Positions 1 through 64,000 of a DNA stretch of 64,000 nt are shown in pieces. Positions within the stretch are counted from its first letter, which is position 1. Every line of letters begins with the position of its first letter. Made by a program: the position numbers and the translations under genes. Under the pieces are notes generated by a model. That model worked only from the letters and a program-made list of their open reading frames with translations. It was not told the DNA's origin and ran no database searches. This DNA comes from Diplonema japonicum (lineage: Eukaryota; Protista; Euglenozoa: Diplonemea), in NCBI GenBank assembly GCA_964019335.1, contig OZ025655.1, positions 186,001 to 250,000 of the forward strand, read 5' to 3'.

Positions 1-828
1 GCTCTTTTCTTTTCTTTTTCTTTTTTAAATATTTCTTGCAAATATAACACATAAGAATCTCAAGAACCTTTGTGAGATATGAAACATTGATGACTCTGCC
101 TCTTTCCCCCCCCCTTTTTTTTTAAAAAAATGTTTTGCTCGAATAACAAGAAGAGGAGGGGAAAATCTTTCTTTTTCCCTTTTTTTTCTTTTTTTTTTTA
201 ATTCTCCTTTTCTTTCTTTTTTTTTAAATCCCGAGCGAACAAAGAAACAAACAAAAAGCGCATTATTTGCTTAATTATTTACTTGCTTTAGGCTATGCAT
301 GGAGAAGGGGGAAAAAAAGGGAGGGGGGGAGGGCCGACGAAACTTTTAAATCTTCTGCTCCATTATCTTTGGTCTTAGCCCGATGTCGGGTGTGGAAGGA
401 ACAAAAAAAAAAAAAAAAAAAAAAAACCCTCAGAGAAAAAAAAAAAAAAATCTCCTGAGAAAAAATTGCGCTCACCTATCTGGAATAAAAAAAAAAAAAA
501 GAAAAAAAAAAGAAATTCTTTGATGTTTTCTTTTATTTTTTTTTTTTTCCCCTTCGCTTTTCTTTGTTGTATCATAGTATCCAGGGCTAACCGGTCACCA
601 GTGGGTTTTAAAAAAAGGTTTTTCGGTCAAAGTCCGAAATTTGTAATTACAAAGCACGTTGATGACCCATAGATACCTATGTGTATGCAATAAGAAATCC
701 AACGCATCGACCCTTTTAACTATAAAAAGAATCTTTCAAAAAAGTGCGCGTTCGTCCACGCCTAACCAAGGTGAGATAGCCAATCGCTACGAACGGCCTC
801 TTGGGTGGAGGGTTTTCTTTTCTTTTGT

Positions 829-872
<44 letters not shown>

Positions 873-1884
873 CCTCCGTTCTCAAAAAATTCAATTTTTT
901 TTTTTTAAGAGAGGAAAAACCCTTTCTTTTTTCTAAAAGTTGATTGATTTTTTTTCTTTTTTTTCTTTTTGTGTGCACAGCCGGGGTTAACCTGTATAAG
1001 GATAAGCCCAACAATGCTACCACTACTTTTTTTCTCTTTTTTTTTGCTTTCCCCTTTTTTTTTTGAAAACTTAAAAAAAAAAAAATGAAAGGTAACTATA
1101 GATAGATGGCGTCTTGTTTGTGTGCAAAAGTCGGGATCTTGCCAAAGTACCACAATTTTTGCCTCGCAAAATATCAAATGATTGGTTCCCTTTTTTCAAA
1201 AAAAAAAGGGAAAAGAAGGAAGCCATGTGTTAATCTTGTCTATTGTTGCAAAATTCTTTTTCTTCCCCCCTTCTTTTCAATAGATCTAAACATTAATTAA
1301 AGTAGTTATTAGGTATAAGGCCGAACGATTATTACTGAGAGAAGTTTTAAAAAAAAAAATATATCCTTAGAAAACATTTCACCTGATGCTTTCTGCCACC
1401 TCATAATTCAACAACTCCCACACCCACCTTTCCTTTTTTTCTTTTTCTAAAAAATAAAAAAAATGACAGAAGATAAATATAAAAAAAAAAAAGATTTCAA
1501 TTAAGTCACAAAGGTAAAACTCACCGGGAGGCTGCCTCTTCCCCCCACAAAAGGGGGCGAGAGAGAAGAAAGAGAAAAAGAAAGAAGGAAAAAAATATAT
1601 ATATATATATGTTAAAAAAAAAAAGGTTAGAATAAATGGAGTTTGTTCTATTTTCTTTTTTCTTTTTTTTTTCTCTCTCTTTTTTTTCTTCTTTTTTTCT
1701 TTCTGCCCACTCCCATGTGAATAAAAAAAAAATCCTTTGTTTCTTTTTTTTTTTCTTTTTTTTTTTTTTTTTCAAAATTGGTGAGTTGAAAGGGGGGAGA
1801 GAAGGGAGGGAGAGGAGGGAAAAACAAAAATCTTTCTCTCTTTTTTTGTCTCAATCTCTTTTTTTTTTTTTTTTTTTCTTTTTT

Positions 1885-3048
1885 TTAACGCAAGACAGCG
1901 ATCCCTCTCGCGGTCCCTGCACGAAACTGAGGTGCTTTCGGCCGGGACATAAAACTGCTGCTACACGATATCTTCTCAACCTTCTCCAGTTTTTCAACAG
2001 CAGCTGCCACACTATTACTCTTATTAACACCATCCTGCGGGCGCGCCCCCATCACAAACTTGCACGATTCAAGCATCTCAGCAGTCGGCCGCCGCCCCGC
2101 ATCACGGGTAAAACACATACGAACAAATGAGACAGCATCCTTCTCCACAAGGGCAGGCGGTATGGTGGGCCCGAACTCCGAATTTTTCGCAAGCTTAAAC
2201 ATGAATCTGTGAGCCACGTAAGGTTCAGTGGCAAAAGAGTAAGGCAGCGCATCAGTAAACAACTGACACACTATAACACCCAACGACCAGATATCAGACG
2301 CACAACATGCAGCACCATTACAAGCCTCAGGCGACATGTACACAGGAGTGCCCACACTGTCGTCAAGATCTAGAAGTGTTTTTGCAGCTCCGAAATCTGC
2401 AAGTTTACACCTCCCTGTGGGGCTCATAAGAAGATTATCTGGCTTCAAATCACGATGCACAATCCCCCTGCTGTGCAGACACGCCAGACCGGACAGGATG
2501 TCCCTCGTGTACCTACGGATGGCCTCGATGGGAAGCGCACCAAAGTCAGATAAAACACGTTCCAGCGTACCGCCCGCCACGTACTCCATGCAGACTACCG
2601 CGTAACTACTGGTTACAATGCACGCTAGGTAGTTGACGATGCACTCATGATGGGTGTTGCGCAGGATGTTGACTTCGTTGACTAAATTGTCGATCTTGCT
2701 TGGCGTCTCGTCTATGGACACACGGCTTCTAGATCCGCATCTTCTTGGTACGCCAGGGCGGGGTGAGCCGGGGGGTGATGAAGAGTCTTGGTCGTCCAAG
2801 CAGAGCGTTTCTGGGAGTCTGATGGTTTTGATGGCAACAAGCATGCCTTCCCCGCTCATCCCGAGCCACACCTCGCCGAATGCGCCTTTTCCCAAAGGGC
2901 GGTCGCTGCGGTGCCATACGCGGCCATGCCTGTCCCATAGCTCCTTCGGGACGTCGATGTCGGTGGAACAGTCACCCAGTGACGCAGACCGCATGCACTC
3001 CCCTATTTGCATTTTGAAGTCTTTCGTCGAGTCATCTGCGAGCTCCAT
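1885..3048 (-). CDS. STE11/MAPKKK-like Ser/Thr protein kinase (387 aa)
   Basis: GKGAFGEV Gly-loop, VAIK, HRDLKPDN, DFG, GTPVYMSPE, DIWSLG, RRPTA; MEYVAGG hinge typical of the STE11/NPK1 group. Confidence 0.9.
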   Translation of the reverse strand: MELADDSTKDFKMQIGECMRSASLGDCSTDIDVPKELWDRHGRVWHRSDRPLGKGAFGEVWLGMSGEGMLVAIKTIRLPETLCLDDQDSSSPPGSPRPGVPRRCGSRSRVSIDETPSKIDNLVNEVNILRNTHHECIVNYLACIVTSSYAVVCMEYVAGGTLERVLSDFGALPIEAIRRYTRDILSGLACLHSRGIVHRDLKPDNLLMSPTGRCKLADFGAAKTLLDLDDSVGTPVYMSPEACNGAACCASDIWSLGVIVCQLFTDALPYSFATEPYVAHRFMFKLAKNSEFGPTIPPALVEKDAVSFVRMCFTRDAGRRPTAEMLESCKFVMGARPQDGVNKSNSVAAAVEKLEKVEKISCSSSFMSRPKAPQFRAGTARGIAVLR

Positions 3049-3450
3049 GTGTAGACCTGGACTATGAGGTTTGTATTATTATTCTTTTTTTTTTTTTTGT
3101 TGAATTGAAAAATTAAAAAAAAAAAAATGGGGGTAATATATATATGCAGGGGGGAAGAGGGTGAGAAAAGAAGAAGAAAAAGGGAGAAAGAAAAAAAAGA
3201 AGAGGAAAAAAAAAAAAGCAAAAGAGAGAAAAAAAAAAAAGCGGAGACGCATGACAATTCACCATCCCCTCCCCCCCCCCCCCCCCACCCTAGTCAGAAG
3301 AAAGGATGAAAAGGGGGGGGGGAGAGAAGGGGCGCGAAAATGAAAAGAAAAAAAAAGGAGATGAGAAAAAGGAAGTTACTGCTTTTCAGAACGCCCCCCC
3401 TTATCACCCCTTTCCCTCCTTCTGGGGTTTTAATCTTTTTTTCTTTTCCG

Positions 3451-3485
<35 letters not shown>

Positions 3486-4512
3486 ATGAAACAAATTAAT
3501 ACATAACACAATCACCTTTCGGGAACGGGGAGTGGGGGTTGAGAATAGAAACTGTAAAGTTTCACCTTTTTTTTTGGCTACAATATATTGTGGCGTTCAC
3601 ACCTTCTCTTCTTTCTTTTCTTCTTTATTTTCCCACTTTTCATTTCTGGGGCTTGAGGAACAGAGTGGAGAAGCAGGGTATGGGCCTGAACTTAACCTGT
3701 GACTGCAACCAATGTGCTGGCCATCGGCTCAAAGGAATGAAAGACAACCTATCGGACTAAGCTGCAACTTGGCATAGGAGCTAGCATCCGTTGATAATGA
3801 AGCAGCACGGGGGAGGGGGGGGGGGGGGGGGGGCTAAACATTTCTTTCATTAGCAAAAAAAAAAAAGAAGGCAGCAAATCTGTGAAGCATGTAGAAACAC
3901 TTCCCCCCTTTTTTCGCGTTAAAAAAAAAAGGAAGACGTTGAAGAAAAAGAGCGAAAATAAAATTAAAAAAAAAAAACTATTCTTAAGGTATGCGTTTTT
4001 TGCGCTCACCGGCCGAGCAGAACTTAGTCCCAGCATTGCTTTCATCCCGATGCGGTCCCGCTTGTAGGCGGCTTTCAATTCCATCAGCTTGTCATGGGGT
4101 GGCAAAATGGGCTTCCTGGAGAAGCCAATAGCTGCCTTACCTCCTATGGCGATTGAGGGACTTCACTCTTTTCTGCTCGTTCGCTGGGAAGGGTCGCTTC
4201 TTGCCCTGCATGCTGTGTTTATCTTTATTCGTCCATTCGAAAAAAAAAAAAAGAAAAAAAATAGCTATTTTTTATTCACAACGAATAAATGAATTTTCAA
4301 TGTTACTCGAGAAAAAATTAAAAAAAAAAAAACAAATCACAAGGGCGAAGCCCTCGAAGTTTTCTTTTTTCTTTTTTTTTTTTTTTTTTTTCCTTCTTCT
4401 TCCAAGAGTGACAGAATGATCTCATTGAGCGTGAATAAGGTGGTTTTATTTTATACTCCCAATTTCTGCTCCGAAAGAAGGCACCTTGGCACAATATTGC
4501 CACCCCAACTTT

Positions 4513-4660
4513 TACAGAACTGGAAATCCAAAAAAGCCTTCTGTTGCTTTTGTTGAGGATGTAGGGAGGCCTCCTGCAGTACTGTGCCAGCGCAGCCCGC
4601 TACTAAGGTTGGCGCAAGGTATTGGGAACTTCTGTTCTGGAGTGATGAAATAAAACTGGT
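4513..4660 (+). mobile_element. Possible Tc1/IS630-type transposase remnant
   Basis: Plus strand reads YRTGNPKKPS (from 4513) and, after frameshifts, KVGARYWELLFWSDEIKL (4605-4658), resembling the Tc1 'KKP...W..V.WSDE.K' signature. No TIRs found. Confidence 0.3.
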
Positions 4661-4889
4661 AAGTAAAACTGAGAGGAGTAGATAAAAAAAAAAAATAGTT
4701 TTCTTTTTTTTTTTTTTTTTTTGAACTTTTAATAGTCTTGGTTTTCTTTTCCTTTTCCTTTCTTTTAGTTTTCTTCGGCAGAATCTTCTTTGCCCGGCAT
4801 AGGGATGACAAGTTCTACCTATCACCTTTGCTCAAATCGCACTTAAATAATAGGAAAAAAGAAGGGGGGGGAGAAACATTTACATCAAC

Positions 4890-7800
4890 TCATGCTACTA
4901 AATATGCCTTTCCTGCGCTCTCCACAGTGCCGGGGAGGGTACTGCGCTCTATGTTTGGGACTGTTATTTGTTCGAAATTGATGTCGTTCTTTTTGAGTGT
5001 TTTGGAAGACGGGAAGGCACTATTCGAGGACAGCATCTTCTTGGTGCTTGTCCCCACCGAGTTCAGTTCGGGGCTGTGATTCATCTCCGAGAGCGCAGCA
5101 GCCACGATCAGCAGGGAAGGGTCGCTGCACAACGACCTAATTAAGTCCACGTCCTTCTTATTGAAGGCCTCTACATACTCCTGCCCCCAGTCCCACGAGG
5201 TCAGCTCGTTGCTGCCTAGGTGCATCAGTCCCTTGGCCAGCATACTGGCACGCACCTCGCATATCAGAATGCTCTTCTCTTCTATGTCCCAGGATGCCAT
5301 GGGCCGTATGACACCTTTTAGCGACGGGTCCCCTGATGCGCTCCCAGAGGCAGGCATCGAGCCTATCAGGTTGAAGCACTTGTACGATTTGCACGCGGTT
5401 GCCAGCTCCTCGCAGAGCGCCACTGATTGCCCGATTACTATGACGTATTTCTGTCCCTTGTTCCCCACCGAACCATAGAAAACTGGGCCTGTTGCCAGTC
5501 CGATCGTGCAGCCTTCAATCGTTCTGCCGCCCCTCGTCAATTGCGAGTAAAACAGCCCGATGCACCTGATTCCGTTTTGCATGTGCCCTACGCACCTCAG
5601 CGGTGCGCCCCACGACATTGAGATGTGCGAGTTTGCTACCGACACGATGCTGCCGTTGGTCCTCTCCACCACGATCAGCAGATGCGAGAGCACCACGTTG
5701 ATGGCGTCCAAGGGGTCCGTCGTCAGCGAGGACACGAGGGAGCTATAGTCGATGTTCACGCAGCCTATCGTTGCTGTCTTCGAGGTGAAGGCTACGTTGG
5801 ACGATGTCGTTGCTGCCATCGCCGTCACAGTCGAGTGCACAGTTGACACGGTGCTTGCCGATGCAGAGTGCTGACGCTCCTTCATGCTCCGCGGGCTGAT
5901 TGGGGCCTTTTCCCTGTCTCGCAGTAGTTCATTCACAGCACCCTGTCTCCTCTCAGGAACGAGTAAGTAAAGCCTCGTCAACCCTGTGGTGCCCCTCAGT
6001 TGCTGCTGCCCAATGTCTATCACAGCTACCTGTTCTAATGTAGACGGCAGATTTTCAACCACTTCTGATGTCACGGCTACAGCGCCTCCTACTGAGGCTG
6101 CCTCGACACGAGCCGCTTTGTTTACTGTTGGCCCTAAATAATCCGTTCTGCCTGTCAAAGGGTTCTGCTCCAGCTCCACTTCACCAAAGTGGATACCAAT
6201 TCTGATGCGCAGCCCCTTCCACACACCGGCGACATCTTGGCAAAGCGGAAGCTCCAGCAAATCGGCAGGCCATTCAGCTGTGAGAAGTGCAACCTGCACG
6301 TCTGTAGCGAAGACGATAGCGTCCTCAGGTGAGTCGAAAGCCACCATAAAAGCATCGCCAATAGTTTTCACCTCGTACCCGTTGCTCTCCCTTATGCATT
6401 CCCGAATAATAAGGTTGTGTATCTTGAGTCCTTTCTTCATCCCACTGGGACACTCCTCCCATGTTGCTGTCGACGATTGGATGTCGGTGAAGGTGACAGC
6501 TGCGTTCCCGTTGACACACGGCGGCGACCTGTCGGCGTCGTTCGCCAATTGGAAGCTGCTCTCGTCGAATAGAGAATCCGGGATGTAGGCTTTGTACTCG
6601 CTGAGGTTGCGGATGGCAACCAGCATCCCGTCCTGCAGAAGACCAACCTCCTTAACGGAGTAGGGCGTTTGCTTTACAAGGGTCTCCGCCTCGTCAAGAT
6701 CCATCTTGTTGAGGGGAACCATTGCGGTAGCTAGCAGTGCAAGGGGGCGCGAAATGAGAAGCACCTCTGAGAAGCCGATGATGACGTCGAAGGCAAACAC
6801 AATGACAACAAATCCGATGAACAGGCGGAAGGCGCTCTCCATCTCACGCTCGACACTGGACACGGAACGGAACCAAAAGAGATGCACAGGCTTTAATGTG
6901 TCCGCACCTGTCGGTGTGTGTATGTTCACGTACCGCATCCAATACTCCCCGCCACGTGTGTTGCCTCGCACGAACTCGTTCGGGTTCGACTCGTTCAGTC
7001 TCACAACAACGTCCTGCACAGAGTGAGGGAGCTGCCTAAGAAGCTTGAGGCACGGGTTGTCCTTTTTCTCCGAATCCTCACGCGGTATAGTGCAGCCTTT
7101 AACGATTTGCGCCTCCGGGAAATTCCCTGCAAAGATGGAGCTGTTCAAACCGTGGTAGACATTGGTGAGGAGCAAATCTGCTTCCGTCACGTAACTGTTC
7201 AGGCTTTCCGCCCACACCGCCGTGAGGAAGTCTGCAATGATCATGATGATGTAATCCTTCAGGAAGGGGTTCTGCTGGAAGCCCCGCACGATGTAGTTGT
7301 ACGAGATATACACGAAAGTGTTCCCATCACTGCTCTCCCATTGTGCAGGGCCGCCCCAGTACGACACGTTGTTCACACCGGGGCCTCTCTTTGCCATGAG
7401 GTCCTCGCCCGCTAAGATCTCTTCGAACTCAGCGTTGGTGTAGTTATAAACTGGCTTGATGGGCACAACCAATGTGGCGTCAATGGCGCGGCACAGCACG
7501 CACGGCTCTCCGCACTTGCTCGTGTTTACAAAAGGATCGTAATGACAATTCACGTACTGGCGGCTCCCGTCCTTGAGGGGGTCGTACCACGTGAGCTCTT
7601 GGAACTTGTTTGAGTGGTTCGTCTTTTGAATTCCTAGGATCTGCGCAGACTCTTGCAGCTCGCTGAACCTCATGTCACTAAAAGCCCTGACACGTAGCCA
7701 TCTTCCGATCTCCTCCTGAGACGACAGGGAGGTAAAGGTGTCCAACACGGCAGCGTACTTTCTCGTCTGAAACTCCAGCTCCTGGAAACTCATCTTTGAG

Positions 7801-7973
7801 CTCACCTGCAGCGCCATTACGTCAGTGCTGCTGCTCTGATCCACTGTGATCTCTAAAATCCTCAGCCCCTCCGTCCACATGAGGTACCCTCCCAACAAAG
7901 AAGCTGTCGTCGATACTATTCCCGTCCATAGAATGAACCATTTCGTAGAGAACCTCATCCCCCCTGTCGACAT
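4890..7973 (-). CDS. Receptor-type adenylate cyclase: 2 TM, extracellular sensor, intact class III cyclase plus degenerate second cyclase domain (~1027 aa)
   Basis: TMs WFILWTGIVSTTASLLGGYLMW and LFIGFVVIVFAFDVIIGF; catalytic motifs FTDIQSST, YEVKTIGDAFM, RIGIHFG, DYLGPTVNKAARVE; later IGLATGPVFYGSVG repeat lacks the catalytic Asp residues. Start placed at ATG 7973; upstream ORF part is pyrimidine tract. Confidence 0.9.
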   Translation of the reverse strand: MSTGGMRFSTKWFILWTGIVSTTASLLGGYLMWTEGLRILEITVDQSSSTDVMALQVSSKMSFQELEFQTRKYAAVLDTFTSLSSQEEIGRWLRVRAFSDMRFSELQESAQILGIQKTNHSNKFQELTWYDPLKDGSRQYVNCHYDPFVNTSKCGEPCVLCRAIDATLVVPIKPVYNYTNAEFEEILAGEDLMAKRGPGVNNVSYWGGPAQWESSDGNTFVYISYNYIVRGFQQNPFLKDYIIMIIADFLTAVWAESLNSYVTEADLLLTNVYHGLNSSIFAGNFPEAQIVKGCTIPREDSEKKDNPCLKLLRQLPHSVQDVVVRLNESNPNEFVRGNTRGGEYWMRYVNIHTPTGADTLKPVHLFWFRSVSSVEREMESAFRLFIGFVVIVFAFDVIIGFSEVLLISRPLALLATAMVPLNKMDLDEAETLVKQTPYSVKEVGLLQDGMLVAIRNLSEYKAYIPDSLFDESSFQLANDADRSPPCVNGNAAVTFTDIQSSTATWEECPSGMKKGLKIHNLIIRECIRESNGYEVKTIGDAFMVAFDSPEDAIVFATDVQVALLTAEWPADLLELPLCQDVAGVWKGLRIRIGIHFGEVELEQNPLTGRTDYLGPTVNKAARVEAASVGGAVAVTSEVVENLPSTLEQVAVIDIGQQQLRGTTGLTRLYLLVPERRQGAVNELLRDREKAPISPRSMKERQHSASASTVSTVHSTVTAMAATTSSNVAFTSKTATIGCVNIDYSSLVSSLTTDPLDAINVVLSHLLIVVERTNGSIVSVANSHISMSWGAPLRCVGHMQNGIRCIGLFYSQLTRGGRTIEGCTIGLATGPVFYGSVGNKGQKYVIVIGQSVALCEELATACKSYKCFNLIGSMPASGSASGDPSLKGVIRPMASWDIEEKSILICEVRASMLAKGLMHLGSNELTSWDWGQEYVEAFNKKDVDLIRSLCSDPSLLIVAAALSEMNHSPELNSVGTSTKKMLSSNSAFPSSKTLKKNDINFEQITVPNIERSTLPGTVESAGKAYLVA

Positions 7974-8156
7974 GAGTGACGGAGAAGGAATGAAACGAAA
8001 AAATAATTGCAACGAAAGATATAAGAAATAAAAGGAGGCCAGTCTTGGTTGGCTCCCTGCTTGACTTAACAATTGCAAGTAACCGTGCCAATAATATGAA
8101 AAAAGAAAAGCAAAAAGAAAAAACCTTTAAAAAAAACATGCTCGTAAGAGGCACTT

Positions 8157-11100
8157 TCAGAGCCGCAGTTCAGGTGCGTGTTGCACATAAGCAGTTTCAG
8201 AGACAGGCTGCATGTCATGAACAGGTGGCGTTATCTGGCTGAAAGATGTGTGGGATCTACCCTTGTACGTGGAGAAGAGATAGACTGCAAGTCCAGCGCA
8301 GATAATAAGGCTACCAGCGAGGAGTGGCGCCCAGATGAGGACACCATTATTGTCGTCATCACTAGTGCCTGTGTTGTCCTGTGGGGTAATGGCAGGCTGG
8401 GTTACTTGGGTGAGTGACATCCCGTCGCCCACGCTTGTGAGGGATACGGTTGTCCCTTCGTCGTTTCCTTGAATGCCTGCTTCAAAGACTGTCTTCAGAT
8501 TGTCATATGTAGAGGAGTCGCCCGCCTCTGAAGTGATGTCCAGCTCCGCAAAAGTCCCCTCCCCAACAGTCTCCTGCAAAATACTTCCTGACCTCCCCAC
8601 AGGGACTGCATCATCCCGATTCACCGACAGATCTCCTAAGTACTCTCCAGTTCTGGCGTCATTCCCCCAGCTCCTGGGAGCTGCCATCTTCTGTGCCCAT
8701 CTCCCCGACCCCTCAGGAGGCATGCTGTAGTCATCCGACAGCGGTCCGAACCCCTAGTTGTGCAAATTATTAAAGTGTTTAAACTAATACCGCGATCGAC
8801 ATGTTTGCCATGCGTGTGGACTGCCGCACCAAGGCACCCACCAACGTCCGGAGTAGCTTTGGAGAGTATAAAGGTGTGTTCTGTGCATACCTTTCTGGTG
8901 AAGTCCTTTGGGTTCTCCATGATCCTCTGCCACTTAAAGGCAAATTTTACCAGAACCTTGTAAACTGTCATGTTCCGCTGCTGCAAGGCGTCCTCTTGCG
9001 TCTCTGTTGTGATTTCGTCCTCATTGCAAGCGAGGCCCAGCTCGCTGCAGCAATACTGCGATTGCTTTGACGACATTTTAGCGATTCTCATGGGCTCGGC
9101 AGAACATTTGTAATCACACCCCATACGGGTTGTGGTGCAGCAAGTGCCAGCGACCGGTTTCTGCACGCCGTTGGTGATCCTTCCTCTGCACTGGTCGTAG
9201 CCCTTGCACCCGATTCGTCTGTTGAGGCAGCACCATGTCCTGCGTACTTTTGTGGCTTGGTGCAACCCATCGCAAGAGAAGGGGCCCACAGAGCTGCTAT
9301 CAGGGGCACAGCCTTTGTTTAGAATGCAGCAGGCCTCTTTCTGAGCAGGTGACCAGGCAGCTTGTTCCGCTACGTCTTCACTATCACAGTTGTACAATGG
9401 CTTGTTCGGTGCATTGCAGTCGCCGTGTTCAACACAACAGTACTCTTCCTTCTCGACGGACCACCTCTCTTCTGAGGTGCAGTTATAAATAGGCTCAGGG
9501 CAACCAATCTGCTCATACTCACAGCACCACTTCGACTTCGCATCGCTCCATGTGCCGATCTTCCAGTCCCCACAGTCGTGCTCTGGTGCGGGGCATCCCA
9601 CTCCCTGCTTGCAGCACTGCTTCCTCTTCGCAACGCTCCACACCTCTTCAGTGTAACAATTGTACTCGCTGCTACGACAGCCGTACACCCCTTTCGTCTT
9701 TTCGCAGCAAAATGCTTTTTTCTGTGGGGACCACGTCTCCGGACCATCCGAGCCTGCTGGGGTGCAAGAATAAACATTGCACCCAATATGTTTTACAGCA
9801 CAACACCACATCTTCTCATCCTTACTCCACCTGTCGATCCTTTTAATATCGCAGCCCCATTTATTTGGAAGGCATCTTCGCAGTTCGGGGTGGCAGCTTG
9901 AAGAGCAGCTGCCCGGTCTTCCGGTGAGCGGATTGCACTTGCAGTGCCTTGAAACGCAGGCCTCCAGAAGGGTAGTGGGTGCCGCAGGGCAATAGGTGCC
10001 ATCGTTGCAATCGCTCTGCATCCGGCACGTGTTGTTGAACCAGTTCCACGTGCTGCTGCAAACTGTATTCTCCACACACGTCGTCACGCCTTCGTAGTGC
10101 ACACATTTAGAGCCAACAGGACATGTGCACGGGGGGTCCACGCACTCTCCCGTAACCTCATCGCAGTATTGATCCTTGCGACAGTGGGTGTTCTTGCAAA
10201 CTGATGTCACCCTCGCCCTGCACGAGGCCATCTCATTCTGCACCACGCAGTGGAAGTCCGCAGGGCACAGGATCTCCCCGCACGGGTCCTCTGCGTATTT
10301 CTCAAACGCGTCTTCTGGCATGCATTCAGGTGTGCCATCGATGCGTACTTGGCAGAGTTCTTCTGCCTCGCATGGGGTCCCTTCGCATGAACAGCTGTCG
10401 AGCTCGCACATCGCCTTCAGCTTCATCTGCTTACAGACCCATTCTGTCAATACAGAGCCCTGTTCTTGGTTCCATTTCCGTTGCGAGATGCACTTCTCTC
10501 CTTCATCACACCCACCACACGCGGCAGTGTTCTTTGGGAGGCACTTCACTTCCCCACCAACAACAGCACACAGCGTGGAGGCAGGGCACATCTTGTTGCT
10601 GCAAACATCTTCGGGAATGCACTGCCCAGCGATGCATCTCTTCGACTGGCACATACCACACGATGTGTGCTCTGCGACGCAGATAGCTGTGTTCCCAACA
10701 ACTTGGCATATCTCAATTGTGTTGCATTGCAGGTCGCTGCATGGATCATAGGCCTCGCACACCTCCTCACCACATGGCCTGTCGCAGTCCTTGCTGTTCT
10801 CCTTAATTTCACAGCCTGGCGTTGTCTGGCATGCTTTCAGAATCTGCTTGCAGCTCGGTGCAATACACTCCACCATTCCTTTGTTCTTCACGCACTCCCG
10901 GCATGAAGACGCAGGTTGTGAACGGTCACAGCAGGACTTCTTCTCTTCTTCAGTGCAGCCCGAGTTGCATTTCAGCTCCCCGCATGCGTGAATGGCACAG
11001 CCAGATGCATCTTTCTTTGCCTGCAGCACAGCGTCTGGTGCGAAGGAGCAGCCGGGTGGAGGCGTGCAATCTATGTCAGGGCAGTATACAGGAACGCATT

Positions 11101-13855
11101 GGGAGACAGAGGCGGCCTGCTTGGGGTGGTAGACAACATCAAGCATACCATTTCGCAGGCCATTCGCTTCCCATATTTCGTGGCACATTTCAGACTTTCT
11201 TCAGGTGTGCACACGGCATCAGGACAAGACAGGGTACCGCATGGAAAAAGGGGGCAACCGCTGAACGGATTCAACCTGACGTCCGGTACGGTTACACAGC
11301 CAGGCGGATTGTCGGGGCATCTGTGAGGTGTAAATAATGATGGTTCGGGCATACTGTGGCACGGGGCAAGGTTTAGTTATGCAAGATGCAGTGCTGTTCT
11401 CCTTGATGCACTCCAAGCTCTTCTTCGTCTGGTGTGCTTGCACACGACACTCTCTGTGTTCATCATCAGTGCATGTATCGCAGACGAACTCGCACGGAAA
11501 CAACAAGCAGCCGTTCTCAGCCTTGTCTAATCGCTGTGTGCAACCCGCTGGGACGTTTGCGCATGCATCTAGGCAGGTAGGTTGCTGGCAGGCCTCTACC
11601 CCATTAACTACCTCGCAGTCTTGTTTCAAACGTGAGCAGGAAGACCGCATGCTCCTGCTGCAGACACCTTGTGATGTACACTTCTTCGTCGTCTTGTCCA
11701 AGCGCATGCCTTCTTGGCACGTGCACTCATAAACTCCGTTCTTTGTCCTGTCGGGGTCTTGGCACTGCTTCGGGTCGTCGGTAGCTCCTTTACATGGCTT
11801 GGCGGCGCAATCATCAGCAAAAGAAGGCAAGCTCTTGCACTTCACCACGTTAGCAACTGTAGCGCATATGCCGGGCTTGTCATCATCCGTTACACAGGTG
11901 GCGCCATGTAGAGGAACTCTTGTACATACGCCTCCGATGCATTCTCTTCGCATGCAGCCTTCGTTGTCCTTATCCCGACACACAGCGTCCCATTGGCACT
12001 TCGCTGCTTTCTCACACTGTTGCTGTGTCAGCTGCAAACACTCCATAATGGCAACACACTTGCCATTTGCGTTTTTCCAGACACATGTCGCAGGGTCGCA
12101 CGTCGCCTCGCTGTCCGCGTCGCAGGGGTTGTACGGGTCTGTGCCGCCCCATTGCAGTTGCAGGTCCTGCAGCTTGACGCACAGCTGCCCATTGACAATG
12201 ATATCATCGCCTGAACAGCTTACAGTCTTTTGCATGTTAAGCACGTGTCCTGGCAAACACACTTCGCAGCTCTCGCCTAGGTTGCAAATGAGCTCCCCAT
12301 TAGCATTCGTGACAATGCCAGGGCTGACCTCAATCAAAGCCTGTCCGTCTATAAAAGGCTTTTGTCCTTTCATGGGGCCAGTCTTCCAGACAGGTGACAC
12401 ACCGAGGCATTCGCTGCCTTCGCATGCAGTGCGAAGATCGAAGATGTCGCAACTCTTTCCCGATTTTACGCATTTGTCATTTCTCCAGGTGCAGGCACCT
12501 TTGCACATTTGCTGTTCGAAGCCCACGCAGCCAAGCCGGGGGTTGCACATAGTCTTGTCAGCCTGCCATTCACAGGAGGATGAGGGGCACTTCGCTGCAA
12601 CCGTTGTGTTGCACTCTGGAAACTGCATAGGTGTGCACTTCTCAAGATTGCTGATCCACGAGCAGCCTGGGGACTTGTAACACCGGTCATCCTCTTTAAC
12701 ATCGCAAGAATCCTTGCTACCGCAGACTCGGGCACTTGCGTCCCACCTACACCCAGCATGCCATTTGCACTTTACGTCACTGGTTAGCTGATCGCATTGA
12801 ATATTCACAGGTGAGCATGCTGCTGCACCCCACTGGCAGCTAGGGACGTCATCACACGTAGCTTGTTCAGATATGCTACTGCATTGAAGATCTTCAGGAG
12901 AAACACACGTATTGAGACGCGCGCGCCACCTACACAATGGACGCACTGAACATTCAGTGGCGTCAAGCTTCTCACAGCTTGTGCCCATGCAGGCACCCCG
13001 TGGTTCGGACCACACGCACCCTCCCCTGCATGCATCTCTTGTGTTGCCACTGCACTCACTGCATCGCTGTGCCTCCCATCGACACCCAAGGGGCACATTG
13101 GCGCATTGCTTCTGAGGCACTTCGTTGCACGTTGTTGAGTTTGCAGACTCAGCGCAGTAGTGCTCTGTCTCCTTCCACATGCAGTAATCCAGATCCCGAC
13201 ACCGATCCCTTGTTGTGTAGCTGAAGCACCCCACAGGAACGCACGCTTGCCCGTCCCAGTCGCACAGCTTTTGTTCCAAGCAAGGCAACTGCTTAGAGAA
13301 CGCACTACAGAGAGCTGCAACGTCTTTCATTGCGCAGCGCTTCTGGCCTTGCTCGCAGTGCGTTTGTCGTTCGCACTCGTTTGGAGGGTAGTTGCAGAAT
13401 ATCTCGGAGATGGGAGGGCCGCAGTAAGGGGTCCCTTGGTAATCTCGTGTAATGCAGCTGCCGGTGCAAGCTGAGGGGGGGAGGATGTAGCAAGGGTTAG
13501 GATTGCATGTGCGAGCAGCGAAATCATATTGGCACATCATAGGTCCACAGGTACTAAAGTTCTTGTCTTTGCAAGGCGAGTCCTGGCATAGACCAAAAGC
13601 AGGTAACCAAAAGCAGCTGTCGTCAGCCTTACAAGACGCGTCGTCGGCGTTCAAAGAACAGCCCTGCGTGCAGGTATCCAGTTCCCACTTACAAAAAGAA
13701 GTCTTTTTGCATTCTTCAGGTGTCATGCTAACGCATATTCCCTCGCACTGCGACTTGCCGGCATTCCATGAACAGGCGGGTGGCACACATGTGGAAGGGC
13801 GCTGTTGCGCCATGCAATTTGAAAGCACTGCTACAGCAACGACCTCGAGCAACAT
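8157..13855 (-). CDS. Giant cysteine-rich type I membrane/surface protein (~1853 aa, 5 exons)
   Basis: ORFs 11219-13930, 11071-11352, 8636-11188 and 8157-8723 join in frame after removing GT-AG introns 11321-11354, 11117-11148, 8857-8890 and 8754-8790. Signal peptide MLLEVVAVAVLSNCMA; C-x-W, EGF-like, antistasin-like and follistatin-N-like Cys modules; WSxxKxxxCC repeats; TM GVLIWAPLLAGSLIICAGLAVYLF. Confidence 0.85.
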
Positions 13856-13866
13856 TTTGGCAACAC

Positions 13867-13930
13867 CTAGACACAAGACATAAGAAATATACACGTATAA
13901 AAAAATATTAAAAAAAACAAAAAAAAACAA
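13867..13930 (-). promoter_or_regulatory. Putative SL trans-splice acceptor (poly-T tract then AG)
   Basis: Minus strand reads TTTTTTG..TTTTTTTTAATATTTTTTT..TTTCTTATGTCTTGTGTCTAG|GTGTTGCCAAAATG, just upstream of ATG 13855. Confidence 0.55.
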
Positions 13931-14738
13931 AAAAGAAGAGCTCTTTTTCTTTTCTTAATAAAGATAACCAAACCAAATCACTGATATAACGTCTACGGGT
14001 TCCTTGCAGTGGTGTACATGGATACCTGTGGTGGGCCAAAGAGGAAGGGGGGGGGGGGGGGGGAGGACCGTTTCGCATTTCCACTAGGAGTGCGGAAATG
14101 AAGACTTCTCTTTCTTTTTCTTTACGCATCGTGTCTCTAAAACCCGTCCAGGTCAATCCTGGACTTGCTCCAAGGGGGCTAAGAGGGTATTGCTAAACGG
14201 GCTTTAGAGTTATGAGGCGTTAAAAGTACAGCAACTACACAGACCCAAAGGTTTAAAAGGAAAAGAAAAAAAAGCGGACCGATTACTAGGTCATAAGGGG
14301 TACTTAGAAACGTCAATTCTCAGTTCAGAGTTTACTTCGGGAATGGGATGGGGGGGGAAGGGATGAGTAACGTGCAGGACGAAAAAAAAAAACTTTCTTG
14401 TTCTCTTTTTCTTTTTTCTTTTTTAAAAAAAAATATAATCAATTAGAAAAACGCAACTCTCTGTTTTTTTTTTTTTCTTTTTTTTTTTTCTTTTTTTCTC
14501 GCCTCCAGTCAGAAAGCTCTTCGTTCTCTTCATGTATGAAAAGAACTTCCCCCAACAATGGGGGAGACGGGGGGGAGAGGGGAAAGGTGCAGAAAGTCCT
14601 GAGCAACCAGCCTGTGTCCCGCTGTATGCTCTAGGTGTGTTACATAACACACCATCGAAGTCCGCTAGGACGTGGCGGGTCAGGAACCATTCCTGTACAA
14701 TACAAAGAATAAGAGGGGAGGGAAGGAGGGACAAAATG

Positions 14739-16138
14739 TCACCAATCGTCATCTTCTTCAGCGGCCGACCTGGTTAAGAGCGCTAGTCCTCTGCAAGTTT
14801 GTGGTGCGGATTGTACAATTCTCCCTCTTTTCATACCCTGCATCAGTTTTTAAGTCCTTGAGAGAACCTCGAAGGAGAGCCATGCAAGTGTCTAGCTCCG
14901 TCGCCTCACCAGGGACGGAGACCTGATCTTTGAGTGATACAGCCGACTGCCTTCGGGGGACGCTTCGCATAGTATCGTGCGAGGGCTGTGGAGGTGTGGG
15001 GGTATATTTATTCCTATTGTGTTCGGCATACCGCAGACCGCGCAGCGTCTGCAAATGCTGCCCTTCGCTCGTAGAGCTCACACCGAAGCTTCTCATCTTC
15101 TATAGATCCTTCCAACTGTCGTACCTTTCTGGTGTACTCTTCGATGGTGGGAAGTTTTCTCCCCAAAGCCACGCATAGCCCTGGGAGTGCATAAGGTCCC
15201 TCTATGTCCATCATGGACTTCAGCCATGGGAGCCCAAGGTCGCTCTCTGTTTTGTTCTCTTCGTCGAGTATTAGTTGCACCTCGTCGCTCATCCAGTCAA
15301 GGAACGCTGTGCAATCAGGAAGCGCGGCCATCCATTCTTCAAGATCCTCGCTGCTTACAGCGCCGCTGACGCCGCACTGTAGTCCCCTCAGCAGAACTTC
15401 CAACGTTACTCCTTCGACACGCAGGACTCTCCCGATGACAACCTTCTTCACAACACAGCTGCTCATCATGCACAACCCGTCATAAAGCTCGGAAAGCTGC
15501 CTGTGCTGCTCGGGATTTAGCTTTTTCTTTTCCTGGCTGAACTGCACTTTTGGCTTTTTACCTTCGATACTGTTACTGTGCTTCTCATCTTGTGTGACAG
15601 ATTCTTCAACAGGGCTGCGTTCCTGTGTTCTGTCTTGTGGCTTGCCTTCCCTCGCTGGGAGCTCTTCTTCTATGTCACTTTTAGGTGGCGTGCGAGCTTG
15701 CTGCTCTTCGAGCTGTTTTATCCGCGCTTTCAGAATGTCGGTCTCTTCGGTGCGTTGCTGCAGCAGTTTGTTTGCTGCGTGCAGCTGTGAGGTGAGCGTG
15801 TCGTTGGCTTCGCGGAGCCCTTCAGCTGTTCGCATGATACCCGCAAGCGGGTCATAGCGTTCAGCCACAGGCTGCGAGCTGCGCGTAGCACGCGAGTACC
15901 GCGACGGCGACACGTCCTCATCAACAGACGTCTCCACCTCGCACGTCCCGTTGCTGTTGCTGTGCGTGCTGAGCGGTGCGTGCGACCTCATCAACCCCTC
16001 GGTGCGAGCGTTCCATCTCTCCAACGCCACTCTTCTGCTGGGAGACTCATGGTCATATATGTACTCACCTCTGATGAGCGACACCGACGTCACGGGACCG
16101 CTGGGAGGGAGCGGGGAGGTGAGCCCGGACACGAACAT
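14739..16138 (-). CDS. Hypothetical coiled-coil protein (~435 aa, 3 exons)
   Basis: MFVSG start after pyrimidine tract; heptads LREANDTLTSQLHAANKLLQQRTEETDILKARIKQLEE. Introns 14986-15031 (joins ORF 14758-15096 in frame) and probably 14791-14836 (gives C-terminus ...AEEDDDW*). Confidence 0.65.
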
Positions 16139-16253
16139 CCCAAGGGGACTCCTGTCGCTTTGATTTAACAAAGAAGAAGAAAAACAATAGAAAGAAGAAA
16201 AAAAAAAAGGGATTCTTTCAGTAGAAATACATGGCGAGAAATGGTAGTGGGGG

Positions 16254-16748
16254 TTAGCGGACGGTGCGGCCAAGATAGTTTCCGTCATGGGCAGGGGTGG
16301 GGTTGAAAGGGTGACCCATGGCAGAGGTGAGGATGGGGTTGGCCGTGACAGGGGTGGGTGTGGGGGGATTGTCGACAATGGTGTCCTGTTCGTCATAAGT
16401 ATCAGTCCCGTCTTCATCCTCATCAGTGAAGAGAACATCGAAGAAGGCATTGTCAGTTAAAGTAGAGGACAAATCACTGAACACCTCATCTGCCTCATGC
16501 CCCTCCTCCAGGATCTCTTCTAAATCCCTTGCGGACCTGACACGTCTCTTCAGAGCTCTTGCTCTCAGATTCCCCCAGGACGACTCCCTTAGCTTCTCCA
16601 GCCTGATACCACGTGGCACCATCAAACCAGCTTCAGCAGGCTGCAGAACCTTCAACCTTTCCTTCCTCTCCTTCACCCCTTGAACTTGAACCAGCCCCCT
16701 CCTAACTTCGCTTATGGGAATACCCCTACAAGTTATGACACAAGGCAT
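16254..16748 (-). CDS. Hypothetical protein (164 aa; basic N-half, acidic/Pro C-half)
   Basis: Non-homopolymeric ORF with coding-like composition between two pyrimidine tracts, co-oriented with the cluster; no family recognised. Confidence 0.5.
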   Translation of the reverse strand: MPCVITCRGIPISEVRRGLVQVQGVKERKERLKVLQPAEAGLMVPRGIRLEKLRESSWGNLRARALKRRVRSARDLEEILEEGHEADEVFSDLSSTLTDNAFFDVLFTDEDEDGTDTYDEQDTIVDNPPTPTPVTANPILTSAMGHPFNPTPAHDGNYLGRTVR

Positions 16749-17684
16749 TTTCGATTGCGTGCAGATACAAAGATTGCGCACTCTGGAAAGAGTATCAATG
16801 TATGTAAACTTTTCTTTTTTCTTTTCTTTTTCTTTTTTTTTTGTGTGTATGTGCAGTGTACCGCGACTGTGATAGAAAGAAAATTGTGTTTTTTATGTTC
16901 TTACACCAGCTCCAAAAAAAGAGGGGGGGGGGAATACTTTGAAAGAAAAAGAAAGTATAAAAAAAAAGGAGGGGGGATAGGAATGAGGGTGATGGTTCAT
17001 TCAGCTTTTTCAATCTTCTTTTTCTTTCTCCCCCCCCCCCCCTCCACTTCCTTTTTCTATTTCACTGAGCCTCAAGGGTATATATTCCCCTCACTGAACT
17101 AAACAACCGTATTTATTATTTCTTTCACTGCCGTGTTCTCTTATTTTTTATTTTCTTCTTTCTTGAGAGGGTGAAAAAAAAAGACTTTTCTATTCTTCCG
17201 TCATTCTTCTTCTTACAAAAAGGGGGTGGGGGTGGGGGTGGGGCAGACCTCGCGCAGTGTAAAGAAAAATCAGAAAGGTTCGGTCTGCACCCTTTTCAGA
17301 GAAGAAAAAAAAAAAAGAACAAATAAAATCTTATTCACCATTCTTCCTCATGTGCTTTCTCTGCTGTGGAATAAAACAGTTAGCCCCCCCCTCAGTGGCC
17401 CCTCTTGGGCTACTACGGTGTAACACCGTCAAAGTAAGCATGGCAGCTCACGGGGAAATATCAAGATAAGAAAGGGGGGGTAAAATAAGACAAAAAAAAC
17501 ATTAAACTTCTCTCTTTTTCTTTCTTGAAGGTAATCTACATAGGGAGGAGAGAGAGAGAGAGAGTAAAAAAAAGGGGGGGGGGTTGCTCACTGTAATCTT
17601 CTCATTCTGTCTCCCCACCCCCTTTCTTTTTCCGTACAAAGGTGCATCTGTTGGTACCAAAAAAAAAAAATGTATAATCTTCTT

Positions 17685-17745
17685 TTACGGAAAAACGAGA
17701 ATGACGGACCTAAGTTCCCCTGTTTCGAACCACTCATGGAGCGCT

Positions 17746-17777
<32 letters not shown>

Positions 17778-18724
17778 CCCGGCATACAACTATCAACTTC
17801 CTTTAGGACGATGTTGAAAAGCGTAAGAAGGAAAGCAGAGTGCGTAACAACTGCAATTGATGTCTCAGGGCGGGTCGCCAGGTATTCTAGAAACTCGGCA
17901 GCTCGCTTGGAGGTGTCAAGCCAAGACTCCCCATTGCATCCCTCCTTATCACGAAGCGGGTCTTCCTCAGCTATCGAAGAATGGTCAACCGCTGGAAACT
18001 CACGGTGAAGCTCAGAACGGGGTCGGCGCCTATCGCAAGGGTTGCCGTGAGCCCTCTCCCGCAACAACTCGCAGGCGGCAAAGGGAACCGATCGTGAGGC
18101 AAATGCAATGCACCCTGTCTCAGTAGCCCGCCTTAACGGGGACACCAAGACAAGTTCTACCTGTAGTTCGGCTGTCAATACAAATTGTGATATATCGGCA
18201 GCTTGTTTCTTCCCCAGGTCTGTTAATCTTGCATCAAGCCATTCTGTGCTTTTGTATTGTTCCTTGCCCTTCAGCCTCGCTGCCGAATTTGACGTCCCCT
18301 CACCGTGGCGTAAGAAGTGAATGACCTTGCGGTTCTCCCCAAGAGGTACCTCTCCAACGGGAACCGCCACCACCTCCGTCAAGGGCGCGTGAGCTTCCAC
18401 GGTCGATGCAATTTTCTCCATTTTCTTCTCTTTGCTCTCTTGTGCTTCCGGGAACACTCTTGTAGATAGTGCCCCGTACCTTGTAGGTCTATATCTGTAA
18501 TCCGCGCTGCCTGATGCAATGCTGCTTCCGCAGATCGACCTTTCCAGCCTGAATTCTTCAGATGTCGTGCCGCTTAGGTCCAGCATCACAGACTTCACCT
18601 CTCTCTTGTCTTCGATGCTGTCCGACTCTTCTGTCTCCTCTAGACATTCTTCATTCCTAGCCCTTGCCTTTAAGCAGCACCCTACAGCCGCTACTCCGAC
18701 TCCCACCGATGCTGCCTGCAACAT
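17685..18724 (-). CDS. Histidine phosphatase / phosphoglycerate mutase-like protein (331 aa, 2 exons)
   Basis: IHFLRHGEG, DARLTDLGKKQA, VSPLRRATET, LRE..PCDRR, VVTHSAFL. Removing intron 17744-17787 yields the family-like end WFETGELRSVILVFP*. Confidence 0.9.
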
Positions 18725-19274
18725 CCCTTCCTGTGTGGTTGTGTAGTGGTTGCAATGTGATCGACAGAAGAAAAAAAAAGAGTTGGTCTGTTGTGTGCAA
18801 AGGTATCTTGCAGAAGAAGGTTGAAGCCGAACAAAAAGTTGCCTTGACTTTCTCTTAGCAAATAACAATTCATATTTATAACAATTGCTTTTTTTTTTTT
18901 CTTTTTTTTTCTTTTCTTCTTTTTCTTGTTCAAAAGGCCAAAAGAAGAGAAAAAAAAAGACGTAATTAAAAATTCAAATAAAAAAAAAGAATCGATGTCT
19001 TCATTTGTTTTCTCGAAGCAACAGACGGAAAGGAAGGGACGTCAGTCGTCAGACTCGAAGAAGGAGAAAAAAAAAGGTCCTTTTTAAGGTATGCGTCTTT
19101 CGCTCACCGGCGAGAAAAAAAACAAGTATCAATCATTTTTAACAAGAAATAAGGAAGAAGAAATACTTAAAAAACAGAGAGGGATATAAAAAAAAACCCA
19201 AGCGCCTTTCTAAAGGCACCTTCGGGGGAAGGTCAGGGACAAGAGTGTTTAGATTCAGAAGCCGCGCGTGTATT

Positions 19275-22200
19275 TCAGCTCCCGTACGTGTAGGCGGCTT
19301 CTTTGGTTTCCACGACGTGCCACATGTACCAGGTGCCGATGGTGCGATAGGGGCGCCAACATTTCGCTAGCTCTTCCATTTCTTTAGCTGGAGGGAAGTA
19401 TTGCACTTGAGTTTCGCTAGTAGCATCGTGTGGAGAGAGGCTGTAGAGCTTTTGGAATGCCTTCTGCACGGCGATGTCGCCCACAGGGAGCACGTCGTGG
19501 CGGCCTAAGTTGAACATCATGAACACATGCGAGGACCACTCCCCCATGCCCTTGATGCTGCACAGGGCTTTCAGAACATCCTTGTCTTCCATCATGTCCA
19601 GCTTCTCGTCTGTCAGCTCCCCAGAGGTAAACTTCTCACAGATGTTACGCACGTAGCTCACCTTCCTCTCGGACAACCCTGCCTTCCTGAGAGTGAGGTC
19701 ATCTACAGCGTTTACCGCCTCCAGGGTGATCTCTCCACCTACACACTCCGCAAACCTTGTGAATATGCTATTCGCTGCTTTCATGCTTATCTGCTGGAAC
19801 ACAATTGTTCTTACCAGAGACTTGAAGGCAGGATCATTCCCCAGCTGGCTGACCATGTCCACAGGCGGCCCGACCTGTGCGATGACGCTAGCCAGGATCG
19901 GGTCCCTTTCCGTCAACCAGGCCAGCCCCTGCACAGACGACTCGTTGGTCATCCTCTTCGGGGTCTTCGGCAGGCTCGCCTCAAACTCCGCCAACTCGCG
20001 TAAATCCTCCATTTCCTGCTCCGCTTTCCTCTTCCTTGCTTCTGCCGCTGCAGCTTTTGCGGCTTTTGGGCTTGGCTTCGCTTTCTTTGCCTTTGTCGGT
20101 GATTCATCCTCGTTCTTCCGTTTCCCTCCCCCTTCATCACTTTTCGGGGTTCCATTCGTGTTGCTGACCTTAGCCTTAGTCTTGTCTGCTACCTCAGGTG
20201 CCGCTTCAGTGACATTGATCTGCTGGTGGAACGCTGCAGCCACGCTGCCCTGTATGCCCGATTTCGATTTGCCACCACCAGCTGCGCCTTTTCGCGGTTG
20301 TACGTGTTTCATAGCTGTGATTGACGCCTCGACAGCACGCTCCTGAAACAGCCGTCCAAGGGGGTCAATGTACTGTCGGAAGAACGCACCGCACAACCTA
20401 ATGTTCGCCGCTTCTACCTCCTCGATCGTGCCTTCAGCATAGATGATGTTTAGGACGAGCTCTTTGGTTTTCTGTCCCGGACGGTCGACTCTTCCCTTCA
20501 TCTGCTCGATGAGGTCGCCTGGCTGTGGCCTGCAGATGATGCTGTCTGCCTCTTCTTGCAAGTTGAGACCATACGCGCCGCGCTGCGTTGTGACTACGAG
20601 CGGCCCACTTCCTCTCGGAGCTGAGGCCTTCCCGCTGTTCCACGTTCTAGACTGCTTGCACTTCTTCTTGATACGGCCAAGCTCGTTTTCTGAATTTGCA
20701 AACATAAGCACGTGGCGGTCCGCTTCCTGCAATTCTTTGCACTCCTTGTCAAACGCCTCCAGCATGGCTGTGTGCTCCCAGTGGTCTCTTACGACGCTCT
20801 TTAGTTCGCCATAGACAAGCCGCGCGTCCTTCTGTGACCTTGCCGCCGCTGCCAGTCGTGATTGATAGAGCTCCATTGCACTCTTCGACATGGGCACAGG
20901 GATGTACCTGAGCTTCCACGTCCTCACCCTCTCAGGGAGGTAGCAAATGATGTGCTCCGCCAGCAACGTGGGAAGATACTTCTCAGTCCTTGGTAGCGCT
21001 GACCGCAGCATCCTTATCATGTAGAAGAGCTTCGACATTCTAGAGCGGAACAAGGTGGCCGACAGCATCAGTACTCCGCACCTGCTGGCAGCTACCTGCC
21101 GCCACGCTTCGATCGTCTGAAGTGCTGAGTCGTTCTGGACAGACAGACACTCGTCGATGACCACCATGTCCCATCCTGCCTGTGACACAAATGGCTTGTC
21201 CCGCAGCCTCCCAAGAGTGCTCACGACTACTGTGTTGCAATCGACCTTGGGTGCCGTAGAGTAGCGCCTCGTTGACGGGTGCGCTGCTGGCGGCTTCCCG
21301 CCGTTCGAGACTCCCCTCGAGATGAGGTAGCCTGTGTGCTGCTGTGCCACAATGTGCAGTCCTCTGGTATGCAGAAGGGCTTGTTGGATCCATTCGCCAA
21401 TGAGGTCGTTGTTTGGCACCAACACCAAGAAACCATGCCTGCGCAGCTTTCTCTTGGCCAACCACTCTGATGCTCTTACACAGCATGCTAAAGCCGTTAG
21501 AGTCTTCCCAGCTCCCACTGCAGACGCATCGGCAAAGCCACGCTTCCCCTCAGCAACGCCAGTAAGCACCCTAGTGACGGCTTCATTCTGGTGCGACCAG
21601 AGGTCAGTCGAGACCTCTGGCACGGTGATATCTTCGCTGACTTCGTCGATTTCATCTTCGAAACTGAAGGCGCTCTCGTTGTCTTCATGCAGTGCCGTGT
21701 GGAAGGCCTCGCCGTCGTCATATGAACCAAAGGCCATAATGTTGAGCACACGCTGTAAGTGAACGAACTGCGCCCCGTGCTGAGTCAAGGTGAAGCGGAG
21801 CTCCGATGTTCTCTCCAACACCGCAGGGTACAAAGCCTGCAGGGCGTAGAGAATTCTCAGCAGAACTCCTTCTGAGAGCTGCTGGAGAGCGGGGCCTGTT
21901 TTCGTCCCGTCTCTGGCACACCTGCTGACCTCCACGACGTCACCTTCACGTGTTGCGATCTTTATCACCATGTCACGCCAGATGGACTTCGGCAGCGTCG
22001 ACTGATTAGCAAGGTGCACCCAGTCATAAATATCATCACACGTGGTTGTCTTACTGCTGCGGAACCACTGTGCGTATTGCTCTAGCTTCTCGAAGCTCGC
22101 CAGCACATCATCTACCTTCTCATTCGGCAGGTAGAACATCTTGCGCAAGATATCCCCCAGTTCCTGCGGCAGCTGCATGACCCTTCTTGGCTCATTACAC

Positions 22201-24752
22201 GAGACCAGCAAAGCTGAAGCATTGAAGGGATCGACTTCTTTTCCTTCTACGAAATAGTGCAGGTAGTCATTCTCGTTGTTTTCGATCCTCACGGACACGG
22301 TGGTCTTCTCCCACTTCCAGATAAACCCCACGGGCGGAACAGGAAGCAGCACCTTTTTTTCTTTCGAAAGCACTTTGTACGCTTCGCTCTTGGCATTGTT
22401 CTCAAGGATCTTGTCAGACAGACCCCTCCGGCCCGTCTGATCACCTGAATCAGTCCCGCTCACCTTCTGCACCAGGTATGGCTCGTCCACCGTACCAGCC
22501 AATGTTACCAAACAAGAGACCTGCTTACCTTCTGCAGATGCAGCTGACACAGCCTCTCGGGAACCAAATAGTTGCAGGAACGCGGTCCTTGCCTCAAAAG
22601 GAGTTGGTTTTCTTCCACCCATTTCATCCTCTGTCGGTAAATACACAGGCTTGTGCCGGATGGGTGCGGGCGCTTTATGTCTCCTACCATGCAGCATATC
22701 GTGGAAGTGCTTCTGGAGCTGCTGAATTACGTTCAGGAGGAGTTCTTCATGTTGTGTGAGGCGCTGCCCGTCACGCTGGCTCTTCCACTCCTTGGCCACC
22801 TTGTCTGTCTCGTTCTCTTTGCATTCATAGATCCCCAGCTTGTCGGGTGTGATGTCGAGTGCAGCGTTCGGCGTGTCGGTGACGAAAGAGAGGAACCTGT
22901 ACGTCTCTTGTGCGGCCCCGTTCAGCTTCTGCTTCAGCTCACGCACGTTCAAACCGGATGACAGTGACCACAAAGCTTCTGCTAGAGCACGCAAGGAGTG
23001 CTGCATGGTGTCTGTGGGTACCCTCGGCAGTCCCGCCTGCAGCAGTAGTAGTGTCGTGGGCCTCAAATGCGAGTCGGCAGCAGCAAGGTGTACTTCATGG
23101 TTCAATTTCTGATTGTGAGCCGACTCAGTATAGTTTGCAGCTTCAGCATGGCACTCTGGCAGCGTGAACACCGCCTTAGCCCACACACCCTTGTCACCAA
23201 GACCACCAAGGTACCTGAGAAGTATCAACTTCTCCCCGCGTGTCACAGGGAGCCCGAGCAACGCTATTCTTAAAGAATTCCTGATGCAGCATATCTCAGC
23301 GGTGCCTTCTTCAACAGACAGGTTCTTGTTTGTCATCTGGTTGCGCGACGACCGTCTCCAGCCTTTCCAGGGCCACAGCGATGCCGAGTGGTCGTTGCCC
23401 TGCAGGCGCAGCGCCGTAATTATGAGTTTCTTCTTCAGTTGCTCTGTCAGACGAAAACTGTCGTCCACATGGGCGACTAGAGTAAGCCCTAGCAGCTCCT
23501 GAAGGCAAAGGTACTTACCGTCATCAGAAGCAAAAGGTCCCACGTCTTCTAGTGCTGATATGAACACTTTCCATAGCGCAGTGCGTGTCCCTGTAACCTT
23601 CCGGTACTGCAACTCTGGGACATGGTGCGCAGGTGCACCACACAAGTGGTTGATGGACTGCAGTATGGGAGCTGAGCCGGAAAGGGTGATACCCCTTCGA
23701 ATGGCCTTCTGCAACAAGGAAGCAGGATAGAGTATGTTGCAGCAAGAAGAGGATAGTGGCGAGAGGAGGGCAGAGGGAGCGGGCTTGACAGCGACATGCG
23801 CAGGAGGTGGGGTAGAGAGGAGCGTCTTGTCAACGGCCAAGATGATAGTTGCGGCGTTACAGCTGAGCTCCTCGTTGAGCCCAGTCTTCATCACTGAAGA
23901 CTTGTGGATGTCAGATTCTGGCTCGAAGCCTAGCATGGCGCGGTATGAATGTGTCTTTTCTGAGCCGTAGGAGGCAATGGCCTCCTTCCAACCCCCCTTC
24001 GGAGCTTTCTTAGGAAATGGGTTAATAGAAACCTTAAAGGGATTGTTGGTGATCTCAACGACACTGACAGGGGTGACATTCTGTGCTTCGAGGGAACGTA
24101 AGAGAGGGGCAGGGGCTGTCCAAACCTCCTGTGGGGCGAGCTGAAGATTGTACGTAGCAAGCTTGAAGGAAGCGGAAGGGAGCTCTGATTGGAGGTGGCT
24201 GCCATTGTCGAAGCGGCGGCCGATCCACTCACTGGGGACCAAAGGCTTGCCAGTCAGAGTGTCACACCCACAGTCGTCAACCAAAAACGGTATCTGCAAG
24301 GTGTCAGTTGCCTTCTGAAGGAGTCGGTCCTGTGCTTCGGTATCGAGAAGGCCTTCGTCTTCATCTGTGTACTCAATAGGTGGTGTGACCTTCCACGCAA
24401 CATGCCAAGCCTTGATTAGCGCCTTCACGGTCGACACGTCACTGTGCTGTAAGAGGGAGCTCAGCTGCTGCATGTCCTCACCCTTGCTAACTCCGTCCAT
24501 CGCTTTCGCTACTACATTGTGGTTCAGTACCGGCTTGCACCCTTCCAGGCATCTCACGGCAAACCCTGTGCACCCTTCCCTCATCAACACTAACCTATCC
24601 CCTTTTGCTACCCCATAGTTACCTACTGTTCTCAGCAGTGCTCCTTTCTGATCCACAGCCGCCTTGCCCTTGACATTCCCTTTGCTGAGGATGTCCCAAC
24701 TGCCAAGGCCAGACGTCGTTTTACGAAGAGCTGAGGTCGCAGCAGCTTTCAT
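19275..24752 (-). CDS. Fusion: uncharacterised N-terminal region + SF2 (SNF2-like) helicase/ATPase + AlkA/Mag1-type HhH-GPD DNA-3-methyladenine glycosylase (1825 aa)
   Basis: Single uninterrupted ORF. Helicase motifs LWSHQ, DASAVGAGKTL, VIDEC, LSAT, AYGLNLQ, QMKGRVDRPGQ. C-terminal FKSLVRTIVFQQIS, LRKAGLSERK, HhH LCSIKGMGEWS, LPVGD, WRPYRT. Confidence 0.9.
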   Translation of the reverse strand: MKAAATSALRKTTSGLGSWDILSKGNVKGKAAVDQKGALLRTVGNYGVAKGDRLVLMREGCTGFAVRCLEGCKPVLNHNVVAKAMDGVSKGEDMQQLSSLLQHSDVSTVKALIKAWHVAWKVTPPIEYTDEDEGLLDTEAQDRLLQKATDTLQIPFLVDDCGCDTLTGKPLVPSEWIGRRFDNGSHLQSELPSASFKLATYNLQLAPQEVWTAPAPLLRSLEAQNVTPVSVVEITNNPFKVSINPFPKKAPKGGWKEAIASYGSEKTHSYRAMLGFEPESDIHKSSVMKTGLNEELSCNAATIILAVDKTLLSTPPPAHVAVKPAPSALLSPLSSSCCNILYPASLLQKAIRRGITLSGSAPILQSINHLCGAPAHHVPELQYRKVTGTRTALWKVFISALEDVGPFASDDGKYLCLQELLGLTLVAHVDDSFRLTEQLKKKLIITALRLQGNDHSASLWPWKGWRRSSRNQMTNKNLSVEEGTAEICCIRNSLRIALLGLPVTRGEKLILLRYLGGLGDKGVWAKAVFTLPECHAEAANYTESAHNQKLNHEVHLAAADSHLRPTTLLLLQAGLPRVPTDTMQHSLRALAEALWSLSSGLNVRELKQKLNGAAQETYRFLSFVTDTPNAALDITPDKLGIYECKENETDKVAKEWKSQRDGQRLTQHEELLLNVIQQLQKHFHDMLHGRRHKAPAPIRHKPVYLPTEDEMGGRKPTPFEARTAFLQLFGSREAVSAASAEGKQVSCLVTLAGTVDEPYLVQKVSGTDSGDQTGRRGLSDKILENNAKSEAYKVLSKEKKVLLPVPPVGFIWKWEKTTVSVRIENNENDYLHYFVEGKEVDPFNASALLVSCNEPRRVMQLPQELGDILRKMFYLPNEKVDDVLASFEKLEQYAQWFRSSKTTTCDDIYDWVHLANQSTLPKSIWRDMVIKIATREGDVVEVSRCARDGTKTGPALQQLSEGVLLRILYALQALYPAVLERTSELRFTLTQHGAQFVHLQRVLNIMAFGSYDDGEAFHTALHEDNESAFSFEDEIDEVSEDITVPEVSTDLWSHQNEAVTRVLTGVAEGKRGFADASAVGAGKTLTALACCVRASEWLAKRKLRRHGFLVLVPNNDLIGEWIQQALLHTRGLHIVAQQHTGYLISRGVSNGGKPPAAHPSTRRYSTAPKVDCNTVVVSTLGRLRDKPFVSQAGWDMVVIDECLSVQNDSALQTIEAWRQVAASRCGVLMLSATLFRSRMSKLFYMIRMLRSALPRTEKYLPTLLAEHIICYLPERVRTWKLRYIPVPMSKSAMELYQSRLAAAARSQKDARLVYGELKSVVRDHWEHTAMLEAFDKECKELQEADRHVLMFANSENELGRIKKKCKQSRTWNSGKASAPRGSGPLVVTTQRGAYGLNLQEEADSIICRPQPGDLIEQMKGRVDRPGQKTKELVLNIIYAEGTIEEVEAANIRLCGAFFRQYIDPLGRLFQERAVEASITAMKHVQPRKGAAGGGKSKSGIQGSVAAAFHQQINVTEAAPEVADKTKAKVSNTNGTPKSDEGGGKRKNEDESPTKAKKAKPSPKAAKAAAAEARKRKAEQEMEDLRELAEFEASLPKTPKRMTNESSVQGLAWLTERDPILASVIAQVGPPVDMVSQLGNDPAFKSLVRTIVFQQISMKAANSIFTRFAECVGGEITLEAVNAVDDLTLRKAGLSERKVSYVRNICEKFTSGELTDEKLDMMEDKDVLKALCSIKGMGEWSSHVFMMFNLGRHDVLPVGDIAVQKAFQKLYSLSPHDATSETQVQYFPPAKEMEELAKCWRPYRTIGTWYMWHVVETKEAAYTYGS

Positions 24753-24864
24753 CTCTGAGAAAACAACCTTTGACAGAAAAAAAAAATAAAATAGCCGCTT
24801 CATAAAAACGAAAATAGTAGTCTAACAAATTCTATTACTATTTCACAAGCACCACGTTCTCCTG

Positions 24865-25401
24865 TCACCTGTACTGAACTGGGTACCCCGAAGGGGTCTG
24901 CATATAAGTGCTTGCATGCGTGTTGGGAGTAAGTCGTTGGGGAGTAGGCCGGTAAGGAGTGGTAAGGGGGGCTGGGTAGAATTGAAGATCAGGGGCAGAC
25001 GGAGGAGGTGGCTGAACAGACATGTAGGATGCAGGCGGCGTCCGAGGTACATCTTCTGCCAGAGAAGGCTGGCTGTGCTTCTCGGGGGGCGGAGAGTAGT
25101 AGTCATCTTTGGTGACATGGCAGAGCACCGCAAAGATAAGTGGAAAGATAAAGGGTGCGAAGAGCAGCAGCCAAGATCCCCACCAGTCCCCCGCATATGC
25201 AGCCCACCCGCCAACCAGGGCACCTGCAAGGATGAAGGGATGGAACCACAGCAACAACCACATGCTGCTGTAGACAGCCCCAAGTGTGCCCCCGACATTC
25301 AGCATTTTCTTTACCTTTTTCAACTTCAACATCATCATGACTAAGCAGCTCCCTTGCATTATACTCACAAGCACACACACCCATAGAGCTGGCCGGCTCA
25401 T
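24865..25401 (-). CDS. Hypothetical small multi-pass membrane protein with Pro/Tyr-rich tail
   Basis: Hydrophobic segments (MWLLLWFHPFILAGALVGGW, WLLLFAPFIFPLIFAVLC) then PPP/YP-rich C-terminus; stop ~110 bp upstream of the next gene's start. Start codon uncertain. Confidence 0.5.
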   Translation of the reverse strand: MSRPALWVCVLVSIMQGSCLVMMMLKLKKVKKMLNVGGTLGAVYSSMWLLLWFHPFILAGALVGGWAAYAGDWWGSWLLLFAPFIFPLIFAVLCHVTKDDYYSPPPEKHSQPSLAEDVPRTPPASYMSVQPPPPSAPDLQFYPAPLTTPYRPTPQRLTPNTHASTYMQTPSGYPVQYR

Positions 25402-25614
25402 TGCAACTGCACTGGAGGGTAAAAGCTGATACAATCTCCATAATAAAAACAGAACTGGTTTAAAAAAAGGGGGGGGGGGGGAACGGTGTAAACTTATCGT
25501 TTTTTTTTCTTTTTCTTCTAAAAGAGCAGCATCCCAGAACTCCCAGAGCCCACACCGTGGTCGTTGAAGTCGAAGGTTGGGCTCCCCATGCTGCCGAGGC
25601 CTCCCATTGCAGCT

Positions 25615-25645
<31 letters not shown>

Positions 25646-26988
25646 CTTCTTCTTTTGATTTATACTATTAGCAGTCATCGAGTCATCGATCCCATTAACA
25701 CTCCCACTCACAGAGGCTGATGGGGTCTTACCGGACAGCTTCTCATTCATTATGTCATCGTTACTCAGTGCTGCAGCAAGGGTCTTGCTGCTCACAGGGA
25801 CCTGCTTCCCCATTTTTTCCCAACCCCCCCTGCCAACATTCTTGTGTTAGGAGGGAAAAGCAAGGGGGGGGAAGGGGAATCTAATAAGAGGGAAAAGAGG
25901 GGAATAATACACTCAAAAACTATTCATTCTTTTCTTTCCAACGCCCAGCTTTTGTTTTCTCTTCTTAAGAACATGATTTTTCTATGAAAAACTGCTCAGC
26001 AACAAAACCAGTTTTGTTTATTCTTTTTTTTTTTTGTGTGTATGGGGAAAGAAAGAGAGAAAAAAAATAAGATTATTCTTTTCCTTTTTTTTGAAAGCTC
26101 TTTTTCGTTACAAACAACTTTTTTCTTCCCCCTCTTTTCTTTTTGAGGGCTTGTTTAGCTTTTAAAAGAAAACGAAAAAAGAAGTCCTTTTGCTCAGCAG
26201 TTGGAGAGCAAAGACAAACCTAGAACTTGGGTCAGCAGTTTCCTGGTGCCAACATTCTTTTTGACAACTACAATAACAAGTGTTTCATTCTTATTTAAAA
26301 AAAAAGGGGGGGGAATAAGTCAGCTACCTGGGGAGGTGCGCTAATAGCCCTTAGCTAGAAAAGGCTACGGCTTCCAATAATAGGAAAATAAAACTTACTT
26401 TTGCTGGCCCGTGTTTCCTTTTAAGATAGAACTCCCCCCCCCCCCCCCTCCCTCCCGGCGAAAACACAATAGTCAAAGGAAAAGGAGAAGGTAACTAGAA
26501 TGGCTACCTCTTTTTTTGTATTTTTTTTTCTCTTTTCCTTCTTTTTCTCCAAGCATGATTTCTATTGTAACAAATAAACACATTCTTTTTGTTGGGGGGG
26601 GGAAGGATCTATGCAACAGATAAAAAAAATAAAACACTAAAATAGAGAGGAAACAAGGCAATCGGTTTTTCTTTACAACGTCAGCATGGAGGAAATAAGA
26701 GACGGATGGCTGTTGTTCTTGCACAGCAAAGCCGGGGTTGACCAGAAGGATAAGCCCTTCATTGTCAACATCTTGTTTTGAGCTTTCTAAGGTAGACGAA
26801 TATCGGCTATAGGGCTTGCTGCGCCCCTCCTGAAAAATAATAATAAAACAAAGAATGTGATTATGGGGGAAGGGGATCTAAAAATAATAACTTTCTTTTT
26901 CCTTTTTCGAAAGTCGTGATAAGGAGAAGTAAGGTGTTGCTACCCCCCCCTGCCAACCCGTCACCTCCGCGTGAATAATAAAACTTAA

Positions 26989-28772
26989 CCATCTACCAAC
27001 GGACCATTTTTGCCCACCAGGGGGTAAATTTTCAAAACTTCAAAAAAAGCTATTCTAGCGCAACGCCGGGGCTATATGCCCCCGGAAATGCCTCCAGATG
27101 TCCCAATTCTAGAGAGAGGGTGCCCACAGCAGGGCCCACCCCCACAACATTGTCAAAAATATCGTTCCTGAAGTGCCCGAGAGGGGGTACAAAAAACAAG
27201 TCAAAAAAAATCGACTGTAAAATTCTATAAAAAGCTATTTAAGGCCTTCTTGACGCGGTTCGTACGTGCCCCAGGGCTGGGGGACTTCTTTTTTGACCCC
27301 GGGAGGGGTTTCTGGGGGTATCCCCGGCAAGGTGGCAGTCTTTGAAGCACGGAGTCACGCAAAGTTGTACCAAGCAGGCTGAACACTGAAATAGGGGTCT
27401 TTTCGACTTGCAATGCTTGCACCGCACGTTGCACTACTTTTTCGGGGAAATGGTCCCAGAAGGTACTGTCACGGCGCATTGGGGTCTCAGAGCACTCGTT
27501 CTGTGTTTCGGGGCATGGTATTGGGGCAGCCTGCTCTGTAGTTGACTTTATCTGTTGTTTAGACTGCCTCCCTAGTAGCCCTTCGATGACTGCCTCTTTG
27601 AAAGGCGTCAATACACTGTCGTTCGTACTCAGGGTGTGGGGGGCAATGCTTCTTTCCAAACAAGCCAAGCATTCGCCAGAGATTTACCTAACAAGTACGA
27701 AAATACTTTTAGGGGCCACTTTTAAGTCATAAGGGTGCGTTTATGGCGTTTTGTCACAGCGTCACCCAGATCGGTTCCGCCCATTGCGGTGTTGTAAATA
27801 TGCACTTGGTGGGGAACAAGATGTCCTTTCCGGCTTTCATTCTCTTTTGGCGGACGGTCAAATTTGACTTCACTGGAACATCCAACGTCGATAGAAAGCA
27901 CACAGGCTTGATGTCATGCCACGTTGTGGTGCAAAGGATGCTCGCGTGCTGGTGGAACTGTGTCCCCACGGGATGCGCGTCCTTGGGCTTGCGGCCTCGC
28001 TTCTTTGGGGCATCCATGATCTCCGGGAGGCCTTCGCGATAGGTAGAAGTCAGCACGCTTGTTTGTTTCGCTGTGGAAACACAGATTTCCCAGAATAGTC
28101 AAAAAGCGGTCTCTTGACATGACGGTGGCGTACCCAGGGGTGTAGTTGAGAAACGTGGAGCCAGTGCACCAGTAATCAGAATAATCTGGCTTGATATCCA
28201 AGTCCATCGACAAAAGGGCACCTAGGAAGGTACGCAGAGAAGCAGCATCGAGATCCAGTGAGACACCTTTTTTAGCCGCATTTGCCACATTGTTCGAAGT
28301 TATGACCCGAATAAAGTTTGGGACGAGCATTTGAGAGAATATATGGTATGGCGTTGAGCCTTTGATGTCAAAACAGGGTCCACAAGGATTCCGATCTTCA
28401 CGAAACCGGATGCCTGCCAACTGCTCCGGCTTTGCCGTCCAATCACCCTGCTGTGACTCGGAATCGGTCGAATTCGTGTCAGAATCACTGTTTGTCAAAA
28501 TTGCATAATAGGGATGAGCCATCAGTGCTGCCATCACTCATAACGTCCTCTTCCGGCCTCTTTCCGGGCGCCTTTTTCTGAAGTGATTTTTAAGGGTAAA
28601 TTTGGGCTGGCGTTTTTTTTTATTTTTTCATTTTCTTTTTAGTTTATATTTTTCATATTTTCCGCGCAGGACCCCGCCGGCAAGAAAGGGCCGGGCCGTA
28701 TTGCATTGAAAGCCCTTTGCGTAAAAGATTTCTTTTCAAATCGTCTATATATAGACGCTCGTTGGTAGATGG
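26989..28772 (-). mobile_element. piggyBac-family DNA transposon, non-autonomous/decayed (1784 bp)
   Basis: 13-bp TIRs CCATCTACCAACG (26989-27001) and CGTTGGTAGATGG (28760-28772), each flanked by TTAA (26985-26988, 28773-28776); subterminal palindrome CGTCTATATATAGACG 28742-28757; internal transposase remnants. Confidence 0.93.
27239..28534 (-). pseudogene. piggyBac (PGBD4-like) transposase pseudogene
   Basis: Fragments across frames: YW..VMSRDRFLTILGNLCF, REGLP, WHDIKPVCFLST, YNTAMGGTDLGD, KWPLKVFSYLL..NAW, C-terminal Cys domain RCKHC..FQCSACLVQLCVTPCFKDCH. Frameshifts, an in-frame TAA, and the IDE/DN catalytic segment is absent. Confidence 0.88.
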
Positions 28773-29919
28773 TTAAATAATATATGAGTTAAAGGAAGTC
28801 TTTGTGAGACGCCCCCTTGTTCTCATCTTCTACCTGCACCTATCCCCTTTCAGCAGCGGAAAAATAAAAACCTCGAAAAGACAAAACGCTTACGCCCCTT
28901 ATGCTATTTCTCAAAAAAAAGGGTGGGCGTGTGACTCGTTCTGCGAGTCTCTCTTCTCTTTTCAATGATTTTTGACATTAAACCTCTCCTTTCGAAATTC
29001 TCCGGATTCTCAGGACTCCAAGAAATGGGCGTTAGTACTGTGGGGACAGGTCACATTAAGTTAGTACTATTAAACCACCTCCTTGCCTTCCTTGTTGGTC
29101 CATTGTGTTACTAACGGAAACCTTGAGTGCAAAGGAGGGGTCGTTGTACCTGGCCACCCTAGTCTAAAAATGACGAAACGGACTATAAAAAAAAAAGAAA
29201 AGAAAAGAAAATAGTTGCTTCCTCATGGGGAATAAAAAAAATAATTCTTTATGACTATATGTCTTTGTTGTTCGCACGAGCAAAAAAGATTTTTAAAAAG
29301 CTGCGAAAGTTTCTTGCTCGGCACAAGTTGCATATAGTTATAAATCATTTTTTGAAAGATAAATATTTGTAACAAAAAAAAAAAAAAAAAAAAAAACTAG
29401 AGCAGGAGCAATTAAATAAAAAAAAAAAAAGGGAGGGGGGAAGAATAGTAGTGTTGGAGAAGAAACAAAAAAAAAAAAATTTAAGAGTTAAAGGTGTTGG
29501 CGGCGCCCCTGCACAAGAACTCACGGGGGGAGAAAAAAAAAGTCGGTTGGTTGTTGTTTGCGCACAGCCGGGCATTCTCCGTCTTTTCTTTCCTTCCCTC
29601 CCCCCCCCCCCCCCCCCGAAAACTTGTTTCTTCTTTTTATATTCTGCCCTTAGTAACTAAAATAGTAGATGACGAGCGGCGGGATATTTCTTTTCACTGA
29701 AAAAAAAAAAAAAATTGATAAATTTCGGTGTGCGGGTGGGTGCTCACCGTTCAGGGAGAAATTCACACTAATCGGTCACCGTTCTGCGGTTGCTGTCTGG
29801 TGCCTGCTGTGGCTGTTTGTCGCGATGAGATGGACGGCATCTGGGCGAGAAACATTGCTTGGAGTCGTGCTAGGTAGGGGGCGGTTTGGCTCGAGGAGAA
29901 GAGTGGTCTCCTGTCGTAG

Positions 29920-30080
29920 CCGTGTGTCGTCGGGCCCCCAAGATGTCGAAGGGTGTGTACCCTTGTCTTTGCGTTGGCGGGGAAAGCATTCTTCCCACTC
30001 TTTGCTGTGCATTTCTGAATACGTCCTAAGATGTATCGCATCCTTCCAGCCTTCTCTGTGAGCCAGTCCTGGTCGTCGAG
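29920..30080 (-). mobile_element. Possible Ty3/gypsy- or Ginger-type integrase remnant
   Basis: Three frames give QDWLTEKAGR / HLRTYSEMHSKEWEECFP / GYTPFDILG, in the order of the rve C-terminal consensus 'G.TER.NR..LR.Y.....W...LP...TG.TPF.L.G'. Confidence 0.35.
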
Positions 30081-30943
30081 GGGTCCAGCCAAGGACTGCC
30101 GGGTGGCCTGCTCATAAACAAAAAAAAAAAATGCTGCTGATAAGTGCTTAGGGTGAAATCGTTTTGTGATGATTTTCCCCCAATCCTGCTGTGTCTCTAG
30201 TCTCTTCTTCGTTTCATAGTTACTAGAAAAAGATCTCACACAAAAAAAAAAATCTTTTTTCATGAATAAAAAGAAAAGTGAACTGCTACGAAAAATGTCG
30301 GAAATTGAACAAATGTCTGAACGCCTGGAATAATTAAAAAAATAATAATAATAATAATAATGATAATAACGCTGGAACATTGTCAAAGCTTGGCACTTTC
30401 TTTTCGTTTTCATATTTCTCTTTTCTTTTTTTTTTTTTTAAAGAGTTAAATCTTTTTTAAAAAAAAAACAAAGGTGTGTCAGTTATCCCTTCGTCCTCAC
30501 GCAAGGATAAATACATCTTTGTAAGAAAAAAAAAAAACCTCTCCCCATTTACCTCAAAAAAAAAAAAATAGCCTTCGTGCGAAACGCTTTAAGAGAATAT
30601 GAGGCGTGACAACACAGGTCTGAAAAACAGAAATAAAAAAAAATCTTTTAACAATCTTTCTTCAATCAAAGAAAACTCATTTCTTCTTCTTTTTTTTTTT
30701 TTTTTTTTTTTCTTCTTCGTCTTCTTTTCTTGTTGAACACTCCCAAAGTGATTTGGCGGACACCCAGACACCCAAAAAAGGCAACTAGACACTGGTGTCA
30801 CTTCGCTGTAGGGAGTTTCTGCGGATAAATCGGGGGAAAAAAAAAAAGAATAAAAAAAAGGAAGCAACGTGCCCTAAGGGCCATCACAAGTCTTGTGGCT
30901 AGGGAAAAGGACAAGGCAATAGATTTTAGTAGATGGAAGGCTG

Positions 30944-31786
30944 CTACTTAGATCTCCACGCACGCTGAATAGTAGTGGCAGGCATGCCGCCTATCCATGG
31001 GTGGTGCAATGCCTGCACAGCTGTCATTCTGTGTGAAGGATCCCGTGCTAGCAGCCGTCTGATGAACCCCTTCGCCGTTGCACTCACCTTCCTCCAGCAG
31101 GGTGATGAAAAGGACGGACCGTCAAAGCTGTGCATCAGCATCACCCTCACATCCTCAGTGCCGCCCCACGGCCGTTCTCCAGAAAGCAGGCAGTACAACA
31201 CAACCCCTACCGACCACATGTCCACAGCTGTGATCTCATACCCTGTGCGTTCCGCGGTACTGCCCCTTTCAACATGCATTCTGAGGATTTCATGTGCTTG
31301 GTAGAAGGTGGTCCCGACCGCATCTCTGTCCACCGTGGTATCATTGAACTCCAGAGACAGTCCTAAATCACACACCACTACCGATTCGATCGACTCGTCC
31401 AACAAGATGTTCTCGGGTTTCAAATCGCGGTGTGCGATGTTCTTGCTATGCAAGTAGGCCACGCCCTTCAGGACCTGGAGAATGATGGTCTTCCCAATCT
31501 CTTCAGCGACTGGCCCGTACCTGCTGATGTAGTCGTGCAGGTCGCGCTCCTTCCTGTCCAGTACTACATACTCCCCGTACTCGTCTATATTGTACACGCG
31601 GATCACGTTCTTGTGCTGCAGCTTTCTCAGTATCCGCTTCTCCCTTGCTACTGCCTCTGCCGCCTCCTGCGTCTTTGGTATCTTCAAGACACACTCCTGT
31701 CTGGTGACCGCATCCACTGCGCTCACAATGTGTGAGGATCGCCCCTCCCGTACTTTGACGGGGTTCGAGTAGCGATTTAAAAACAT
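30944..31786 (-). CDS. CAMK-like Ser/Thr kinase with C-terminal IQ-like motif (280 aa)
   Basis: VLKI, HRDLKPEN, DLG (for DFG), GTTFYQAHE (for APE), DMWSVG, ALHHPWI, TTIQRAWRSK. Confidence 0.88.
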   Translation of the reverse strand: MFLNRYSNPVKVREGRSSHIVSAVDAVTRQECVLKIPKTQEAAEAVAREKRILRKLQHKNVIRVYNIDEYGEYVVLDRKERDLHDYISRYGPVAEEIGKTIILQVLKGVAYLHSKNIAHRDLKPENILLDESIESVVVCDLGLSLEFNDTTVDRDAVGTTFYQAHEILRMHVERGSTAERTGYEITAVDMWSVGVVLYCLLSGERPWGGTEDVRVMLMHSFDGPSFSSPCWRKVSATAKGFIRRLLARDPSHRMTAVQALHHPWIGGMPATTIQRAWRSK

Positions 31787-32551
31787 CTCAACCTGTAGAA
31801 GCTCGGAATAAAATACAAGTGTAACATGAATACTACTATGGGGGATTATGGCTGAATAATCAGCCGGTTATTGGCTAGAGGCTAGTGAGCGATTTTGAGC
31901 CAGGTAATCTAAGGTGGTCCTCAAGGACAGTTCGGGGCGTGTTTCATTCTGAGAAGACATTTGGCAGGTGAACCGCAGAACCTCGAAGGGCTTCTTCGTG
32001 CTTTCAAGATGCTTCTCCACGCACACTGAATGGCGGTGGCAGGCATGTCGCCTATCCATGGGTGGTGCAATGCCTGCACAGCTGTCATTCTGTGTGAAGG
32101 ATCCCGTGCTAGCAGCCGTCTGATGAACCCCTTCGCCGTTGCACTCACCTTCCTCCAGCAGGGTGATGAAAAGGACGGACCGTCAAAGCTGTGCATCAGC
32201 ATCACCCTCACATCCTCAGTGCCGCCCCACGGCCGTTCTCCAGAAAGCAGGCAGTACAACACAACCCCTACCGACCACATGTCCACAGCTGTGATCTCAT
32301 ACCCTGTGCGTTCCGCGGTACTGCCCCTTTCAACATGCATTCTGAGGATTTCATGTGCTTGGTAGAAGGTGGTCCCGACCGCATCTCTGTCCACCGTGGT
32401 ATCATTGAACTCCAGAGACAGTCCTAAATCACACACCACTACCGATTCGATCGACTCGTCCAACAAGATGTTCTCGGGTTTCAAATCGCGGTGTGCGATG
32501 TTCTTGCTATGCAAGTAGGCCACGCCCTTCAGGACCTGGAGAATGATGGTC
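30988..32551. repeat. 503-bp identical direct repeat (30988-31490 = 32049-32551)
   Basis: Base-by-base comparison at offset 1061 found no mismatch; mismatches immediately on both sides. Confidence 0.93.
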
Positions 32552-32826
32552 CTAGCCACGTCTTCGGAGACCCTCTCATGCCGAGTTATGTAGTCGTGCA
32601 GGTCGCAGTCCTTCCTGTCCAGTACTAATACATTGGGCCTTATGTCATAACTGCGTATAATATTCTTGTGGCCTAGCTTATCAAGGACTCTCTTTTCCAG
32701 AATGCACTCCCTCCGACACGGGTCGTGAGGCACCTTCCACACCTTCTTCCCGCAGCATGTGGTCACGATCTCGTAGATCTCATATCTGGCCGTCGTCTGT
32801 CGGTGCACGACATGTTCTATGTTCAT
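31921..32826 (-). CDS. CAMK-like Ser/Thr kinase, tandem paralogue (301 aa)
   Basis: C-lobe identical to 30944-31786; divergent N-lobe (VWKV lysine retained); TAIQCAWRSILKARR tail. Confidence 0.85.
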   Translation of the reverse strand: MNIEHVVHRQTTARYEIYEIVTTCCGKKVWKVPHDPCRRECILEKRVLDKLGHKNIIRSYDIRPNVLVLDRKDCDLHDYITRHERVSEDVARTIILQVLKGVAYLHSKNIAHRDLKPENILLDESIESVVVCDLGLSLEFNDTTVDRDAVGTTFYQAHEILRMHVERGSTAERTGYEITAVDMWSVGVVLYCLLSGERPWGGTEDVRVMLMHSFDGPSFSSPCWRKVSATAKGFIRRLLARDPSHRMTAVQALHHPWIGDMPATAIQCAWRSILKARRSPSRFCGSPAKCLLRMKHAPNCP

Positions 32827-32897
32827 CAATCTCTACGGTGCTTGCGGCATCACTCATTCACGCAATAAGTCAGCTTAAAGCGAGTCTGGAAAGACTC

Positions 32898-34283
32898 TTA
32901 ACGAAGCCTCTTGGCGCTACTCTGCCTTGTGCGTGGCACGGAGTACTGTCGTGCCTTTTCCAAGGCTATTTGCCTGTCCCATTCGGAGGTCAAATTGCGG
33001 ACCGCCTCCTGTTTCTGCGCTTTGCGGTGCCTTGTTTCGCTAAACAAACTGTGGCAGTGACCTTCTATGCACGATAGCATACTTTTGTATCGCGCTTGAC
33101 ACGATTCTGGCCTCCTCGTCCTTCTCGTGCTGCTTTTGCAGGCTAGCTAGTTCTTTCTTTTCTTTAATCTGCTTACTGAGATCAGCTCTCAGTTGGCTGA
33201 CCTTTTTCTTCGCCACACCTGTACTCAATGGTTCCTGTTTGGGTGAATGAATTTGAAGCACACCTGTGGGATGGGAAGCGGTGCCACCAGAGAGTTTTCG
33301 ATCACGTTGTCCTTGAGGAACGTGAGGTTGCCGCCTCGCTTCCGCCGCTCACTGACCTGCATCCCAAGTGCCTCTGACGTCCTTTTGATGAGCTCCTTTC
33401 TGCAGAGGCTCGCAGCCTTCTCGTGCTCGTCGGCCTCCTGCCACTTCTGGGTGACGTACGCGTTGTAGTTCTTGTCGTCCTGTTGCTGTTTTGCGATGGC
33501 AGCCTCGTGCCTTTCGTAGGCAGACATCATCACGCTCTTGAGGGCCGCACGAGCAGAGGCTGTAGTCTCCCCGTGGGAAGTACGGGTGCCCTTGCTGCTG
33601 GTCCACATCGAGGATGCAGTGATCACACTGGAGGGTCTTCGGCTTGAAGATGTGCGGGGGAGCGAAGAGGTGTCCTGGCCTTGAAGCCAGTGTTGCACAG
33701 ATGAAATAACCTTTTCTTCAGGCTGGAAGGCGGGTGTGGCGGACTTGGCGATGCGGGTGTCGACAATACTGAGAAGGTCGGGAGCGAAAATGAAGGAAAG
33801 GGTCCTCTTGCGAGACTCGAAGCGGCCTAGGTGGGGGAGGGCGGCGTTGAGGTCGGACTGTGCGAGATCGCCGAGGCGGCAGAAGAGAGACTTGATGATG
33901 ATGGTCAGCCTCTCATGCGGGACGCGTGTCAGCAGCTCAATGTGGTGAAGATCGAGCTCACGAGTGTTGCTGCACTTGTTGCTTGTTTCACCCTTAACAG
34001 CACACGCCTCTGCGAAGGCCTTGTTCATCACAAACCGCATCACTGGTATGTCATCTTCCGCTCGTCGTGTCGCGCTCCACCACCCTATACACCCTACGAG
34101 CACAGCACCGCCAGTCCATCTCTCTCCTAGCATCTCCAACAGCTGCTGTCTCAACACCTTCCCAATGGCATGCCAGCACCTCTTCAACCTGTTTTCACTT
34201 ATCTTCAATGACTCACCCAAGCTCTTTGGGCCCTGACCATAAACATCCTTCAGCAGGTCGGTCTCAGTGATTGCATGCTTCAT
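32898..34283 (-). CDS. CCDC81-like protein (tandem HU-like domains + coiled coil; ~440 aa, 3 exons)
   Basis: Pattern CWHAIGKVLRQQL..GAVLVGCIGWW..MRFVMNKAF..LDLHHI..IIKSLFCRLG..LPHLGRF..LSFIF recalls HU-CCDC81. Introns 33235-33263 and 33049-33082 join ORFs 33225-34307, 33040-33261 and 32898-33080 in frame. Confidence 0.65.
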
Positions 34284-34978
34284 CCCCTTTCTGATAAAGT
34301 GTTGCAAGAAGAATTCTTGTTTTAAGGTAATATAATAAAGAAGGAAAACACAAATATATACCTAACAGGGCTTGCCGGGGGTAGTGGCGGGGTGCTGGGA
34401 GGAGGTGAGGGGGGGATGGGAAAAAGGAATTCCAAGCTCCAAGCTCTTCTTCTTTTACCCTTTAGCGGAGTATCGTAACAAACACAACAGAATCTCTCTG
34501 CTGCGGACAACGGTGGAGGACTCGAGAGATCTGGAGACAACCCCACCCATTCTTTCTCACTTCTTCTGTTCTTTTGAAAACCTGTTCACAGACAGGGGAA
34601 AAAAACTCTTTTCGCACATACAAAAAAAAAAAGAGAGAGAGACAGCTCCCTTACCTTTATTTACCCGTTGGTAAAAGAAAAGGTGGGGGGGTAAAGATGT
34701 AAACTAACGCCTCATTAAATCCAAAAAAAGTGACCTGAAAGCAAACGCCCACTGAAATGAAAAAAAAAAAACAAGAAAAATGCCTTCAGCATTTATCTAG
34801 CTGCTGAAACACGGAAGAGAACCAATCTTGTCCCCCCCCCCCCGGAAGCATCAGGAGTAAAAAAAAAAAAGAAATAATGAGGCGCATTAAAAGAAAAAAA
34901 ATGACAAATAAATAAAAAGAAAATTTACCCGAAATAGAAAAAAAACAAAGGGGGGGGGGGGCTTAATAGGATTTTCTT

Positions 34979-37900
34979 TCACACAAAAAGCTCAAGACCA
35001 GAGCTGTTGTGACCTTCACTGTATAGTTCGTCACAGGTTGCATGGAAGAGGGCGAGAAAGCTAATGTTTTGTGTGATAACGCTACGCTGCCGCAACATCT
35101 TTGAGTACAGAGCACGCCGACAACGCGACTCAGCCAACTTCACAGCATATTCACGCATCGCTACAGAACGTCTATACGAGGCGCCAATATATGTGGAAGC
35201 ATAGTACTGGTCCAGAGTAACTCTCTTGTTCCTGTAACGAAGCGTGGGCAGCGCACGTATATCAGGAAAGTGGTTTCTCCAACCCTCTTCATGCTCTTTT
35301 ATCTCAATCTCCGAAAGAGAGACCCCGATGCTGAAACGTGCCAGAGGGATAAGCACCTCAACGAAATGTATAACACCACCGTGTTCGGGAATGCAGAACT
35401 TCCCCACCTTTTGTAGAAGTTCGATTCGAGAATATTCGGACGTAACGCCCAATGGCTGACCCAGCATCCTCAGTAACGAGGGGAACCTGTTTGTCGCTAT
35501 CAGCAAATCACCGTGAGGGTCGAATCGTGACCAACACGCTACGAATTTGTTCAAATCGCTCATTCTAACCTTGGACCGCTCCACGTGCACTGTAGTGCTG
35601 AAATTGTCTAAGATAATCGCGATGAACAGATTCAACATCACCTGTGCTGCAATAAGCAAAAACGATATAAAGTACAACGGGGGTTTCCATGTGTCGGCCC
35701 CGCAATCAACCCCTTCGGTGCAGTCCGGCGGCTGCACCATCAAATCGTGCATGATGCCGTTCCAGTCCTCCCCTGTGCAGGTTCGAAACAGCAACAACAT
35801 CGCCGACCCGAAATTATCGAAGTTCGCGTGGTACGTCAGGTACTCACCCCACTTCACACCGCTGAACAGGTTCACGCCTAGCGTGCTGTAGATGAAAAAC
35901 ACGAGACCCAGAAACAAAAATATGTTGCTGAGGTACGGGATGGAGTACCACAAGGTCTCCAACAAGACTCGCATGCCTTTTGAGGATCGCAGCAAACGCA
36001 CCATGCGCAGCACTCTAATGAGCTTCACAGTGGACGTCCATGATGCATTCGAGCTAAGCGTGAGGCTCGCCATGGCGAAGATTACCAAAATAAAGTCGAA
36101 GCGGTTCCACGTGTCTCTGAAGTACGCTGTGCGCCAGGCGTGCAGCTTGATGATCGCCTCCAGGATAAAGAAACTCGAGCATGCCATGTCCAGATAGTTG
36201 AGAACATCGACCCAATTGCTGTCGTGATGGTCGACTGCCATGATCAGGACGTTGATTACAATCACGCTGAGCACTGCTGTTTCAAACTCTTTGGACCTCG
36301 CGATCGAACTTGTAACCCAACGCAAGCCCCGTTTCGACTCAGGCATGATCACGATTGGGCGGAAGGTCAGGAGCAGCCTCTGCATCTCGATCCACCGTTC
36401 CTGCTCCGGTGACAACAGGGCACGGCCCTCCATATGCTTCTTCTCGACGTTGTAGTTGAAGATGACAACTCCGACAAATAAGTTCAACACGAAGAAAGAC
36501 CCGATTATGATGAACAGAATGAAGTACAGCCCGACGAGCGGCGATGCGTTCCGCTCTGGGCCGTGCCCCCTGTCCGTCCCGTCGATTGTGTTGTACATGA
36601 TCTTGGACCACAGCTCGAGAGTGGAGACCTCGAAGAGGGTGAGCAGAGCGGAGAGGATATTGTTAAAGTTCTGGTCGCGGATGCGCCACCTGCGCCACAC
36701 AAGCGTGTCGTTCCCTCCAAGTTGATAGAAGGTAGGGTCAACCCCCACGCAGGCTATCTCGGTGTGGATTGAGGGGTCGCTGCAGTAGTGGAGCTTTCCA
36801 CCAAATAGTTGTACACCTAAAATTGCGAAAACCAGGAAAATCAAAAACACCACCACAGCTACGTTGGCCACGCCAGGCAGCGTCCGGAGCAACGCCCGCA
36901 CCACAACCTTGAGCCCCACGTTCCTGTTTACCACTCGCAAGGGTCGCAGTGCTCGTAGGGTTCTGAACACCTTCACTATCTTGAAGTTTGCGAACACCAA
37001 TGCTAGCACCGAGATGCACACCACGGCTGCGTCGAGGATGTTCCACCCGTCGCGCAGGTAAGCACCCTTCCCACGCACCAGACCGAAGGCTATGATCTTC
37101 ATCACCATCTCTGCTATAAAGAGTGCCGTGAATATAATATTGAGAATCTCCAGTGCGGAGTTGTCGTCAGGAGCAGCGTTGGGGTCTTCTACAGCCAGAA
37201 GGACCGAGGAAGCTGTGATGATGATCAGAATGAACTTCTCGAACCACGGGTGCGTGACCACGAAGGTGAGCAAGACCCGCAGCGTGTTCGTAGAGGAGAA
37301 CACACGGAGTGAATACCCCCCGTTCGTCTCCGGAAACGGGAACTTATGCCGCAGAGACCTTGTGGCCAACACTGCCAAAGCACCCCCTAGTTGCTCTCCC
37401 GAGGATGTGTGCACATAAATCTCGAAGTGGTCATGCTCGTCTTCGGTTACTATCTCACTGAACTCTGATAACGCGGGAGCTAGGAAGGACGAGTGAGTGG
37501 ACCCCTGCGGGAAGGAAAACTTATCCAGCGACTGCAGCTTGGCCAGGAGAATAGCAGTCTCCTGCTCCTTTGAGTCGTCCCCGTCGTCATCCTCTTGATT
37601 CATATTTATGTCGAAGGAGTTAATAAGAATGGCGAGGAATAGGTTCAAGATGATGAAGTCGCCCACAAGGACCAACCCGACGAAATAGAGACAGGCAGCA
37701 GGGCTAGTCTCCCGCATGGCTGTCCACATGGGGCTCATCCAGTCATCGCGCGTGAGGATCTGGAAGACAGTGAGGAGGGACCAATAGAAGGAATCAAAGG
37801 TAGCACGGGGGGGCTCTTCGTTCTTATGGTTGAACGAACCACCGAAGAGCTGCATGCCCACTAGTGCCGCGATGAACAGGTACAACACGATAATGACGTT

Positions 37901-39490
37901 GAGGTACCCAGTGTCGGAGACTGCTTTGAGCACCACGCGCACCAAGCTGCGCAGAGAAGGAAAGTCCTTCATCAGCTTAAAGACTCGGAGAAGGCGCAGG
38001 GCACGGAACACACTCACCGATGTCGAGGACGCAAGAACCAGCTCCACAACAGACACCACCACCACACAGCCATCCAGTATGTTGAAGTAGTCCCTCGTGT
38101 ACTGTCGTGCACCCATCGCAACAAGCTTCACAATCATCTCCCCTGTGAAGACGCCCGTCAGCACCAAATTCGCGTAGTTCAAGAACAACGTCAGTTCCTT
38201 CGGCTGCCCTTCATGTTCCACCGCAAGCAGGACCGTATTTACAAAGATAAAAATCACAATAATCCACTGGAACACAGTGTGCACAGCCACACGTGCTATG
38301 GCCTGCCGCATGCACTGCCATCTGCTGGGGCGCTCCGCCACTTTCCGCTCCTTGTCCTCTTCGTCAATTATGCGTTGCAGTGCCTCCGTGATTTCTATAG
38401 TGGATTGCATGTCCTTTGTCCAGTGGAACTTCTCTGAGATGACAGCCAGCGCTAAGTTGAGGATGAAGAACGATCCGAAGATGATGAGCGGCACAAAGTA
38501 CAGAAGTGCCATGTGCCCCCACAGGTCCTGCACCCTGTAGAGCTGGTCTGTCCATCCCTCGAGAGTCACGCATTGGAAGATGACGAGGAAGGCGTAGCCT
38601 ATGTGGTCGAAGTTGACGAATCCATAGTCGGGGTTCTTGAATGGGAGACAGGTGAGGTGGCTCGGACAGGAACGCCCGAGAAAGGTATTTGAAGAATTGC
38701 GGCAGAACTGGCCCTCGGAGCTGGGGTACCCGGGGGGCTCCATGGTAGAGGGGTCGAGGCAGCGGTTGCGGTAGAGGCCTTTGAAGAGTTGCACGCCAAG
38801 AATTCCAAATACGGTGAAGAAGAACAGGATAAGCATGAGAACGTTCATGAGACCCTGGATGGAGAGGAAGAGAGCATTGACGATGGAACGCAGGCCAGGG
38901 ATACCATTGATGGAACGCAGGGGGCGGAGCACTCTCACAATGCGAACCGCAGAAAAGTTCCCGACACCAGGGAGGAAGGCCAACCATGCTAGACAGACGA
39001 TGGCAAAGTCCATGCGGTTCCATGCATTACGGAGGTAGGAATGCTTGTGAAGAACAAACCCCTGCGCGAAGACCTTCAGCACCATCTCTATCGTGAAGAG
39101 TGCACTGAAAACAATCTCTGTATAAAATGCATAAAGAGGCTCCTCGGACGATGTCGGGTCGTCGAAGGCTAGCACCACACAATTTGCGAAAATCAAAACA
39201 ATCACAGCGCCTTCGAACTGTTTCGTCTGCGTCAGCCTATATACAATCACCCTTACGGGATCTGAACCAGAAAACCCGCATAATGCGCTGTACTGTAATG
39301 CCTTTGGAGTGCCCGTCTCCTCCTCGTCATTGTTCATCATGTATATCTCTTCCTCGCTGTCGTCTCGTCCCCCTATTTCCTCTTGAATCATCGTGTTTGC
39401 TATCGACCTCAGTTTTGTTATGCGTGTTTGCGTTTCGACTAAGCTTGGCTTTCTCATGAGGACCCCCTCGTCTCTCTCCTTTTCCTCCAT
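34979..39490 (-). CDS. Four-domain voltage-gated Ca2+ channel alpha-1 subunit (1503 aa)
   Basis: 4x6TM; S4 segments VRIVRVLRPLR, FRALRLLRVFK, FRTLRALRPLR, IRVLRMVRLLR; pore loops TLEGW/TRDDW/TLELW/TGEDW; NLFIAIILDNF; EF-hand-like WSRFDP. Confidence 0.95.
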   Translation of the reverse strand: MEEKERDEGVLMRKPSLVETQTRITKLRSIANTMIQEEIGGRDDSEEEIYMMNNDEEETGTPKALQYSALCGFSGSDPVRVIVYRLTQTKQFEGAVIVLIFANCVVLAFDDPTSSEEPLYAFYTEIVFSALFTIEMVLKVFAQGFVLHKHSYLRNAWNRMDFAIVCLAWLAFLPGVGNFSAVRIVRVLRPLRSINGIPGLRSIVNALFLSIQGLMNVLMLILFFFTVFGILGVQLFKGLYRNRCLDPSTMEPPGYPSSEGQFCRNSSNTFLGRSCPSHLTCLPFKNPDYGFVNFDHIGYAFLVIFQCVTLEGWTDQLYRVQDLWGHMALLYFVPLIIFGSFFILNLALAVISEKFHWTKDMQSTIEITEALQRIIDEEDKERKVAERPSRWQCMRQAIARVAVHTVFQWIIVIFIFVNTVLLAVEHEGQPKELTLFLNYANLVLTGVFTGEMIVKLVAMGARQYTRDYFNILDGCVVVVSVVELVLASSTSVSVFRALRLLRVFKLMKDFPSLRSLVRVVLKAVSDTGYLNVIIVLYLFIAALVGMQLFGGSFNHKNEEPPRATFDSFYWSLLTVFQILTRDDWMSPMWTAMRETSPAACLYFVGLVLVGDFIILNLFLAILINSFDINMNQEDDDGDDSKEQETAILLAKLQSLDKFSFPQGSTHSSFLAPALSEFSEIVTEDEHDHFEIYVHTSSGEQLGGALAVLATRSLRHKFPFPETNGGYSLRVFSSTNTLRVLLTFVVTHPWFEKFILIIITASSVLLAVEDPNAAPDDNSALEILNIIFTALFIAEMVMKIIAFGLVRGKGAYLRDGWNILDAAVVCISVLALVFANFKIVKVFRTLRALRPLRVVNRNVGLKVVVRALLRTLPGVANVAVVVFLIFLVFAILGVQLFGGKLHYCSDPSIHTEIACVGVDPTFYQLGGNDTLVWRRWRIRDQNFNNILSALLTLFEVSTLELWSKIMYNTIDGTDRGHGPERNASPLVGLYFILFIIIGSFFVLNLFVGVVIFNYNVEKKHMEGRALLSPEQERWIEMQRLLLTFRPIVIMPESKRGLRWVTSSIARSKEFETAVLSVIVINVLIMAVDHHDSNWVDVLNYLDMACSSFFILEAIIKLHAWRTAYFRDTWNRFDFILVIFAMASLTLSSNASWTSTVKLIRVLRMVRLLRSSKGMRVLLETLWYSIPYLSNIFLFLGLVFFIYSTLGVNLFSGVKWGEYLTYHANFDNFGSAMLLLFRTCTGEDWNGIMHDLMVQPPDCTEGVDCGADTWKPPLYFISFLLIAAQVMLNLFIAIILDNFSTTVHVERSKVRMSDLNKFVACWSRFDPHGDLLIATNRFPSLLRMLGQPLGVTSEYSRIELLQKVGKFCIPEHGGVIHFVEVLIPLARFSIGVSLSEIEIKEHEEGWRNHFPDIRALPTLRYRNKRVTLDQYYASTYIGASYRRSVAMREYAVKLAESRCRRALYSKMLRQRSVITQNISFLALFHATCDELYSEGHNSSGLELFV

Positions 39491-42284
39491 TTCTTCTTCG
39501 TGCTTTTTTCTTTTTTATTTTTCTTCTTTTCTTTTTTTCTTTTCCTCGACTGCTAAATCTTCGCTGTACTCCGTGCCATCTTTTCCTGTCGCTTTCTCTT
39601 TTTATTCAAACACGGCAACACCCACCCACCCTCCTTTGTGAAATGGAAGGACAAAAAAAAAAGAGGGGGATGAAAAAAAGGGGGGGGGGAATAATTTTGA
39701 ACTTCATCTTTCAAAAAAATAAAAACAAAAAAAAAAGATAACAATAGCAGAAATGGGGAACATGGGAATTCGTGGAAAGCGATGGGGAAGGGGGAGAAGT
39801 GAAATATGAGAAAAAAAAATGGAAAATCTTTTTTTTTTTGAAAGGGAGAGTGAGAGGAAGAAAAAAACACAATGGGGGGGGGGGGGGGGGGGTGAGTTAT
39901 TTGAGACTGAGGGAGGAAGAAGAGGAAAGAGAGGAAGGCACTAAGAAAAAAAGGAAAAGAAACTCAAAGAGAGAGGCCTTCTATCCTCCTCACCCTTCTT
40001 CTTGTCCGTTCTTTTCAAATCCCCCCCCCCCCTCACCCCTATGCCTTCCTGCCTAAAACTTGGATGGGATATGGGATATGTGCAAAGACAGGGGGGGTGT
40101 TGAGTTCACAAATAATTGACAAACAAGAAAAAGAAAAAAGAGGAGGGGGGGACAGTTTTGTTTCCCCCCTCATCTTTTATTTCCTTGTTCTCACCTCTTT
40201 TCTTTTTTTTTTTTCCCTTTCCCCCCCTTCATTCTTGTTCATTTCTGTGTACCAGGCATACAGCTAACGAAAAAAAAAAGAAAAAGCTGGAAGGGAGGGG
40301 GGGGGGGGGGTATCTTAGAGAAAGCGCATTTTGAAAAGAAAACTACAAAAGGGAGGGGGAAGGGAAGGGGGTAAAGGGACATAATGAGGCTTATAAAAAA
40401 GGGGTAGATAAGGTGGGAGCGAAAACAAAAAAAAAAAAGAGGGAGGGCGGGGAGAGAGAGGAAAAAAAAAAAAGGTAGGGGAGGCACATGAAACGGAAGA
40501 AAAACTAGTCAAGACACTTTCTTTTTTTTATAATCTGGTACAAGTTAACGGCCAGCTCCCTGTAGATGCTACCTAGAGACATGGGGGAGGGGGGAAAAAC
40601 GAAAAAAAAGAGTGAAATTATAGGGTACCAGGCAGGGAGGGTATTTATAACTAGAATCCTGCTACTATTTTGGTCGGTTGCAAAAAAAAAGTTTAAGAAA
40701 AATGGGGATCACTCAGCTTTTCTTTTCGCCCTCTATTCTCCCCCCCTTCCCCCTCCCCCCTCTTTATGTGCTCTAGGTGACAGCCCTCTTTTCTTAAGTC
40801 AGCAAGCGTTTCTGCACAGTATCCATTTTGTTTGTTTGTTCCATTTCTTTCTGTTTTTTTTTTTTTTTTTTCCCAGTTGTTACAAGTTTTTTTTTTTTTT
40901 TGTTAAATTTTCCTTTATCTTTTACCCTTTTTTTCTTTTTTTTTCTTGTACCTTTCTCTCTCTCTCACTCTCTCCCATCTCTTTTTTTCTTTTTTTTTTT
41001 TTTTTTTTTTTAATAACAACATCACTACCGCCTTGACCCCCCCCCCGAGAAAAAAACAAATACAAAAAAATCACCAATCATTGAATGGAGTAAGGTCCTA
41101 GGACAGAGAGGGGGACATACAAGAAATAAAATCATCAAAAGAAGACAAAGGGGGTATGCTTTCTTTTTTTAACTTTATTCCAGCCCCCTCACCCCCTAAG
41201 CACCTCCCCCTCCTTCCCTCCCCTTTTTTTACAGTAACTACGGCTTTCGACTGCAATTCTCCTTTTATTTTATTCTTTTTTTTCCCCCCCCTCCCATATC
41301 TTCTTGTTTATATAACCTAGCTTTTTTTTTTTCTTCTTCTAGCTGCATGTTTCTTTTTTCCTTTTTTTTTTCTCTTTCAAAAAAAAAAGGAAGAAGGGTG
41401 GGGGGGAAAAAAAAAAAGAAAAAAATGGGGTCAGAGAGGAGAGAAAGGCAGGAGGAAAGGGGGAATTCTGGGATACATGAGTAGTGGGGGGGGGGGAATA
41501 TAAAAAAAAAAGAAAAAAATTTAAAGCAAATACAAAGTAAAGGTTCCCTGCTCCATGCATCTGAAAAAGTAATAAAAAGAGGAAGAAAAAAAAAGAAGGT
41601 AATCTATTTAAAAAGGGAAATAGGCATTGGGGGGGGGGGGGGAACATTTATTCCAGGTTTAACTGCCCCGGAACCGTATACCTAGTCCATCTTTCTATAG
41701 AAAACTAATTCCCCTTCTCCCCCTTTTCTTGTTTTCTTTTTCTATGTACTGTAAACACAAAAAAAAAAGTGAATTTCTTCTAAAGTGGACCGTTCTCTTT
41801 CAAAAAAAAAATTCTTTTTTGTGCAGCCGATCACTAACATCACTGCATTCTACAGATAAGGCCTCAGCCAGCCTCTTCTCCTTACTTTTCGGTGCAAAAT
41901 CAATTCTCTTCTGAGGAAATGCCCAGTGAGTGATTCGCTTTTATTTCTTGGTTTACAGTATTTCTTGTTTTTTTTTGTTTTTGTTTTTTATTCCAATTGA
42001 AATTTTTCCCTTTTTTTTTTTTGAAAATCTTATTTTTCAGAAAAGTAAAAAAACTATCGCTATGGGAGTGGGGGGTGAATAAAGGGGGTGGTAGAACATC
42101 AAAGAACTAAGGCGTAAAGGAAAAAAAAAAAAAAAAGAAAGAAAAAAAGAACAGCCCCTGCTACAACTACACTTAATAAATAAAGAAGATGAAAGGAGCA
42201 AAGAAAAAAGGAGGACGGGGGGGGGGGGGGGGGGGGAGACAAGGGAAGAATAAAAAAGAACGAAAAAAAAAAAAAAAAAAAAAA

Positions 42285-45200
42285 CTACGCCTTTTGAATT
42301 TGATCGAGGGGTATCCCGTCCGAGTGCTGGCCATCATGCCATTTCACTTCATAAGAACCATCAGCTGCCTGGGACCAGATAGTGGCGTCGTACCACTGGC
42401 CATCCAAGTAGAGGACCTTGACCTTCTCATCAATTTCATACTTCTCAGGAGCATACGAGGTGCTGTAGTAAGACTGGGACTGGGAACCAGAGGGACTGCT
42501 GTAGCTGTCCTCATAGTACGAGGTCTCACCCTTATCCATGTCCCCTGTTGCACCCCTGGAGTGGGGGGGCGACTGGGTGTGGCTGTTGTATGGCTGCAGC
42601 TCCTTGGTCGGTCCTTGGGGGCTGTCGTAGTTCTCAGACCTCCTGTTCTCTTCTGTCCCCTTCTGGCTCTTGTTCTTCTTGCCCTTCATCAAGCAAGCAA
42701 TAATGATGATCACCAAGCACAGGAACAGCAGGCATCCTGCGATGATAAGGATCCACTCCCATGTCTCCAAGGAGTCATCATCATCACCGTTCTGAGTGGG
42801 CCCGAAGGTTGACGTTCCATCGCTGTTCACGAGCACGCTCTTCCTGTCCGGGTTCTGCCCCGACAGGCTGCAGCTCAGCCCGTCCCAGCACCTCTGCACG
42901 TCAGTGTTGATCCTGCTAGTCGCGTCCACCAGCTGCTGGTCGTTGTACCCCGCGATGTCGAAGTCCACGTACACCACGTCGTTGGACTGCAGCACATCCG
43001 CGACACGCCCAGTGGGCGAGATCCTGCACGCAGAGGTGGCACTGCAAATCGCCTTGTTCCAGCACGTGGCCTCCGGGCAGACCCAGTTGACCACAACGTT
43101 TACATTGGCGCCAAGGATAGATCGGATGGCGGCCGTGAACTGGGCCACGTTGAAGCCGTTGACTGTCTGCTTCAACGCGATCCTCATGTTCCTGTACAGG
43201 ATGCCAGTGCCGGCATTGCCGATGATGACCTGAATAGGTGACAGTGCTGTCGTGATGCCGCTCCTGTGGACGCTGCAGTCCAGGAAGGTGCTCCCCGCCT
43301 TGGCAGGTGTGAAGACCAGGTTGCCGATGTTACCGGTCACGATGGGAAGGACTACGGTGCCGATAAAGAGGGTGGAGTCCCTGGCGGTGCAGAAGGCGTC
43401 GGCGCCGGGGGTGACAGAGGTCAGGATGTTGGCGGCGGTGAATGCGTTGCCGATGCGGCTAGCATCCACGTTGACGACAGCGGGCGAGATGACTACAGCA
43501 GTGGGGGCACCAGGGAGCGTAGTGGGGACCGGAGTCGACTGTGTCCCGGTGAGGCATGTGAAGATGATGTTGACGCTGCTGAAGGTGCTGGTGCTGCTAA
43601 CCCTCTGGTTCCACACACCGGACACAAGAGCGGAGGTACGGGCCAAACCTGGGCAGTTGGTGGTGGTGATGCTGTTTCTGTCGTTCTGCGAGGAGTGCAA
43701 TTGGTTCGGCTAGCATACCCTTGAGGCGATGTACCAGAAGTTGTCACTGGAGCACCTGTAAACAAACCACTGGGCGTCGTTTGACCAGTAGGTGGACATG
43801 CCGTTGACAACGTTGAGTGAGTCCCTGAAAGCGTACGGTGTGCTGTAACCTCATACCTGGTGTACGTGGTGGAGAGGGCTCCGGTTATGCTGAACCCTGA
43901 GAGAGAGTACCTCGTGCAGGCAGTGGGGGTGGTGGTTGGCGTCGGGGTAGGGACGACTCCCCCGTTGTTGATAGTGTACACAGCACTGCCAATGTTGGAG
44001 TCTGTAGTGGCTATGGTCAGAGGGTCATGTTGACATACTTGTGAAGCCAGTCATGGTAGCGATGGCCCTGATGGTGGTGGTACCTTGCGTCGCAAAGTTG
44101 AAGCTTCCCATGTAACGGAGGCTGGAAGTAGTAGGGTTAGTCCCGTCGGTAGTGTAGTAGATGATGGCGTTAGTAGTCGAGGTGATGGTGACAGTGATAG
44201 CGTTGTTGTACGAGCCGCCCAGAGGTGCAAAGGCGGGCGTCAAGAGCTGCAAGATGGTGGTAGGAGTAGGAGTGGGGGGCACAGTGAAGTCAGGCGGGTA
44301 CGTCCCGGTGCAAGGGCACTTGCAGACACCATTGTGGACAAGAGGGTCATTGTTTTGACCGCTGTCGCACTGGAAGAACTGCTGCTCAGGGGGGGGCTGG
44401 TTCACACAAGTGTAAACATTCTTGCTCAAGCAAGCAGAGCAGGCGTCACCGTTGCAAGAAAACGAGGAAGCGTTGAACTGCCTCGAGAACCTGGCAACCT
44501 GGCCCTCGTACGTCAATTCAATAGTGACGGTGGTAACCCCGCTTCTCTTAGGGGAGCAGTAATCAAGGCGGTAAGCGGCAGTGTCGGTACCCTGGGTGAG
44601 GGCGATGATCTGGTTCGCTACCTTGTCGAACTCTGCAACAATTCCATCAGTGTTCTGGGCAAGCGAAGCACCCGCTGGTGCAAGACGAGCCAACGACGCG
44701 GAGTCGAGACCCATCACACCATCACCTATTGTGTGCTGTATTTAATGGTTATTGACATACGTCTCTCGCCCTGAATGCCCACTCCGTACACATCAAGGGT
44801 GTAGTCGGTTTTCGCTTGTGCGAGGGCTGCAAGCGCCTCAGCTTCCGTGTTACGGCTGGCCTGGTAATTGTTTTGTTTTCCCATTAGCAAAGCTATACCT
44901 GGTCAGTACCGTCGGTGAAGAGCACCATGTAAGGCTTTTGCCTCCACACGAAAGCCCCGACCTCAGCCCTCATGACCTGCTCGGCGTTGATGACGGCGCC
45001 GTACAGGTTGGTAGAGTCGTCCTGGCAGAAGCTCCCCCCTGCCTCCATGCACGACCAGGCATTCATTCTCTGTGTTAATGTATGCCAATCCTGTTCTAGT
45101 ACATACCGCAATGCTCGTCTGGGTGTTGGACGTGAACCCCTGGATCCTCTGGATGCCCGCCCTACCGTCAAATGCGTAGATAGCAACATTGTGCGTCACA

Positions 45201-48200
45201 GACAGCTTGTTCTGCAAGGTCTGCAGGTACGTGACCACAGCGGTCTTCAAAGCGGCCTCAGTCCCCACGCTCTGAATGGAGCCAGAGGTATCCAGCAGGA
45301 TGAGGGTCACAACATCCGGGAAGCATGTAATACGGGGCTCAGATTCGAACTTTGACACGGGAACAGAGTTGCCGTTCGCGTCGGTTTCGAACACCCTGAA
45401 GTCACTCAGCGAGTCGCACACGCTCATCCTCAGCTTCGGCATCGGCCAGTTATCGGCGCAAGTAGGAGTAAACTCCATGGAGACCCTCGAGTTGGAAGAG
45501 ATACCGAACCTAGAGAACTGTTGCACAGTCTGGTTCAAACCACCGTGAGTAGTGCACGTGACCCTGTCACCCCTCGAGCATGTCCCCTGAGGTTCACACG
45601 TAATGGGGCCGGGACCCACCTGGGTCGCAGGAGGGTACTGGTTGGCATCAGTGCAAGGGCACCTGCAGTACCCATCCCTGGAGAGAGGTGCTGCGTTGTT
45701 GGCACAAACGAAGTTCTGGTTGGAAGGACCTGGCTGGCTAGAGCACGAGAAGTCCTGCGCAATGTTGGCAAGGCACCTCTTGCAAGCCTGGTTGGAGCAG
45801 TCGAAGTTGGCGTCGAACTGCTGTTCCCAGTAGGTGCTCGAACCGTGGTGGCTCAGCTGTACCCTCACGGTGTGCGGTCCCGAACGCTTGGGCGAGCAGT
45901 AGTCAAGTCTGTAGCTGCTTGCAGCAGCAGAAGAGATGGCAGCGCCAACCTTGCTAAAAGCAAGCTTGAGCTCTGCGGCGGTAGCCACAATGTAGATGCT
46001 GTTGCGAGCGTACATGGTAAGCCTGCTGATGTCAACACCTCGCTGAATGACGTCGCTCCTCGGTTCACCCTGAAGACCGATCGCGAAGATACCAGTTCCG
46101 TTAGTGGCGGCGGTCACACCCTCGGCGTCAGTGTTGTATTGCGCCTGGTCAGCACCGTCAGACAGGAGCACAATGAAAGGTTGGCGCCCAGTGCCGTCAT
46201 TGGCAAGCGGGTTTGCAGCGTGGTAAGTCCTCAATATCTGGTTACCAGCAACCAGAGCACCGTTGAGATTGGTCGAAGGGTCGATGCACCTGCTGCTGCC
46301 ACAGTCCAAAGCGTTGATGGCGGCGACAGCGGAATTTGCTGTCCCGAAGTTTGACAGCAGCCTGATACCGTTCTGCCCGTCGAAGGTGTAAACAGCCACA
46401 ACGTGCGAGGTGAGGTCAGTAGTGATACCCTCGACGTAAGCAACGGCGTACTGCTTCAACCTCGCCAGACCGCCGTAGCCCCTTAGGATTGAGCTACTCA
46501 TGTCGAGCAGCAACAGGGATGTCACGTGGGCTGCAAAAGGTGTGTGCACTAACAAATCATACCTGGCTTGGGAATGCATGTGATACGGGGCCTACTCTCG
46601 TACAGGGAAATGTTCTGGAAGACACCCGCCCCGTCGGACTCAAGGATCGAAATCGAGGACAAGCTGTGTGGGTGATGTGGGTCTTGTGAACATACTCATT
46701 GCAAGGGGAAAACGTCAGGCCACCAATGGGAGATCCGTCAGCACATGTGGCACTGAACACCAGAGAAAGCGTAGAGTCAGTAGCACGTGTGAAAGTAACG
46801 GGTGGCAAGGGTGCCGCGGGAAGGCCGTTGGCACACTGCCTGTCGACATACAGGGGCGGGGTCATGCTCTGGTCACGGTTGAAGCATGCCGAGTTGCCAT
46901 CAACACAGCTGCCGCCCACAGCACAGTCGCACTTTTTGTTGCTGCACTGAAACGTGGCACCCCCAGTGCATGTGTACGGCATCAGAGACCCTGCTGTTGT
47001 CGCAGCGCACGTGGCAGTCCTGGCGGTGTTTGAGAGGCAGTTGTATGTGGGGCCGAAGATCGCAGTGGAGTACATGATGTCCAGCTCATTGGGGAAGGCG
47101 ATCCTGTCAGCAATGCCGCTGTTCGGGAAGTTAATGAGGTAGCGCAGTGTCTGGAACTGGGCGTCAATAGGCAAGACATTGGTGATAATACCGTCCGTCC
47201 TTGCCAGCCCACCGCCGTTCTGCACGTAGCGCACGTTCAGCCCCCTGATATACTCCATCCTCTCACCGAGGACACCCTGGTACCTTGCCTTTAGGTCAAG
47301 GGTGTGAGTCCTTGCCCTGCGGGGCGAGCAGTAGCTCAGCCTGTAGTTACGTGAGAAGTAGTTGACAATCTGTTTTGCGGCGTCCAGGTACCTGGAAGGC
47401 ACCTGGTCGAAGTTGTCACCCAAGAAAGCAGCGTTGGTGTCCAAAGTGATCCTCTGAAGAGCGGTCTGCTGCTCAGCAGGCCCGAACTGGGCACCAGCAG
47501 ATGCCCTCACACCAACAGCAAAGACAAGGGCATTGACACGAGTGATCTCGTTACGTGCAGCGGTGTAAGTGTTGTAGTTCGCGAGGTCGTTACCGTCAGT
47601 GAATACAAGGATCGCGCTGTCGTGGCCCCTTGACGTCAGGCGGAGGTTGTTGGCAGCGATGTTGAAGCGCCTCTCAACTTCCTGCGCGGAAAAGATGAGA
47701 GTGCCGTACAAGTTGGTGCTGCTGTCTACACAGTAGGCCGCATTCGGTGTCCTGGAGGGCTGGCCGCAGACAATACCGTCGATGGAGCTGAGAAGGCTGG
47801 TTCTGTCAGCACTCCAAGTGTGCGTGAGCTGCGCCTCTCTTCTCCCGTCGAAGGTGTAGATGGCGATCATGTGGGGACCTGTGAGGTGAACGTTGTCGAG
47901 GGCGTGGTTGACGAAGTTCTTGGCGCCCTCCCTCACCCTGGTGAGGGGGGTGCTCTGCTGCACGGAGTTTGACAAGTCAATGAGGACGATGGTTTGCACG
48001 GAGCCTGGGGCCACCTGCACGCTCAGCTCTGCTTCGATGGTCGAAACCTCGTCTCTGTCATCGGCAAGGTGCCAGAACTCTTTCGAGCCGCATTGGGACT
48101 GCGCAAGTCCACCGATGGGCTGGCCGTTGCACCATGCCTCAGCACTGATGGACACAAACGACGAGCTCGCAACAGAAACGGGAGTCGTGGTGAGGGGGAG

Positions 48201-48299
48201 AAGAGTGGGACAGCCCGTGGGCACACGGGGGAGCGTCACGCCGTTCCATTGCGCAACAGCCGATCCGACTAGGAGCAGCAAGGCTGCTGCTGTTTTCAT
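42285..48299 (-). CDS. Type I membrane protein: 3x vWA (MIDAS) + chitobiase-C/Fn3-like + TM + cytoplasmic Tudor/SH3-fold-like domain (~1912 aa, 9 exons)
   Basis: Signal MKTAAALLLLVGSAVA; MIDAS DLSNS/DMSSS/DTSGS, each followed by FDG, STNL, (T/S)DG and YCSP; IYYTTDGTNPT; TM WILIIAGCLLFLCLVIIIIACLM. Introns 46664-46695, 46531-46562, 45070-45106, 44861-44898, 44726-44760, 44002-44038, 43825-43856 and 43686-43718 give one continuous 5739-nt ORF. Confidence 0.88.
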
Positions 48300-48666
48300 G
48301 TTCTTTTTTTTTTTCTTTTTTTCTTCTTTTGTATCCCTTTTTTATAGAAATTATTACAGTATCCGAAAAATCTTAGATTTCCAGGACGAACCGTCAGATG
48401 CTGCTCAATGATTGGCGACAGGCAGGGTGCTGACACTCTGCATACCCAAGCAACGCCTTTGTGCTGCAGCACAGTTCTGCCTCCTACAAGTACGTATGGG
48501 TATAAGTGCGCGACACCTTGCCCCCTGCAAGTACTGCCAGAGGAAGAATGACAGTCCTACACTGCCATAGCCCTGACGACACTGTTGGATACCTGAGAAA
48601 ACAAAAACAAAACAAAACAAAGCAAAAACGTTGTCTCCCACCGGTGTAAACCGGTGTTTTCTGTGT

Positions 48667-49074
48667 TCAACCACCCGGAGGGCTAATGACAATGATGGAT
48701 TCATTATCTGTAATCTCTAAGGGAAGTGATCCCGTCTTATTTAAAGGAAACCACAAGTCACGCCCTGCCAGCAGGCTACGGCACCGGGACACACCTGTGA
48801 AGACAAATGGAATGGCATTGCTCAGGTTGGCATTGACGTACCGATGTACCCCAGAGCAAAGGATGTGGGGGAGCCTGCTTTCAATCATTAGCTTAGAGGA
48901 CACCACATCTAGAATCAGATCAAATACCTGCTTCTTTGCCAACACTACCAGCCTGCCCAGCTCTTTTACAATGACACCCAATGCCCTTATTACAGTTGTT
49001 GCTGTCTTGAAATCAAAAATGACATATGCGCGGAACTTGCCGTCAACCTTTTTTATCTTTGTTTGTGTCGACAT
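48667..49074 (-). CDS. Hypothetical protein (135 aa, ends in PPGG)
   Basis: ATG follows pyrimidine tract + ACAG; co-oriented with the cluster; no family recognised; a possible GTACG..CACAG intron would alter the C-terminus. Confidence 0.35.
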   Translation of the reverse strand: MSTQTKIKKVDGKFRAYVIFDFKTATTVIRALGVIVKELGRLVVLAKKQVFDLILDVVSSKLMIESRLPHILCSGVHRYVNANLSNAIPFVFTGVSRCRSLLAGRDLWFPLNKTGSLPLEITDNESIIVISPPGG

Positions 49075-49099
49075 TTTCTACTCCTCCCTGTAAAATTTG

Positions 49100-50675
49100 A
49101 AAAGATGAAGGGAGGGGAGACAAAAATAAATATAAATGAAAGAGAGGGAAGAGAGGACGGAGGGGAAATAGAGAAAAAAAGGGGGAATGGGGGGGGGGGG
49201 GGTGGCCAGATTGTTTTTTTTATTTGTTTCTTCCCCCTGCTCCCTCACACCCTTTCTTCTTTTTTTGTTTTAATAGGGTGGGGAGGAAAAAAAATGTAGA
49301 TATTACACAAGTGTTTTTTTTCCCTCCTTTTTCCCCCCCCTCCCTGGCGCGTCTCGGAATAGATGGAAAAAATAAAAAAGGGGGGTGGGAAAGGGGGGCA
49401 ATCACACCAGTACCCCTATAAGAAAACCCCCGCATTTTCTAATAAAAAGAGGGGGGGAAAAAAAACTGCATTTTTGTGGCGCTCCACAGCAGTCATAAGA
49501 AAAAAAAGGGGGGGGGGGAAGAACCGAAAAAAGAGGGGAAAAAAAAAAGAAAAACTGTACCGCGCTATCGACAAGGGATGAAAGGGTTGTGGGCATCTGG
49601 CCAAATGATCAAGCGTCCCCTTTCTCCTCTGGAGCGCTACCCTAAGCCAAAGAAAGGGAAATGGGTAGAGAACTTGGAATTGAAAAAAAAAAAAAAAAAA
49701 AAAAAAAGGAGAAAAAGAAAAAGAAATCTAGGGCTAGAAAGAAAAAAAAAATGAAAATTTCTTCTCATAACAATATTTGACATAAAGAAAAAAAAAGGCG
49801 ATGTTTTTTTCTTTTTTTTTTTTTTTTTTTGTTACTCCTTGTCCAGCTTTTAATATCCCTCCTTTTCTTTTTCTTTTTTTTCTCTTTTTTTCTTTTTAAA
49901 AAAGATCTTCCCCTGCACTATTACAAAATCCGTATTGCTTATTGTTCCATGTAACAACAAGGATTATGTGTATTGTGGGGTTTGTGAGAAAAAAAAAAAT
50001 GGGAAAAAAAAAATGAATGAAAAGGCGCCAAATCAAGTTACTTCTTCAAAAAAAGAAAGTAAAAAAAAAAAAAAGATGGGGGAAATAACAGATGGGAAGG
50101 GGGGGTATTTTTCTTTCTTCCTTATTTGGTTCCTCCTAAAAGGCTTACAAAAAAAGGGGGGTAATTGCATAAGAAGGTAACTAGCGTGGGTAGACAGGAG
50201 ACCGTTCTTTTTTTTTTTTTGTTTTTTTTCTTCCCTTGGCACTTTTTAACTTTTTTCCTGCGGGCTGTCAATGTGTAAATGTGACATTGGGCATGAAAAA
50301 TAACACCTAGGTGGAAAGAAAAAAAAAGAAGTAAAATACAGCAAAATGAAAAAAAGTACCGGACTGACAATTAAACAGTCAATCAGGTGGTCTTTTCGTC
50401 TAGACATCTTGTTCATTTCTTTTTTCATTTTCCTGGTATTTTTTCTTTCTCCTTCTGCTTCTTTTTGCTCTTCTTGGCATGGTGCTCGTTGAATACTTTT
50501 TCAACAAGTTTCTAAAAAAAAAAAAGAAAAAAAAAACTGGGGAGAATTTTGGTTAGGCGCAAATCACACCCTTGCCCTTTTAGGGACCGAGAAAAAAAAA
50601 AGAAAAAAACTTTACTGGGAAAAGAAGAAGAAAAAAAAAAAAAAACGAAACAACGGGAACAAAAGGCTAGAGAGA

Positions 50676-50710
<35 letters not shown>

Positions 50711-51849
50711 AAGTGGAACTTAAATAACACACAGGGAGGGAGTAAAAATACTAGAGAGATGGAAAAAAAAAAAAAAGAAGGAGTAACCTAAACACAGAGC
50801 GCAAGAGAGAAGAAACTTCTTTCCCCTTTTTTCTTTCTTTTTTGCGTTCACCTCTTTTTGCTGTCTCTGCTAACTACTCATTCCTATCTTCTTTTTCTTT
50901 TTTTTTCAACCCGTCTTTTTTTCTTTTCCTCCCCCCTTCTTCTTTTCTGTATTTCCTCCGCAAAGGAACGCAACGGATCAAAAGGCAGGAAAGTGGGGAA
51001 CGAGCGAGCGTAGGGTCGTTTTCTTCTTCTTTTTTTTTTTTAAATTCTTCTTTTTCACCTACCTCTCCTCCCCCACCCCTTGTAAAAAAAAAAAAAAAAT
51101 AAATAAAAAAAAAGGCAAGAGAGCTGGGGGAGGGGAGGGTTTTTTTTTCCCCCCCCCTCCTCTTCTTTTTTTTTTTTTTAAAAAATATATATAACAATTT
51201 TACGCCTCCTTTTCTTTTTTTTTTTTTCTTCTTCCCTTCGTGTTCATGTCCTCTCAGCTAACGGTAGTAGGCGGGGGGTTAACAGAAGTGCGATACCCGG
51301 AATAACTGGCAGGGGAGTACATTGGGAAAGGTGTAAGAGGGAAGCAGGTCGGAGGCGCGTGACTAACTGGGCGGCCGAGAACAGTGCTGGGATGAGATGC
51401 GAAGGAGGGCATATAAAATGAAGGCGGGGGGGGAGGCATTGCGGCACTAGACCGAGAAGGAGGTGGGGCTGACGGGGACCACTCCTTAGCATTAGGGTTA
51501 AGCCCTGCAGGAGGTAGTGACACAGCGAGCTCCGGAGTGCTCTGCAAGGAAGACGCCGTGAGCACTTCTGATGATTCTGAAATACTGCTGCCGGACGATG
51601 CTGGAGGCCTTCCCCTCCCCATTGCAAACCCCTTACCTACTGGCTGTAGTGTCATAATAACAGGTAGATACCTGCCTCTCCCAGCCGCGATGACCCTCCT
51701 CCCTTCAACACCCCCAGGTTTCCATTCCACCCTGCTGCCTGAGAATACTTCACTCCCTACTACACCTGCTGAAGGCTTCCCTCCCAAGGTACAAAAGCCT
51801 TTTAGTTCCTCAAGTGTGTATTGGATTATCTTTTTGTCAGGGAGCATTT

Positions 51850-51888
<39 letters not shown>

Positions 51889-54195
51889 AGAGAGCTGTGT
51901 GGAGCTTCGTTTTAATTTAAAAAAAAAAAAAAAGAAAAAAAAAAGAAGGAAGGAAAATGTAAAGTAGGAGAAAAAGAAAGAAAAAAATAAAGGGAGGGGA
52001 GGAAAAAAAAGGGGGGGGAAAGGAGGAAGAGAAAGGAGGGGAGGGAAATTAGATTTCTGCTGTTGTTGCTGCGCAATTATAAAGCGCACAGCTCTGTTTC
52101 TCTTTTTTTTTTTTTTTTTTTGTTTTTTCGGAAAAAAAAAAAAAAAAGGAAAAGAAGGAGAGAGAGAAAAAAGGGTAAAAGAAATGAAATGAAGGAAATA
52201 TTATTCTCGGTGAAAAAAAAGCAGCTTTAGCAGCAACTCACCAAAAGGATAAAATAAAAGGAAAAAAAAAGAGAAAAAAAAAAAGCCGCGTTACGCACCA
52301 ACTACTTTTTTCTTCTTCTCTTCTTTATCTTCTCTTTTCCCTTTTCTTTTTTCTCTTACATTTTATCGTTTTATTTTCCCCTACACATAATAATGACCTG
52401 AACGAAATCAGAATTAAAATTACAGTAAAAAAAAAAACCTTTTTCTTCCCTGTTTCTCTCCCACCCAATTTCCCCCTTTTCTCTCTCATTTCCCTTTTTT
52501 ATTTATTTATTTTTGGACAAGTACAATCTGAAAGAAAAAAAAAAGAGAGAAAAAAAATAAAATAAAATAAATAAAACAATACTATCACAGTTGGACTTCA
52601 TATGAAACGGAAAAAAGTTCCAAATTCGAATTTTTCTTTTTTTTTTTTTTTTTCATATTTATTTTAGTTCCCGGAAAAAGCTGAAACATTTTTATTATCC
52701 GTTCTAAAAACATTTTTCATTTCAAAAACTTTCTTCGTTCCACATGAGTCCAAGCGCGGTTAACCAGGAAAAATAGGGTATCACCTTTTTCTTCGCATTG
52801 GGGATGCACTTTCATTTTCAGAAGCTTCCAAAAATATCGGAGGACTTGCTCTCTTAGACCTTGCATAGATGGGTTTTGCCCCTCTTTTTTTTCAAACAAT
52901 TGTCTATTTTCCCCTCTTTTAAGATAACGGTAAAAAGAAAAAAAGAAAAAAAACATTTCCTTGGTTTACTGTAGTGTTAGAAACTTCATGGGCACGCAGG
53001 ACCTACTTCTATTTGTACATTTTCTTTTTTTTTTTAAATAAAAAAAAAATCTGAAAGAAAAAAATAAGAAGTAGAACAAAAAAAAAAAGATGAGAGGGAG
53101 TCCTTTTTTTTTTTTTTTTTTTTTTTTAAATTTCTTCTTCCCTCCCCTTTTTTTTCCCTCTTTAGCTTTTCGGAGTAAATCCCGAAACGAAGCGTTAAGA
53201 AAGAAGAAGGGGGGAAAGAAAAAAAAAATGGGGGTAGAGAGGAAGAAAAAAGAAAGAGAGGTAGATTGTAAAATGAATAAAAAAAAAAGAGGGGCTGTGA
53301 AGAACTTCTTTTGTTTCTAGTTTTCTTTGCTGCTTTAGAAAGCTTTTTTCGGGATGAAAAGTTAGAATTTCTTTGGTTATATATCCAAACCTGTAAAAGG
53401 AAGAGGAGGGAGGGAGGGAGAGTAGGGTCCGTCCCTCTCTTCATCCCACCACTCGTTCCTTTGTCTTCCTCTTTCCTTGTCCATCCTGAATCAAAAAAAA
53501 AATATAAAAAAATATTAAAATCTTTCTGCATTCCTTTCCCTCTTGAGATACCACAATGCTAGGGCTCAGAGCAGGCAAGGGGCAAGAGAAAGGGGAAGGG
53601 AAAAAAAAAATAAAGAAAAAAAAAAAAAAAAAGAAGAAAGAATTCACGTGGTCGCGAAGTTCCTCATTTTTTTTTTTTTACTTTTTTTTTTTCCCTCAAA
53701 GAAATATGGATAAAATAACTTACAGAAAAAGTAGAAAAATCGGCCAGTAGAAGGGCAGACCATTTCCTCTTAATATAAAATAATTGCTTTTTCTTTCCAT
53801 TCTTAAGTAGAATGCGAACGGTGTGTAATAGTTATATTCTTTCAAAAAATAAAAAGTTACATAGTCTAGGGCAGAAATGAGGACATTTTTGTGACTGTAT
53901 AATATGGGGGGAAGGCGAGCAAGCTGCGGTATTTAAAAAAATAAATATAAAAATCGAACGAAAAATCTTCAACGGCAGCTTGAATAAACAAAAAAAAAAG
54001 AGGAAAAAGAAAAAGGGGGAAAAAAAAAAAGGGAAGAAAGATTACTACCACCTTGTCACTGTTCATAGAGGGGGAGGGGCTCTTTCTTCTTCTTTTTTTT
54101 CTTCTCTTCTTATTTTCATTTCGTCTAGGTGGGTGCCGCTGTGTGAACACGCAGAAAAACTTATAATCGAAAGAAAGGCCAGACCTTTTAAAAGG

Positions 54196-54230
<35 letters not shown>

Positions 54231-54827
54231 ACATTTAAGGGTACCTGCGGTATGTGGCAGGACGCCTGAATGTCAGTATTTTTTTTTTGTCGGCTGTATT
54301 GTGGCTAAAAAATCCAAAATACGCCGAAAAAAGGGGAGAAAAAAAAAAGAAAAACAAAACAGCTGTTCGCTAACTTTGCTGGAGGGCGGAGGGGGGAAAA
54401 AAAAATTGCATAAACACGAATTTACTACTTTCACGAAAAAGAAAAAAAAAAGAAAAAAAAAGCCCATACCAGTGTGGCACCATTTTTTTTTTTAATCCCT
54501 CTGATGGAAGTGAATCGAGATGTACTCGATGATTCTGTGGTTCGTTTTCTTTCTGTACATCCCCCTTTAGTTCGTACTTTTTTCAGTCGAATTTCTTTCC
54601 ATTCTTTCTTTTAAGCCATCATCGCCTAAAAAAAAAGTAGAAAAAAAAAATGTTTTGGGAGATAATTAAAAAAATCCTTCACCTTCAATCACAAGGGGAA
54701 AAAAGAAAAGGTGGTCGCGCTGGCGGGCCTCCAAAAGAAGCACTCCCCTCTTTTTTCTTTTTTTTTTTTTAAAGGTTTGTAACCACACAGGAAGCTTTTC
54801 TTCATTTTTTTTTCCCTCTAACTTCTT

Positions 54828-54871
<44 letters not shown>

Positions 54872-55230
54872 CTGTAAAGTTGCCGAAGCTTCTATCGGGC
54901 ACTCAAGACATGAAGTAATGTTGTTTTGTTTTGTTTTGTCTTTTTTTTTTTTTGGGTTTCTTTTTTTTTTTTTCTTGCTTTGTTTGTTTTTGTTTTTCTG
55001 TTCTTTTTTTTTTTTTTTTTTTTTCTCTTTTTCTCTCCTTCTATGCAACCAGATGACAGTTAGATCGACCTAATGGCACTGAATAAAAAACTTTTAGAAA
55101 AAAAAGAACAATCCGAGGGAAAAAGAAAAAAAAAAGAAAAAAAAAGAGATGAGATAAAGGAAGTTCCTGTCTTGGAACGTCCCCCTTGTCTCTACTTATC
55201 TACCCTTTCAAAAAAAAAAAAAAAACTCTT
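49100..55230. repeat. Low-complexity intergenic DNA (poly-A/T/G/C runs), interrupted by CDS 51254-51847; similar at 1-1880, 39500-42280 and elsewhere
   Basis: Dense runs of 8-40 identical bases in alternating purine/pyrimidine blocks; source of the spurious K/F-rich ORFs. Confidence 0.9.
51254..51847 (-). CDS. Small disordered protein with eIF4E-binding-like and PAM2w motifs (197 aa)
   Basis: KIIQYTLEELKGF at N-terminus, two GRGR motifs, GLNPNAKEWSP, Pro-rich tail; isolated coding-like island within homopolymeric DNA. Confidence 0.75.
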   Translation of the reverse strand: MLPDKKIIQYTLEELKGFCTLGGKPSAGVVGSEVFSGSRVEWKPGGVEGRRVIAAGRGRYLPVIMTLQPVGKGFAMGRGRPPASSGSSISESSEVLTASSLQSTPELAVSLPPAGLNPNAKEWSPSAPPPSRSSAAMPPPPPSFYMPSFASHPSTVLGRPVSHAPPTCFPLTPFPMYSPASYSGYRTSVNPPPTTVS

Positions 55231-55235
55231 GTTCC

Positions 55236-55532
55236 CTAGGCTAACGGTGAACACACAATGGGTGGGAGTGCAGTGAACCTAGGTTGTGTCATAGCAACTA
55301 TCTTAACATAAACACGAGCCCCATCCACTACCCCTGAATGCGACATTGCTTCTTCTTCCGTGCAATCGAAATCTTCCCCATTGTGCACCACACGTAGGAA
55401 CGACGAATCCATACCCATCCTCTTACTGACCGCCTCAAGAAAGCCCCTCCAAGAGACGTGGACAGGGAGCGCAAGGTGGTAATCCTCACCTGTTGCCACG
55501 CAAGCGTGAACGCCCATGAGAGTCGTGTGCAT
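55236..55532 (-). CDS. Ubiquitin-like (beta-grasp) domain protein (98 aa)
   Basis: Pattern V..TGE..L.V..W..F..VSKRMG...LRVVHNG....SGVVDGARVYV matches Ubl spacing; no terminal GG. Confidence 0.6.
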   Translation of the reverse strand: MHTTLMGVHACVATGEDYHLALPVHVSWRGFLEAVSKRMGMDSSFLRVVHNGEDFDCTEEEAMSHSGVVDGARVYVKIVAMTQPRFTALPPIVCSPLA

Positions 55533-55566
55533 TTTTCTTTTTTTTTTCTTTTTTTTTTATTCAATC

Positions 55567-55597
<31 letters not shown>

Positions 55598-55728
55598 TGC
55601 CCTCCAAGAAAGCACGTTAACGTAATAAAAAGATTTTACCCAAAATCTATTTTTTTTTTTTCTTTTTTTTTTTTTTTGCGTTTGTAAGAGGAACTCCCTC
55701 CCCCCCCCAAAAAAAATATTCTAAATAT

Positions 55729-56424
55729 CTACTTATACCCCATCGTATGCATCCCTTTCGTCAACACGTTCAACCGCACTGTGACATACCCCCCTGTGGG
55801 ACGCACCCTTGTGACCTCTCTGTTCACCTCACTCGCCCAAGCAGACCCCCGATACTCAAACGTGTGCCTCCGGAATAATGAAAGAAGGAAAGACTTAGGA
55901 GTGGAGGAAATAGGGGTGTATAGCGGTATCCGAAGGGTGTGCTGCCCTGGTTTAGTAGGAACATGCACCCACCCGTAACCCATAGGAGGTGATCGCGCAC
56001 TTGAGGCCGAGCCCACTGAGTACACAGATACCAGTATTTTAGGCCACCCCCATACGTTGGAAGTGGAGTATGAGATGTTAAAGGGGAGGTTCCATGCGAA
56101 GAAGGGTTCAGACCCTGTGCTTCTCTCTGATACTTGTGTGACGCCCTCATTGGCGCAAGATGTGCAGTTGCTCATCAACACTTCTTGCCAGTCTCGGCCG
56201 GCTTCTAGTTTGAACCTACAGTACAGGCTGTCACCCTCTGGGTGCAGACATCCTTCTATCACACCGTTGACCACAAGGTAGCATTTCCCGGATTCGTCAA
56301 CATCCCCCACAGGTAGCCTATCGTCTACTGGGGCTAGACTGCCCACCCTCCTGCTGTCTACAGAGCTGTTTACACCAGGAAGGGGGACATCCCAGCTCGC
56401 ACCTACTATAGACGCACGCATCAT
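55729..56424 (-). CDS. B9D1: B9-C2 domain ciliary transition-zone protein (B9D1/MKSR1-like)
   Basis: VNGVIEG..LYCRF..GRDW..EGVTQ..WNLPFNISYSTSNVWGWPKILVSVY..GYGWVHVPTKPGQH. Confidence 0.85.
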   Translation of the reverse strand: MMRASIVGASWDVPLPGVNSSVDSRRVGSLAPVDDRLPVGDVDESGKCYLVVNGVIEGCLHPEGDSLYCRFKLEAGRDWQEVLMSNCTSCANEGVTQVSERSTGSEPFFAWNLPFNISYSTSNVWGWPKILVSVYSVGSASSARSPPMGYGWVHVPTKPGQHTLRIPLYTPISSTPKSFLLSLFRRHTFEYRGSAWASEVNREVTRVRPTGGYVTVRLNVLTKGMHTMGYK

Positions 56425-57342
56425 CGGCTGTGGGTGTCGTGTGGCTGTCTGCCCTCCCTTTTTTTTGTGGTATTATTCAAAAAAAAAAAAAAAATAAAAT
56501 AAAAAAAATTGCCAGAATGAAAAAAACAAATTTATCAAAACAGAAGAAGAAGAAGAAGAAGAAGGAGGGGAGAGGGAGGATTTGCACCTTAAAAATAAGA
56601 TGCTCATGCGAGGGCCTTGAGTTCTCCGTTTTTTTTCTTTTTTTTTTTTCTTTTTTGTAATTTGTCGTTTTGCTTTTCAAACCGGCCGGGGGTCGGGGGA
56701 GTGGAACAACTAATGCTACTCGACATTCCCTTTTCTTTTTTCTTTTCTTTTTACTTCTTCATTTTTCTTTTTTGACAATTTCAGTATCGTGTTTACTTTT
56801 TTTCCTTTTTTTTTCTTGTAAAAATAAAACCACTCGCGCCACACCCTTGAAAAGGGACTAAGAGGCCTGAGCGAAGTGTCCTTTCTTTTGTTCCTCTTTT
56901 TGTGCACCAGCATCACTCCACTGTCAACACCACTTCAGGGGACAGGAGAGAGAGAGAAAGAGAGAAAGAGAGAGAGAGAAGAGCGGGGGGAGTTTTATAA
57001 AAATTTGACAATCTTCTGCACTGGGTAGCTGGAGAGAGAGAGAGAGAGAGAGAGGAAGAGAGAAAGAGAGAGAGAGTCTTTGAAACAAAGGAGAAAAAAA
57101 AAGTGTAAAAAAAGGTGGCAATTCAAAATGAATCGTTCTATAAAATAAATCTTTTTTTAAAAAAAAAAAGTCTGGACGCAGTGTTCCGATTTTTTTCTTC
57201 TTTTTTTTCCCCCCCTTTTTTTTTCTCTCCCCTCTTTTTTTTTTGTTTTTCTTTACGGTAGCATCCCCCAGAAAAAAAAAGTCAAAAAATAAAATAAAAT
57301 AAACTGGCAAGAATAATATAAAAAAAAAAAAAGTCAAAGATC

Positions 57343-58932
57343 TTATTTCGCACGTTCAATATTAACACAGTGCCAAGAGTTGTTAAGCAGCCCACGAAGG
57401 TTCCAGATGCCCTTTGGGGACTCCGGCTGGGTGTCGTTAGCGGAGTTCACTGCCTTGGCGCAGACTTCGAATTTATCCTTTGCAGCAGGGACTGGGACCT
57501 CAGCCTGCCAGAGGGTCCATGCCCACTGTCTGGGGAGGGGGTTGTCTCCGTCCTTCGAGTACTTGTCAGTGGTGTTTCCCTGCTGTGTCTGAGACAGCTC
57601 TGCCTGTGTCCAGGACATGCCCCCGTCAGCAGTAATGTCGACCCTCTGGACGCCACGTCCCCCGCCACCCCAGGCGTAGCCAGAGGCGCTCACGGTGCCT
57701 CCTTCTACCTTCACCTTCTCGTCGTCCTCTGGCTTCAATATCGCAGACTGCACAGGCATCTCCCGCACGGGTGGCGCTTCTTTCGCCGCAACGGCCGCTG
57801 AAAACCTATCCAAAAACGACGGGCCGATGTTCTTGTAGTCCTTCTGCTGCCAGATGGACTGCGACTCATCGGAGCTGAGTGTGATGGACTTGACCCACTT
57901 CACCGACCTAGCACCGACAAGGCCCGGCACCACCACCCGCAGGGGGAACCCGTGGTCCCTCGGCAGCGTCTGACCGTTCATCTCCCACGCCAGTAGCACG
58001 TCAGCCTGGCCGTCCATCGCACGCTCGAAGGAGATGGACGCCCCGTAGTTCCCGTCGACACCGCCGTCAGCACCTTCGAAGACAACGTGTTTGATGCCCT
58101 TCTTCTGCGCCAGGTCGGAGGACGCCCCTACGTGCTTCAGGACGTCGCTCAGCTTGACACCAGTCCACGTCGCTGTCGAGATGGCAGTCGAGTCCCACAT
58201 GAGACCGTCGACAGAGCGCATGCCCGACATCCCCTTCCGCCTGTTGCCTGCACACTGGATGGTGGCAGGAATGGTGGTGTGCTCGAAGTTCTTTTTGAGG
58301 TAGTCGACAGTGACGTCCTTGTTGGTGATGCCGCCTATGATGCCGAGCTTGAACTCCTCGTTGAGGGATGGCACGGGGAGGTGGTTGCGGACGTAGAAGG
58401 TGTCGTTGGGGGTGTAGTACGAGTCGGCGAGGAGGTACTTTGGGGGCTCCGCGTTGAAGGGGCGCATGGAGAGAACCTCAAGCGCAGGGTGCCTGGGGGG
58501 CTCGTTCGCGTACGGGTCGGTGGCCGCCTCCTTCAGCTGCTGGACACGGTCCTCTGGGCAGACGTTCCCAACACGCATGGACTCAAGGAGGTCCATAGTG
58601 ATGTTCGACTCCCGGTGCACCTGGTAGATCTGCCAGAAGGGCTCAATCGAGGATCCTGCAGCCAGCAAGATCTTCTCCCCACCAGGGTGCGCCTCCACAA
58701 AGTCCGTTATGTCGTAGACCCCATCCTTGAAGGTCACCCATATGCTGCTCCCCCCGTTGTGCTTTCTCACTTCTTGCATCTGGTAATCCTTGAGACCTTT
58801 CTTCCTTGCCCCCGCCTCTTTGGGTGCTACATAGACGTCTGTAGGTGGCTTGTATGTCGTCTTGGCGTGCGCTTGCAGTGCATAGCAGCTGCCGCCAAAA
58901 CCTGCCATTACCCCACCGACTAGCCTTAACAT
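57343..58932 (-). CDS. SUOX: Sulfite oxidase (cytochrome b5 + Moco + dimerisation domains; ~529 aa)
   Basis: b5 VYDITDFVEAHPGG; PFNAEPP, FYVRNHLPVP, QCAGNRR (Mo-ligand Cys), DHGFPLRVVVPG..GARSVKW, IWNLRGLLNNSWH. Confidence 0.96.
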   Translation of the reverse strand: MLRLVGGVMAGFGGSCYALQAHAKTTYKPPTDVYVAPKEAGARKKGLKDYQMQEVRKHNGGSSIWVTFKDGVYDITDFVEAHPGGEKILLAAGSSIEPFWQIYQVHRESNITMDLLESMRVGNVCPEDRVQQLKEAATDPYANEPPRHPALEVLSMRPFNAEPPKYLLADSYYTPNDTFYVRNHLPVPSLNEEFKLGIIGGITNKDVTVDYLKKNFEHTTIPATIQCAGNRRKGMSGMRSVDGLMWDSTAISTATWTGVKLSDVLKHVGASSDLAQKKGIKHVVFEGADGGVDGNYGASISFERAMDGQADVLLAWEMNGQTLPRDHGFPLRVVVPGLVGARSVKWVKSITLSSDESQSIWQQKDYKNIGPSFLDRFSAAVAAKEAPPVREMPVQSAILKPEDDEKVKVEGGTVSASGYAWGGGGRGVQRVDITADGGMSWTQAELSQTQQGNTTDKYSKDGDNPLPRQWAWTLWQAEVPVPAAKDKFEVCAKAVNSANDTQPESPKGIWNLRGLLNNSWHCVNIERAK

Positions 58933-59079
58933 TTTTTCTTTTTTTTGTTTTCCTTCCCTTTCCTTTTTTTTTTCCTTTTTCGTTTGAAAAAAAAAACTGG
59001 GGGAGGAGCACTTCTGTACCTTTCTCACTAAAGTCCTGCCCACAAAAAAAAAGGGGGAACAATTTACAAATACAACACC

Positions 59080-59526
59080 CTACACCCGATACCACATAAC
59101 CTTCGTCACGTGGTCATACAGCAACGCTGCTTCCGTACCAGATGGGTTGAACTGCACTGACCACCTACACCCCTCCGACGTGACGTAGGTAGAAGGGGCG
59201 GCCCATGAGAGAGCAGTCACTGAATACCACAGGTTGGTACCATTTTCAGAAACCTCCATCTGACCTTTTGGGGTCACCCTTAAAAGGGCGTTTTGAGTGT
59301 GGTACAAGGAGCCATGGCGTGCTTGGGGGTGTTCCCACTCTCTTGGAGACATGACGTAAGACCTTCGTCTGTATAGGCCGACTAAGGGGCTGATGCCCAC
59401 TTCAGCTTTTTCAGTCTTTTTCTCTTCAGGGGACACCCATCGTTGGCTGTCAGACAATCTTACCCTGCTCCTTTGTAGCAGCTCAGTATTCCTGGTGTGA
59501 ACGAGGTCTTCCCATAGCTTACTCAT
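59080..59526 (-). CDS. Hypothetical protein (148 aa)
   Basis: Coding-like ORF, co-oriented, stop ~150 bp upstream of the sulfite oxidase start; no family recognised. Confidence 0.55.
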   Translation of the reverse strand: MSKLWEDLVHTRNTELLQRSRVRLSDSQRWVSPEEKKTEKAEVGISPLVGLYRRRSYVMSPREWEHPQARHGSLYHTQNALLRVTPKGQMEVSENGTNLWYSVTALSWAAPSTYVTSEGCRWSVQFNPSGTEAALLYDHVTKVMWYRV

Positions 59527-59949
59527 AGACTGGCGTAAGTTTCTTTTGTTTCTTTTTTTTCTTTTTGCTTACAAAAGTGGGGGGTATGTTAAGGCAAAAA
59601 AAAAGAAAAGCTTACTTAACAACAATTGTCAAATAACTGTACAGACAAGATCCATGGTCTATTCTGGAGAGGTCTAAGCCCTTGACCTTCTACCTCTTCG
59701 CATGAGGTTGTGTTTGTGCTAAGTGCTCAGAAAACCTTCTGAATAAGAGTTATCACTGTCCAGGAATCAATCCTGGGCATCCTGGATGAGTAGGTCCTTG
59801 TGTGCCTCAGAGGGGAGTGGGGAGTCGAGCTAAACAATAACGAGTGCCAAGTTGTTTTATTTCACTTTGAGTCACTCACTCTTTACTGCTGTTTTCCCTC
59901 ACACGGGCCCAGCTTTTTTGGGAATTCCATTTCGCCGTGGCGTTCAAGG

Positions 59950-60160
59950 GCACTTTTTAAGGGCCGGAATGACACGAGCTCTGTGTGGTTCAACGGGAAG
60001 GTGTATGCCACGATGTCCTCGAACAGCATCATTGTGATCGACGTGTCAGACCCCGAGCACCCTACCGAGAAGCGCAGCTTCCCCCACTTTGACATCGGGA
60101 GCTTCACCGTGTTCCAAGGGATCTACTGGAAGGGCCACATCTACGGGGTGACGGACAGAA
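59950..60160 (+). pseudogene. Antisense gene fragment resembling an LVIVD beta-propeller repeat
   Basis: WFNGKVYATMSSNSIIVIDVSDPEHP..GIYWKGHIYGV with strong GC3 codon bias; flanks degrade into non-coding sequence. Confidence 0.5.
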
Positions 60161-60975
60161 ATAGTCAAAATACCCCATCCCCCAAAAAAAAACCCTTCAA
60201 GGAGTTGGGTACATTCTTTCCAACGACGAGACCCATTTTTTTCACTCTGAAGCGCAGCGTTAAATAATGGCCCCTAGTGTTAAGGAAAATGCAAAAAGGG
60301 TAAAATTTTTAAAAAAAGAAAAAAAACTGATATAGGAAAGGGAAAAAAAGGGGGGGATGATGGTAACCAAAAGCAAAAAAGAAGGAAAGATAAAGGGGGG
60401 GATTTAAAAAAACAAAAACAAAGGAAAAAAAAAAGAAAAAAAAGAAAAAGGGGGGGAAAAAAAAGCCCAATTTCGATGGTAACTTTTTGTAGCTTTTTTT
60501 CGAAACTAAAAGTTTGGAATAATCTGTTGATTTCTAGTCCAAACGTTGCAATATTCTTCAAAGTGGCTAATGGCTAAACCAACTTAAAGTTACCCTGCTC
60601 AGTCCTATTCTCATGCTTTCTTTCTTTTCTTTTGAAAAAGAACCCCCCCCCCCCCCCCTCCGGGTGACATCCTTTTGTTTCTTAAAATTCTTTTTATAAA
60701 CAATAGAAAAGGAGGAGAAAAAAAGACGAAAAGGGAGGGAAAAAAGGGGGAAAAAAAGAAAAGAAAAAAAAAGGGGTAAGAGAAAAAAAAATGATCCAAA
60801 AAAAAATAGAATTAGGAGGGAGAGAGGGGAATTGAAACGTGGTTTTCTTTTCTTAAAAAAAAAAAAAAAAAAAAAAAAAACAAAAAAAAAGCACCAACAC
60901 AGGAAAAAAAAATCTTTTTGTAATTACACTCTTCCCCGCTTATATTTAAAAAAAAAATCTTTTTTTTTTTTCAAT

Positions 60976-63900
60976 TTATTTTCTTTTCATTTCTACCAGC
61001 AGTCTCTTGGTGTCTTCGCTCAAGCGGCAATCGTCTTCGTCCTCTCTCATCAACTGTTTTTTTTTTAAAAATATTTCTTTTTCTTTTTTTTTTCCTCCCA
61101 CCCAATGCATACGCCATCTGCGAGCGCCTCGATTTGAGGGAGGTTTTCACCGTTAAGGCCCACCACGAGAGGGTTGTTGTCCCTCACCATGTTAAAGATA
61201 GTCTCGTGCACGAACTTAGCCTCCACAAGGTCACCCCCCACAGGTAGGATTTGGCAAATAGCAGGGATGATCTCAGCTGTGTTTTTTATGATTTTCTTTT
61301 TTATAAACTTCGCGCATACCCTCATTAACACCACCCATGTTAGGGAAAAGCTTCACAATTGTAAGAAGCGCCTTCACAGCGTTGCAGACAGCAGCTGCCC
61401 AGTCCTCGTCGGCAGCCTTCCCACACACCTGTTTCAAGAGAATCAGAGAGCGCGAGAGGAACACCTTTAAATTTACGTTTTTAGTGTAGCAGTTTCTTTG
61501 TATACCTCAATGGTCAACTTGCCCATGGCAAAGGGGCTGTTAGGCAGTGGTGAGATGTGCTGCACAAAGTGCGCTGCAATGGTCAGCCCGTAGGACGCCG
61601 CCTGTGCAATCTCCTCGTCCATCATGCCGCACTTCCAGATGGCCTCCAGGATATCCACAAAGTACGGCATAGCAGACTCCTTCCCGTGCTCCATGAAGTC
61701 ATCCAGAATGCACAGGGCAAGCTTCACGCCCACTTCGCCGAATTTGTTGCGGTCAAGCATCTGTGCAGTGGTGTGGTGTGAACACTGTGACGTCAACATA
61801 CCTGTGTCACCTGAGGCAAGAAGTGCTGGACGAAGTGCGGGATGAACGCACTGTGCGTCTTGATCAGCGCACCTACGCTCTCGCTGGACTGGATCAGGAA
61901 TTCCTCCTCGCTCGAGGACTGCTCTTCCAGCTTCTTCTTCTCATCATCATCATCCTCTTCATTCGTGTCCTCTGGAATATGGTGTTGTTGTAATAGTTGT
62001 TGTTTGTAGTGTTGTGCATACTCTGTAGCGACGCACGGTTCTTAAGCGACTCGGTGAACACCTCAAGGACCACCTTCGGGATGGTTGCGAGCAGCTCATC
62101 AGGCAGGCACGGCTTGCCGTACGTGTTAAGAGACTCGTGGAAGTTCTCCATGAGAACAGCAGCAACTTCAACCTCTTGCTCGGTCTGCATGGCCTCCACC
62201 ATCTGGGGGATCATGACCCTCATCATCTCGACCACGTGAGATTCAGGGATGTTGCCCTTCTCGACATTTGTCTTCAGGCACTTGATGATCAAGGGGCACA
62301 GGTTGGCGGAGGTTTCCCTGATGCCGCTCGAGTACAAGTTCTGCAAGAGCGGGGACACGGCGCTCTGCCAGATGGGCTCCACGTACTTGTACATCTTGTC
62401 GTTGAAGGTCTCGAAGTAGCTCTCGAGCATCTCGCACGCCAGCTGTTTCTCCTCCAGTATCGAGGTCTTGATACCGATTTTCTTCTCGCCCGCGCCCTTG
62501 ATGGCCAACCTGATGCACTGCGTGTTCTTGTCCACTTCCTCGTCATCCTCCAGCAGCTGGACGTCATCGTTGTTCTTGCACTGCGTGAGGAGCTTCTCCA
62601 CCAGCACATCCAAGTAGGGGTAGAAGTGCTCCTGCGTGCAAGTCGCCATCCTCACCCACGACTGCATGAGGTAGGAACCCCTGGTGTCGTCGTCGCTCAG
62701 GTTCATCGTAATGTTCATCATGTAGTCCAGGATGGCCTTGCAGTCGCCACTGTTGATGAACTTCTCGGGACCGCAGGCGACAGCCACGAACGATGCGCAC
62801 TCGACAGCCTTGCCCTTGATGGTGTTGTTGGCGGTACACTCAGGCAGGTGGAACACCGCCTTCAGAATGGGCATGAAGGTGTCGTAATACGGGGCGAACT
62901 TGTCACCGATGTTCTCCGCCAGAGCTGCAATAGAGGAAAGCGCGATCTCCTTCACGAACATGGGCTCCTGGGCGTTTTCGAGCATCGCATACAGTGCCTC
63001 GAGTAGGCCCTTCACCATGCTCTGGTACGTCTCCGGGATGGCATCCTCGCAGAAGTTCACAATGATGGAAGCAGCCACGTGCCTTATCCTCGGGATGGGG
63101 TCTTTCAGGAGACCAGCAACAGCCTGCAGCACCCTTTCGGAGAAGTTGGCCTGGAAGCCGGGCCCAAAATCGGTGCAGAACTGCGCGATAGCCCTGCCCG
63201 AGGTGTATCTGACCTTCGGGTGCACGTCGGTGAAGTGGGATAGGACGAGGTTGGTGAGGTCAAAGAGCTTCGCCTCGAACCTTTCTCTGCAGCCCTCCGC
63301 AATGTGAGAGATACCCTTGATGGCGGCGAACCTGCACCTCCAATCGGCCTTCTTGTCGGCATCAGTGACGAGGCTCAGCAGCAGGTTTCCTGTGTGCTTC
63401 TCCATGTAGGACCCACCAAGAGCAATGGCCAGCCTGTCGAGACCTTCAGCGCCCATGTCGGCGTTTGTGTACTCATCGTCTTGGTCCCCTTCGGTGGTTT
63501 TGGCCCACTCGTCGGGGTCTTCGAAGGACTCAGTGAGTAGCCAAGATACAAGGAGCTTGACGAAGTTAGGGATGAACTGCTGCTTCTTAGCAGCTTTGCT
63601 GTCGGCTTCCGCGAAGGAGATCATGAACTCAACAGCGAACTGTTGGAGCTTCGAGTCAAGGTCGGGTTTGCTGGCAACGGCGGTCATGGCATGCAGGATG
63701 CTGGGGAGGTGGCCGCATTGCACGATGAACTCGACGTCAGTTTCAACGAGTTCGATGAGCGACTCGAGGATCTCGGAGGCGCTGTCCTCGTCCACGAGGG
63801 ATGCTTCGGTGGCTGAGAGGATGAGGGGCACAAGGCTGCGGTAGTTGGTTGTGTCTTCGAGAGAGAGGATGAAAGCGATGGCTGCCTTCACAGCGGCAAC

Positions 63901-64000
63901 CTTCACCACGAGGGAGTCCTTGCTAAGGCTCTTCTGGATGACAAGGCCGACACCGTTGGCGTGCTCTTCAAGGGAGGAGGACATGGAAGAGAAGATCGTG
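60976..64000 (-). CDS. IPO5: Importin-5 / karyopherin beta-3 (Pse1/Kap121-like), 5'-partial
   Basis: HEAT repeats; LDRLAIALGG, WRCRFAA..IAEGC, DVHPKVRY, TDFGP, IGIKTSILEEK. Introns 61972-62021, 61761-61801, 61465-61505, 61277-61319 and 61054-61112 extend the frame to TAA at 60976; ORF is open at the window edge. Confidence 0.93.

Follow-up and report, generated by a model that had tools for sequence, protein, structure and literature searches.

The window, a stretch of 64,000 nucleotides of Diplonema japonicum DNA, contains an uninterrupted open reading frame of 1842 codons on the minus strand (19275..24803 in the ORF listing of the window). The locus raises the question of whether a DNA motor and a DNA glycosylase are joined in one protein, and whether the motor then serves base excision. 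The usual description of DNA glycosylases is that they find lesions by passive diffusion. With a conserved natural fusion one could test directly whether translocation driven by ATP, or the distortion of DNA, can serve base excision, as it does hydroxylation in JBP2 and methylation in DNMT5. Sequence comparisons are best read as indicating an ATP-driven DNA translocase that carries an active alkylpurine glycosylase on a tether, the two activities being putatively coupled, and we place this reading just on the probable side.

Architecture of the fusion protein

The reading frame encodes a four-part protein, composed of an N-terminal module, a Snf2-like ATPase, a basic linker and an AlkA/Mag-type glycosylase, with the following features.

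24753..24793, minus strand: candidate spliced-leader acceptor, a pyrimidine-rich tract ending in two AG before the ATG
19275..24752, minus strand: coding sequence of the fusion protein, ~1,825 aa from Met18, stop codon at 19275-19277, frame open to 24803
23784..24752, minus strand: N-terminal module part a, aa 18-340, alpha/beta, 21-44% identity among orthologues, also present in viral relatives
21654..23783, minus strand: N-terminal module part b, aa 341-1050, helical and then alpha/beta
20319..21626, minus strand: Snf2-like SF2 ATPase, aa 1060-1495, assigned by motifs, Pfam and Foldseek
19932..20318, minus strand: basic linker, aa 1496-1624, with NLS-like K/R clusters, ending in a predicted long helix
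19278..19931, minus strand: AlkA/Mag-type HhH-GPD DNA glycosylase, aa 1625-1842, assigned by Pfam and PDB matches

The first-pass annotation had described one intron-free frame fusing an ATPase to a glycosylase, which holds over the whole of 19275-24803. The likelier start is at 24752 (Met18), since a pyrimidine-rich tract with two AG lies directly upstream and the alignment of the orthologues begins there. By its composition this tract is a candidate spliced-leader acceptor. The fusion of helicase and glycosylase is thus real, but the protein is not just these two modules: a conserved N-terminal module had been overlooked, which comprises the first ~1,030 amino acids, more than half of the protein, and folds confidently in the structural model (pLDDT 85).

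Eleven full-length orthologues align collinearly, and conservation is highest in the ATPase and the glycosylase (51-77% and 42-75% identity, respectively, across 10 orthologues). The linker is poorly conserved (14-34% across the same number) and largely disordered in the model. It contains 26 Lys or Arg residues in 129 amino acids, in agreement with its earlier description as Lys-rich and NLS-like, and its resemblance to a nuclear-localisation signal suggests a nuclear location of the protein. The two-domain model has a pTM of only 0.56 compared with a pLDDT of 84.6, which was taken together with the disordered linker as pointing to a flexible tether.

The motor is Snf2-like

All the ATPase motifs were located where they had first been reported, at the following computed positions.

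21599, minus strand: LWSHQ motif
21501-21515, minus strand: Walker A GAGKT
21144-21155, minus strand: motif II DECL
21054-21062, minus strand: SAT motif
20472-20504, minus strand: motif VI QMKGRVDRPGQ

Helicase motifs I, II, III and VI are intact (GAGKT, DECL, SAT and QMKGRVDRPGQ), and the Walker-A lysine is Lys1100. Comparison of the 11 full-length orthologues showed that the core residues are invariant, namely G-AGK of Walker A, DEC, SAT and the core of motif VI (Q, K-G-R and D-R-P-G-Q). Motif II reads DECL instead of DExH, the usual His being missing. Pfam ResIII matches residues 1068-1252 (E 6.2e-09), and SNF2-rel_dom is borderline, with 23.1 bits for the whole protein and 26.9 for the excised segment at a cut-off of 24.9. 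SNF2-rel_dom is matched by 7 of the 11 orthologues and by 14 of 18 viral relatives, and Pfam Helicase_C has no match in the fusion protein or the orthologues.

A Foldseek search of the PDB with the C-terminal model returned at least 500 matches with E <= 0.001, and the best 50, which were listed, are almost all Snf2-family structures (E 7e-16 to 1e-12). They include Chd1, ISWI, CSB (ERCC6), INO80, ALC1, RapA and SsoRad54, the Sulfolobus Rad54-like core, with a target-normalised TM of about 0.5-0.65 for the compact Snf2 cores among these 50. Judged from the modelled fold, the ATPase resembles the Snf2 type, where the earlier assignment had been to SF2 in general. The two-lobe ATPase fold and motifs I-VI are those of the Snf2 family. 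However, the fusion protein is a very divergent member, with its DECL motif II, a borderline SNF2-rel_dom and no Helicase_C match, and it has the unique ~1,030-aa N-terminal module in place of known accessory domains (chromo, SANT-SLIDE, HSA and others). A Snf2-like ATPase is probably a double-strand DNA translocase, and by analogy with the family the motor would move along double-stranded DNA with the strands kept paired.

The glycosylase domain

The helix-hairpin-helix and the catalytic aspartate, which had been called intact, were located at the following computed positions.

19542-19550, minus strand: HhH hairpin GMG
19476-19478, minus strand: catalytic Asp1776 (VGD)

Pfam HhH-GPD matches residues 1664-1799 (E 8.8e-16, 58.6 bits against a cut-off of 26.2) and is matched by all 11 orthologues. 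A sequence search of the PDB with the C-terminus gave matches far beyond chance, the best being 2H56, a bacterial 3-methyladenine glycosidase (E 3.6e-32), followed by Schizosaccharomyces pombe Mag1 (3S6I, 1e-20) and Mag2 (1e-18). The C-terminal 218 residues match the short AlkA/Mag glycosylases end to end, as in Bacillus halodurans Mag (2H56), Mag1 and Deinococcus radiodurans AlkA2 (2YG8), with the hairpin and the catalytic Asp in place (E 3.6e-32 to 1e-18; E 8e-46 in a profile search against such enzymes). OGG and the Escherichia coli AlkA reached only about 2e-05 in the profile search. The closest solved or named relatives are thus 3-methyladenine glycosylases, not Nth, MutY or OGG1. Stand-alone enzymes named DNA-3-methyladenine glycosylase II from plants, Nitrososphaerota and bacteria have 35-43% identity for most of those listed, and one 327-aa metagenome protein among the listed matches has 52%. 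By these comparisons the domain is an ordinary-looking member of the alkylpurine Mag/AlkA group. As had been noted at first, such relatives are small and stand-alone; those listed have 163-337 aa. Here the glycosylase follows a motor and makes up only the last tenth of a protein of ~1,825 aa.

The hairpin IKGMGEWS (G1752 and G1754) and D1776 are invariant in 11 of 11 aligned orthologues, and in the alignments with 2H56 and Mag1 their catalytic Asp falls opposite D1776. The domain is predicted to be catalytically competent, with a substrate range likely to be that of its alkylpurine relatives. However, the closely related Mag2 of S. pombe reportedly binds abasic sites but excises no bases, so an intact Asp is no proof of activity. 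The domain could be a Mag2-like reader of lesions or abasic sites with little or no excision, which recruits the Snf2 motor to remodel a stalled polymerase or fork in the manner of CSB, RapA and Mfd-type translocases. The Mag2 chains do come close to Mag1 in the PDB search, the best structural matches of the motor include CSB and RapA, and the N-terminal module and motor core occur in giant viruses without a glycosylase. The invariant catalytic Asp and hairpin glycines, as well as the rank of 2H56 as the best match, speak against a mere reader, and we regard this alternative as improbable.

The other glycosylases of the genome bear on the same point. The fusion gene is single-copy in the 62.5-Mb assembly searched and encodes the only AlkA-type glycosylase; a second AlkA-like copy was not found in the genome, and its other HhH-GPD genes are of the Nth, MutY and OGG1 types only. 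AAG and Tag were likewise not detected in the genome. The lack of any other detected AlkA, AAG or Tag argues that a real excision activity has been kept, and the fusion protein would supply the AlkA-type alkylation base-excision activity of the cell. One weak AlkD-like match lies elsewhere in the genome, so the fusion need not be the only alkylpurine glycosylase. These results suggest that diplonemids and several algal groups depend on a giant fusion protein for AlkA-type alkylation repair; among diplonemids, Diplonema papillatum is genetically tractable.

The N-terminal module and its relatives in giant viruses

The helical region of part b contains the motifs LLQKAIRRG, EDVxPF, LWPWKGW and QHSL, and its alpha/beta region contains RTAFLQLFG, PPVGFxW, FNAS, WRD, EGVLLR and LYP. 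The module matched nothing credible in Pfam at E values up to 10, had no Foldseek match in the PDB at E <= 0.001 and had no usable match in the ESM Atlas. The C-terminal domain of MgsA/RarA/WRNIP1 (PF12002) was considered and rejected, as no sequence-profile similarity to MgsA_C was found.

The N-terminal module and the ATPase together are homologous to, and collinear with, giant-virus proteins of ~1,200-1,370 aa named 'DEAD/SNF2-like helicase' or 'putative helicase' (phmmer E down to 1e-55; Foldseek against BFVD, E 1.8e-31). Examples are found in Edafosvirus (A0A3G4ZTR7), Pithovirus LCDPAC01 (A0A481YP43) and Megavirus courdo7 (H2EBX1). The motifs LQKxIRRG, RxAFLxLFG, PPxGFxW, FDAS, WRD, VIDECLxVQN and QMKGRxDRPGQ are shared. 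However, the viral helicases stop after the ATPase, whereas the fusion protein continues into the glycosylase. The module, of ~900-1,000 aa, lies directly upstream of the ATPase in about 105 of the 172 proteins gathered, with or without a glycosylase. Family members are present at 28 giant-virus loci in IMG/VR, and a search within 10 kb of the viral copies at these loci found no AlkA-like ORF. Two giant-virus contigs of 1.26 and 1.02 Mb have two copies each, without the glycosylase.

In a midpoint-rooted tree from a quick LG+G4 search, in which 82 rows were flagged for unusual composition, a branch of 100% support sets the viral proteins apart, and the glycosylase fusion has a single apparent origin. 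Some members within the fusion clade lack the glycosylase, which may reflect either loss of the domain or truncated gene models. The group nearest the fusion clade is small and lacks the glycosylase (P0049, P0051, P0056, P0076 and P0169); scans of its members as single proteins against IMG/VR gave nothing informative on a viral origin.

The occurrence of the module and motor without a glycosylase in giant viruses indicates a role of the motor that is independent of base excision by a fused partner. Since the viral homologues work without a glycosylase, the primary job of the motor may be unconnected to base excision. As generally described, giant viruses replicate for the most part away from the host's chromatin. 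The chromatin opening proposed in the first-pass annotation is thus less likely than an action on DNA or on a DNA-bound machine, given that the core is common to giant-virus helicases. A functional study would give a first handle on this large uncharacterised viral helicase family and its 1,000-aa N-terminal module.

Distribution of the fusion

The full fusion is present in four named diplonemids, Euglena, Picozoa, Chrysochromulina, Hondaea, Seminavis and Aureoumbra. Collinear orthologues were found in at least 10 named species from four supergroups, with a patchy distribution across the eukaryotic supergroups. Many marine protists have kept the fusion. Its architecture is widespread among protists, and databases already annotate it automatically, but no paper describing it was found in the literature searched, which lay largely outside the subscription journals.

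Proposed mechanism

In the favoured reading, the ~1,030-aa N-terminal module would most likely target or regulate the motor, which may first clear a DNA-bound obstacle. Translocation driven by ATP, or the DNA distortion resulting from it, would deliver the tethered glycosylase to lesions or aid excision, and the glycosylase would flip out and excise alkylated or otherwise damaged purines. Two known proteins seem to follow the same design logic of a Snf2 motor joined to a base-flipping enzyme: JBP2 of kinetoplastids joins Snf2 to a thymidine hydroxylase, and DNMT5 of fungi and algae joins it to a cytosine methyltransferase. In both, the ATPase is needed for the base-modifying step. However, the enzymatic partner here is a glycosylase instead of a hydroxylase or methyltransferase, and the Snf2 subfamily and accessory domains also differ. 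To our knowledge, no natural fusion of an AlkA-type glycosylase with a further repair activity is well known apart from bacterial Ada-AlkA; its partner is a methyltransferase and regulator, whereas here it is a motor.

Alternatively, the target could be a deliberately modified base, such as hydroxymethyluracil or base J precursors, methylated bases or modified giant-virus DNA. The role would then be epigenetic editing or antiviral defence, and the motor would allow processive scanning of long DNA. Base J is made by Euglenozoa, the Snf2-coupled JBP2 and DNMT5 act on epigenetic marks, and bacterial glycosylases can serve as antiphage effectors. Consistent with such a role, the family occurs both in giant viruses and in marine protists of kinds known as their hosts, and the fusion is patchily distributed. 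Nevertheless, the glycosylase domain is unremarkable among the stand-alone Mag/AlkA enzymes, the fusion occurs in lineages not known for base J (stramenopiles, haptophytes and Picozoa), and the gene is single-copy and slowly evolving in a housekeeping-type context, unlike a fast-evolving defence locus. This alternative has a low probability.

A bolder and improbable extension of the favoured reading takes the N-terminal module and Snf2 core for a so far unrecognised machine that tracks along DNA and has passed between giant viruses and the protists they infect. The hosts would have armed it once with a glycosylase as a processive, ATP-driven excision scanner, acting on lesions that block replication or transcription, or destroying modified foreign (viral) DNA. 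If true, the fusion would stand as the first DNA glycosylase coupled to a motor and would represent a new Snf2 class defined by the 1,000-aa N-terminal module.

Integrity of the gene and its transcript

The reading frame could yield a separate helicase and glycosylase through an internal spliced-leader site, poly(A) site or start in the linker, which is long, unconserved and disordered. RNA-type evidence for the locus comes from two possible-RNA runs of related strains, with fragmentary contigs lacking joints or ends, and none of the runs recorded as RNA contains the stretch. Depth in the related-strain contigs is higher over the last ~1 kb of the gene, and in one run it is 19.5 over 19116-20100 compared with 2-5 further upstream. 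This difference fits a 3' bias, however, in contigs that cannot show transcript ends, and over the linker they show neither a joint nor a loose spliced-leader end or poly(A). The frame is also open through the linker of 129-257 aa in all orthologues. Complete single ORFs with all domains are present in the independent transcriptome assemblies of Rhynchopus humris, Lacrimia lanifica, Artemidia motanka and Euglena gracilis. As these four assemblies span every domain, neither a chimera nor two genes would explain the fusion, and two products from one frame are very improbable.

A chimera or annotation artefact joining two unrelated genes, for which nothing was found in favour, is effectively refuted by the collinear orthologues in four supergroups and by DNA contigs from the runs of different studies, which are identical across the stretch (one piece in X3 and two overlapping pieces in X8, either of which may be the assembly's own source). 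No viral island is seen around the gene, whose neighbours in a same-strand run are cyclase, phosphatase, kinase and ion-channel genes.

Coding sequence and domain architecture of the fusion protein

The fusion gene occupies an uninterrupted ORF of 1842 codons (window 19275..24803, minus strand), the first 17 codons of which are the translation of a T-rich tract. Direct reading 5′ of the second ATG (24752) showed a pyrimidine-rich run with two AG dinucleotides at its end, and the stop of the preceding same-strand ORF lies ~110 bases upstream of the gene. Since these features suit an acceptor before Met18, 19275-24752, the span annotated in the first pass, is likelier to be the CDS than the whole ORF to 24803. 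The region around Met18 would fit a polycistronic euglenozoan layout with a spliced-leader acceptor just 5′ of Met18. All the motifs named in the first-pass annotation were recovered where it had placed them, at the following computed positions:

21599, minus strand, LWSHQ
21515, minus strand, GAGKT (Walker A)
21155, minus strand, DECL (motif II)
21062, minus strand, SAT
20504, minus strand, QMKGRVDRPGQ (motif VI)
19550, minus strand, hairpin GMG
19478, minus strand, Asp of VGD

Pfam matches on the fusion protein are HhH-GPD (E 8.8e-16) and ResIII (E 6.2e-09). The C-terminal ~200 residues align end to end with 3-methyladenine glycosylases in a PDB sequence search (2H56, E 3.6e-32; S. pombe Mag1, 1e-20; Mag2, 1e-18), and the profile search gave an E of 8e-46. 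Pfam searches up to E 10 gave no match to the N-module (aa 18-1050), although it is strongly conserved among orthologues. Its AlphaFold2 model, built from a 42-sequence alignment, showed a confident fold (mean pLDDT 85.2, pTM 0.83) in which a long helical region separates two alpha/beta regions.

The ATPase resembles Snf2 motors

A PDB structure search with the AlphaFold2 model of aa 1051-1842 (pLDDT 84.6) matched at least 500 chains at E ≤ 0.001. The best 50 of these are nearly all of the Snf2 family (E 7e-16 to 1e-12) and include Chd1, ISWI, CSB, INO80, SMARCAD1, the BAF/PBAF motors, ALC1, DDM1, SsoRad54 and RapA, together with the defence ATPase ZorD. By its predicted fold, the ATPase is Snf2-like. 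Its sequence is divergent, with DECL as motif II; SNF2-rel_dom scores 23.1 bits on the whole protein and 26.9 bits on the excised segment (cut-off 24.9), and Helicase_C was undetected by Pfam in the fusion protein and its orthologues. Because no orthologue departs from Walker A, the acidic Walker B pair, SAT or the arginines of motif VI, an active ATPase is the economical reading of the alignment. Snf2 enzymes are double-strand DNA translocases, not unwinding helicases.

The linker is mostly disordered in the same model, whose pTM is only 0.56 in an otherwise confident prediction, indicating that the motor and the glycosylase would have no fixed mutual orientation. Conservation among ten orthologues is highest in the ATPase (51-77% identity) and the glycosylase (42-75%). 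The linker is poorly conserved (14-34% identity) and ranges from 129 to 257 aa; it is basic throughout the set, and in most of the ten it contains K/R clusters.

Distribution of the fusion

A whole-length search returned full-length proteins with identical domain order, among them one of the diplonemid Diplonema papillatum, named 'putative helicase' by NCBI. Cluster look-ups place the fusion in three more diplonemids (Rhynchopus humris, Lacrimia lanifica, Artemidia motanka), in Euglena gracilis, two Picozoa single-cell genomes, the haptophyte Chrysochromulina tobinii, the stramenopiles Hondaea fermentalgiana, Seminavis robusta and Aureoumbra lagunensis, and on many marine metagenome contigs. 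The constituent families are already known. The combination they form is conserved and found widely among marine protists, and databases already label it automatically ('DNA-3-methyladenine glycosylase 1 [Hondaea fermentalgiana]'; at JGI, '3-methyladenine DNA glycosylase/8-oxoguanine DNA glycosylase/superfamily II DNA or RNA helicase'). A literature search of incomplete coverage found no paper describing or testing it.

Glycosylase-less relatives in giant viruses

An exhaustive phmmer search with the N-module alone returned 204 proteins, the non-fusion matches being mostly of 1,200-1,370 aa and consisting of the N-module and ATPase without the glycosylase. An alignment of 18 such relatives carries the signature motifs of the fusion family, and an IMG/VR search with it found 28 loci, many in giant-virus metagenome bins. 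Among the relatives that Foldseek found in BFVD (E 1.8e-31 to 1e-10), those of Edafosvirus and Pithovirus LCDPAC01 are annotated 'DEAD/SNF2-like helicase' and that of Megavirus courdo7 'putative helicase'. The giant-virus helicases share the N-module and ATPase with the fusion protein but, unlike it, lack the glycosylase; a search of the 10 kb around the viral copies found no AlkA-like ORF. Beyond the fusion itself, the analysis yielded this helicase family of giant viruses and an unexplained module of 1,000 aa. Two copies of the N-module plus Snf2-like ATPase occur on a giant-virus contig of 1,259,197 bp in IMG/VR (L009, L019) and two on another of 1,021,348 bp (L022, L023); these paralogues sit in neighbouring tree clades.

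A maximum-likelihood tree of 120 N-module and ATPase sequences (quick search, LG+G4; 82 rows flagged for unusual composition) is split by a branch of 100% SH-aLRT into 86 and 34 sequences. The larger side is entirely glycosylase-less and holds every IMG/VR locus that entered the tree; the smaller comprises all 26 fusions plus 8 sequences without the glycosylase, and five of these 8 make up a group adjoining all fusions. The fusion protein, 68% identical to a Rhynchopus-type protein over the tree columns, is placed within the diplonemid clade, so that its organism is probably a diplonemid. The glycosylase label requires as few as 3-4 changes, whereas shuffled labels need ~24; this agrees with a single gain plus a few losses or truncated gene models. 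Being midpoint-rooted, the tree is effectively unrooted and gives no direction of virus-eukaryote transfer. The adjoining group (P0049, P0051, P0056, P0076 and P0169) consists of metagenome proteins of ~1,300-1,370 aa without the glycosylase, which branch beside the fusion proteins and not with the viral clade; their viral or eukaryotic origin bears on that direction.

The glycosylase and a possible mechanism

Searched alone, the glycosylase domain matched stand-alone proteins of 163-337 aa named 'DNA-3-methyladenine glycosylase II', mostly 35-43% identical (52% for one 327-aa metagenome protein), the named ones coming from land plants (Malvaceae), Nitrososphaerota and bacteria. As a glycosylase this half is ordinary, and it is probably needed. 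Six-frame family searches of the whole genome detected neither AAG/MPG (PF02245) nor Tag (PF03352), nor the MgsA/WRNIP1 C-terminal domain (PF12002); a second AlkA-like sequence was likewise undetected in the genome, and one weak, partial AlkD-type match was found (contig C1:177862-178134, 26.4 bits). As the other HhH-GPD genes are only Nth-like, MutY-like (with NUDIX_4) and OGG1-like (with OGG_N), the fusion protein is the sole AlkA-type alkylpurine glycosylase detected, which argues that its glycosylase domain retains real repair activity; alternatively, the domain may be a Mag2-like non-catalytic reader.

In the fusion protein both catalytic centres are conserved, the tether between them is basic and flexible, and the motor core is one that viruses share. 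The protein is a solid candidate for a glycosylase coupled to a motor, and one that is tractable by experiment. The motor would translocate on duplex DNA, the N-module may decide what the motor engages, as accessory domains do in other Snf2 enzymes, and the tethered glycosylase would excise alkylated purines that the motor encounters or exposes. Chromatin opening, one option of the first-pass annotation, is less likely, because the same N-module and motor serve giant viruses, whose replication takes place largely in cytoplasmic factories free of host chromatin. The target is more likely DNA itself or a machine bound to it, for instance a stalled polymerase; the structural matches include CSB and RapA. 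Snf2 motors fused to base-flipping enzymes have precedents in JBP2 and DNMT5. Alternatively, the enzyme may remove deliberately modified bases, epigenetic or viral.

Transcript evidence and the locus

Two separate products from the locus have little support: four of the fusion proteins come from transcriptome assemblies in which single ORFs cover all domains (the Lacrimia and Artemidia entries, for which full source labels are shown, are labelled complete ORFs), the best available evidence for translation from one mRNA. Among the runs recorded as RNA, none contains this stretch. Two possible RNA runs of related strains gave only fragmentary contigs over the gene; these showed no joints, and in the linker neither a spliced-leader end nor a poly(A) end.

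The gene is present once in the 62.5-Mb, 132-contig assembly. Runs of different studies gave DNA contigs without a difference over the stretch, X3 covering it with a single piece and X8 with two that overlap. One of these runs may be the source of the assembly itself. The assembly graph of X8, a deep run, breaks within the CDS at 22407-22436, where one small contig has a loose end formed by an A-run. This may be a minor variant or an artefact of assembly; the site is crossed cleanly by the other DNA run. Contigs of two related strains or species (X1, X2) are 95-99% identical to the window inside the CDS and show many small indels below the stop codon (window 19100-19260) and unrelated sequence below 19116; thus, the 3′ flank or UTR differs among strains.

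Ordinary cellular genes flank it on the same strand:

4890-8078, minus strand, adenylate/guanylate cyclase
17588-18868, minus strand, histidine phosphatase
30944-32829, minus strand, two tandem protein kinases
34979-39490, minus strand, four-repeat voltage-gated-type cation channel with PKD-channel region

This same-strand run (4890-39490, minus strand) fits a polycistronic unit. An integrated viral island was rejected, the flanking genes being cellular and same-strand. Long A/T homopolymers at 17670-17800 and 25460-25813, read as poly-Lys/poly-Phe in mechanical ORFs beside the gene, are probably intergenic or UTR tracts, not coding.
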